Shown here piece by piece: positions 1 to 32,000 of a stretch of 32,000 bases of DNA (positions are counted from its first letter, which is position 1; the number at the start of each line of letters is the position of its first letter). Source of the DNA: Caldimicrobium thiodismutans (lineage in GTDB: Bacteria > Desulfobacterota > Thermodesulfobacteria > Thermodesulfobacteriales > Thermodesulfobacteriaceae); contig NZ_AP014945.1 of the NCBI RefSeq assembly GCF_001548275.1, positions 570,001 through 602,000 of the forward strand, in the 5' to 3' direction. Below the pieces are notes generated by a model. That model saw nothing but the letters and a program-made list of their open reading frames with translations. It did no database searches and had not been told where the DNA came from. The position numbers and the translations under genes were made by a program.

Positions 1-1235
1 TTCTCTTTGCTAAAAACGAACTTTCCTCGGAGACCTTTGACTTTGTAAAAAAATTCCTTGACCTTGGCGATATTGTTGGAATTGTGGGAAGGGTGATGAA
101 GACCAAAACTGGAGAAATTACCCTTCTTGCAAAAGAGGTGAGGCTTCTTACCAAGTCTTTGAGGCCTTTACCTGAAAAATTTCATGGCTTACGAGATGTA
201 GAGCTTCGTTATCGTATGAGATATCTGGATCTCATTATGAATCCAAAGGTAAAAGAAATCTTTCGCACAAGAACTCGGATTATTCAATATATTCGAGATT
301 ATCTAATCTCTGAGGGATTTCTTGAGGTAGAAACCCCTATGATGCAGCCCATCGTTGGGGGAGCAACAGCTAAACCCTTTGTAACTCATCACAATGCCTT
401 GGATATGAATCTTTACCTGCGTATTGCCCCAGAACTTTATTTAAAGAGGCTACTTGTGGGTGGTTTTGAAAGGGTCTTTGAATTAAACCGCAACTTTAGA
501 AATGAGGGTGTTTCAAGCAGGCACAATCCTGAGTTTACCATGCTTGAATTTTACGAGGCCTATGCGACTTATGAAGATCTTATAAGGAGAACAGAAGAAA
601 TTTTTTATGGTTTGGCCATAGATTTAATTGGTTCGCCAGGCCTTGAATACCAAGGAGAGACTATTGATTTTACTCCCCCCTTTAGAAGACTTCATTTTCT
701 TGAATCACTTGTCTCCTTAGGTGGAGTGCCAAGGGAAATCCTTGGAGATAGAGACAAACTCCTCAATTTTTCAAAGGAAAAAGGGATAGAGCTAAATGTG
801 AAAGACCCAAGAATTGGAAAGTGGTGGACGAAACTTTTTGAAGAGCTTGTTGAGCCAAAACTTATTCAGCCAACCTTTGTGCTGGAATATCCGATTGAGG
901 TCTCTCCCCTTGCCAGAAGGAGTGACAAAAATCCAGAGGTAGCGGAGAGATTTGAGCTCTATATCGGAGGTAAAGAAGTAGCTAACGCCTTTTCAGAGCT
1001 TAATGATCCAAGGGATCAGAAGGAGCGCTTTGAGGCCCAGTTAAGGCTTCGAGATGTAGATGAAGAGATTCCTCCTGAAGTAGATTACGATTTTATTCGG
1101 GCCTTAGAATATGGGCTTCCCCCTTGCGCAGGTGAAGGTATAGGTATTGATAGAGTGGTTATGCTATTTACTGATTCACCTTCCATTCGAGAGGTTATTC
1201 TTTTTCCTCATCTGAGACGCAGAGAGGATTTGTGA
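1..1235 (+). CDS. lysS: Lysyl-tRNA synthetase, class II (C-terminal ~410 aa; the 5' end lies upstream of the window)
   Basis: Frame 3 is open from base 3: LFAKNELSSETFDFVKKFLDLGDIVGIVG precedes the listed Met, so the ORF-track start at 84 is internal. Class II aaRS core motifs are present: NRNFRNEGVSSRHNPEFTMLEFY (motif 2-like) and GEGIGIDRVVMLF (motif 3-like). The whole length resembles bacterial LysS. Confidence 0.92.
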   Translation, partial: LFAKNELSSETFDFVKKFLDLGDIVGIVGRVMKTKTGEITLLAKEVRLLTKSLRPLPEKFHGLRDVELRYRMRYLDLIMNPKVKEIFRTRTRIIQYIRDYLISEGFLEVETPMMQPIVGGATAKPFVTHHNALDMNLYLRIAPELYLKRLLVGGFERVFELNRNFRNEGVSSRHNPEFTMLEFYEAYATYEDLIRRTEEIFYGLAIDLIGSPGLEYQGETIDFTPPFRRLHFLESLVSLGGVPREILGDRDKLLNFSKEKGIELNVKDPRIGKWWTKLFEELVEPKLIQPTFVLEYPIEVSPLARRSDKNPEVAERFELYIGGKEVANAFSELNDPRDQKERFEAQLRLRDVDEEIPPEVDYDFIRALEYGLPPCAGEGIGIDRVVMLFTDSPSIREVILFPHLRRREDL

Positions 1236-2452
1236 GAAAATTTTTGTCCTGGGAACTCTGGTTAGCCTTAAGATACATTATATCTCCCAAAAGGGAGAGA
1301 TTTACCGGTATTATAACCCTGATTGCTATAATAGGGGTCATCCTAAGTGTTTCAGCTCTAACAATTGTAAATGCAGTTATAACAGGGTTTAAGGAAGTTG
1401 TGGCAGAAAAGATATTGAGCCTGAATCCCCATTTAAGCATCACTTTTTATTCTCCAGAAGAGGGGAGAAAACTTATTCATATTATAGAAAAAAGCATCCC
1501 TAAGGAAGATCTCAGGACCTTACAACTCGTCTCCACTCAGCAGGGGCTTATTGTAAAAGGGGGACAACCCGTTGGCATAATTTTAAAAGCAGTAGATCTT
1601 TCCCGTTACAGTAAGGAAAAGGGCTTTAAGTATTTTAGGTATGAGCTCTCTTCCAGGGAAGAAGGTGGAATCCCTGTCATTATTGGAGCACGATTAAGAG
1701 ATAAACTTGGGATTGCTCAAGGAGAAAGGCTTACCTATATTAGTATTGAAGGCTTTTATACACCCTTTGGTTTTTTCCCCAAAATAAATACCCTGGAAGT
1801 AATAGGTTTTTTTGAAACAGGAATTTATGATTACGATTTTAATCTCCTTTTCACTTCCTTTGATCTCTATACACAGAGAGTTACTCCGAGAAATTATTCC
1901 TTAGAGCTCAAATTAGGGGATCCCTTTAAATCTCAACATTATAAAACCATTCTTCAGAGAAATCTGGGTATAAGTTATTATATTCTTGACTGGCAAGAAT
2001 GGAACAGAAATCTCTTTTCCGCCCTGAAAATGGAAAAACTTGGGCTTTTTGTAATTTTGAGCTTGATGGTTGCAGTTTCCCTTTTTACTATTCTTTCAGC
2101 CATGATTATGCTTGTCTCAGAAAAGAAGGGAGATATAGCTATTTTACAGGCTCTGGGAGCAACCTCTGGCAATATTCTTAAGATTTTTTTCTATGCCGGC
2201 TTTTTTCTCTCGGGAACTGGGGTCATTCTTGGTCTTTCTCTGGGAGTTTTTTTAAGTCTTCTTCTTTCTAAGTATCCTATTATTAAACTACCGGGAGAAG
2301 TTTATCCTGTAGAATATATGCCCATAAGTCTTCAGCTTACAGATCTATTATTGATTGGGGTTGTAGCTATCCTTATAAGTCTTCTTAGTTGTCTCTACCC
2401 TGCTAAAAAGGCAGCTCAATTTAGTCCAGCTGAGATATTGAGAAGGGAGTAG
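1232..2452 (+). CDS. lolC: Lipoprotein-releasing ABC transporter permease, LolC/LolE (FtsX/MacB-type) family
   Basis: The N-terminus LALRYIISPKRERFTGIITLIAIIGVILSVSALTIVNAVITGF is typical of LolC/E. It is followed by a large periplasmic loop and a C-terminal FtsX-like 3-TM bundle. The GTG start overlaps the lysS stop by 4 nt, and lolD follows after 2 nt. Confidence 0.85.
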   Translation: MRKFLSWELWLALRYIISPKRERFTGIITLIAIIGVILSVSALTIVNAVITGFKEVVAEKILSLNPHLSITFYSPEEGRKLIHIIEKSIPKEDLRTLQLVSTQQGLIVKGGQPVGIILKAVDLSRYSKEKGFKYFRYELSSREEGGIPVIIGARLRDKLGIAQGERLTYISIEGFYTPFGFFPKINTLEVIGFFETGIYDYDFNLLFTSFDLYTQRVTPRNYSLELKLGDPFKSQHYKTILQRNLGISYYILDWQEWNRNLFSALKMEKLGLFVILSLMVAVSLFTILSAMIMLVSEKKGDIAILQALGATSGNILKIFFYAGFFLSGTGVILGLSLGVFLSLLLSKYPIIKLPGEVYPVEYMPISLQLTDLLLIGVVAILISLLSCLYPAKKAAQFSPAEILRRE

Positions 2453-2454
2453 GA

Positions 2455-3156
2455 ATGCTTCTGAGGGCTCATCAGATCAAAAAGGGATTCTCTAACGGCA
2501 AAAAAAGGATTGAAGTATTGAAGGGGATTAATTTTGAAGTAAATAAAGGGGAAAAGATTGCCATTCTTGGGCCTTCAGGATCAGGGAAAACCACTCTTTT
2601 AAATATTTTGGGAACTTTAGAAAGGCCCGATTCCGGAGAGGTTTTCTGGGAAGAAAAGGTATTAAATTTCCGAGATGAAAGGGAGCTCTCTTTTATTAGA
2701 CGAAAAAAAATGGGCTTTGTCTTCCAGTTTTATCATCTCATGCCCGAACTTAATGTCCTTGAAAATATTATGCTTCCTGGTCTTATGGAGGGCTTGCCAA
2801 GAAAGGAGGCTCAAAAAAGAGGGGAAGAGCTACTTAAAAGACTTAAACTTTCTGAAAAGGCTTGGCAGAGAATTTATACCCTTTCAGGGGGAGAGCGTCA
2901 AAAAGTAGCCATTGCCAGAGCCATTTTTCTCTCCCCAAAAATACTTTTTGCAGATGAGCCAACGGGAAATCTTGATGCAGAAAGCGCAAAAGAAGTAGTT
3001 CAGTTATTTCTTGAGTTAAATCAGGAGCTTTCTTTAACCTTGGTTGTGGTGACCCATAATCTTGAGATTGCTAAAAAAATGGATAGAATCTATTTACTTA
3101 AAGAGGGTTTTCTTGTAGAATATAGTGAAACCTCTTTGAGGGAATCGGGTGACTAA
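2455..3156 (+). CDS. lolD: Lipoprotein-releasing ABC transporter ATP-binding protein
   Basis: Walker A GPSGSGKTT, ABC signature LSGGERQKVAIARA and Walker B ILFADEPTGNLD are present. The gene sits directly after the LolC/E-type permease. Confidence 0.88.
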   Translation: MLLRAHQIKKGFSNGKKRIEVLKGINFEVNKGEKIAILGPSGSGKTTLLNILGTLERPDSGEVFWEEKVLNFRDERELSFIRRKKMGFVFQFYHLMPELNVLENIMLPGLMEGLPRKEAQKRGEELLKRLKLSEKAWQRIYTLSGGERQKVAIARAIFLSPKILFADEPTGNLDAESAKEVVQLFLELNQELSLTLVVVTHNLEIAKKMDRIYLLKEGFLVEYSETSLRESGD

Positions 3157-5785
3157 AAAACTTTGGCTTTTTTTCTTTACAGTTCTTTTTTTCTCAACCA
3201 CCCCCCTTTGGGCCTTGGATAAAATTTTAATTTATGAGCAAAAAAGTTTTGGAGAGCCTCAAAATGAAAAAGTTCTCACTACCTATCTTGAAGGCTTAAA
3301 GGAGAGGGTTAAAAAAGTAGGTTATGATCTCGAGATCAAGGGTTTTCCTGAGAAAACAGCTCTTGCTTTTTTAAAAACCGGTGAATACAGAGGGCTTGCA
3401 GAGGTTAAGCTTACTTTTATAAAGGATACCCTTAGCCTTGACTGGAAAATCTATAAGGTAGGCCAGAAAAATCCCTATTATTTTTATGTAGTGGGAAGAT
3501 CCGATCGTCTTGAAGAGGTTTTTAGGGATACTTTAAAAGAGCTTGAGGCTATCTTAAAGGCAAAGGTCTTGATTGAGAAGATAAGATTTGTTGGAAATAA
3601 AAGGGTAGGGGAGGATCTGCTATTTCCTAAAATAAAAAGTAAAGGTGGGGACCTTCTTGATTTAAAGATTGTTAACGAGGATCTGAAGACTCTTTATAAA
3701 CTTGGCTATTTTGAGAATGTGGAGGTTCAAATAGATGAAGGAGAAAGAGGGATAGATCTTGTTTTTAAGGTAAAGGAGCGGGAATCTATTAAAGAGATAA
3801 CCTTCAAGGGCTTAAAGGAGGCTAAGAAAGAGGATCTGGCTAAAATTATTGAGTTAAAACCAGGAGATATTCCCACCCCAGAGAAATTGAATAAAGCCCT
3901 TGAGAACCTCAGAAGTTATTATGAGCAACTGGGTTTTCATGGGACAGAGATTAATCTTAAGACAGAGAAAGCCAGTCCAACCCAGATAAATCTTGTTTTT
4001 GAAATCAAGGAAGGTAAGAAAAAATATATTAAAAAAATTGAATTTCAGGGGAATAAGGCCCTTTCAGAAAAGGAACTAAAGGGTTATCTCTCTGTTTCAG
4101 AAAAGAGCGCCTTTTCACCTATTAAAAAGTATACTCGTTATATAACCCAGTTTGTGAGCCCTGAACCTCAAGCAGAACCTGGGGTTTATAACCTGGCTTA
4201 TCTCTACAGAGACCTTGGAAAAATTGAAACTGCTTATAAAAACAAAGGGTATATTGAGGTAAAAATTGGTGAACCCCAGATTTCTGAAGAAGCAGACGGA
4301 GTGGTTATTAAGATTCCCATAGAAGAGGGGCCTCAATACAGGGTTAAAGAAGTAAAAATTGAGCAAGATCTCTTTCCCATTGAGGAAGTGACTAAAAGAC
4401 TTAAGACTCAACCTGGAAAGGTCTTTAGTCTTGGAGAGCTTAAAGAGGATGAGGTAGTGCTTACTCATCTCTTTTCAGATTTTGGCTATGCTTATGCTAA
4501 GGTGGACACAAGTTTTGATAAAGTTCCAGAGGGAAACCTTCTTAAGGTAAGTTTCAAAGTTGATAAGGGGCCTGTGGTTTTTATAAATCGTATTGATATC
4601 GAAGGGAATACTAAGACCAGAGATAAAGTTATTCGTAGAGAGATACTTCTTTCAGAGGGTTGGCCTTATTCCGGGAAGCGTTTAGAAAAGAGTGAAGAAA
4701 GATTGAGAAGGCTTGGTTACTTTGAGGATGTTAAGATTGAAAAAGAAAAGGGAGTTAAAGAAGAGGATCTAAATCTCAAGGTAAAAGTAAAGGAGGCCTT
4801 AACAGGAACATTCAGTATCGGTGCAGCTTATAGTTCCAGTGACAAACTTGTCTTTATGACGGAGGTCTCCCAGAGAAACTGGCTTGGTAAAGGACAAAAA
4901 GTGAGTATCTCAGCCAAAATTGGCTCCCGATCATCAAGGTATTCCCTTAACTTTTTTGATCCTTATTTCAGAGATACACGCTATTCCTTAGGTTGGTCCC
5001 TCTATAATTATGAAACTAAATATGAGGACTTTACCAAGGATAGTACAGGAGGTTCTCTTAAGCTTGGCTATGTCTTTACTCCAGAGTTTTCCGCTTATCT
5101 TGGCTATAGATATGATGATTCTAAACTTAAGGATGTTTTGAACAACGCCTCGGTAATTATTAGAGAATCTCAGAAGATTCATGTTACCAGTGCTATGGAG
5201 CTTGGGGCAGTCTATGATTCAAGAAACCGCTTCTTTCTTCCCACAAAAGGCTGGTATCACGAATTAGGGTTAAGTTATGCAGGTGGATTTCTGGGAGGGG
5301 ATAGTAGATTTATTAAGTTTACCGGAGAACATCAGGTTTATTTTCCCATTAAAAAAATCACAGGTCACCTTGTCTTTGGTTATGGTTATATAACAGAAGG
5401 CTCAGGTAAAACAGTGCCTGTTTTTGAAAGATTTTATTTGGGTGGTATATCCTCAGTTAGAGGCTATAAATTTGGAGATATTTCCCCCATTGATCCAGAT
5501 ACAAAGGAAAGGATTGGGGGAACGAGAATGTTTTATTTCCAAGGGGAAAGTATTTTTCCTCTGATTAAGAGCATCAATCTTAATGGAGTTCTCTTTTACG
5601 ATATGGGTTCTGTATGGAGCAAACAATATCAGTTCAGTTCTTCAGAGATCAGAAAGAGCATAGGTGTAGGTATTAGATGGTTTTCTCCTCTCGGGCCTTT
5701 AAGAATAGAATGGGGTTATAATATCGATAAAAAACCTGGTGAAGACAGCTCTAACATTAATTTTCAAATTGGAGGAGGTTTTTAA
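3149..5785 (+). CDS. bamA: Outer membrane protein assembly factor BamA (Omp85 family) with an extra N-terminal domain of about 130 aa
   Basis: There is a signal peptide (LWLFFFTVLFFSTTPLWA) and repeated POTRA-like units starting near IEKIRFVGNKRV. A C-terminal beta-barrel carries an RGY motif (SVRGYKFGD) and ends in an aromatic residue (NINFQIGGGF). The GTG start has GAGGGA upstream and overlaps lolD by 8 nt. Confidence 0.9.
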   Translation: MTKKLWLFFFTVLFFSTTPLWALDKILIYEQKSFGEPQNEKVLTTYLEGLKERVKKVGYDLEIKGFPEKTALAFLKTGEYRGLAEVKLTFIKDTLSLDWKIYKVGQKNPYYFYVVGRSDRLEEVFRDTLKELEAILKAKVLIEKIRFVGNKRVGEDLLFPKIKSKGGDLLDLKIVNEDLKTLYKLGYFENVEVQIDEGERGIDLVFKVKERESIKEITFKGLKEAKKEDLAKIIELKPGDIPTPEKLNKALENLRSYYEQLGFHGTEINLKTEKASPTQINLVFEIKEGKKKYIKKIEFQGNKALSEKELKGYLSVSEKSAFSPIKKYTRYITQFVSPEPQAEPGVYNLAYLYRDLGKIETAYKNKGYIEVKIGEPQISEEADGVVIKIPIEEGPQYRVKEVKIEQDLFPIEEVTKRLKTQPGKVFSLGELKEDEVVLTHLFSDFGYAYAKVDTSFDKVPEGNLLKVSFKVDKGPVVFINRIDIEGNTKTRDKVIRREILLSEGWPYSGKRLEKSEERLRRLGYFEDVKIEKEKGVKEEDLNLKVKVKEALTGTFSIGAAYSSSDKLVFMTEVSQRNWLGKGQKVSISAKIGSRSSRYSLNFFDPYFRDTRYSLGWSLYNYETKYEDFTKDSTGGSLKLGYVFTPEFSAYLGYRYDDSKLKDVLNNASVIIRESQKIHVTSAMELGAVYDSRNRFFLPTKGWYHELGLSYAGGFLGGDSRFIKFTGEHQVYFPIKKITGHLVFGYGYITEGSGKTVPVFERFYLGGISSVRGYKFGDISPIDPDTKERIGGTRMFYFQGESIFPLIKSINLNGVLFYDMGSVWSKQYQFSSSEIRKSIGVGIRWFSPLGPLRIEWGYNIDKKPGEDSSNINFQIGGGF

Positions 5786-5849
5786 AGGAGCTTGCAATTT
5801 TGGATAATTATATTAAATTTGAGCTCAAAAGGTAAAGGAGGAGAGCAGA

Positions 5850-6047
5850 ATGTCCAAGATATGTGAGGTCTGTGGGAAAAAACCTGTTTGTGGAAATAAG
5901 GTCAGCCACTCTAATAAAAGATCCAGTCGCTGGTGGTATCCCAATATTCAAAGTATAAGGGTTAAGCTCCCCAGTGGGCAGATTAAGAGGATGAAGGTTT
6001 GTACCCGGTGTATAAAGGCCGGTAAAATTCAAAAAGCTGTGAGTTAA
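5850..6047 (+). CDS. rpmB: 50S ribosomal protein L28
   Basis: The 65-aa product MSKICEVCGKKPVCGNKVSHSNKRSSRWWYPNIQ is a typical L28. A strong SD (AAGGAGGAG) lies 7-8 nt upstream. Confidence 0.93.
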   Translation: MSKICEVCGKKPVCGNKVSHSNKRSSRWWYPNIQSIRVKLPSGQIKRMKVCTRCIKAGKIQKAVS

Positions 6048-8233
6048 ACAAGTTTTCTTTCAACCTTTAGAACTCCCTCAACCTTACTTATATTGGCAAT
6101 GACCTTATCTAAATGTCCCCGGTCTGAAACCTCAACATAGATTTCAAAGAAGGCCTTTTTATCCGGGGTGGTTTTAACCTCGGCCTTGAGGATATTGCCC
6201 TCAGCACTTGCAATAGCAGAGGAAACATTGGCTAAAAGACCTTTTCTGTCAAGGGAAACCACATAAAGATGAGCAGGATAGGTTTTCCCATCTGGTTTTT
6301 CCCATTTTACCTCAATAATTCTTTCGGGATCAAGATCTGCTAAGTTTGGACAGTCGGTGCGATGCACTGAGATTCCCTTTCCACGGGTGATATACCCCAC
6401 AACTTCATCACCTGGAATAGGTCTACAGCACTGGGCTAAATGAAAGAGCAAATCAGAAGATCCATCAGCAACTAAACTAAGGCCTGGTTTTTTTTCAGGA
6501 ATTTTGGTTTCAGGCACTTTATGATAACTTATTACTTCATGTGGAGCCTCTTCAATCTTTGGAAATCCCTTGTTTATTTCACTATAGGACTTGATAACCT
6601 GTTTAGGGTTTAGTTTCCCTGTTCCAAGTAAAACAAATAATTCCTCAGAAGATTTTAATCCCAGTTTCTGTAATAACTCTGCAAAGAGGGGTTCCCTTTG
6701 AAAATCATTTAGGCTGTAGTTGTATTTTTTAAGTTCCCGTAGAATGAGCTCCTTTCCAACAGCAATTTGTCTTTCTCTTTCCTCATGTTTGAACCATTGT
6801 TTGATACGGGACCTGGCACGGCTTGTTTTAACAAATTTTAGCCAGTCTCGGCTTGGTTTTTGATGAGGGGAGGTCTCAACACGCACGACATCCCCTGTCT
6901 CAAGCTTGTAATCAAGAGGCACTAACTTTTCATTAACATAGGCCCTTACACAGCGATGTCCTATTTCTGTATGAATACTATAGGCAAAGTCAACTGGTGT
7001 GGAATCAACAGGTAGAACAATTACATCCCCTTTAGGGGTAAAAACATAGATTTCCTCTGGGAAGAGATCAAGCTTTAAGGATTCCAGAAATTCCCGTGGG
7101 TGTTTAAGTTCCCTCTGAAGTTCTATAAGCTTAGCAATCCACTCAAATTGTTTGTATTTTGAGGAATCAACGACTGCGCCCTCTTTGTATAAAAAGTGAG
7201 CGGCAATTCCCTCATTGGCAATTTTATCCATATATTCAGTGCGGATTTGGATCTCAATTTTTTTCCCATCAGGTCCTATAACTGTAGTGTGGAGGCTTTG
7301 ATACATATTTGGTTTAGGAAGGCTGATATAATCTTTAAATCTTCCGGGCACGGGTTTCCAGAGGGAATGCACAAGTCCCAGGGTTTTATAGCATTCTTCA
7401 ATAGAATTTACAATTATTCTAAACCCAATCAGATCATAGATTTGATCAAGATCATTTATAGTAAGATTATATTTTTGAAGTTTACGATAGACACTATAGA
7501 GATGTTTTACCCTTCCCAGAACCTCACCTTTTATGTGATTTTCTTTGAGGAGGTTAGTTAATATTTCTTTTACCTTTTCAACAAAACCTTTTGCCTCTTT
7601 TATTCTTTTTTCAACCTCTATCTTGAGTTTCCTATAATCTTCAGGATAGAAATATTTAAAAGAGAGGTCTTCAAGTTCTGTTTTAACCCAATCAATACCG
7701 AGTCTACCAGCTAAGGGTGCATAAATCTCAAGGGTTTCCTGAGCAATTCTTTTTTGTTTATGTTCTGGCATGGCCTCTAAGGTTCTCATATTGTGAAGTC
7801 TGTCTGCCAGTTTGACTAAAATGACCCTGAGGTCTTTAGCCATGGCAAGTAAGATCTTTCTTAAGTTTTCTGCCTGTTTGGTAATTTTATCCGAATAACC
7901 TGGTAAATTTTTAAGCTTGGTTACTCCTTCAACAATGGTGGCTACATCTTTGCCAAATTCCTTTTCAATGGTTTCAATGGGGAATTGACAATCTTCCACT
8001 GCATCGTGAAGAAATCCAGCGGCAATAGTGGGAAGATCAAGCTTCATTTGAGCAAGAATGAAAGCAACTTCCATAGGATGGGCTAAATAGGGCTCACCTG
8101 ATTTTCTAATCTGACCATCATGCAGCTTGGCAGCCCATTCATAGGCTTTTTCAACAAGACGCGTATTAACACCAGGTAGATAGCTCTGTATCTGATCTAA
8201 TATTTTGCCCAAAGAAACCTGACTTTCTATCAT
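6044..8233 (-). CDS. rel: Bifunctional (p)ppGpp synthetase/hydrolase, RelA/SpoT (Rel) family
   Basis: The N-terminal HD hydrolase domain shows HDGQIRKSGEPYLAHP and FLHDAVED. The synthetase domain shows RFKDYISLPKPNMYQSLHTTV. TGS-like and C-terminal ACT-like regions follow. Length is 729 aa. Confidence 0.93.
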   Translation of the reverse strand: MIESQVSLGKILDQIQSYLPGVNTRLVEKAYEWAAKLHDGQIRKSGEPYLAHPMEVAFILAQMKLDLPTIAAGFLHDAVEDCQFPIETIEKEFGKDVATIVEGVTKLKNLPGYSDKITKQAENLRKILLAMAKDLRVILVKLADRLHNMRTLEAMPEHKQKRIAQETLEIYAPLAGRLGIDWVKTELEDLSFKYFYPEDYRKLKIEVEKRIKEAKGFVEKVKEILTNLLKENHIKGEVLGRVKHLYSVYRKLQKYNLTINDLDQIYDLIGFRIIVNSIEECYKTLGLVHSLWKPVPGRFKDYISLPKPNMYQSLHTTVIGPDGKKIEIQIRTEYMDKIANEGIAAHFLYKEGAVVDSSKYKQFEWIAKLIELQRELKHPREFLESLKLDLFPEEIYVFTPKGDVIVLPVDSTPVDFAYSIHTEIGHRCVRAYVNEKLVPLDYKLETGDVVRVETSPHQKPSRDWLKFVKTSRARSRIKQWFKHEERERQIAVGKELILRELKKYNYSLNDFQREPLFAELLQKLGLKSSEELFVLLGTGKLNPKQVIKSYSEINKGFPKIEEAPHEVISYHKVPETKIPEKKPGLSLVADGSSDLLFHLAQCCRPIPGDEVVGYITRGKGISVHRTDCPNLADLDPERIIEVKWEKPDGKTYPAHLYVVSLDRKGLLANVSSAIASAEGNILKAEVKTTPDKKAFFEIYVEVSDRGHLDKVIANISKVEGVLKVERKLV

Positions 8234-8247
8234 ATAGTTTAATATTA

Positions 8248-8276
8248 AATCTAAATCTAAAATTAAAAAACATCAA
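8248..8276 (-). promoter_or_regulatory. Candidate sigma70-type promoter for rel (-35 TTGATG, 17-nt spacer, -10 TAGATT on the minus strand)
   Basis: This was read by eye on the minus strand. The -10 ends about 14 nt before the rel ATG, and no Shine-Dalgarno lies in between. That implies a very short or absent leader. Confidence 0.25.
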
Positions 8277-8282
8277 GAGAGT

Positions 8283-8436
8283 GTTTGCGTCCATATCTTT
8301 TGAGGCTCTATAGGATTTTTTCTTAGGGCGCAACACAAATTAAATCTCTCCACATACCCATTCCCCTTCGGAAAGAAAGGATAAATAATCTGCAAAATCT
8401 TTCCTTAAGTAGAGGTTTAAAATTTTAAACCCCTAC
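8283..8436 (-). repeat. Copy A of a ~150-nt intergenic repeat element (palindromic cap plus body), oriented toward rel
   Basis: The reverse complement of 8283-8400 aligns to 13562-13681. By hand alignment, 81 of 86 core positions are identical. A 10/11-nt divergent patch follows, then 23/23 identical positions (CTCAAAAGATATGGACGCAAACA). The cap 8411-8436, AGAGGTTTAAAATTTTAAACCCCTAC, contains the perfect 18-bp palindrome GGTTTAAAATTTTAAACC. Confidence 0.85.
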
Positions 8437-8444
8437 ATGGGGCT
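8428..8444 (-). terminator. Possible intrinsic terminator after the Cys-repeat ORF / dxs operon
   Basis: The minus strand reads AAGCCCC-ATGTA-GGGGTT followed by TAAAATTTT, 11 nt after the stop at 8455. The stem is short (4 GC pairs plus 2 weaker pairs) and the T tract is interrupted. Confidence 0.3.
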
Positions 8445-8454
8445 TATGATTTTT

Positions 8455-8877
8455 CTATTTGCAAAAGGAGTTTTCTGGATATTTTCGGCAAAATTGTGAG
8501 ATTTCTTCAGAGAGAAGCCCCTTAGTTTCAAGCTCTGCCTGTTTTAATTCCTGCCAGAGCTGACAATTTGGATTTTGGGGTAAAATTTTGGTGCAAAAAA
8601 GGAAAAGATTGCTTCTGAAACTTTTTTGGCAGAATTTTTCTTTTGGATTTTTAGAACAAAAATCTTTGATATCTTTATAAATTAAGCTTTTAACTTCAAG
8701 CCTTTTTTGTCTGATTTCAAACCATCTTTGACAAAGGGGACTTGAAGAGGAAATTTTAGTGCAGTAAGTGTTTATATCCCTTTCGGATTTAATAGGAGAT
8801 TTGTGAGAATCTTGGGCAGAAATACTCCCAAAAAAAAGACATAAAAGACCAAGACTTAAAAAAAGTTTTTTAACCAT
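8455..8877 (-). CDS. Small secreted cysteine-repeat protein (140 aa), function unknown
   Basis: The signal peptide is MVKKLFLSLGLLCLFFGSISA/QD. The mature part is two tandem copies of C-x9-C-x24-C-x8-C: CTKISSSSPLC...FCSKNPKEKFC and CTKILPQNPNC...FCRKYPENSFC. I recognise no family. Confidence 0.7.
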   Translation of the reverse strand: MVKKLFLSLGLLCLFFGSISAQDSHKSPIKSERDINTYCTKISSSSPLCQRWFEIRQKRLEVKSLIYKDIKDFCSKNPKEKFCQKSFRSNLFLFCTKILPQNPNCQLWQELKQAELETKGLLSEEISQFCRKYPENSFCK

Positions 8878-8957
8878 GGCAAAAAGATATTTGCAAAAAA
8901 TATACCCTTTACAATTATATAAATTTGCTTCTTTGAAAGCCTAAGCTTACAAAAAAG

Positions 8958-10829
8958 TCAGTAATTTCCAACTAAATTGACGAATTTTTCTATAATTTTT
9001 TCTGTTGAAAGACCATATTTTTTTCTTAAAGTTTTAAGATCCCCCTGTTCAACAAAATGGTCAGGAAGACCCAGATAGCCAAACTTCACATATATCCCTT
9101 CTTCAAGAAGTAATTCAGAAACACTTGATCTTAGGCCCCCCAAAATAGAATTTTCTTCCACAACTAAGACTTTACCAGTTTTTTTGGCATATTCTAAAAG
9201 GAGCTCCCTATCTAAGGGTTTTAAAAATCTTACATTAATAACAGCTACAGAAAATCCTTTTTTTTCAAGCTCTTCTCCAGCCTTCAATGCAGGATAGCAC
9301 ATACTTCCTATAGCAAAGATAGCTCCATCTTTACCTTCCTTAAGCACTTCTGCCTTTCCCGATGGAATAAAGCTAAAGTTTTCATCTATCTTAACTCCTA
9401 TGGCCTCACCTCTCGGATATCTTATGGCACAGGGCCCTTCATACTTAAGGGCACTAAAAAGGAGATTCCTGAGTTCTTTTTCATCCTTTGGAGCACAAAT
9501 TATCAAATCGGGAATAGGTCTAAGATAAGAAAGGTCAAAGGCTCCATGGTGGGTTGGGCCATCCTCACCCACAAGACCTGCCCTATCAATGGCAAATATA
9601 ACTTTGGCTTTATTTAGAGCTACATCGTGAATGATCTGGTCATAAGCCCTTTGTAAAAAGGTTGAATAAATAGCACAGACTGGAATAAAACCCTCCAAAG
9701 CAAGACCTGCTGCAAAGGTAACCGCATGTTGTTCACATATACCTACATCAAAGAACCTATCGGGATATTTTTGGGCAAACTTTTTTAACCCTGTTCCAGA
9801 CTTCATGGCAGCGGTTATGGCAATAAGTCTTGGTTCAAGCTCCGCAAGCTTCACTAAGGTATCACCAAAGACCTCTGTATAAGAAGGTGGGGCTCCTTCG
9901 GATTTGAGAGGTCTTCCTGTTTCAAGGTTGAAAGGACCAATTCCGTGAAAGGTCTCTGGATCAGCTTCAGCAGGGGGATAACCTTTGCCTTTTTTAGTTA
10001 CCACATGAAAGATAATAGGTCCCTTTAACTCTTTTAAATTTTTTAATATCTCAATCAGGGTATCCAGATCATGACCATCAACAGGCCCAACATATTCAAA
10101 ATTAAGGGCTGTAAAAAGAGCTCCTGGTGTGACTGCCATTTTTAAGAGATCTTCGCCTTTTTTGAAGATATGAAGAAGATTGTCTCCTCCAGGTAGCCTG
10201 GGGACTATTTTTTCAATCTCTTTTTTTATAAATCGGGCAAGATTTCCGGTCATCCTTTTGGAAACAAAGCTTGATAGGGCCCCTACATTTGGTGAGATGG
10301 ACATTTCATTATCATTAAGAATGATAAGAAGATCCTCTCGTAGATATCCAGTGTTATTAAGGGCTTCAAAGGCCATTCCTGCTGTGATCGAACCATCTCC
10401 AATGACCACTATGATTTTTCCCGTCTCTCCTTTAATTCTTCGGGCTACTGCCATTCCAAGACCAGCTGATATTGAGGTACTGCTGTGTCCGGTATCAAGC
10501 ACATCATAAGGGCTCTCTGCTCTTTTGGGGAATCCGGCAAGGCCTTGGAAGGTTCTTAGGGTCTTAAAGGCATCCCTTCTCCCTGTGAGAATCTTGTGAG
10601 TATAACACTGATGACCCACATCCCAGATAATTTTATCTTTTGGGGTATCAAAGACATAATGGAGAGCAAGGGTAAGCTCCACAACCCCTAAATTTGGAGC
10701 AAGATGCCCCCCATTTTTGGATACCACATCAAGAATTAATTTTCTTATCTCCTCAGCAAGTAATTTAAGCTGAGAGGGCTTTAATTTTTTCAGATCCTCA
10801 GGACCTTCTATTTTAGAAAGTAAACTCAT
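8958..10829 (-). CDS. dxs: 1-deoxy-D-xylulose-5-phosphate synthase
   Basis: The 623-aa product has the thiamine-diphosphate motif region GDGSITAGMAFEALNN and GHSSTSISAGLGMA. The N-terminus (LLSKIEGPEDLKKL) is typical of Dxs. It sits in the classic xseB-ispA-dxs arrangement. Confidence 0.95.
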   Translation of the reverse strand: MSLLSKIEGPEDLKKLKPSQLKLLAEEIRKLILDVVSKNGGHLAPNLGVVELTLALHYVFDTPKDKIIWDVGHQCYTHKILTGRRDAFKTLRTFQGLAGFPKRAESPYDVLDTGHSSTSISAGLGMAVARRIKGETGKIIVVIGDGSITAGMAFEALNNTGYLREDLLIILNDNEMSISPNVGALSSFVSKRMTGNLARFIKKEIEKIVPRLPGGDNLLHIFKKGEDLLKMAVTPGALFTALNFEYVGPVDGHDLDTLIEILKNLKELKGPIIFHVVTKKGKGYPPAEADPETFHGIGPFNLETGRPLKSEGAPPSYTEVFGDTLVKLAELEPRLIAITAAMKSGTGLKKFAQKYPDRFFDVGICEQHAVTFAAGLALEGFIPVCAIYSTFLQRAYDQIIHDVALNKAKVIFAIDRAGLVGEDGPTHHGAFDLSYLRPIPDLIICAPKDEKELRNLLFSALKYEGPCAIRYPRGEAIGVKIDENFSFIPSGKAEVLKEGKDGAIFAIGSMCYPALKAGEELEKKGFSVAVINVRFLKPLDRELLLEYAKKTGKVLVVEENSILGGLRSSVSELLLEEGIYVKFGYLGLPDHFVEQGDLKTLRKKYGLSTEKIIEKFVNLVGNY

Positions 10830-10830
10830 G

Positions 10831-11733
10831 TTAACTTATCCTCTGTAAGAGATAATGAGTTAAGATCTCTAAGAGTTCCCCCTTTTCCCCCAGGGGAGCT
10901 AAACTATCTATAGCCTCTTGAGTAGTTTTTTCAGCAAGCCTTTTTGTTTTCTCAAGACCAAAGAGAGAAGGGTAGGTGAGTTTCCCTTTTTTAAGGTCAG
11001 ATTTAGCGGGTTTTCCCATCTGCTTTTCATCGCCAATAAGATCCAGAAGGTCATCAGTTATCTGAAAGAGAAGGCCAAATTTTTTTCCAAATCTGGATAG
11101 AATTTTAAGGGTCTTTGCAGGGATCCCAGCAAGGATAGCCCCGCTGACAAGAGAGGCCTCAATCAGGGCTACCGTTTTATGTTCATGAATCCATCTCAAC
11201 AATTTTAAATTACCTTTTTTGCCTTCGGAGAGAAGGTCTGCCATCTGTCCACCAACCATGCCCTGAAGTCCTGAGGCCTTAGCAATATAATTAATCGCCT
11301 TCAAAAGGACCTTGGGATTAATCTTTTTTACTACCTCTGGATGAGTAAACCACTCATAGGCTAAGGCCTGAAGGCCGTCACCAGCTAAGATAGCGGTTGC
11401 TTCATCAAAAGCCTTATGACAGGATGGTTTCCCTCTCCTAAGGTCATCATTATCCATACAGGGCAGGTCATCATGAATAAGGGAATAGGTGTGAATACAT
11501 TCTATACCACAGGCAAAGGGCAAGATCTCCTCAGATTTTTTGTCCCCAAGTTCATATCCCATAAGACAAAGAATGGGACGCAGTCTTTTCCCTCCGGCAG
11601 AGAGACTATAATAGGAGGCAGAGATTACTCTTTCTCCATAGGATCTCTCCTTAGGAAATAATTCCTCTAAAGTTTTTTCAATGAGGAAACGCTTCTCCTC
11701 TAAATAGGTCTTAAGTTTGTCAAAATTATCCAT
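10831..11733 (-). CDS. ispA: Farnesyl/geranylgeranyl diphosphate synthase (short-chain trans-prenyltransferase)
   Basis: The first Asp-rich motif is HDDLPCMDNDDLRRGKPS and the second is ITDDLLD. The gene lies 1 nt upstream of dxs and overlaps xseB by 8 nt. Confidence 0.9.
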   Translation of the reverse strand: MDNFDKLKTYLEEKRFLIEKTLEELFPKERSYGERVISASYYSLSAGGKRLRPILCLMGYELGDKKSEEILPFACGIECIHTYSLIHDDLPCMDNDDLRRGKPSCHKAFDEATAILAGDGLQALAYEWFTHPEVVKKINPKVLLKAINYIAKASGLQGMVGGQMADLLSEGKKGNLKLLRWIHEHKTVALIEASLVSGAILAGIPAKTLKILSRFGKKFGLLFQITDDLLDLIGDEKQMGKPAKSDLKKGKLTYPSLFGLEKTKRLAEKTTQEAIDSLAPLGEKGELLEILTHYLLQRIS

Positions 11734-11983
11734 TTTTCAGTTTTTCCTTAGCGGAATCTAAATCTTCCAAAATAAAAGTATCTTTTTCTTTTAGAATTAC
11801 TTCAACCTTAAGTCTTGCCTCCTTGAGGCGATTTTCACAAAGGTGAATGAGCTTGACTCCCTCTTCATAAAGAGCTATTGCCTTTTCAAGTTCAAGATCT
11901 TTTTGTTCAAGTTCTCTCAGAATCTCCTCAAGTCTATTAAGAGCTGATTCAAAGGAGAGTTGGCTAAGATCTTTAATACTCAT
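11726..11983 (-). CDS. xseB: Exodeoxyribonuclease VII small subunit
   Basis: The 85-aa helical protein contains FESALNRLEEILRELEQKDLELEKAIALYEEGVKL, a typical XseB sequence. It overlaps xseA by 4 nt. Confidence 0.88.
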   Translation of the reverse strand: MSIKDLSQLSFESALNRLEEILRELEQKDLELEKAIALYEEGVKLIHLCENRLKEARLKVEVILKEKDTFILEDLDSAKEKLKNG

Positions 11984-13344
11984 TTTTTCACCTTTATGAC
12001 CTCAGCATAGATTTTACCTTCGGCTAAGGTTATCTCAATGGAATTTCCAGTCATCACTTCTGTAGCAGATTTGATAATTTTCCCATCAGGTAAGATTTTA
12101 ACGATACTATAACCTTTTTCAAGGATATTGTAAGGAGAAAGTGAAAAAAGGAGCTTTTTTAGACCTCTGAGTTTTTCTTCCTGTAAGGCAATCTTTTTTT
12201 CAGGATCATTGCTTTCAAGCCTCCTTTGTAGGCTTAAAAGAAGACCTTCTTTTCTTTGCAGGAGTGAGGTTACCTTCTGATAAAGGGAAAAGCTAAAGTC
12301 CCTTAAAAGTTTTTCTGTCTTTGAGAAAAGAAGGACTGGATTTTTTTCTTGGAGGGAGACCTGGTAGGACTTAAGGATTCCTTCTGAAGTAGTAAGCTTA
12401 AGGTCAAAGAGGTGATGGAGTTTTTTCTTTAAAATCTCTAAGCGTTCTAAAATCTCCCTTTTATCAGGAAAAATCTCTTGAGCAGCAGCTGAGGGTGTAG
12501 GAGACCTTTTATCTGCAGCAAGATCACAAAGGGTTAAGTCTATTTCATGTCCAACTGCCGAGACTATGGGAATCCGAGAGTCAAAGATACTAAGAATTAG
12601 CTCCTCTGTATAAAATGGTGCCAGATCTTCTGTTGACCCTCCTCCTCTTGTAATGACAATTAGATCTAAATCTGGAAAATAGGTATTCAAATCCTCAATA
12701 GCCTTAGATATTTCAAGATGAGCACCTTCACCTTGAACCTTTACAGGATAAAGAAGGATGTGAGCTCCCCAGCGAGCTTGACTTACTTTAAGAAAATCTT
12801 GCAAGGCTGCCCCAAAAAGAGAGGTTATAAGAGCAACCTTTTTAGGAAAGGGGGGAAGCCCTTTTTTTACTTCAGGGCTAAAAAAAGGCTTATACTTCTG
12901 CAATAAAAATTCCTTTCTAAGTTGGAGAAGTCCTATACCCAGGGGTTCAAGTTTGCGAATAATAAAGAAGACCTCTCCAGATCTGGGAAAAAGAGTAAGT
13001 TTCCCATAAGTAAGAACTTTCAAGCCCTCTCTTAGGAGCTCAGAAGCTATAAATTCCCTCTGATCCCTAAAAATTATTCCTTTGAGAGAGGCCTCCTCAT
13101 CTACCAGATTGAGATAAAGGTTACCATTCTGGCTATGTCTTAAACTTGAGATTTCTCCTTCTATCCAGAGATAGGGAAAATTGTCATCCAGAAGTCCTTT
13201 TATTCTTTGAGAGACCTCTTTGACAGTCCAATAAAATTTTTCTTCCCATTGCCCTGAGGTAAAGTAATTTGTTTCCGGTCTCATCAATCTTAAATATAGG
13301 TTTATTTTAAAAAATAAAAAGCCCTTCAAAGGAGATTTTTGCAT
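11980..13344 (-). CDS. xseA: Exodeoxyribonuclease VII large subunit
   Basis: An N-terminal OB fold (WIEGEISSLRHSQNGNLYLNLVDEEASL) and the catalytic region (ITRGGGSTEDL, VSAVGHEIDLTLCDLAAD) are present. The start is ambiguous. The ATG at 13344 gives an atypical 20-aa extension, and the ATG at 13284 (MRPETNYF) is an alternative. Neither has an SD. Confidence 0.88.
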   Translation of the reverse strand: MQKSPLKGFLFFKINLYLRLMRPETNYFTSGQWEEKFYWTVKEVSQRIKGLLDDNFPYLWIEGEISSLRHSQNGNLYLNLVDEEASLKGIIFRDQREFIASELLREGLKVLTYGKLTLFPRSGEVFFIIRKLEPLGIGLLQLRKEFLLQKYKPFFSPEVKKGLPPFPKKVALITSLFGAALQDFLKVSQARWGAHILLYPVKVQGEGAHLEISKAIEDLNTYFPDLDLIVITRGGGSTEDLAPFYTEELILSIFDSRIPIVSAVGHEIDLTLCDLAADKRSPTPSAAAQEIFPDKREILERLEILKKKLHHLFDLKLTTSEGILKSYQVSLQEKNPVLLFSKTEKLLRDFSFSLYQKVTSLLQRKEGLLLSLQRRLESNDPEKKIALQEEKLRGLKKLLFSLSPYNILEKGYSIVKILPDGKIIKSATEVMTGNSIEITLAEGKIYAEVIKVKK

Positions 13345-13422
13345 AAGTTCAGATCCTTACAAGAAAAAAGGGAGGGGTGGTAAAAGAGAAATTAGATATC
13401 TATACAATGGAGGCTTTACAAG

Positions 13423-13502
13423 TCTGAAAGTAACACAGGCAATCTTGCCTGTGGAAGTAAATTACACTCCAATCTGTGAAAGAAACACAGACAAGAATGT
13501 CT
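13423..13502. promoter_or_regulatory. Pair of imperfect 20-nt direct repeats, each running into a hairpin, in the xseA-nrdR divergent intergenic region (candidate operator sites)
   Basis: TCTGAAAGTAACACAGGCAA (13423-13442) and TGTGAAAGAAACACAGACAA (13475-13494) match at 17 of 20 positions and are offset by 52 nt. The first runs into a perfect 9+9 palindrome, CACAGGCAA-TC-TTGCCTGTG (13434-13453). The second has 5-bp stems: CTGTG/CACAG (13474-13490) and AGACA/TGTCT (13489-13502). Confidence 0.4.
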
Positions 13503-13530
13503 ATACTACAACAGACCCACAAAAAATTCA

Positions 13531-13681
13531 AGAGGTTTAAAATTTTAAACCCCTACTATTTAGATTTTGCAGATTATTTATCCTTTCTCTCCGAAGGAAA
13601 ATGGGTATGTGGAGAGATTTAATATGTGTTACGCCCTAAGAAAAAATTTTTTTTAAGTCTCAAAAGATATGGACGCAAACA
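13531..13681 (+). repeat. Copy B of the ~150-nt intergenic repeat element, oriented toward nrdR
   Basis: The cap at 13531-13556 is identical to 8411-8436. The body at 13562-13681 is the reverse complement of 8283-8400 at about 94 percent core identity by hand alignment. It ends 42 nt before the nrdR ATG. Confidence 0.85.
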
Positions 13682-13687
13682 ATTCCT

Positions 13688-13715
13688 TTGCTTTTAGTGA
13701 AAAATGAGGCATAAT
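13688..13715 (+). promoter_or_regulatory. Candidate promoter for nrdR (-35 TTGCTT, 16-nt spacer, -10 CATAAT)
   Basis: This was read by eye. The -10 ends 8 nt before the nrdR ATG at 13724, and there is no SD. This is consistent with a leaderless or near-leaderless transcript. Confidence 0.3.
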
Positions 13716-13723
13716 AATAATGA

Positions 13724-14173
13724 ATGAAGTGTCCTAAATGCAAAGAGCCAGAAACCAGAGTTATAGACTCGCGCATTATTGAAGATGGCTTTACTATTCG
13801 TAGAAGGAGAGAGTGTTTGAAATGTGGTTATCGCTTCACAACCTATGAAAAGCTTGAACTTGATATTGTGATTGTTAAGAAAGATGGAAGGAGAGAACCT
13901 TATAGCCGTGAAAAGCTCCTATCAGGTATTCGGAAAGCCTGTCATAAACGGCCTATAAGTGAAGAGACCATAAAAGCCTTTGTTAATGAGCTTGAGCTTG
14001 ATTTGATTCAAAGAGGTGAGCGAGAGATACCTGCAAGTTTCCTTGGTGAGAGAGTTATGTCAGTCTTAAAGAAATGGGATAAGGTAGCTTATATCCGTTT
14101 TGCCTCGGTTTATAAGGATTTTCAGGATGTAGATGAATTTTTGCATAGTATTAAGGAGCTAAGTAATGAATGA
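13724..14173 (+). CDS. nrdR: Transcriptional repressor NrdR (zinc ribbon plus ATP-cone)
   Basis: The sequence MKCPKCKEPETRVIDSR...CLKCGYRFTTYE forms a four-Cys zinc ribbon. An ATP-cone follows (VIVKKDGRREPYSREKLLSGIRKA). Length is 149 aa. Confidence 0.93.
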   Translation: MKCPKCKEPETRVIDSRIIEDGFTIRRRRECLKCGYRFTTYEKLELDIVIVKKDGRREPYSREKLLSGIRKACHKRPISEETIKAFVNELELDLIQRGEREIPASFLGERVMSVLKKWDKVAYIRFASVYKDFQDVDEFLHSIKELSNE

Positions 14174-14882
14174 TCCTAAGGAGAGATTGATTTTTCCCCT
14201 TGATTTTCAGGAGCTCAAAGAGGCCCTTTTCTGGGTAGAAAGACTCTCCCCCTATGTGGGATTATTTAAAATAGGTCTTGAACTCTTTACTAAAGAGGGC
14301 CCAAGGGCTATTGAAGAGGTAAAGAAGAGAAGCACAGCCGGAATATTTCTTGATTTAAAACTTAATGATATCCCAAATACCATTGCTGGAGCAGTAAGGT
14401 CTGCATGCTCCTTAGGGGTGAGTTTTTTGACGGTGCACATTCTCTCTGGCCGAAAGGCTCTGGAATCAGCAGTAAAATCTGCAGAAGGTGGGCTTAAAAT
14501 TCTCGGGGTAACCATTCTTACCTCTCTGGATAAGGCTGATCTGCTTGAGTTAGGTTTTAATGGAGAACTACTTTTTAATCTTGAGGATCTTGTTTTTAAA
14601 TTTGCCCTCCTTGCTAAAACTACAGGGTGTGATGGATTAGTAACCTCACCCCGAGAGGTCAAAATATTAAAAGAGAGCTTTCCTCAGTTAATAACAATTG
14701 TGCCAGGAATTAGATTGGAATCTTCACCCAAAGATGATCAGCAGAGGACAGCAACCCCCTATGAGGCTATTCGAAGAGGTGCAGATTATTTAGTTGTGGG
14801 AAGACCCATAAGAGAAGCCAAAGATCCTGAAAAGGCCTTGGAATCAATTTTAAAAGATATTCAAAGGGCCCTTCAAGATTAG
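14166..14882 (+). CDS. pyrF: Orotidine 5'-phosphate decarboxylase
   Basis: LIFPLDF, FKIGLELF, DLKLNDIPNT and VVGRPI motifs are present. The gene overlaps nrdR by 8 nt. Confidence 0.92.
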   Translation: MNDPKERLIFPLDFQELKEALFWVERLSPYVGLFKIGLELFTKEGPRAIEEVKKRSTAGIFLDLKLNDIPNTIAGAVRSACSLGVSFLTVHILSGRKALESAVKSAEGGLKILGVTILTSLDKADLLELGFNGELLFNLEDLVFKFALLAKTTGCDGLVTSPREVKILKESFPQLITIVPGIRLESSPKDDQQRTATPYEAIRRGADYLVVGRPIREAKDPEKALESILKDIQRALQD

Positions 14883-14883
14883 T

Positions 14884-15966
14884 ATGCTTAAAAGAGCAGT
14901 TGTTGATTTACCTTTGCATACGGGAAGGTGTCCAGCCTGGCTCTTTGAGAAAATGAAGAGACTTAGCCGGGCTATAATGCTCATCATTTATCAGGAGTTT
15001 GGAAGAAAAGAGCTTCTTAAAAGGCTTTCCGATCCTTACTGGTTTCAGGCCTTGGGATGTCTTCTTGGCTTTGATTGGCATTCCTCAGGCCTTACTACTA
15101 CTCTTTGTGGGGCTATAAAAAGCGGGCTTGAACCACATTTTAAGGAATTGGGCTTTTATATCTGTGGAGGTAAGGGTAAAAGAGCCCTTTCTACCCCCAA
15201 AGAAATTGAATTTTGGGGTGAAAAATTGGCCCTTAAAAGTGAAGCCTTTAAATATATAACCCTAAGCCGACTGATTGCAAGGATTGATAATAATGCCTTG
15301 CAAGATGGATTTAACCTTTATTTTCATACCTTTATTTTTACTGAAGATGGGGCCTGGGCGGTGATTCAGCAAGGAATGGATGAAAACTCCTGTTATGCCA
15401 GAAGGTATCACTGGTCAAGCGAAGAGGGTAAAGACTTTTTTTCAGATCCCCATACAGGAATCTTTTCAGTTCTAAAAAGGGAGGAGGTGTTGAATCTTGT
15501 TTCCTCAGATAGTAAAGAAATCAGAGCTTCAATGCTTCTAATACTTAAAGAGAATCTGTCTAATATTCTAAAAGAGATAAGGTCTTCTGAAAAACTTTTC
15601 TTTAAAAGGGCGCATCCCTTAGGATACGAAGATATACCTTTGAAGGTATTACCTAAGATTTGGGAAAGGACCTATGCAAATCCACCTCAGGATTTTAAAG
15701 ACCTACTTTTAACCCCAGGCCTTGGAGCAAAAGCCTTAAGGGCCCTTACCTTAACAGCTGAACTTATCTTTGATGCTAAGGCCTCTCGTATAGATCCCCT
15801 TCACTATGCCTATGCCCATGGGGGTAAGGATGGTTATCCCTATAAAGTTAATCGTAGAATTTACGAAAATACTATAGCTGAACTTGAAGATATACTTCAT
15901 AAGGCCCCTATTGCTACTTCTGAAAAAGGAGAGCTCTTAAAGAAGTTACCAAGTCTTTTTAGATAA
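14884..15966 (+). CDS. DUF763-family protein with a C-terminal helix-hairpin-helix-like motif
   Basis: The N-terminus VDLPLHTGRCPAWLFEKMKRL...RLSDPYWFQALGCLLGFDWHSSGLTTT matches my memory of the DUF763 signature. The HhH-like motif is TPGLGAKALRALTL. The start lies 1 nt after the pyrF stop. Confidence 0.7.
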   Translation: MLKRAVVDLPLHTGRCPAWLFEKMKRLSRAIMLIIYQEFGRKELLKRLSDPYWFQALGCLLGFDWHSSGLTTTLCGAIKSGLEPHFKELGFYICGGKGKRALSTPKEIEFWGEKLALKSEAFKYITLSRLIARIDNNALQDGFNLYFHTFIFTEDGAWAVIQQGMDENSCYARRYHWSSEEGKDFFSDPHTGIFSVLKREEVLNLVSSDSKEIRASMLLILKENLSNILKEIRSSEKLFFKRAHPLGYEDIPLKVLPKIWERTYANPPQDFKDLLLTPGLGAKALRALTLTAELIFDAKASRIDPLHYAYAHGGKDGYPYKVNRRIYENTIAELEDILHKAPIATSEKGELLKKLPSLFR

Positions 15967-16054
15967 GTAGTTAAAATTCTTTAAAATTCTGAAAATTTTT
16001 TATTTTTCAAGGCCTAAATTTTAGTTATTTTCTAAAGATAGACAATTTTTGCTC

Positions 16055-16082
16055 TTGACTTTTAAATTATTTTTTAAAAAAT
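16055..16082 (+). promoter_or_regulatory. Candidate promoter of the dsrT-dsrMKJOP operon (-35 TTGACT, 16-nt spacer, weak AT-only -10 AAAAAT)
   Basis: This was read by eye. It lies just upstream of a strong SD, AAGGAGGGGGG (16091-16101). It would exclude the ORF-track start at 16049. Confidence 0.25.
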
Positions 16083-16108
16083 TTTCCCTTAAGGAGGGGG
16101 GGATAATT

Positions 16109-16648
16109 TTGGATATCTGGGATTATTTAAAGGAAAAACAGAAGTTTATTTATAAGCACTGGTTAGAATCTTTCTGGGACTCCTTTGGTGAAAGTTCAGC
16201 CTATTTAAAACGCGAGGCAGATCAGTTTACCAATCCTTTTGCTTATCATGTGGAGGAATGTTTTAAAGGGATCCTTAAATCTATAGTAGAGGAATTTGAT
16301 TGGGAGGTAATTGATCCTTTTCTTGATCGATTAGCTCAAATCAGGGCTGTTCAGGAAGGAGTTCCCTCAAAGGCTGTAAAATTTTTAGTAGATCTAAAGG
16401 GCATTATTCGTGAAAATTTTGGTGAAGACATTTTGAAAATATTTGGGCTTGAAGCCTTTTTGAGACTTGAAGATAGAATAAATTCTCTTTTAATAAGATA
16501 TATTGATTTTTACCAAAAGTATCGGGAGAGATTATTTGAGATTCGTTTAGATGAGTTTAAAAGGAATAATTTTCTTCTTTTAAAAAGAGCAGGGTTAGTG
16601 GTTGATCAAAATATAGAAGATCCTTTTTCTATAGAAAAAAAACATTGA
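16109..16648 (+). CDS. dsrT: DsrT-like protein (RsbRD N-terminal-type domain), encoded immediately upstream of dsrM
   Basis: DQFTNPFAYHV and IRAVQEGVPSKAVKF resemble the conserved D-x-F-x-NP and IRAVQ-x-x-x-PS blocks that I recall for the RsbRD_N/DsrT family. The position directly before dsrMKJOP matches dsrT of sulfate reducers and green sulfur bacteria. I prefer the TTG start at 16109, which lies 8 nt after the SD, over the ORF-track TTG at 16049. Confidence 0.55.
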   Translation: MDIWDYLKEKQKFIYKHWLESFWDSFGESSAYLKREADQFTNPFAYHVEECFKGILKSIVEEFDWEVIDPFLDRLAQIRAVQEGVPSKAVKFLVDLKGIIRENFGEDILKIFGLEAFLRLEDRINSLLIRYIDFYQKYRERLFEIRLDEFKRNNFLLLKRAGLVVDQNIEDPFSIEKKH

Positions 16649-16664
16649 GTGAGGGGAGTGGCTT

Positions 16665-17684
16665 ATGAACTTAGTATTTAGTATCCTTATGCTTATCATT
16701 TTAATCCTTATCCCCGTGATAGGGGTAGGGGCTCTTGGCCTTAATAGTTTATTTGCTATTTTTATTCCCTATTTGGGATTTGCTCTCTTCTTTTTTGGTT
16801 TGATTTATCGCATGATAGATTGGGCCCGCTCTCCACAACCTTTTAAAATTCCCACTACCTGTGGTCAACAGAAAAGTCTTTCCTGGATTAAAAGAAGCAG
16901 GCTTGAATCACCAGCTACCACTTGGGAAGTTTATTTAAGAATGTTTTTTGAGGTCTTTCTATTCAGGTCACTCTTCAGGAATCTAAGGGCAGATTTTGAT
17001 GGAAAGCGTCTCATCTATGGATCAGCTAAATGGCTCTGGCTTGGAGCTATTTTATTTCATGTATCATTTTTGATTATTTTAATCAGACACCTTAGATTCT
17101 TTGTTTATCCAGTTCCCGGGGTTATAACAACTATTGATTTTGTTGATAGTTTCTTCCAGCTGGGTCTTCCTCCTATTTATCTAACAGACGCATTAATTCT
17201 TGCAGGACTCGGCTTTCTTCTTTTGAGGAGGCTTATTGATGCTAAGGTAAATTATCTATCCTATGCCTCAGATTATTTTCCCCTCTTATTAATTATTACT
17301 ATTGCTGCTACAGGTATCTTGATGAGGCTTTATATTAAACCCGATTTATATGCTATAAAACAATTAGCTTATGGACTTGCCACCTTTAATCCTGTCATGC
17401 CTGAAGGAAAATTAAGTCTTCTCTTTTATATTCATCTCTTTCTTGTTAGTTCATTAGCAGCCTATTTTCCCTTTAGTAAGCTTGTGCACATGGTTGGTGT
17501 CTTTTTTAGTCCCACAAGAAATATGGCTAATGATAACAGGATGAAAAGACATGTTAATCCCTGGGATTATCCTGTTAAATATACCACCTATTGTGATTGG
17601 CAGGAAAAGTTTAGAGATGTTATGGAAGAGGCTGGAATTCCCATTGATGATGAATGGTGTAAAGAAACTCAAAAGCAGGCCTAA
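16665..17684 (+). CDS. dsrM: DsrM, NarI-like dihaem b membrane subunit of the DsrMKJOP complex
   Basis: This is a polytopic membrane protein of 339 aa with NarI/HdrE-like helices. It is followed by an HdrD-like dsrK. An SD (GAGGGGAG) lies upstream. Confidence 0.85.
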   Translation: MNLVFSILMLIILILIPVIGVGALGLNSLFAIFIPYLGFALFFFGLIYRMIDWARSPQPFKIPTTCGQQKSLSWIKRSRLESPATTWEVYLRMFFEVFLFRSLFRNLRADFDGKRLIYGSAKWLWLGAILFHVSFLIILIRHLRFFVYPVPGVITTIDFVDSFFQLGLPPIYLTDALILAGLGFLLLRRLIDAKVNYLSYASDYFPLLLIITIAATGILMRLYIKPDLYAIKQLAYGLATFNPVMPEGKLSLLFYIHLFLVSSLAAYFPFSKLVHMVGVFFSPTRNMANDNRMKRHVNPWDYPVKYTTYCDWQEKFRDVMEEAGIPIDDEWCKETQKQA

Positions 17685-17698
17685 GGAGGAGGAAAGAG

Positions 17699-19315
17699 AT
17701 GAGTAAACTTCCCAAACCAGATGAATTACTCAAGGATTTGGATTTACATAAAACACCTGAAAAGCATTGGATGGATATTGCGCCTGAATTTAAGCCAGGC
17801 AAGTTTTGTTATGCTGTTGAGCCTCAAGTTATGGAAGATCTTGGAAGGCCCCATCTTGGAAAATGGCAACCTTATGATGAAAAATGGCCCTTACCTGATG
17901 ATTGGAAAGAGCGTATTTTAAAGGGAATTCGTGATCGCATGGAAAGATTTAGATCCTTCAAGCTTTTTATGGATATATGTGTGAGATGTGGGGCTTGTGC
18001 TGATAAATGCCATTATTTTCTTGGATCAGGCGATCCAAAAAACATGCCTGTTTTAAGAGCAGAACTAATTAGATCCATTATTAAGGGAGAATTTTCCTTT
18101 TTTGGTAAGCTCTTTGGAAGAATGGCTGGGGCTCGTCCTTTAACTGAAGAGGTCTTAAAAGAATGGTTTTATTATTTTTATCAGTGCACTGAATGTAGAA
18201 GGTGTTCTGTTTTTTGCCCTTATGGAATTGATACGGCAGAAGTTACTATAATAATGAGAGATCTTTTACACGAGCTTGGTATAGCTACAGACTGGGCAAT
18301 GAAGCCAGTAAGATTTTCTCATTTTATAGGTAATCATATCGGACTTCAGCCTCATACTATAAAAGAAAATATAGAGTTTCTATTAGGCGACATAGCAGAG
18401 ATTACAGGATTAAATATAGAAGTTCCAATAAATAAGAAAGGAGCTGAAATCCTTTTTGTTACTCCCTCTGCAGATTTTTTTGCTGATCCAGGTATATATA
18501 CCTTTATGGGGTATGTTCTTTTATTTCATCACATTGGTCTTGATTATACTATTAGTACCTATGCCTCAGAGGGAGGAAATTTTGGATTTTTTAATGCTGT
18601 AGAACTGGCTAAAAAACTTCATGCTAAGATTTATGAAGAAGCCAGGAGGCTTAAAGTAAAATGGATCCTTGGTGGAGAGTGTGGTCACATGTGGAGGGTC
18701 TGGCATCAGTATCATAATACTTGGTTTGGACCCTTTAATTACATGGATATTCCAAGATCTCCAATAACTGGAACAGTCTTTGAACATGCTAAGGACAATA
18801 AAATAGTGCATATCTGTGAGTTTACAGCAGATCTTATAGCACATGGGAAACTTAAATTTGATCCTTCCAGAAATGATCATGTAATTGTTACATTCCATGA
18901 TTCATGTAACACTTCCAGGGGTATGGGAATCTTTGAGGAGCCCAGATTTATCTTAAAGAATGTCTGCAATAATTTTGTAGAGATGCCTGAAAACACCATT
19001 CGAGAAAAGACCTTTTGCTGTGGAAGTGGTTCTGGTTTAAATGCAGACGAATATATGGAGATGAGAATGAGAGGGGGGTTCCCACGAGCCAATGCTGTGC
19101 AATATGTAAATCAGAAATATGGAGTAAATACAATGGCTTGTATATGTGCTATTGATAGGGCAGTATTGCCCACTCTTATGAAATATTGGGTTCCCGGAGT
19201 GGAAATAGCAGGAGTTCATGAGTTAGTTGGAAATGCCCTGATAATGGAGGGTGAAAAGGAAAGAACAACCGACCTCAGATATAGACCACTAAAAGGAATG
19301 GAAGAGGAGGTATAA
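17699..19315 (+). CDS. dsrK: DsrK, HdrD-like iron-sulfur catalytic subunit
   Basis: Two ferredoxin-type motifs are present: CVRCGACADKC and CTECRRCSVFCP. CCG-type Cys-rich domains are present (FCCGSGSGL, DSCNTSRG). Length is 538 aa, with an SD (AGGAGGAGG). Confidence 0.9.
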   Translation: MSKLPKPDELLKDLDLHKTPEKHWMDIAPEFKPGKFCYAVEPQVMEDLGRPHLGKWQPYDEKWPLPDDWKERILKGIRDRMERFRSFKLFMDICVRCGACADKCHYFLGSGDPKNMPVLRAELIRSIIKGEFSFFGKLFGRMAGARPLTEEVLKEWFYYFYQCTECRRCSVFCPYGIDTAEVTIIMRDLLHELGIATDWAMKPVRFSHFIGNHIGLQPHTIKENIEFLLGDIAEITGLNIEVPINKKGAEILFVTPSADFFADPGIYTFMGYVLLFHHIGLDYTISTYASEGGNFGFFNAVELAKKLHAKIYEEARRLKVKWILGGECGHMWRVWHQYHNTWFGPFNYMDIPRSPITGTVFEHAKDNKIVHICEFTADLIAHGKLKFDPSRNDHVIVTFHDSCNTSRGMGIFEEPRFILKNVCNNFVEMPENTIREKTFCCGSGSGLNADEYMEMRMRGGFPRANAVQYVNQKYGVNTMACICAIDRAVLPTLMKYWVPGVEIAGVHELVGNALIMEGEKERTTDLRYRPLKGMEEEV

Positions 19316-19318
19316 GTC

Positions 19319-19705
19319 ATGTATAATACAGGGAAAGTTCTTTTGGGAATAATTGTTTTTATATGCTTTTTTGCTATTCCTTTTTGGTTGAATTTAGGTA
19401 AGGTGTCTGCTCTTCCAAAGCCCGAATTACCAAAAGATGAAAAAAAATGTATTGAAGATGTCCAGTATATGAAGGCGTATCACATGAAATTACTGGATAA
19501 GTGGCGAAAAGAAAAGGTGCGAGAAGGAAATATTAATTATATAAATAATGAAGGAAAAATATATAAAATGAGCTTACAGAGAACTTGTATGAAATGCCAT
19601 ACAAGTAAAGAGAAATTTTGTGATAGATGCCATACAACATTGGTAACACACCCTGATTGTTGGGATTGTCATATAGCTCCTGAGGAGGTTAAAAAATGGC
19701 AATAA
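19319..19705 (+). CDS. dsrJ: DsrJ, periplasmic trihaem cytochrome c
   Basis: An N-terminal signal anchor is followed by three CxxCH motifs (CMKCH, CDRCH, CWDCH). An upstream conserved Cys (KKCIEDV) sits where DsrJ carries its Cys haem ligand. Confidence 0.9.
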   Translation: MYNTGKVLLGIIVFICFFAIPFWLNLGKVSALPKPELPKDEKKCIEDVQYMKAYHMKLLDKWRKEKVREGNINYINNEGKIYKMSLQRTCMKCHTSKEKFCDRCHTTLVTHPDCWDCHIAPEEVKKWQ

Positions 19706-20490
19706 AAAGGAGAGATTTTTTAAAAATTCTTGGGGTTGGAGGCATATCCACTATAGGAGTGGCTGGTATTGGCAGTCTTTATTCAAGGGCTGAGGTAGAA
19801 GTTGTTCCCCATACACCCCCGCAAGGGGCATTGAAAGCTAAAAGATGGGGAATGGTGATTGATGTGAGAAAGTGTATAGAATCTGGAGAAGAATGTATCA
19901 AAAATTGCGAGGCAATTCAAGCTTGTCATTTAACCCACAATGTGCCAAATATACCGGATAAAAAAAAGGAAATTAAATGGATCTGGATAGATAATTTTGA
20001 GCATGCCTTTCCTGATTTAAAAGATCAAAAAATTGTTGAACACCTGAGTAGATTCCCCTTTTTCCTTTTATGTAATCACTGCGAAAATCCTCCCTGTGTG
20101 CGTGTTTGCCCTACTAAAGCGACCTTTAAAAGATCAGATGGGATAGTTATGATGGATTTTCATAGATGTATTGGATGTCGTTTCTGTATGGCTGGTTGTC
20201 CTTATGGTTCAAGATCATTTAACTGGATAGACCCGAGACCTTATCTAACTAAGGTTAATCCTGAATTTCCCACTCGTAAACCAGGTGTAGTTGAAAAATG
20301 CCTTTTCTGTTATGAAAGGTTAGATGAGGGAAAAATCCCAGCTTGCGTTGAAGCTTGCAAATCTCAAGCTTTAATTTTTGGAGATTTGAATGACCCCGAG
20401 TCCGAGATTAATAAAATTTTAAAAGAAAGAGTAAGCTTAACGAGAAAACCTGAACTTGGAACAAATCCGTCAGTTTTTTATGTAATTTAA
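19696..20490 (+). CDS. dsrO: DsrO, Tat-exported 4Fe-4S ferredoxin-like subunit
   Basis: The twin-arginine signal is MAIKRRDFLKILGVGG. Fe-S motifs are CNHCENPPCVRVCP, CIGCRFCMAGCP and CLFC...ACVEAC. The gene overlaps dsrJ by 10 nt. Confidence 0.9.
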   Translation: MAIKRRDFLKILGVGGISTIGVAGIGSLYSRAEVEVVPHTPPQGALKAKRWGMVIDVRKCIESGEECIKNCEAIQACHLTHNVPNIPDKKKEIKWIWIDNFEHAFPDLKDQKIVEHLSRFPFFLLCNHCENPPCVRVCPTKATFKRSDGIVMMDFHRCIGCRFCMAGCPYGSRSFNWIDPRPYLTKVNPEFPTRKPGVVEKCLFCYERLDEGKIPACVEACKSQALIFGDLNDPESEINKILKERVSLTRKPELGTNPSVFYVI

Positions 20491-20518
20491 ATCCTATTTA
20501 TATTAGGGAGGGAGACAG

Positions 20519-21694
20519 ATGCTTGAACATGCACTTAAAGGCTCTAAGAAATATTGGTTATGGCTTGGATTCTTAGGTATTTTTATAATAACAGGAGCCT
20601 ATTTTTATTTACAACAGTTAAAAATAGGCCTTGGAATAACTGGAATGAGTAGAGATGTATCTTGGGCTTTTTATATCGCCAATTTCACCTTTCTGGTTGG
20701 AGTGGCTGCCTCAGCAGTTACTATAGTCCTTCCATATTATTGGCATAATCATAAAGTTTACGGAAAAATGACAATCTTAGGTGAATTTTTGGCTGTCTCT
20801 GCTGTAACAATGTGTTTATTATTTGTAGTAATTGATATGGGACAACCTATGCGTGTCTTTAATGTTCTTAGATATCCAACACCTAATTCTATCCTTTTTT
20901 ACGATGTTATAGTTTTGAATGGATACTTTATATTAAATTTAATTTGTGCCTGGACAGCCTTGCATTCTTATTATAAAGATTCAAGTTATCCATCCTGGTT
21001 AAAACCTGTAATATTTTTAGCTATTATATGGGCACCTTTTATTCATATAGTTACCGCATTTATTTATCAAGGCTTACCTGGTAGACATTATTGGCTTTCT
21101 GCAATTATGGCTCCTAAATTTTTAGTTTCAGCTTTTTCTTCAGGACCAGCATTACTTATTATTCTTGCAGCATTAATAAAAAAAGTAGCCAATTTTGATA
21201 TTGGTGAGAAGGCCTTTGAGACCTTAGGTAAAACAATGACTTATTTTTACCTGGCTTTTCTGGGCTTTTATCTTTTTGAGGTTTTTACATCTTTCTATAG
21301 TGGAATACCTGGACATAAAGCACCTTTTATTTATCTTTTTGTTGGATATGAAGGGCATGCTGAATGGGTGCCTTTTATGTGGACAGCGGTTATTTTAGCT
21401 ATTATATCTCTTATTATACTTCTTAATCCTCGCACAAGAAAAAACCAGACTTTACTGGTTCTTGCAGCTTTTACTGTTTTTTTCAGTGCCTATATAGAAA
21501 AAGGAATAGGTTTGGTAACCGGTGGATTTACACCCAATCCCTTTGAAACTGTTACACCTTATCGTCCAACCCTTCCCGAGGTCCTTATATCATTGGGAGT
21601 TTGGTCAACTGGGTTTTTGGTTCTGACGGTGCTTTATAAAATTACTATTGAAGTAGATAAGAGAAAAAATCTGGCAGTTAAACTGAAAGGTTAA
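20519..21694 (+). CDS. dsrP: DsrP, NrfD/PsrC-type integral membrane quinone-interacting subunit
   Basis: This is a 391-aa protein with about 10 TM helices and an NrfD-like N-terminus (YWLWLGFLGIFIITGAYFYLQQ). It is the last gene of the dsrMKJOP order. An SD (GGGAGGGAG) is present. Confidence 0.88.
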   Translation: MLEHALKGSKKYWLWLGFLGIFIITGAYFYLQQLKIGLGITGMSRDVSWAFYIANFTFLVGVAASAVTIVLPYYWHNHKVYGKMTILGEFLAVSAVTMCLLFVVIDMGQPMRVFNVLRYPTPNSILFYDVIVLNGYFILNLICAWTALHSYYKDSSYPSWLKPVIFLAIIWAPFIHIVTAFIYQGLPGRHYWLSAIMAPKFLVSAFSSGPALLIILAALIKKVANFDIGEKAFETLGKTMTYFYLAFLGFYLFEVFTSFYSGIPGHKAPFIYLFVGYEGHAEWVPFMWTAVILAIISLIILLNPRTRKNQTLLVLAAFTVFFSAYIEKGIGLVTGGFTPNPFETVTPYRPTLPEVLISLGVWSTGFLVLTVLYKITIEVDKRKNLAVKLKG

Positions 21695-21718
21695 AATAAA
21701 TTATAGCGTCTTATCATA

Positions 21719-21746
21719 AAAGGGGGATTTCCCCCCTTCTTTTTTT
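21719..21746 (+). terminator. Rho-independent terminator after dsrP
   Basis: The sequence is AAGGGGG-ATTT-CCCCC(C)TT followed by CTTTTTTT. It starts 25 nt after the dsrP stop. Confidence 0.75.
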
Positions 21747-21772
21747 ATAATTTTGTATTATTTTTATAAACT

Positions 21773-23155
21773 ATGAGTTTAATTTTCAACATTCCCCGCT
21801 TAATTATTTCCTCTCATAAAGGTGGTGCAGGAAAAACCATCTTCACTCTCGGCCTAATTCAAATCCTGAAAGAAAAAGGATATAAAATTGCTCCCTTCAA
21901 AAAAGGACCAGACTATATTGATGCTGGCTGGTTAAGTAAAATTTCTGGAACTCCCTGTAGAAATCTTGATCTTTTTTTATTTGATAAAAAGCATAATTTT
22001 TATTCCTTTTTTAGGGGAGCGGAAAAAGCTGATTTAGCAATTATAGAGGGAAACAGGGGCTTATATGACGGTGTTGATGAATATGGTAGCTGCAGTTCCG
22101 CTGAGTTAGCCAAACTCCTTAAAGCTCCTATCATTCTTGTTCTTGACTGTACTAAAGCCACAAGAAGTATGGCAGCTCTTTTAAAAGGGTTTCTTGAGTT
22201 TGATACTGAAATCCCCATAAAAGGTGTGGTATTAAATAATATTGCAAGACCTCGCCATGAAAATATTATTAGAAGTTCAATTGAAAAATATACAGAGACT
22301 AAAGTTTTAGGTGTTATTCCTCGTTTAAAGAATGTTGTTAAGGAAAGACATCTTGGCTTAGTAACACATTTTGAGAAAGATAGCTTATTTTTAAAAGATT
22401 TAAGTGCTAAATTAATTGAGAATGTTGATTTGGAGAGTATTATTGAAATTGCAAAAGATTCTCAAGCTCTTGATATACCCTCTTTATCTTTTAATTCTGT
22501 TAAGACATATGATTTAAAGATAGGAGTTTTTTTAGATCCAGCTTTTCAATTTTATTATCCTGAAAACCTTGAATTTTTGCAATCTCAAGGAGCTGAATTG
22601 GTTTATATAAATTCCTTGAAAGATAGCCATCTACCTTCTGGTATTTCTGGATTATATCTTGGGGGAGGATTTCCTGAAATTTTTGCTGAAGATTTATCAG
22701 GCAATGTTGAATTAAGAAAAGAAGTAAAGGAAGCAGTAGAATCCGGAATGCCAGTTTATGCTGAGTGTGGTGGATTAATGTATCTTGGAGAGGAAATTGA
22801 ATGGCAAGGGAAAAAATTCCCAATGACTGGAGTTTTACCAGTTAGATTTAAAGTTGATAGTAAACCCCATGGGCATGGATATGTTATTGCAAAAGTTGAG
22901 GGTAAGAATCCTTACTTTAACATAGGAGATACTATTTTGGGGCACGAATTTCATTATTCTTATCCTTATCAAATAGAGTTAAAAAAGGGTATGAGCACTA
23001 TTTTTAAACTTGAAAAAGGGACAGGACTTGATGGTTTTAGAGATGGAATTCATTATAAAAATTTACTTGCAAGCTATACCCATTTTCATATTTTTAGTGT
23101 AAAATTCTGGGCGGAAAATTTTTTAAACTTAGCAGCAAAATTTAAAACAACATAA
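21773..23155 (+). CDS. dsrN: Cobyrinate a,c-diamide synthase-family amidotransferase, probably DsrN (sirohaem amidase)
   Basis: The N-terminal P-loop is RLIISSHKGGAGKT. The C-terminal GATase has the nucleophile in YAECGGLMYLG, plus HEFHYS. The dsrN call rests on location directly after dsrMKJOP and before a ferredoxin, with no other cbi/cob genes nearby. A true CbiA or CfbB-like role cannot be excluded. Confidence 0.6.
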   Translation: MSLIFNIPRLIISSHKGGAGKTIFTLGLIQILKEKGYKIAPFKKGPDYIDAGWLSKISGTPCRNLDLFLFDKKHNFYSFFRGAEKADLAIIEGNRGLYDGVDEYGSCSSAELAKLLKAPIILVLDCTKATRSMAALLKGFLEFDTEIPIKGVVLNNIARPRHENIIRSSIEKYTETKVLGVIPRLKNVVKERHLGLVTHFEKDSLFLKDLSAKLIENVDLESIIEIAKDSQALDIPSLSFNSVKTYDLKIGVFLDPAFQFYYPENLEFLQSQGAELVYINSLKDSHLPSGISGLYLGGGFPEIFAEDLSGNVELRKEVKEAVESGMPVYAECGGLMYLGEEIEWQGKKFPMTGVLPVRFKVDSKPHGHGYVIAKVEGKNPYFNIGDTILGHEFHYSYPYQIELKKGMSTIFKLEKGTGLDGFRDGIHYKNLLASYTHFHIFSVKFWAENFLNLAAKFKTT

Positions 23156-23171
23156 GAGGAGGAGGTGCAGT

Positions 23172-23360
23172 ATGTTTGAGATTACTGTGAATTATGACAC
23201 CTGTGATGCCTGTGGAACTTGTGTTGAATCCTGTCCTGCCCAGGTTTATGACAAGGGTGATGATGGGAAGCCTGTGGTTGCAAGGGCAGAGGACTGTCTT
23301 GGATGTATGACCTGTGTTGAGGTCTGTCCAACTGGTTCTATTGAAGTAAAGGAAATATAG
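23172..23360 (+). CDS. 2x[4Fe-4S] ferredoxin (62 aa)
   Basis: Two motifs are present: CDACGTCVESCP and CLGCMTCVEVCP. A strong SD (GAGGAGGAGG) is present. The start lies 16 nt after the dsrN-like stop. Confidence 0.9.
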   Translation: MFEITVNYDTCDACGTCVESCPAQVYDKGDDGKPVVARAEDCLGCMTCVEVCPTGSIEVKEI

Positions 23361-23368
23361 GGAGGGGG

Positions 23369-23392
23369 AAGGGGGCATAGCCCCCTTTTATG
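23369..23392 (+). terminator. Rho-independent terminator after the ferredoxin gene
   Basis: The sequence is AAGGGGGC-ATA-GCCCCCTT followed by TTAT. It starts 9 nt after the ferredoxin stop. Its T tract contains the ATG annotated as the start of the next ORF. Confidence 0.7.
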
Positions 23393-24298
23393 TATATTAG
23401 CCGAAAGATTTGTTCAGCAGGTTATTCTTATAGAATTTGTGAATCCTTTTTTGAAGCCCCATTTTATAAAAGCAGAATTCTTTTTGATCTTGGCATTTCC
23501 CCTCAGAAATATATAACCTATTATAGTGATGTCTCATTTTCAATAGATCTTGAAGATGAATTAGCAAGATCTGGATGTATAACTGATCAATTTGAATTAG
23601 AGGAGCTTTTTCTTCGGTTTTTAACGCCTGAAGCTCAGCGCTGGGTTATTTTTTCTCAAAATAGAAGAGCTACAAGAAAGACCTCAACTCATCAAAGTTT
23701 TCAGATTAATGAGTTTCACTGGTTTGATAGAATCAGGCTCATTACTCTTAAACTTGACCACAGAGAACCACAGAGGGTTGTAAATAGAAAGTTCCCTTTT
23801 TTTAGTAAGCTTTTGAATAAATCAAGGGATGAGATTGAGAATCTTCTCTGGGATATGGAGGATCGTCTTAATTTTAGAGAAAAATCCCGCTATATAAATG
23901 CTATTTTTGGCCTTCAGAGAGCTACAAGCCTTGAAGAACGAGATAATATCTTTCTTAAGACTTTATGTGAAATAGCTAAGGATACCACTTATTACCTGGA
24001 CCTTTCAGAGACAGAGGTTTTAAAAAATTATCTCTCCCGGTATGTCTGGTTTTATTTTGATGCAATAACCTGGAGAAGGGCTCCACGCATTTATCAACAT
24101 ATGGAGGTTTCTTTATATCAAGAGCTTGCTTTCTATTTGGGGGTTTCTGTTGAAGTATTGATCAATAGCTCTAAAAAAGAAGTTCTTAAGATTTTCAGAC
24201 AAAAAATTTTTGAAATTCATCCAGATCGAGGTGGATCACACGAAGAATTTGTAAAGGTGAGAAAATTAATGGAGGATTTTATAAAATTAAGATTTTAG
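23390..24298 (+). CDS. Hypothetical protein with a C-terminal J-domain (DnaJ-like co-chaperone domain)
   Basis: The last ~60 aa read LYQELAFYLGVSVEVLINSSKKEVLKIFRQKIFEIHPDRGGSHEEFVKVRKLMEDF, which gives helix II, the HPD tripeptide and helix III. I do not recognise the N-terminal ~235 aa. The start is uncertain: there is no SD and the ATG lies inside the upstream terminator tail. Confidence 0.6.
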   Translation: MYISRKICSAGYSYRICESFFEAPFYKSRILFDLGISPQKYITYYSDVSFSIDLEDELARSGCITDQFELEELFLRFLTPEAQRWVIFSQNRRATRKTSTHQSFQINEFHWFDRIRLITLKLDHREPQRVVNRKFPFFSKLLNKSRDEIENLLWDMEDRLNFREKSRYINAIFGLQRATSLEERDNIFLKTLCEIAKDTTYYLDLSETEVLKNYLSRYVWFYFDAITWRRAPRIYQHMEVSLYQELAFYLGVSVEVLINSSKKEVLKIFRQKIFEIHPDRGGSHEEFVKVRKLMEDFIKLRF

Positions 24299-24999
24299 TT
24301 GAAACTATAGCTTTTAAGTTTAGCCACTAAATTTCCAAAAATAGGGAGTTTTCCTCTGATTTCTACGGGAATTTTTTCTTCTATCCAAAGCAGAAAGGTG
24401 ACCTCTTTTGTTCTTTTAAGGAGTTCACTTTTTTCTGGTAAGTGAACTAAGATTTCAGCACAACTTACGGTCTTATTTCCAAATTTGCAAGGAGTATAAC
24501 CTTTTAGATCAAGTATTGCAAAGTGTCTTTCTCCATCAATATAAAGGGGGATTTCCTGAGGTTTTTTTTCGCTGAAATTGAGATGCCAGGAGAAAACAAA
24601 GGCGGTTAATTCATCAAAAAGAGGAAATGGTAAAAAATAAACCTGTTTTTTAGGTTTAGGAAGTCTTTTTTCAACCAGAACTTTCTTTTCCTTTTCCTCA
24701 AAGTATAGGATCTTTTCACGCTCTTTAAATCTGTCCTTGGAATAAATAGTGCTTTTTAAAGGCTGGCTTTTAGAATTAAGGCTTGAAATCCATTTGGCTT
24801 GATAGGGATAAAGGATGTCTCCAGGGCCTGTTGTATAAGCAAAGGCTGTATATTCTTGAGATTTAAGAATTAATTTACTTTCACCCAGTTTTACAGGTCC
24901 ATAAAAAATCTCGTAAAGCAAGGTCTTTTCAGAAAGAGCTATACAGGGGATTAAAAATATAAAGCTTAGAATAAAGAAAAAAATTTGAATACTTTGCAT
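24295..24999 (-). CDS. Secreted DUF3108-like protein
   Basis: The signal peptide is MQSIQIFFFILSFIFLIPCIALS. The beta-rich body begins with YEIFYGPVKLGESKLILK, which resembles the DUF3108 N-terminal strand pattern. The family assignment is from memory only. Confidence 0.45.
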   Translation of the reverse strand: MQSIQIFFFILSFIFLIPCIALSEKTLLYEIFYGPVKLGESKLILKSQEYTAFAYTTGPGDILYPYQAKWISSLNSKSQPLKSTIYSKDRFKEREKILYFEEKEKKVLVEKRLPKPKKQVYFLPFPLFDELTAFVFSWHLNFSEKKPQEIPLYIDGERHFAILDLKGYTPCKFGNKTVSCAEILVHLPEKSELLKRTKEVTFLLWIEEKIPVEIRGKLPIFGNLVAKLKSYSFN

Positions 25000-25022
25000 A
25001 ATGGCCTTAGTTTTTGAGACCT

Positions 25023-25535
25023 TTAAAAAACAGTGGTCAAATACTGTGAGAATTTTTCTTTTAATTTCTCAGCTACCACCTTAGGGACAAGATCATCTAC
25101 TTGCCCTCCGAATTTAGCGGCTTCTTTAATTATAGAAGAGCTAAGGAAGATATAGCGCAAACTCGGCATCAGAAAAAGGGTATCGATGGAATTAGAGAGT
25201 TTCCTATTCATTAAAGCAAGTTGCATCTCATATTCAAAATCAGATACTGCCCTGAGTCCTCTTATGATAACACAGGCACCTTTTTGTTTAGTAAACTCAA
25301 CTAACAAGCCTGAAAAGCTCTCGACTTCAACTCTTTCAGAGAGATTTATTTCTTCTAAGGCCTTTTTTACCATAAAAAGGCGCTCTTCTATGGTAAAAAG
25401 CGGTTTTTTAGCAGGATTTTCACCTATGGCTATAATAATCCGATCAAAAAATTGGAGGGCCCTTTTAATCAGGTCTAAATGGCCGTTAGTTATGGGATCA
25501 AAGGTTCCCGGATACACTGCGATCTTGGGGCACAT
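25023..25535 (-). CDS. coaD: Phosphopantetheine adenylyltransferase
   Basis: The sequence KIAVYPGTFDPITNGHLDLIKRA carries the T/HxGH nucleotidyltransferase motif, and ISSSIIKE is present. Length is 170 aa. Confidence 0.93.
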   Translation of the reverse strand: MCPKIAVYPGTFDPITNGHLDLIKRALQFFDRIIIAIGENPAKKPLFTIEERLFMVKKALEEINLSERVEVESFSGLLVEFTKQKGACVIIRGLRAVSDFEYEMQLALMNRKLSNSIDTLFLMPSLRYIFLSSSIIKEAAKFGGQVDDLVPKVVAEKLKEKFSQYLTTVF

Positions 25536-27003
25536 TCTGGACTTCCTGGTTCGTATTCAGGATATTAATAAATAACAATTTTAACACCGGTTTTTTATCA
25601 ATTTTTCCCATACCCAAGAGACCCTCAAGGACCTCAATATAATTTGTTTCTTTGTCTTTAACAGCTCTTAAAAGAAAAGCCAGTTCATGAACTTCACGAG
25701 AAGCTATTTTTTCATATCTGTAAAGCCCCCAGAGAATTTTAATAAATTGATAATCTCCCTTTTCAAAGTTCTCAAAGATCTTAAGTAAGGCCCCATAATT
25801 TCTTTCAAGGCCTTCATCATGCAAAGGCAAAAGGGCAGGAAAATAGTGAATTTTTAGGTCTTTTTTGTAATCCTCATAGCTATAATAAAAAGGCCAGAAT
25901 CTGAATTCTCTTCGGCTCTGGGTATTATTTTCAAAGATTTCATTTTCCTTAGAAAGAAGTAAAAAGCGGTGCTCCTTTTCAAAGTAGGTTGAATTACCAT
26001 GGGTAATGGTGTCTTCTTTGTAAAAATAAAAAGGCCAGAGAAGAAAAGAGTCAAGGGAGTCAGCTTTTTTGACATAACCGTAAAAAGGCCAAAATCTTTT
26101 TCCAGTAATTTCTTTACCTCTTATGCTCCTGTAAAAGGGCCATGGGGCATCAATCTGTTCATAAAAGGGATCGTATCCACAAGTTTTTTGAAAAAAGGGC
26201 CAAAGATAAATAGTTTTTTCATAGGCATCAGTCCTTTCCTTGCCATAAAAGGGAAAATAAAATACCTTTTCTTCAAAATTTCCTGCATCATCTTTATAAT
26301 GAGTTTTAATATAGAAGGGCCAGAGAATAAATTTTCTCTCCTCTTCTCCTTCCCTGAAGTGTCCATAGAAAGGCCAGAATTTAAATCCTCCGTAAGATTG
26401 GTCCTCTTTGGATTTGGCTTTAGCAATCCGGATAAAAGGCCAAAGAATGTTTTGAGCAGTATATTTTTCATAGGTTACCTTAGAATAAAAAGGCCAGAGA
26501 ATAAAGGTAATTTCTTCTCGTCCGAAGCGATCTTTAAGATGACCATAAAAAGGAAAAACCCCCCCATAAGTCTCATTTTGAGCAGTTTTTCCAAAAAAAA
26601 CAGGGAAATACTCCCACTTTGAACCCTCTTTTTCTTCCGAGGGAACTTTTTCAATTTTTTTGTTTATAAGAGGTATAAGCTTAAAGGTGGTAGTCTCATT
26701 ATCCGAGCTATAGACGCCAAGAGGGGATAAAAAATAGGCTTTTTTGGTGTCAGGTTGTTCAACTGAAGAGTAAAAGGGACGATAGGAGGTGCCATTTTCT
26801 GATTCAAATTGGTATTTGTAAATAAAAGGCCCAAGGAATTCCTTTCTTTCATAACCTCTGATTTTATTTTTTGAATAAACTCCTAAAGGCCAAAAATTAT
26901 AGCGTTTTTCCACCAAATCTTCAAAGGCATAGGCCTTAGCAAAAAAGATCAGGAATATAGATATGAAAGATAAAAACACTTTTTTGGATTTCATTAAAAC
27001 CAT
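25498..27003 (-). CDS. Secreted W-P-F-Y repeat protein (501 aa), function unknown
   Basis: The signal peptide is KKVFLSFISIFLIFFAKAYA/FE. There are nine exact W-P-F motifs, for example FILWPFYSKV, FKFWPFYGHF and FLLWPFYFYK. About eight degenerate x-P-[FLV]-x motifs also occur, spaced 12-30 aa apart. At the DNA level this appears as repeated AAAAGGCCAGA on the plus strand. Confidence 0.75.
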   Translation of the reverse strand: MVLMKSKKVFLSFISIFLIFFAKAYAFEDLVEKRYNFWPLGVYSKNKIRGYERKEFLGPFIYKYQFESENGTSYRPFYSSVEQPDTKKAYFLSPLGVYSSDNETTTFKLIPLINKKIEKVPSEEKEGSKWEYFPVFFGKTAQNETYGGVFPFYGHLKDRFGREEITFILWPFYSKVTYEKYTAQNILWPFIRIAKAKSKEDQSYGGFKFWPFYGHFREGEEERKFILWPFYIKTHYKDDAGNFEEKVFYFPFYGKERTDAYEKTIYLWPFFQKTCGYDPFYEQIDAPWPFYRSIRGKEITGKRFWPFYGYVKKADSLDSFLLWPFYFYKEDTITHGNSTYFEKEHRFLLLSKENEIFENNTQSRREFRFWPFYYSYEDYKKDLKIHYFPALLPLHDEGLERNYGALLKIFENFEKGDYQFIKILWGLYRYEKIASREVHELAFLLRAVKDKETNYIEVLEGLLGMGKIDKKPVLKLLFINILNTNQEVQNVPQDRSVSGNL

Positions 27004-27052
27004 ATTTTATAGAGAATTGCCAAAAAGTCAATAAAAATTTTAGATTTTACTA

Positions 27053-30000
27053 TTATCTTCTTAAATAACCTCTAAAAAAAGAAAGGGCAAAAAGGCTGAA
27101 AATAAAAAGATAGAGATAGGGAATACTCCCTCCACCTGAGATACCTCCTCCCTCCTTAGAAGAAGAAAATTTCCTTTCTTCAAGAAGATAACCTTTAACC
27201 CTTTGAAATCCATTAAAAGGGGCCCTATTCTTTGAGGCTTCTATACTACGCCCCCCTTCTCCTTGATTAGCCTTAGGCATAGCTTCCCTTAATTCCTCCA
27301 AAGGAGCTTTATTCATTACACTAATAGATAAATAACCTTTAGTAATAAATTTTGTAAGAAGAGGATTATTACAGGTGTGTTCACAGCAGGCAAGTCCAAC
27401 CTTTGCCACGGTCTCCATATATTCCTCAGTTAAATGCTCCATTATTTCCCTTTCTGCCTTAAAATAACTCTTTCTTATGGCCTCAAGAATTCTTCCAATC
27501 AGCGATTGATAACTGTGGAGATTTCCTGCCCTTTCAAAATATTTTTTTATTTCTAAACCATATTTATCTTTCACATAAACCTCATAAAAGGCTCTCCAGG
27601 TCCTTTCATCCACTACTTCGGGATTGGTTACCTGAAAGCCAAAGAGATGCTCAACCACTTTATCAATGAAACGCGCCCCTGCATAGCCCTCCTTAAGCAT
27701 AGCCCTAATCCACTGGGGATTAAGATAGCGAGAGCGAATCTCCCTTCCCATAAATTTAGAAAGACTCTCTTGATAGGGCTTTTTGGGATCTGAGAGATTG
27801 GTTATCATCACCATGGGGGATTTGCCATCAAGAGTTCTTATAGCAAGAGTTAGCCCACCCAGATATTGAAAATAGTCATCATTATCAAGGGTTGCAAAAA
27901 CTTGGGTGGCTCTGCTGTGAAGGGCAATCTCCGTGCCAGAAAGATTTCTCTTAAAAAGAAATTCCTTTAAGTTTTCGGTATAATTTCCCTCCCTCTCAAA
28001 GGGTTCTCCCCAAAAACCCTGACCATAAAGAAAACTCATCCGGCGAATATAGACCCTGGCAACCTCACTTTCCCTTTGCCAGGTGTGGCTTGCAGAAATA
28101 ACTGTGTCAAGCCCTGTGCCATAGCCCCCCTGTTCTTCAGAAAAAATTCTCACCCTTGAAAGCCTTTCAGCAAGCTCCTCCTTTACTCCAAGTCTTTTCA
28201 GCTCCTCCTTAAGCCTTTTCTGATTTCTTTTTAAAGGACTTTCCTCTTTTGAAGTCAGAGCAAGACTTACTGCCTCATCAAGAAGTTTAACTAAATTAGA
28301 AAAAAGATCCCGGTAAAGCCCTGAAATAGTCATCACCACATCAATGCGAGGTCTCTTTAACTCTTCCTCAGGAATAAGCTCAAGGCCAATTACCCTTCCC
28401 CGCTCATCCCATCTTGGTCTTACCCCAAGTAAAGAAAGAATTTGAGATTCCATAATCCCTTCATGCCTTATAGTTTCAACAGCCCAGAGCACAAAGGCAA
28501 CTTTTTCAGGATATCTTCCCTCTTTTTCCCGGTATTTTTCAAGGAGCTCATAAGCAAGCCTTTTCCCAAGTTCATAGGTCCTTGGGGAAGGTATTCGAGA
28601 AGGATCAAAAGCAAAGAAGTTTTTTCCTGTGGGAAGGCTCTCGGGACTTCTTATAGGATCATTTCCGGGACCAGGAGAGATATACTCCCCTCTTAGAGCC
28701 CTGAGAAGATTTCTAAGCTCCCTTTCTGCTGATTCCCTGAGAACCCTTTGATAATCCTCCTTTGTGCCACTTCCGGTTAGTTCACTTAAAAGTCTTGCTG
28801 TCTCTTCTAAGTCCTCCTCTTCATAGGGTTTTCCAAAAGTATGAAGACCATAAGGATTTATAGCCTCTTCAAGCTCTGTCAGATAGTCTTCTATTTTTTC
28901 AAGAAATTCCTGAGAAAGCCCCTTTTCCTGAGTTAATTTACTAAAATCTATTTCAAGATCCCTATCAAGGGCAAGTTTTTTTATTAAAGTAAGGATTTCT
29001 TCAGCTTTGGCAGAAAGAGAAAGCTCTGAGCCCTTATCTTTTAAGGCACGATATTCCCCAAGAAGGGCTTTAAGGGTCTTTAGATCAGGATTAAGGGAGC
29101 TTTTTTTCAAGGGAGGAACAAGGTGATCAATGATTACTGCCATGCCTCTTCTTTTTGCTTGAAGCCCTTCTCCCACATCATCCACTATATATGGATAAAT
29201 ATCCGGGATTTCTCCCAGCAAGACTTCAGGATCATCCTCCTCAAGAAAGCCTATTTCTCTTCCTGGAAGCCACTCTAAGGTGCCATGGGTTCCAAGGTGA
29301 ATAACTGCATCAGCTTGAAAAATTTTTCTCAAATATAGATAAAAGGCAATATACTGATGATGGGGAGCAAGAAGGGAGGAATGATAGGCCCTATCAAGGT
29401 TTTGCTCCCAGGCCCTTGAAGGTTGAGGCCCAACAAGAATATTTCCAAATCTCAAAAGGGGCAAAAGGAAAAACTTCTTACCTCTTTCATCTTGGTAAAC
29501 CATAATTTGGGCATCCTCTGGAGATCCCCAGTCTTTAATAACTCTCTCCTTAAAGGCCTTAGGTAACTCCTCAAACAAGGTCTCATAGGTCTCAAGAGGA
29601 AGAAGAAGGATCTTACCAGATTGAGCAAGAAAATTAATCTCAGAAGGTGCCCACTTGGCCACATTTCTCCCATAGGTGAATAAAATCTCTTTCAATTCCT
29701 CCTTAGATAGCCTTGAAAATTCCTCTCCCAGATTGTATCCTTCCCTTTCAAGTCCTTTGAGAATATTCCAGATGCTTTCGGGAAGCACATTTAAGTAAGC
29801 GGCACCTATGTTTTGCTTGCCAGGGGGATAGTTGTAGTAAATCAGGGCTATTCTTTTTTCTCCTTCCCTTTTTTCTTGAAGTTTAAGATAGGCCTTTACC
29901 TTTTTTACTAAAGATGAAATCCCTTGAGAATAGGGAATTTCAGTCAATAAAATTTCCCCTGTTTCAGGATTGATTTCCTTTCTTTTGAAGCCAACAATGG

Positions 30001-31006
30001 TTGGACTGATAGCTCCAATAAGTTCTGGAGTAAAAATTTGCCAAACCCTTTCCATAATTCCCAGACCAAGCTTAGAATTTCTATAGGTTTCCTCATCTCC
30101 CTCATAGGGTATAATCAGATTGAAAAGGGGAACATTGAGTCTGGTCAAAACTGAAACCACCTCTTCAGGCTTTATCCCCACTTTCAAAGATAGCCCAAGA
30201 AGTGCCCTAATTCTGAAAGGTCCCTTTAAAAAGACTCTCTCAAGAACCCTGGCATCAGGATATCCAAAGGCAGGAATAACCTCAATATCTTCCTCCCTAA
30301 AAGCAGAAACAATCTTACAAATTACTTCGGTTTGAAAATTTAAAAGATTATTTCTATAAAAAGTAAGCCCGATTTTCGGCCTCTTTAACCTTTCTGGCTC
30401 CCCTTCTAATTTAGCTAAAAATGCAGAAAATTCCTCTTCAGAATAAACCCTCTTTTCATCACAGTCATAAACCCCAAAAAGGGGCATCCTCTTTACAGGA
30501 GAAGGATTGAGAGGGTATTGAAAATATTGACGAAGAAGATAGAGATAAAGATTATAAAGATTTTCAGGGCTACTCTCTCTATTGTAAGCTTCAATTGTTG
30601 GATCAACCTCTATTCCGAGTTTTTTCATCTCCTCATCATAGGAACCTTCAGCATAAAGCCCAAAAATAAAGGCTTTCTTCTCTTTTAAAGAAGGAAGATA
30701 CTCCTTTACCCTTTCATAAGCCCTTCTTCCCATAAGGTTTAGTAATAAAAGATCAGCCTCTTTAAGCTCCCTTTCAATCAAATCCTTTTTTTCCTCAAGA
30801 CTCAAAATTCTTATTCTCGGTAAGGGAAGCCCCCTTTCTGAAAGGTCTCTAAGAAGCATCTCCCTTGCAGAACTAAAACTCTTTATCTGGGAGCTTGTTG
30901 GTATCACTACTATATTAATGGATTTCTCTCCCTGGTCAGCAAAGAGAAAGGAAGAACAAAGAAAAAATAAAATTAGGCTCAAAAATAGACTATTCTTCAG
31001 GGACAT
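27053..31006 (-). CDS. CobN/Mg-chelatase large-subunit family protein (1317 aa) with an N-terminal signal peptide and a C-terminal membrane anchor
   Basis: Family blocks such as IHLGTHGTLEWLPGRE and VFATLDNDDYFQYLGG are present along the full length. The N-terminus MSLKNSLFLSLILFFLCSSFLFA/DQ looks like a Sec signal. The C-terminus GGGISGGGSIPYLYLFIFSLFALSFFRGYLRR is Gly-rich, then a TM segment, then a basic tail. The start overlaps the upstream gene by 17 nt. Confidence 0.85.
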   Translation of the reverse strand: MSLKNSLFLSLILFFLCSSFLFADQGEKSINIVVIPTSSQIKSFSSAREMLLRDLSERGLPLPRIRILSLEEKKDLIERELKEADLLLLNLMGRRAYERVKEYLPSLKEKKAFIFGLYAEGSYDEEMKKLGIEVDPTIEAYNRESSPENLYNLYLYLLRQYFQYPLNPSPVKRMPLFGVYDCDEKRVYSEEEFSAFLAKLEGEPERLKRPKIGLTFYRNNLLNFQTEVICKIVSAFREEDIEVIPAFGYPDARVLERVFLKGPFRIRALLGLSLKVGIKPEEVVSVLTRLNVPLFNLIIPYEGDEETYRNSKLGLGIMERVWQIFTPELIGAISPTIVGFKRKEINPETGEILLTEIPYSQGISSLVKKVKAYLKLQEKREGEKRIALIYYNYPPGKQNIGAAYLNVLPESIWNILKGLEREGYNLGEEFSRLSKEELKEILFTYGRNVAKWAPSEINFLAQSGKILLLPLETYETLFEELPKAFKERVIKDWGSPEDAQIMVYQDERGKKFFLLPLLRFGNILVGPQPSRAWEQNLDRAYHSSLLAPHHQYIAFYLYLRKIFQADAVIHLGTHGTLEWLPGREIGFLEEDDPEVLLGEIPDIYPYIVDDVGEGLQAKRRGMAVIIDHLVPPLKKSSLNPDLKTLKALLGEYRALKDKGSELSLSAKAEEILTLIKKLALDRDLEIDFSKLTQEKGLSQEFLEKIEDYLTELEEAINPYGLHTFGKPYEEEDLEETARLLSELTGSGTKEDYQRVLRESAERELRNLLRALRGEYISPGPGNDPIRSPESLPTGKNFFAFDPSRIPSPRTYELGKRLAYELLEKYREKEGRYPEKVAFVLWAVETIRHEGIMESQILSLLGVRPRWDERGRVIGLELIPEEELKRPRIDVVMTISGLYRDLFSNLVKLLDEAVSLALTSKEESPLKRNQKRLKEELKRLGVKEELAERLSRVRIFSEEQGGYGTGLDTVISASHTWQRESEVARVYIRRMSFLYGQGFWGEPFEREGNYTENLKEFLFKRNLSGTEIALHSRATQVFATLDNDDYFQYLGGLTLAIRTLDGKSPMVMITNLSDPKKPYQESLSKFMGREIRSRYLNPQWIRAMLKEGYAGARFIDKVVEHLFGFQVTNPEVVDERTWRAFYEVYVKDKYGLEIKKYFERAGNLHSYQSLIGRILEAIRKSYFKAEREIMEHLTEEYMETVAKVGLACCEHTCNNPLLTKFITKGYLSISVMNKAPLEELREAMPKANQGEGGRSIEASKNRAPFNGFQRVKGYLLEERKFSSSKEGGGISGGGSIPYLYLFIFSLFALSFFRGYLRR

Positions 31007-31343
31007 AAACTATTCTTCCATCTTTTAATTGATAGGCAGTTCCAAGTTTTATGCCTTCCCCTTGAAGTTCTTTTTTAGTGACCTTTTTCACTTTTATTTC
31101 TTTACCTTTTTTTATTATAAACTCAAGTTCTCCATTTGGGGCTTTTTTTACCATAGTAAATTCACTTCTGGGATTTAATAAATCTATGAGGTGATAGACC
31201 ATAAAGAGACTTACAATAAGACTTACAATAAAAACCACACTCAAATCAAAGAGATTGGCAACCCCTGTGAGAGGGTCTTCAATAAGAGGTTCTTCCGTTT
31301 CAAGAAGGGATTTTTTTCTCCTTAAGAGTCTAAAATAACTCAT
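30990..31343 (-). CDS. DUF2149-family single-pass membrane protein (ExbD/TolR-like position)
   Basis: DPLTGVANLFDLSVVFIVSLIVSLF matches my memory of the DUF2149 conserved N-terminal TM region. Length is 117 aa. It overlaps the ExbB-like gene by 4 nt. Confidence 0.6.
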   Translation of the reverse strand: MSYFRLLRRKKSLLETEEPLIEDPLTGVANLFDLSVVFIVSLIVSLFMVYHLIDLLNPRSEFTMVKKAPNGELEFIIKKGKEIKVKKVTKKELQGEGIKLGTAYQLKDGRIVYVPEE

Positions 31344-31906
31344 CTTTCAACCTCGGAAGAGGAAATTTTTATTCTTTCCCTTTCAGCCAGGTAATAAATT
31401 TTACTTAAGGTTTCCTTATTCCAGCGTTCTTTGGTGATACTTAAGAGATAGGAGAGAGCTCCTATTGAGAGGCCAATGATTGCGGTGGTAAAGGCAGTAA
31501 CCATTCGTTCTGCCATAACTCCAAGGTTTCCCTTGGCAAGTTCTGAAAGGGCAACTCCCATGGGGATAAGAGTTCCAAGAAGGCCTAAAGCAGGCCCAAG
31601 CCTTACCATCACTCTTACCCTGTCAAGCCCTTTAAGAAGAGAAAGCTCAACCCTGTCAACAAGAAGAGAAACCTCAATCAAAAGGGCCTCTCCCTGAAAC
31701 TTCTCTTCCAACTTCTTTAGCTCTGCCTCAAAGAATTCCACATAAAAGTTTCTCCCCTCCCTTCTTTCAAAATATTCCCTTAAAATCTTTCCACTTTGAT
31801 ACACTAAATAAAAGATAAGAAAAGTGAGAGTAAGAAGCACTGGATAGAGAAGACTTTCTGCCAGAATAAAAAGAAAGCCCTCAAGAAGGTAAAAAGGATT
31901 GGTCAT
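31340..31906 (-). CDS. MotA/TolQ/ExbB proton-channel family protein (188 aa)
   Basis: The channel signature is RLGPALGLLGTLIPMGVALSEL...AFTTAIIGLSIGALSYL, and an N-terminal TM helix is present. The ATGA start/stop overlaps the upstream partial ORF. Confidence 0.8.
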   Translation of the reverse strand: MTNPFYLLEGFLFILAESLLYPVLLTLTFLIFYLVYQSGKILREYFERREGRNFYVEFFEAELKKLEEKFQGEALLIEVSLLVDRVELSLLKGLDRVRVMVRLGPALGLLGTLIPMGVALSELAKGNLGVMAERMVTAFTTAIIGLSIGALSYLLSITKERWNKETLSKIYYLAERERIKISSSEVER

Positions 31907-32000
31907 AGCTTCCTCCTGATTTTGAATTGGAAAAACCCTGCTAAAAGGAAAATTAAAAAGAGAATAGAGAAAACTGCCAAAGTTTCCCCCTGATCTGGGA
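31903..32000 (-). CDS. 3' end of an unidentified CDS ending in a TM helix plus basic tail (5' part lies outside the window)
   Basis: The minus-strand frame is open from the window edge and reads PDQGETLAVFSILFLIFLLAGFFQFKIRRKL-stop. The stop overlaps the ExbB-like ATG as ATGA. Only 32 codons are visible. Confidence 0.45.
   Translation of the reverse strand, partial: PDQGETLAVFSILFLIFLLAGFFQFKIRRKL

What the first reader, a model, noticed from the sequence alone, without database searches (positions are those of the whole stretch)
8283..13681. A ~150-nt element present twice, each copy in the same polarity 42-49 nt upstream of a regulator gene start (rel and nrdR)
Seen:
- 8283-8436 (minus sense) and 13531-13681 (plus sense) are inverted copies.
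- Each has a 26-nt cap containing the perfect palindrome GGTTTAAAATTTTAAACC. An 86-nt core follows with 81 identical positions, then a 10/11-nt divergent patch, then 23 identical nt (CTCAAAAGATATGGACGCAAACA).
- Relative to the adjacent gene, both copies point the same way. They end 49 nt before the rel ATG and 42 nt before the nrdR ATG.
- Both genes lack a Shine-Dalgarno and have -10-like hexamers close to the ATG.

Inference: this could be a shared upstream regulatory module (operator array, UP-like element, or a divergently or independently transcribed small RNA). It would link two nucleotide-pool regulators, one for (p)ppGpp metabolism and one for ribonucleotide reductase control. Alternatively it is a dispersed MITE/REP-like repeat that happens to land in promoter regions. 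The few substitutions (T/C plus GG/AA around CCGAAGG; A/T and A/G around TGTGTT) do not give clear covariation support for an RNA fold.
Basis: partly seen in the sequence, partly recalled or inferred. Interest (0 to 1): 0.7.

Follow-up and report, generated by a model that had tools for sequence, protein, structure and literature searches.

The report
Two decayed mini-transposons beside gene promoters
The repeated ~150-nt element upstream of rel and nrdR is real, but it is the shared part of two decayed, non-autonomous copies (MITE-like relics) of an IS481-type insertion sequence rather than a shared regulatory module. Its constant position and polarity match this transposon family's apparent habit of landing 5 bp upstream of a promoter-like TTG hexamer.

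Summary
Two inverted copies share 86% identity over about 153 nt, with an 86-nt core at 94%, and they end 48 and 42 nt before the rel and nrdR ATGs.

The element is transposon debris. One frame reads YPF(F/S)PK(G/E)NGYVERFN, a fragment of a DDE (rve) transposase. The last 23 nt are the right terminal inverted repeat of an IS481-like insertion sequence (IS). Full-length relatives were found in Thermodesulfobacterium and Caldimicrobium metagenome contigs, and both copies align collinearly to them with a shared internal deletion of about 150 nt. The nrdR copy is the right part of a complete 342-bp skeleton (13340-13681) that also carries the IS left end. A near-identical strain has a third, polymorphic 205-bp copy upstream of rpmB.

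The element is absent upstream of nrdR in more distant Caldimicrobium. The closest relative has only different IS-end relics at the same two sites. There is no Rfam match and no convincing fold.

At 6 of 8 independent insertions of this family, the right end (...ACA) is followed by exactly 5 nt and then TTG. Empty sites show that this TTG belongs to the target. This explains the shared polarity and spacing.

The element itself is an ordinary kind of thing. The possible promoter-proximal targeting is the only mildly novel aspect.

The parts
8282..8436 (-). Copy A, the part shared with copy B: palindromic cap, transposase-gene fragment, internal-deletion junction and IS right end.
   Evidence: 86% identity to B over 153 nt. 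Collinear blastn and MAFFT matches to full-length IS copies L004, L006, L007 and L008.
8437..8450 (-). Possible degenerate left part of copy A (ATCATAAGCCCCAT). It resembles the family left end (AA)TGCATAAGTTC, or alternatively the internal GGAGGCCCCTTGCATGT of the L002 MITE. It is not shared with copy B.
   Evidence: The match is weak (about 8/11) and is an inference.
8282..8304 (-). Right terminal inverted repeat (IRR) of copy A: CTCAAAAGATATGGACGCAAACA. It encodes the conserved transposase C-terminus (K)IWTQT.
   Evidence: The terminal GGACGCAAACA is identical to the right end of IS copies L006 and L007, and homology to every IS stops exactly after ...ACA. The WT.T C-terminus is conserved in the 15-sequence alignment A2.
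8339..8383 (-). Transposase pseudogene fragment in copy A, reading YPFFPKGNGYVERFN.
   Evidence: Pfam rve_3 E=0.07. BLASTP to the L004 transposase gives 13/15 identical, E=6e-8. blastn gives 33 nt at 97% identity to the L004 IS, E=3e-11.
13340..13681 (+). Complete 342-bp internally deleted IS skeleton (MITE-like) that fills the xseA-nrdR spacer. It comprises the left end, a middle part with hairpins, and then copy B.
   Evidence: The left end was recognised. It is homologous along its length to the polymorphic L002 MITE. The empty-site spacers in L019 (107 nt) and L021 lack it.
13340..13384 (+). Left terminal region (IRL plus the start of the IS 5' UTR): TGCATAAGTTCAGATCCTTACAAGAAAAAAGGGAGGGGTGGTAAA.
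   Evidence: It matches the left ends of L004 (TGCATAAGTTCCGAG..GTGGTAAG), L008, L006 and the L002 MITE.
13531..13681 (+). Copy B, the part shared with copy A.
13579..13623 (+). Transposase pseudogene fragment in copy B, reading YPFSPKENGYVERFN.
   Evidence: Pfam rve_3 E=6e-4 and NCBIfam IS481 E=0.076. All four codon differences from copy A change the amino acid, which is consistent with a dead gene.
13659..13681 (+). Right terminal inverted repeat (IRR) of copy B.
8248..8281 (-). Flank of copy A: 5 nt (CTCTC), a -35-like TTGATG, a 17-nt spacer and a -10-like TAGATT. A further 14 nt lead to the rel ATG (8233).
   Evidence: Read directly from the sequence. The stretch is conserved in L009. It is below the threshold of the strict promoter scan.
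13682..13715 (+). Flank of copy B: 5 nt (ATTCC), a -35-position hexamer TTTGCT, a 17-nt spacer and a -10-like CATAAT. A further 8 nt lead to the nrdR ATG (13724).
   Evidence: The -10 box is conserved in L009, L019, L021, L012 and L020. The empty sites L019 and L021 have TTGGTA and TTGGTT at the -35 position.
8414..8431 (.). Perfect 18-nt palindrome GGTTTAAAATTTTAAACC in copy A.
13534..13551 (.). Perfect 18-nt palindrome GGTTTAAAATTTTAAACC in copy B.
   Evidence: Flagged as terminator-like on the minus strand.

Best explanation
The two ~150-nt copies are the shared right-hand portions of two non-autonomous, internally deleted derivatives (MITE-like relics) of an IS481-like insertion sequence, in a Caldimicrobium thiodismutans-like genome.

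Each retains three things: about 95 nt of the transposase gene around the third catalytic (E) motif (PKGNGYVERFN), a shared internal deletion of about 150 nt, and the IS right terminal repeat ending ...GGACGCAAACA. The nrdR copy also retains the IS left end (TGCATAAGTTC at 13340), so it is a complete 342-bp end-to-end skeleton. The rel copy is truncated or degenerate on its left.

Such elements carry no working transposase. A full-length family member would have mobilised them in trans by binding the terminal repeats (inferred, not shown).

Both lie in the same polarity about 45 nt before a gene start. The likely reason is that this IS family inserts with its right end 5 bp upstream of a TTG that is the start of a -35-like hexamer (shown as a sequence regularity; the mechanism is inferred). 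In addition, both genes have very short leaders. rel and nrdR are transcribed divergently, so this same rule produces the inverted arrangement around the 5.1-kb dxs-ispA-xseBA block.

The core promoters are left intact. The copies now look like neutral or nearly neutral relics, and any effect on rel or nrdR expression is untested.
For: - **Coding remnant.** One frame hits Pfam rve_3 (E=6e-4 and 0.07) and NCBIfam IS481 (E=0.076) as the only hits. BLASTP to a full-length transposase gives 13/15 identical residues, E=6e-8.
- **Full-length relatives.** L004 (Thermodesulfobacterium MAG) carries a 385-aa HTH+rve transposase that interrupts a UbiA-like ORF. There are 1768 homologues with rve/rve_3 domains. 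The best NCBIfam model is IS481 (E=7e-51), and 35%-identical plasmid hits are annotated as IS481 family.
- **Collinear DNA homology** of both copies to four IS copies. The core matches over 33-35 nt at 83-97% identity (E from 3e-11 to 1e-4). The 3' end matches over 24-35 nt at 76-88%. MAFFT shows an intervening deletion of about 150 nt, and homology stops exactly at the IS terminus. L006 and L007 share the same terminal GGACGCAAACA.
- **IS left end** at 13340-13350, followed by a conserved 5'-UTR box.
- **Recent mobility of the family.** A near-identical strain (L002) has a 205-bp MITE with both ends and the same deletion junction between bamA and rpmB. It is absent from the window and from L001.
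- **Not conserved as a regulatory element.** It is absent in L012, L013, L019, L020 and L021, and L009 and L010 have only different IS-end relics.
- **Target regularity.** ...ACA, then 5 nt, then TTG occurs in 6/8 independent sites, and within one base in 8/8. P=1.3e-9, or about 2e-6 after a 1280-fold post hoc correction. The TTG pre-exists in empty sites: rpmB in the window, nrdR in L019 and L021. There is a clean 5-bp target duplication ATGAT in L022.
- **No RNA signal.** No Rfam family is matched, and gene-strand fold z-scores are +1.08 and -0.09.
- **Assembly breaks.** Short-read Logan contigs break inside both copies, as expected of a repeat.
Against: - No target-site duplication is detectable around either window copy.
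- Copy A has no clear left inverted repeat.
- The terminal repeats of the 342-bp copy match each other poorly (about 6/11). However, each matches the corresponding end of full-length ISs.
- The genome-wide copy number could not be measured, because the source genome was not retrievable from the collections.
- No full-length parent IS with identical ends was found in this organism.
- The transposases score below NCBIfam's curated IS481 cutoff (173 versus 224 bits).
- The targeting rule rests on only eight sites and was noticed post hoc. The flanking hexamers are only promoter-like, and the strict scan calls none.
- Within each genome, the rel and nrdR relics share an end variant: GCAAACA in the window and CTCAT in L009. 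This needs either gene conversion or recurrent independent insertion, and the two were not resolved.
Confidence: 0.88

Rival explanations
1. The element has been co-opted as a regulatory module. This could be an operator or UP-like DNA bound by a common factor, or a small RNA. It would co-regulate rel and nrdR, whatever its transposon origin.
For: - Both copies abut the -35 position of two regulator genes in the same polarity.
- The 23-nt tail and the core are better conserved between copies than the remainder.
- Variants are shared patchily between A and B in sister strains.
- The opposite strand of copy B folds somewhat better than shuffles, z=-2.4.
Against: - The best-conserved parts are exactly the transposase motif and the transposase-binding end.
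- The 150-nt element is absent in the closest relative with the same gene order (L009) and in five more distant relatives. The nrdR -10 box is conserved without it.
- A third family copy precedes rpmB.
- There is no Rfam hit, and the gene-strand fold is no better than shuffles.
- All substitutions in the palindrome stem are non-compensatory.
Confidence: 0.06
2. The two copies are the ends of a single rearrangement. Either the 5.4-kb segment 8282-13681 is, or was, a composite-transposon-like unit with outward-facing IS right ends, or an IS-mediated inversion or duplication placed one ancestral relic at both borders.
For: - The two right ends face outward, forming perfect 23-bp inverted termini around the 140-aa ORF, dxs, ispA, xseB and xseA.
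- Both copies share the same internal deletion and cap.
- Both sites coincide with synteny breakpoints in relatives. L019 has lnt-corC-epimerase instead of rpmB-rel, and L012, L013 and L020 have different genes upstream of nrdR.
Against: - The xseA-nrdR adjacency exists without any element in L019 and L021, so copy B is a simple insertion into an ancestral spacer of about 100 nt.
- No target duplication flanks the 5.4-kb unit (flanks ...GAGAG and ATTCC).
- The block carries housekeeping genes in conserved order.
- The inverted arrangement follows automatically from the orientation rule at two divergent promoters.
- Copy B has its own left end inside the supposed unit.
Confidence: 0.06

Closest known systems
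IS481-family insertion sequences (ISfinder family; DDE/rve transposase, TG(T)...ACA termini, target duplications of 2-15 bp)
   Same: - Full-length relatives encode HTH+rve+rve_3 transposases whose best NCBIfam model is IS481.
- Their termini are TG...ACA.
- L022 has a 5-bp target duplication. The family range of 2-15 bp, mostly 6 bp, is given in PMC10045372.
- The window element carries a fragment of that gene and the right end.
   Different: - The window copies have no intact transposase.
- The transposases fall below the curated IS481 cutoff (173 versus 224 bits), so this is a divergent subgroup.
- The classic IS481 target is NCTAGN (my own knowledge, not tested here). This subgroup instead shows 5 nt followed by TTG.
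Bacterial MITEs derived from ISs by internal deletion (for example MITEAba12, PMC6382973; Correia elements of Neisseria, from my own knowledge)
   Same: - The elements are small (about 170 and 342 bp), non-coding and intergenic.
- Their ends match a parent IS.
- Variants with a shared deletion junction occur at several sites.
- An insertion polymorphism exists between near-identical strains.
- They sit next to promoters.
   Different: - No target duplications are visible in the window copies.
- Copy A lacks a clear left repeat.
- The copy number is unknown and may be very low.
- A recognisable piece of the transposase catalytic region is retained, which many MITEs lack.
Target-specific transposable elements (for example IS1397/ISKpn1 into REP/BIME palindromes, or Ty3 at RNA polymerase III start sites, PMC6673722)
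   Same: The insertion position and orientation are fixed relative to a short host signal.
   Different: - The signal here would be the upstream edge of a sigma-70-type -35 hexamer (TTG). I found no published description of this for an IS481-type element in three literature searches.
- The mechanism is unknown, and the evidence is eight sites.

Membership tests
IS-derived MITE / non-autonomous IS relic | DNA homology to a full-length IS, including its terminus | tested here: met
   There are collinear core and 3'-end matches to L004, L006, L007 and L008. Homology ends exactly at ...ACA.
IS-derived MITE / non-autonomous IS relic | Both terminal inverted repeats present | tested here: inconclusive
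   The 342-bp nrdR copy has both a left end (13340-13350) and a right end (13659-13681) that match the IS ends. Copy A has the right end only, and its left side is degenerate.
IS-derived MITE / non-autonomous IS relic | Small size and no functional transposase gene | tested here: met
   The copies are about 170 bp and 342 bp. Only a transposase-like stretch of about 26-40 codons remains, bounded by stop codons.
IS-derived MITE / non-autonomous IS relic | Flanking target-site duplication | tested here: not met
   The window flanks are GAGATTTT|...|ATTCC for B and ...|CTCTC for A, and show no direct repeat. A clean 5-bp duplication is seen only in relative L022. The insertions are old or the flanks have been rearranged.
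IS-derived MITE / non-autonomous IS relic | Multiple copies and evidence of mobility | tested here: inconclusive
   There are two copies in the window plus a polymorphic third family copy in strain L002. The genome-wide count could not be tested, because the genome and metagenome scans did not return the source genome.
IS481 family (the parent IS) | DDE transposase with an rve integrase core that is closest to IS481 models | tested here: inconclusive
   IS481 is the best NCBIfam model (E=7e-51, 173 bits), but the score is below the curated cutoff of 224. IS3 comes second at 80 bits. Pfam finds rve, rve_3 and HTH_32. Plasmid homologues are annotated as IS481 family.
IS481 family (the parent IS) | TG...CA termini and a short target duplication | tested here: met
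   The L022 IS runs TGCAAAAGTTC...GCTAACA, with imperfect inverted repeats of about 25 bp and the duplication ATGAT. L004, L006 and L008 have TG[C/A]ATAAGTTC...A[C/T]ACA ends.
Structured cis-regulatory RNA or small RNA | Match to a curated RNA family, or a fold more stable than shuffles with covariation | tested here: not met
   There is no Rfam hit at gathering thresholds, and only noise at E up to 10. Gene-strand z-scores are +1.08 and -0.09. Stem differences between the copies are not compensatory.
Conserved upstream operator / regulatory module of rel and nrdR | Presence upstream of the orthologous genes in relatives | tested here: not met
   The element is not detected in L009-L014 at E<1e-3. 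The nrdR spacers of L019, L021, L012, L013 and L020 lack it but keep the -10 box.

The most novel reading that the evidence does not exclude
This divergent IS481-like subgroup, found in Thermodesulfobacteriota and other anaerobe metagenomes, may be a promoter-edge-targeting transposon. It would insert in a fixed orientation with a 5-bp duplication immediately upstream of a -35 hexamer (TTGNNN). Its transposase reading frame runs off the end of the element and often borrows its stop codon (TGA) from the target TTGA. Its MITE derivatives would therefore accumulate, and could recur independently, at the upstream edge of the same housekeeping promoters (rel, nrdR, rpmB), where they could insulate or rewire upstream regulation.
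Probability: 0.4. Interest if true: 0.55.

Novelty: new member of a known kind. Interest (0 to 1): 0.3.

Why it matters
The proposed regulatory link between (p)ppGpp control and ribonucleotide reductase control is removed. The repeat is mobile-element debris, and genome annotators should mask it. As one consequence, the xseA ORF is artificially extended by 20 codons into the IS left end.

The family's apparent rule of landing 5 bp upstream of a -35-like TTG would be useful if it holds genome-wide. It would give a natural marker of promoter positions in poorly studied thermophiles. It would also be an example of sequence- or promoter-directed target choice in the IS481 group, and it would explain why such relics recur at the same promoters and at synteny breakpoints.

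Tried and rejected
- **Rfam.** I searched the whole window at gathering thresholds and both regions at E up to 10. Only noise appeared, such as miRNA, snoRNA and CRISPR-DR models far below threshold.
- **tRNA/tmRNA.** None were found.
- **Genome-contig scan with a core 20-mer.** It returned only L004. That hit was very useful, but neither the source genome nor C. thiodismutans appeared, so copy number could not be measured.
- **Metagenome-contig scan with the 20-nt right end.** The single hit was a chance match in GC-rich, unrelated DNA (L005).
- **Viral-contig search with a transposase alignment.** The relatives were at most 35% identical (one partial 86-residue match, L029, reached 43%), too distant to test the target rule.
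- **Plasmid tblastn.** It found only 35%-identical IS481-family members, which is useful for the family label only.
- **Exact-sequence cluster look-up of the small ORFs called inside the element.** This was uninformative.
- **Literature searches** for IS481 target preference, MITEs and Caldimicrobium ISs found nothing specific.
- **Symmetric MITE.** I considered a MITE whose left repeat is the palindromic cap and rejected it, because the cap does not resemble the reverse complement of the right end.
- **TTG as part of the IS.** I considered and rejected this, because empty sites at rpmB (window versus L002) and at nrdR (L019 and L021 versus window) already contain the hexamer.
- **CACCC as a target duplication in L006.** This is ambiguous, because it lies 4 nt away from the TG left end.
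Full report
**1. The observation**

Reading both regions and running the repeat finder confirm two inverted copies. The 86-nt core is 94% complementary (81/86). A second pair of arms covers the 3' tails. blastn gives 86% identity over 153 nt, E=2e-46. A core 20-mer occurs twice in the window against 0.01 expected from shuffles. The palindrome GGTTTAAAATTTTAAACC lies at 8414-8431 and 13534-13551.

The copies therefore end 48 nt before the rel ATG and 42 nt before the nrdR ATG.

ORF 6044-8233 has HD_4, RelA_SpoT, TGS and ACT domains. ORF 13724-14173 is NrdR, with a zinc ribbon and an ATP-cone.

**2. What the element is**

No Rfam family matches, either at gathering thresholds or at E up to 10.

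Translating the element gives, in one frame, ILQIIYPF(F/S)PK(G/E)NGYVERFN. This resembles the region around the catalytic glutamate of DDE (rve) transposases. Pfam returns rve_3 as the only hit (E=6e-4 for copy B, 0.07 for copy A). NCBIfam returns only the IS481 transposase model (E=0.076). These are weak hits on short peptides, so I looked for a full-length relative.

A scan of one genome per species with a core 20-mer returned one locus, L004, from a Thermodesulfobacterium MAG. L004 holds a 385-aa transposase containing ...YPRNPKGNGYVERFNRTLEED...SKMIWTYT. It is bounded by TGCATAAGTTCC... on the left and ...GATATGGACTTATACA on the right, and it interrupts a UbiA-like ORF.

This protein has 1768 homologues with rve, rve_3 and HTH_32 domains. 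Its best NCBIfam model is IS481 (E=7e-51, 173 bits, below the curated cutoff of 224). IS3 is a distant second. Plasmid homologues at 35% identity are annotated as IS481 family.

Three more IS copies were fetched: L006, L007 and L008, whose transposases are 76-77% identical to that of L004. Both window copies match all four ISs at two collinear places:
- the core, over 33-35 nt at 83-97% identity, with E from 3e-11 to 1e-4;
- the 3' end, over 24-35 nt at 76-88% identity.

MAFFT shows three aligned blocks:
- about 95 nt of the element align to the gene segment encoding ...YLREEGIEHYFNYPRNPKGNGYVERFNRTLEEDFID;
- about 150 nt of the IS are then missing;
- the tail aligns to the IS right end.

Homology stops exactly after ...ACA in every comparison. 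L006 and L007 end in the same GGACGCAAACA as the window copies.

The conserved transposase C-terminus (I/L)WT.T is encoded by this terminal repeat. BLASTP of the fragment against the L004 protein gives 13/15 identities, E=6e-8. The four codons that differ between copies A and B all change the amino acid, as expected of a dead gene.

**3. The nrdR copy is a complete end-to-end skeleton**

Aligning the xseA-nrdR spacer with relatives exposed TGCATAAGTTCAGATCCTTACAAGAAAAAAGGGAGGGGTGGTAAAAG at 13340. This is the IS left end plus the conserved GTGGTAA box of its 5' UTR (compare L004, L006 and L008). So 13340-13681 (342 bp) is one internally deleted IS with both ends, and copy B is its right 151 nt.

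The start codon of the 454-aa xseA ORF (13344-13342) lies inside the left end. The orthologue in L009 is 435 aa, so the first 20 codons are probably an artefact.

Copy A shares only the right 155 nt. To its left, the sequence ATCATAAGCCCCATGT may be either a degenerate left end or an internal MITE segment. I leave this open.

**4. Evidence of mobility**

The window's NrdR is 100% identical to that of Caldimicrobium thiodismutans. Near-identical contigs exist in a JGI metagenome (L001) and in an NCBI MAG (L002).

L002 carries an insert of about 205 bp between the bamA stop codon and rpmB. The window and L001 lack it. Its left end is AGCATAGGTTCATATTCTTACAAGAAAAAG.... Its right end is ...GTAGAAAAAATTCTATAGAGTCTCAAAAGATATGGACTTATACA. 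It has the same deletion junction as copies A and B and is homologous along its length to the 342-bp copy. This is an insertion polymorphism of the same MITE family between strains whose dxs genes are about 99% identical.

Short-read Logan contigs end inside copy A (L017) and inside copy B (L003), which is how assemblers behave at repeats.

**5. Test of the regulatory reading by comparison with relatives**

| Locus | NrdR identity to window | Upstream of nrdR | 150-nt element |
|---|---|---|---|
| L009 | 95% | same gene order as the window | not detected at E<1e-3; different IS-end relics at the same sites |
| L010 | 95% | same as L009 | a mini-element of about 130 nt |
| L019 | 85% | xseA, spacer of 107 nt | absent |
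| L021 | 84% | xseA, spacer of about 230 nt | absent |
| L012, L013, L020 | 85%, 83%, 77% | different genes; in L013 the upstream gene abuts the ATG | absent |

blastn finds the 150-nt element in none of L009-L014 at E<1e-3.

The closest relative, L009, does have IS-end relics of a different variant at exactly the same positions:
- upstream of rel: ...CCAGTGGACTCATAAG|CTCTCTTGATG;
- upstream of nrdR: ...TTTATGGACTCATGCCA|ATGCTTTAC.

L010 has a mini-element of about 130 nt, running from TGCATAAGTTCCC... to ...GGACTCATGCCA.

Across these genomes the GGCATAAT -10 box before nrdR is conserved. The nrdR promoter therefore predates the element and does not depend on it.

RNA folding gives z=+1.08 and -0.09 on the gene strand, and -1.2 and -2.4 on the opposite strand. 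The differences between copies in the palindrome stem are G.T in A and A.C in B at the same pair, which is not compensatory.

**6. Why the polarity and spacing are the same**

I listed the right flanks of all independent insertions.

| Site | 5 nt after ...ACA | Next hexamer | Spacing and -10-like box | What follows |
|---|---|---|---|---|
| Copy A (rel) | CTCTC | TTGATG | N17, TAGATT | rel ATG 14 nt on |
| Copy B (nrdR) | ATTCC | TTTGCT | N17, CATAAT | nrdR ATG 8 nt on |
| L002 MITE (rpmB) | GGAGC | TTGCAA (in the empty site) | N16, TAAATT | rpmB |
| L004 IS | ATCAG | TTGTAA | N17, TATAAT | GTG of a response regulator |
| L006 IS | CACCC | TTGACA | - | - |
| L008 IS | ATCTA | TTGAAT | N16, TATAAT | - |
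| L022 IS | ATGAT | TTGACA | - | - |
| L024 IS | AATAT | TGGTAT | - | - |

L022's transposase is 50% identical to that of L004. Its IS has clean 5-bp duplications (ATGAT on both sides) and sits just after the rplA terminator. In L024 the TTG lies one base earlier than in the other sites.

TTG sits exactly at +6 to +8 in 6 of 8 sites, and within one base in all 8. With a background TTG frequency of 0.019, P=1.3e-9. After a 1280-fold correction for having chosen the pattern post hoc, P is about 2e-6.

The TTG belongs to the target, not to the IS. It is present in the uninterrupted rpmB site of the window. The uninterrupted nrdR sites of L019 and L021 have TTGGTA and TTGGTT at that position.

In L006, L008 and L022 the transposase frame has no stop codon inside the IS. 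It ends at the TGA within the target TTGA.

My reading is that the family inserts, right end first, 5 bp upstream of a TTG that is usually the start of a -35 hexamer. Because rel and nrdR have short leaders and are transcribed divergently, two such insertions look like one element in the same polarity 42-48 nt before two gene starts, in inverted orientation. The sequence regularity is shown. That the hexamers are functional promoters, and how the target is chosen, are inferences. The strict consensus scan calls no promoter there.

**7. Open points**

- Neither window copy has a detectable target duplication.
- Within each genome, the rel and nrdR relics share an end variant: GCAAACA in the window and CTCAT in L009.
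- In sister strains, copy A carries B-type variants. L002 has the ---ATTT indel and L001 has CTC.
- Gene conversion between the inverted copies, recurrent site-specific insertion, or assembly cross-talk could each explain the last two points. I could not separate them.
- Both sites coincide with synteny breakpoints in some relatives. IS-mediated rearrangement is therefore possible, but copy B is explained by a simple insertion into an ancestral spacer of about 100 nt.
- Genome-wide copy number could not be measured.

**8. Comparison with known systems, and verdict**

The parent is a divergent IS481-type IS. PMC10045372 gives TGT...ACA termini and target duplications of 2-15 bp for that family. 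The window copies are MITE-like relics of the kind described for many bacteria (for example PMC6382973). This is a new member of a known kind.

The one aspect that may be new is the precise insertion at the upstream edge of the promoter. I found no description of this in three literature searches. It needs a genome-scale test.

Noticed in passing
window 13285-13344 (minus strand): The 454-aa xseA ORF starts at an ATG (13344-13342) that lies inside the IS left end. The orthologue in L009 is 435 aa. The first 20 codons are probably an annotation artefact, with the real start near 13284.
   Followed up: partly
L002 1533-1738 and about 1744-2065 (the empty site is window 5786-5849): The sister strain has two adjacent inserts between bamA and rpmB. 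One is a 205-bp MITE of the same IS family. The other is an unrelated element of about 320 bp with inverted ends AATGCCTCATTTAATTTTC / GATTTTTAATGAGGCAATT. It sits inside the 5-nt gap between the first MITE and the TTGCAA hexamer.
   Followed up: partly
L009 717-732, 4740-4790 and 9780-9840; L010 4990-5015: A different hairpin-rich repeat (GTAGCCGCAAGACCTTTAGGTTGCGTGAAG...CGCAGGCTAAAGCCTGCGGCTAC) occupies the same three spacers in the closest relative: after bamA, upstream of rel and upstream of nrdR. These spacers appear to be hot spots for several small mobile elements.
   Followed up: partly
L006 1271-1280, L008 1376-1385, L022 about 2570-2583: The transposase reading frame has no stop codon inside the IS. 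It runs through the right terminal repeat, which encodes the conserved ...WT.T, and ends at a TGA supplied by the target sequence TTGA 5 nt beyond the IS end. In L004 (target TTGTAA) the ORF runs on for 9 more codons.
   Followed up: partly
window 8411-8436 and 13531-13556: The 26-nt cap of copy A is the exact reverse complement of the cap of copy B (26/26), while the rest of the element aligns in the same sense. Either the quasi-palindrome was flipped in one copy, or two independent transitions hit the same stem pair.
   Followed up: no
L001 4559-4713 and L002 4561-4712, compared with window 8282-8436: In near-identical strains, copy A differs at several positions, and some variants are the copy-B state. 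L002 has the 3-nt-shorter ATTT version and L001 has TCTCTCC. This suggests gene conversion between the inverted copies, or cross-talk during MAG assembly.
   Followed up: partly
L012, L013, L019 and L020, compared with window 5800-13724: Gene order breaks exactly at the two relic sites in some relatives. L019 has lnt-corC-epimerase where the window has rpmB-rel. L012, L013 and L020 have unrelated genes upstream of nrdR. Downstream, nrdR-pyrF-DUF763-dsrMKJOP is conserved in all of them.
   Followed up: partly
window 13434-13453: A perfect 8-bp hairpin, CACAGGCA-ATCT-TGCCTGTG, lies inside the non-shared middle of the 342-bp skeleton. It is flagged as terminator-like on the minus strand, and the L002 MITE has a comparable hairpin at the equivalent place.
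   Followed up: no
window 26306-26523 (inside ORF 25498-27003, minus strand): Two direct 44-nt repeats 174 nt apart lie within a 501-aa protein rich in repeated WPFY/FWPFY motifs. This looks like a repeat protein and is unrelated to the finding.
   Followed up: no
window 16665-21694: This is a dsrMKJOP-like cluster: NarI-like, CCG/Fe-S, a small cytochrome-like protein, a 4Fe-4S protein and NrfD. It is followed by a cobyrinic acid a,c-diamide synthase-like gene, which is consistent with a sulfur-metabolising Thermodesulfobacteriota genome.
   Followed up: no

Follow-up and report, generated by a model that had tools for sequence, protein, structure and literature searches.

The final part of the 32,000-nt stretch of Caldimicrobium thiodismutans DNA analyzed here (the window) carries an operon of four overlapping minus-strand genes: the 3' end of one for a DUF2162 protein, followed by those for a MotA/ExbB-like channel, a DUF2149 protein, and a CobN-family protein of 1317 aa (Table 1). 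The genes are joined by ATGA overlaps at 31903-31906 and 31340-31343 and by a 17-nt overlap at 30990-31006, exactly as originally described; positions 31912-31917 carry a Shine-Dalgarno sequence, AGGAGG. Profile searches supported the family assignments of the channel, DUF2149, and CobN-like proteins. The window also contains dsrMKJOP, and the host's name, "thiodismutans", suggests that it lives by sulfur disproportionation, not by sulfate reduction.

Table 1. Features of the operon and of the adjoining gene, in window coordinates
Feature	Position	Strand	Evidence or remark
DUF2162 protein, 3' end (31 codons + stop)	31903..32000	-	Translation, ends ...LAVFSILFLIFLLAGFFQFKIRRKL*; remaining gene outside the window
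MotA/ExbB/TolQ-family channel protein, 188 aa; HmuU counterpart	31340..31906	-	Pfam MotA_ExbB, 5.6e-10
DUF2149 single-pass membrane protein, 117 aa; HmuV counterpart	30990..31343	-	Pfam DUF2149, 3.3e-28
BtuS-type (favored reading) CobN-family protein, 1317 aa	27053..31006	-	Pfam CobN-Mg_chel, E=0
Signal peptide or N-terminal signal anchor of CobN-like protein, codons 1-23	30938..31006	-	Hydropathy
CobN-like active-site motif TLDNDDYFQYLGG, residues 1039-1051	27854..27892	-	Alignment to CobN structures
CobN-like His-574 codon (GTHG)	29285..29287	-	Alignment; HmuS His-538 equivalent
CobN-like C-terminal membrane anchor, ~residues 1291-1311, then RGYLRR	27074..27136	-	Hydropathy
Exported 501-aa protein with WPFY repeats	25498..27003	-	Adjoins CobN-like gene

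The partial open reading frame at the window's edge, originally regarded as tail-anchored, proved to encode the final helix of a polytopic membrane protein of 233 aa, the full gene of which was seen in loci L001/L002 (Pfam DUF2162, 9.5e-24). A PCPxC motif within a membrane helix of this protein is conserved in 38 homologues. Because DUF2162 and the MotA-like protein form a single fused chain in L050 (Pfam-confirmed), DUF2162 appears to belong to the same complex; L098 holds an apparent second fusion, as read only from HMM coordinates. The WPFY-repeat protein, once proposed as a further partner, has no match in Pfam, NCBIfam, or PDB, is found only in Caldimicrobium copies, and probably lies outside the system. 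A promoter-like site (27031-27004) is located in the 49-nt gap, in a region where such sites are no more frequent than expected by chance.

The CobN-like protein is 100% identical to an NCBI entry named [quoted passage not shown]. Taken literally, this name, together with the CobN-type active-site motif, would make it an ordinary subunit of an aerobic-type CobNST cobaltochelatase. However, in NCBIfam profile searches it falls below every CobN/BchH equivalog cut-off, and a hydropathy heuristic indicates an N-terminal signal peptide or signal anchor (MSLKNSLFLSLILFFLCSSFLFA/DQ; hydropathy 2.73 over 12 residues) and a C-terminal membrane helix with a basic tail (IPYLYLFIFSLFALSFFRGYLRR). A comparable N-terminal hydrophobic segment is present in 73 of 81 relatives and the C-terminal helix and tail in 76 of 81, and the predicted topology is that of a periplasm-facing protein with an inner-membrane anchor. 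Neither CobS/T nor ChlI/D was found in the window or in 10 kb beyond it (52 kb examined in all), and the 25 most frequent families in a sample of 135 neighboring ORFs include neither. In addition, relatives carry CbiK; in L005, which also has further anaerobic cbi genes, biosynthetic chelation is accordingly not the task of the CobN-like protein. The ordinary CobNST subunit is thus effectively refuted, and the original view of a noncanonical, exported protein without an AAA+ partner stands.

Among solved structures, the best match is HmuS, a haem de-chelatase whose cryo-EM structure (PDB 9d26) and activity were reported in 2025 (PMC12583661); the family profile gives 731 bits with HmuS 9d26, compared with 630 for CobN and 602 for ChlH. 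The full chelatase body of about 1300 aa is kept, including the invariant catalytic His/Glu and the tetrapyrrole-cleft motifs. His-574, invariant in 79/79 sequences, is the superfamily-wide catalytic histidine; in HmuS, the corresponding H538A substitution abolishes haem-to-PPIX conversion (PMC12583661). The motif TLDNDDYFQYLGG aligns with LLDSDDYYQFEGG of CobN 9uk9 and ADSDDYFQYHGG of 7c6o, where HmuS has LSLDHVYEFMGG; it is therefore of the cobaltochelatase type LDNDDYFQYLGG, not of the HmuS type LSLDHxxEFMGG, within which His-1209 binds a cation (PMC12583661). D1041 and D1044 never vary, and all but one of the relatives have Q1047 (78/79). These features bear on whether the protein is a true HmuS orthologue, that is, a periplasmic haem de-chelatase that releases Fe(II) from haem taken up as an iron source. 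Such a role would fit the structural match, the shared architecture (signal, anchor, CxxxxC extension, MotA-like and DUF2149 partners), and the presence of M92 as the equivalent of HmuS Met-79. It would also fit a genome without a cobalamin riboswitch and neighboring receptor and ABC-transporter genes whose top models, all below cut-off, are haem or siderophore systems (TonB-hemin for the receptor, haem ABC for the ATPase). However, the haem ligand His-254 is replaced by V/I/M/L across the family, the 120-residue Met-rich HmuS insertion is absent from the alignment, no HmuY occurs at the locus, no Fur box was found in the operon's promoter region, an exported CbiZ lies alongside, and most relatives are under riboswitch control. 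Orthology with HmuS is accordingly judged improbable.

The MotA-like protein has three hydrophobic segments by hydropathy and a conserved GPxLGLLGTLIPMG motif. The DUF2149 protein, which sits where ExbD/TolR would, has one transmembrane helix with an invariant Asp33 (ANLFD) and a mean column identity of 75% across phyla; its AlphaFold 2 model is confident for this helix, not for the beta-rich periplasmic part. Co-occurrence of the three families, an expectation of the original prediction, is conserved: MotA-like, DUF2149, and CobN-like genes occur together in all ~146 related loci with enough flanking DNA. They are adjacent in every sufficiently flanked locus among 80 genome loci retrieved via CobN, while loci retrieved independently via DUF2149 contain the CobN-like gene in 66/66 cases and an adjoining MotA-like gene in 70/70. 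The pair might be a specialized ExbB/ExbD that energizes the adjacent TonB-dependent receptor without acting on the chelatase, as in the working models published for HmuUV (PMC12583661) and PA1924 (PMC4542158). A receptor is indeed adjacent in most loci (divergently encoded just past the window in Caldimicrobium), and the DUF2149 transmembrane Asp lines up with that of ExbD. Nevertheless, profile comparison gave no significant DUF2149-ExbD similarity, DUF2162 is fused to MotA, and at every locus examined the pair stays linked to, and translationally coupled with, the CobN-like gene, while the receptor changes place. Moreover, since at least 17 loci hold their own canonical ExbB-ExbD-TonB set, the motor is not simply a TonB energizer. 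We regard the receptor-energizing role as possible but doubtful.

The genomic context of relatives points to cobalt and cobalamin. In ~70% of relatives, a cobalamin riboswitch precedes the operon. Rfam places it immediately before the first gene in L004, L005 (tandem), and L006, and it occupies this position in at least 28 genome loci as well as in 28 of the 40 metagenome loci whose upstream sequence reaches 3 kb or more. It is absent at the Caldimicrobium locus and at those of its closest Thermodesulfobacteriaceae relatives (L008, L087-L093). CbiZ, nearly always with a signal peptide, is encoded inside or beside the operon in ~17 genome loci, and BtuF-CbiZ fusions occur inside it in L037 and L167. 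Because of these exported CbiZ proteins and fusions within operons, a corrinoid ligand is suggested; in the Caldimicrobium genome, the exported CbiZ beside the operon is the only corrinoid-specific marker. CbiM(NQO) is adjacent in ~12 loci, HupE/UreJ lies within Methylomonas operons, and NicO is found in L167. Given the riboswitches, the CbiZ and cobalt transporters interleaved in relatives, and the CobN-type rather than HmuS-type motif, the original exclusion of B12 appears wrong, and the likeliest substrates of the CobN-like protein are cobalt or B12-like compounds, not haem.

The same permeases (HupE/UreJ, NicO, CbiM) and the PCPxC motif could also suit TonB-dependent uptake of free or loosely chelated Co2+ (possibly Zn2+ or Ni2+), with the CobN-like protein as a periplasmic metal chaperone, not a tetrapyrrole enzyme, feeding DUF2162, HupE, or CbiMNQO. 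The homologous P. aeruginosa operon PA1922-1925 belongs to the Zur regulon and its induction has been associated with increased cellular cobalt (PMC4542158, PMC11761036). However, a complete chelatase body exceeds a chaperone's needs, and the CbiZ evidence suggests a corrinoid, making this explanation unlikely.

Based on the invariant triad, riboswitches, CbiZ, cobalt/nickel permeases, the invariant CobN-type motif, and the literature, we modestly favor a BtuS-type system, which would be linked to cobalamin/cobalt and sister to the haem-handling Hmu system of Bacteroides. Several points count against it, namely the missing riboswitch here, the sub-cut-off haem/siderophore neighbors, an HmuS score above the CobN score, and the unsupported DUF2149-ExbD homology; to our knowledge, moreover, no enzyme takes cobalt from a corrin. 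Joint loss of BtuS1 and BtuS2 in B. fragilis also caused haem-iron phenotypes, not B12 phenotypes (PMC6460266).

In a BtuS-type system, the TonB-dependent receptor would import a cobalt tetrapyrrole (corrinoid) to the periplasm, where trimming by an exported amidohydrolase of the CbiZ type may follow. The periplasm-facing CobN-like protein, tethered by its C-terminal helix, would bind the macrocycle and move cobalt out (possibly in). The MotA/ExbB-like and DUF2149 pair, with its conserved membrane Asp, would supply proton-motive force in an ExbB/ExbD-like arrangement, and DUF2162 in the same inner-membrane complex may pass metal inward. We infer the corrinoid/cobalt substrate, the reaction direction, and a motor whose target is the chelatase, not TonB.

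The Caldimicrobium operon thereby joins an already named, still poorly understood BtuS/HmuS family. Far from being essentially uncharacterized, as first supposed, this family includes BtuS, which PMC6460266 credits to Rodionov (2003) as a third type of CobN that would serve metalloporphyrin salvage, the HmuS structure and activity of 2025, and riboswitch-preceded hmu-like operons of B. fragilis, noted in 2023 and judged "likely not" haem systems (PMC10100974). The suspected kinship with Bacteroidetes hmu holds, with the same CobN-like, MotA/ExbB-like, and DUF2149 parts (PMC10434189). In common with HmuS/hmuYRSTUV of B. thetaiotaomicron and P. gingivalis (PMC12583661, PMC13227078) are the CobN/ChlH six-domain body, an N-terminal signal or transmembrane sequence, a C-terminal anchor, a predicted periplasmic face, His-538/Glu-577 equivalents, the CxxxxC extension, HmuU- and HmuV-like proteins, and a TonB-dependent receptor. 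Besides the sequence differences and missing HmuY described above, the genes run DUF2162-MotA-DUF2149-CobN instead of S-T-U-V, and hmu is under iron/haem control, whereas relatives of the Caldimicrobium operon have cobalamin riboswitches. BtuS proteins, as described in the literature, are likewise exported, membrane-attached, and clustered with TonB-dependent receptors, with a predicted salvage role and B12-element regulation in many genomes, unlike the Caldimicrobium copy. PA1922-PA1925 (PMC4542158, PMC9431628), likened by description, unites receptor, CobN-like, ExbB/MotA-like, and DUF2149 genes in one operon but differs in zinc (Zur) regulation, hmu-like gene order, and no reported DUF2162. 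The cobN-exbB-exbD-tonB cluster of G. lovleyi pSZ77 (Glov_3667-3675; PMC3403914), described at annotation level only, lies among cobalamin genes with a CobN homologue lacking CobST and TonB-dependent receptors alongside; the window's protein shares 45-46% identity with a Trichlorobacter homologue (L005, L014). Finally, CobNST/ChlHID share the chelatase fold with the Caldimicrobium protein, whose active-site motif is of the CobN (cobalt) type. Those enzymes work in the cytoplasm and rely on an AAA+ motor (CobST/ChlID), whereas in the Caldimicrobium system the partner that never varies is a proton-channel pair.

The original prediction of four overlapping minus-strand ORFs was confirmed, both in their coordinates and in their overlaps (ATGA, ATGA and 17 nt), and an AGGAGG motif lies 5 nt ahead of the MotA-like start. 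In Pfam searches, the window ORFs matched CobN-Mg_chel (E=0), DUF2149 (3.3e-28) and MotA_ExbB (PF01618; 5.6e-10, above the gathering score). The partial ORF at the window edge, previously described as tail-anchored, proved, on contigs that carry the same genes and extend past base 32000, to be the end of a polytopic 233-aa protein assigned to DUF2162 (Pfam 9.5e-24). Further upstream, after a gap of 123 nt, divergently oriented genes encode a TonB-dependent receptor, CbiZ, a second receptor, a ParA/CbiA-like ATPase and a Peripla_BP_2/FecCD/ABC transporter; the upstream inspection for such a receptor, proposed together with the prediction, yielded two, both beyond base 32000. In the metagenome-assembled genome GCA_017880035.1 (locus L001), the CobN-like gene and the receptor gene beside the operon are each split in two, whereas the window/L002 sequence has them unbroken; these splits are probably assembly frameshifts.

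On the downstream side within the window lie genes for the WPFY-repeat protein, CoaD and DUF3108, with a dsrMKJOP-like set followed by a CobB/CbiA homologue on the other strand. The latter was considered as B12 context and rejected, as it directly follows dsrMKJOP; from its position, we take it to be most likely the sirohaem amidase DsrN. The WPFY-repeat protein, originally listed as an extra partner of the system, was also rejected, being found in Caldimicrobium only. It has no match in Pfam, NCBIfam or the PDB, and a promoter-like site separates its gene from the CobN-like gene. The HPD motif of the 302-aa ORF is reminiscent of a J-domain.

Features of the operon, its surroundings and related loci (L-numbers denote related loci in genomes and metagenomes)
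Feature	Sequence	Coordinates	Strand	Description
dsrMKJOP-like set	window	within 16665-23155	+	Nitrate_red_gam, Fer4/CCG, 128-aa ORF, Fer4_11, NrfD
CobB/CbiA homologue	window	21773-23155	+	460 aa; above NCBIfam CobB cut-off
302-aa ORF	window	23390-24298	+	no Pfam hit; C-terminal IFEIHPDRGGSHEEFVKVRKLMEDF with HPD motif
WPFY-repeat protein	window	25498-27003	-	501 aa, exported; more than a dozen WPFY/FPFYG-type repeats
Promoter-like site	window	27031-27004		
CobN-like gene	window	27053-31006	-	1317 aa
DUF2149 gene	window	30990-31343	-	117 aa
MotA-like gene	window	31340-31906	-	188 aa
Partial ORF	window	ends 31903	-	3' end of 233-aa DUF2162 gene
CbiZ homologue	L001	6346-7164		
Split receptor gene	L001	7190-9179		506 + 174 aa
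Divergent region	L001	9180-9302		123 nt, beyond base 32000
Split CobN-like gene	L001	10901-14855		782 + 466 aa
CbiZ homologue	L005	14066-15028		
CbiZ homologues	L016, L020, L024, L029, L050			
CbiZ homologue	L037	13813-15840		BtuF-CbiZ fusion
CbiZ homologue	L167	2145-4151		BtuF-CbiZ fusion
DUF2162-MotA/ExbB-like fusion	L050	8420-9589		389 aa
Apparent DUF2162-MotA fusion	L098	2194-3588		~465 aa
HupE/UreJ in DUF2162 slot	L056	7258-8403		nickel/cobalt permease
HupE/UreJ in DUF2162 slot	L059	7748-8854		nickel/cobalt permease
HupE/UreJ in DUF2162 slot	L086	4904-5911		nickel/cobalt permease
hmu/Pseudomonas gene order	L160	2850-8360		
hmu/Pseudomonas gene order	L165	3134-8354		
tRNA gene before operon	L088	6226-6299		opposite orientation
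tRNA gene before operon	L092	6200-6273		opposite orientation
tRNA gene before operon	L090	2397-2470		opposite orientation

The large protein matches the NCBI entry 'cobaltochelatase subunit CobN [Caldimicrobium thiodismutans]' (lineage Thermodesulfobacteriaceae) with 100% identity, and scores below all NCBIfam CobN/BchH equivalog cut-offs (e.g., 907 vs 1619 and 644 vs 829). The family is mislabelled in this way by annotation pipelines; taking the gene as evidence of an aerobic CobNST route is wrong, and fixing the label matters for genome-based predictions of B12 pathways. Whereas CobNST combines AAA+ partners with a cytoplasmic location, the window protein carries export signals and, as originally noted, no CobS/CobT or ChlI/D partner was detected across the 52 kb covered; these families are also absent from the 25 commonest Pfam families in a census of 135 neighbouring ORFs. 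The N-terminus (MSLKNSLFLSLILFFLCSSFLFA) and the C-terminal hydrophobic helix followed by RGYLRR fit membrane attachment on the periplasmic side according to a hydropathy heuristic and the positive-inside pattern, which is kept in relatives. HmuS proteins, the CobN-like components of haem systems in Bacteroidota, have a signal peptide and terminal transmembrane helices, with apparent periplasmic action, and that of P. gingivalis is the only member with experimental support for such attachment (PMC13227078). A passage of Rocha et al. citing Rodionov 2003 names a third CobN type, the BtuS family, as distinct from CobN and ChlH, with a predicted role in metalloporphyrin salvage (PMC6460266). By its scores against the NCBIfam cut-offs, the window protein shares the family's relation to CobN, being kin to it yet separate from the true CobN and ChlH/BchH proteins.

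Work published in 2025 demonstrated that the membrane-bound HmuS acts as a haem de-chelatase and gave its structure at 2.6 A (PMC12583661). A profile of 29 family members scored 731 bits against HmuS, 630 against CobN and 602 against ChlH. Because HmuS gives the top score and its alignment runs on into the C-terminal extension, which bears two invariant cysteines, the window family is architecturally closest to HmuS. Several of the features used by the HmuS authors to define their family (sensu Nath et al. 2025) lead in another direction at the residue level. Within the axial haem ligand pair Met-79 and His-254 (His-Gly-Arg, head/neck interface), which the window protein does not retain as a pair, Met-79 has a counterpart in M92 (Met in 49 of 79 relatives), but His-254 is replaced by V-G-I, the position being V/I/M/L and never His in the 79 relatives. 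The 120-residue Met-rich insertion of HmuS (domain IV, residues 780-898) is absent, with the profile alignment jumping over residues 698-890 and the window protein being ~150 aa shorter. In place of the strictly conserved HmuS motif LSLDHxxEFMGG, which contains Glu-1212 and His-1209, the latter a binder of the active-site cation (PMC12583661), the window protein has TLDNDDYFQYLGG. This motif is matched by bona fide cobaltochelatases (9uk9, LLDSDDYYQFEGG; 7c6o, ADSDDYFQYHGG), and its D1041 and D1044 are invariant, with Q1047 present in 78/79 relatives. The HFG(T/A)HG motif and its associated Glu (His-538 and Glu-577 in HmuS) are kept as H574 and E613 in 79/79 relatives, a retention that is non-discriminating, being common to the whole superfamily. 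That the protein is a true haem de-chelatase, as the leading profile score of HmuS might suggest, is therefore highly doubtful, since three HmuS-defining features (His-254, the Met-rich insertion and LSLDHxxEFMGG) are missing.

For the large protein, a scan of species-representative genomes returned at least 579 relatives, and the best 80 were analysed with HMMs built for this purpose. These span Thermodesulfobacteriota, Nitrospirota, Geobacterales, Syntrophales, Verrucomicrobiota, Brocadiia, Ignavibacteria, Cytophagales, Betaproteobacteria and Methylomonas, and wherever enough DNA was available the MotA-like, DUF2149 and CobN-like genes adjoin one another. A second, independent retrieval of metagenome loci through DUF2149 gave a CobN-like gene in 66/66 loci and a MotA-like gene beside DUF2149 in 70/70, the scan having yielded only DUF2149 proteins of 54-71% identity; protein searches with DUF2149 and DUF2162 likewise recovered close relatives only, and reached neither HmuT/U/V of Bacteroides nor archaeal members. 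The three-family association, for which a co-occurrence count had been proposed, is thus conserved in both samples. DUF2162 is limited to the clade sharing at least 44% identity with the large protein of the window, and a TonB-dependent receptor stands next to the operon in most of the best 80 loci; the receptor clustering ascribed to BtuS is also seen for the window operon. Two metagenome loci, L160 and L165, show the hmu/Pseudomonas order (receptor, CobN-like, MotA-like, DUF2149) and keep a DUF2149 of the window type; in L165, cobalamin riboswitches lie upstream. In Thermodesulfobacteriaceae-type loci (L088, L090 and L092), the operon begins directly after an oppositely oriented tRNA gene; a convergent ExbB-ExbD-TonB set comes after it, and there is no riboswitch.

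Relatives also provide a link to B12 and cobalt. Rfam placed a cobalamin riboswitch immediately 5' of the first operon gene in three loci (L004, L005, where it is in tandem, and L006), and the five sequences so obtained were used to build a covariance model, supplemented by Rfam spot checks. Since this model missed at least three sites found by Rfam, the resulting fractions are lower bounds: a riboswitch lies directly ahead of the operon in at least 28 genome loci and in 28/40 metagenome loci with at least 3 kb of upstream DNA. About 70% of relatives show the B12-element regulation described for BtuS. CbiZ is encoded within or beside the operon in ~17 genome loci, nearly all of these proteins, including the Caldimicrobium copy, starting with a signal peptide, and in L037 and L167 it is fused to BtuF inside the operon; such signal peptides and fusions imply corrinoid processing outside the cytoplasm. 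Cobalt/nickel permeases (CbiM(NQO), HupE/UreJ, NicO) are frequent neighbours, tetrapyrrole-synthesis genes and HupE/UreJ are among the 25 commonest Pfam families in the neighbourhood census, and in L005 CbiK and other anaerobic cbi genes lie beside the operon. The exclusion of B12 in the original prediction is not supported, given the riboswitches, exported CbiZ, cobalt permeases and CobN-type motif of relatives. A BtuS-type, cobalt/corrinoid-linked periplasmic chelatase or de-chelatase with a dedicated proton-driven partner pair is the best-supported reading, held as slightly more likely than not; a metal-ion uptake chaperone seems distinctly unlikely.

In Caldimicrobium itself, no Rfam family reached the gathering score in the window, and Rfam gave no cobalamin riboswitch for the window plus 10 kb upstream, whether the gathering score or E<=5 was applied, so that the B12 element of BtuS was not detected; the nearest relatives (L008 and L087-L093) also gave no riboswitch. 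A Fur box, another upstream feature suggested for inspection, was not found within 3 mismatches in the 123-nt divergent region. This region contains a perfect 10-bp inverted repeat (CCTTGACAAG/CTTGTCAAGG), which resembles a pair of opposed -35 boxes (TTGACA), as well as a palindrome of 20 bp (ATGGTAAAAATTTATACCAT). With NCBIfam models, the nearby genes for the receptor, binding protein and ABC transporter could not be assigned to a haem, siderophore or B12 type.

With regard to the membrane partners, the MotA-like protein retains a GLLGT-type motif, and DUF2149 has a single transmembrane helix with an invariant Asp33. When hhalign was used to compare its profile with that of canonical ExbD proteins encoded at these loci, the two Asp residues were aligned, at a non-significant E=0.22 and probability <1%, and the periplasmic part of the AF2 model is of low confidence; 'ExbD-like' accordingly describes the position and topology of DUF2149 only. 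Its mean column identity is 75%, compared with ~40-45% pairwise identity for the chelatase. A plain ExbBD role for the pair, energising the receptor, is rather unlikely: because at least 17 loci carry a separate canonical ExbB-ExbD-TonB set beside the operon, the pair does not appear to be merely the receptor's energiser. DUF2162 conserves a PCPxC motif within a membrane helix, and a Foldseek search of its AF2 model (pTM 0.61) against the PDB returned nothing below E=1. It is fused to a MotA/ExbB-like domain in one Pfam-confirmed polypeptide (L050), with an apparent second fusion in L098 seen from custom-HMM coordinates only. In the Methylomonas loci and in a further proteobacterial one, the slot held by DUF2162 in the window's clade is occupied by a HupE/UreJ permease, which in Methylomonas lies between the receptor and MotA.

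These observations can be combined into a speculative scheme for corrinoid scavenging, to which a low probability is assigned. The receptor would import scavenged corrinoids, exported CbiZ would trim them, and the CobN-like enzyme would then strip their cobalt in the periplasm, powered by the proton motive force; the MotA-like/DUF2149 pair would serve as a stator-type motor in the role that AAA+ CobST/ChlID fills for class I chelatases in the cytoplasm, and DUF2162, HupE or CbiMNQO would be the entry route of the freed cobalt. If true, this would be the first known corrin-demetallating enzyme and the first case of a stator-type motor being shown to power the chemistry of an enzyme. The family raises the question of why, in every relative examined, a protein of chelatase fold predicted to lie outside the cytoplasm retains its own proton-channel pair, and the comparison offers testable handles, including an active site of cobalt type, the export of CbiZ, the separate TonB sets at these loci and the DUF2162-MotA fusion.

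Systems of this kind have been described before. In Bacteroidota, the hmuYRSTUV operon has six products, namely HmuY, a TonB-dependent receptor, the CobN-like HmuS, the membrane protein HmuT, the MotA/ExbB-like HmuU and the DUF2149 protein HmuV (PMC10434189), and the originally proposed kinship with hmu is correct in that the CobN-like, MotA/ExbB-like and DUF2149 parts are in common. Compared with the complete six-gene set, the window operon has U-like, V-like and receptor genes, but lacks HmuY and differs in gene order. Published Hmu work still gives the roles of HmuT, HmuU and HmuV as unknown. Mesle et al. reported hmu-like operons behind cobalamin riboswitches and considered it likely that these operons are not haem systems (PMC10100974), and similar clusters have been described at the annotation level on G. 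lovleyi pSZ77 (PMC3403914) and, under Zur regulation, in P. aeruginosa (PA1922-1925). The module occurs in three regulatory flavours, iron/haem, B12 and zinc; the Caldimicrobium locus is an ordinary member of its family, and the system is a further example of a known, only partly characterised kind.
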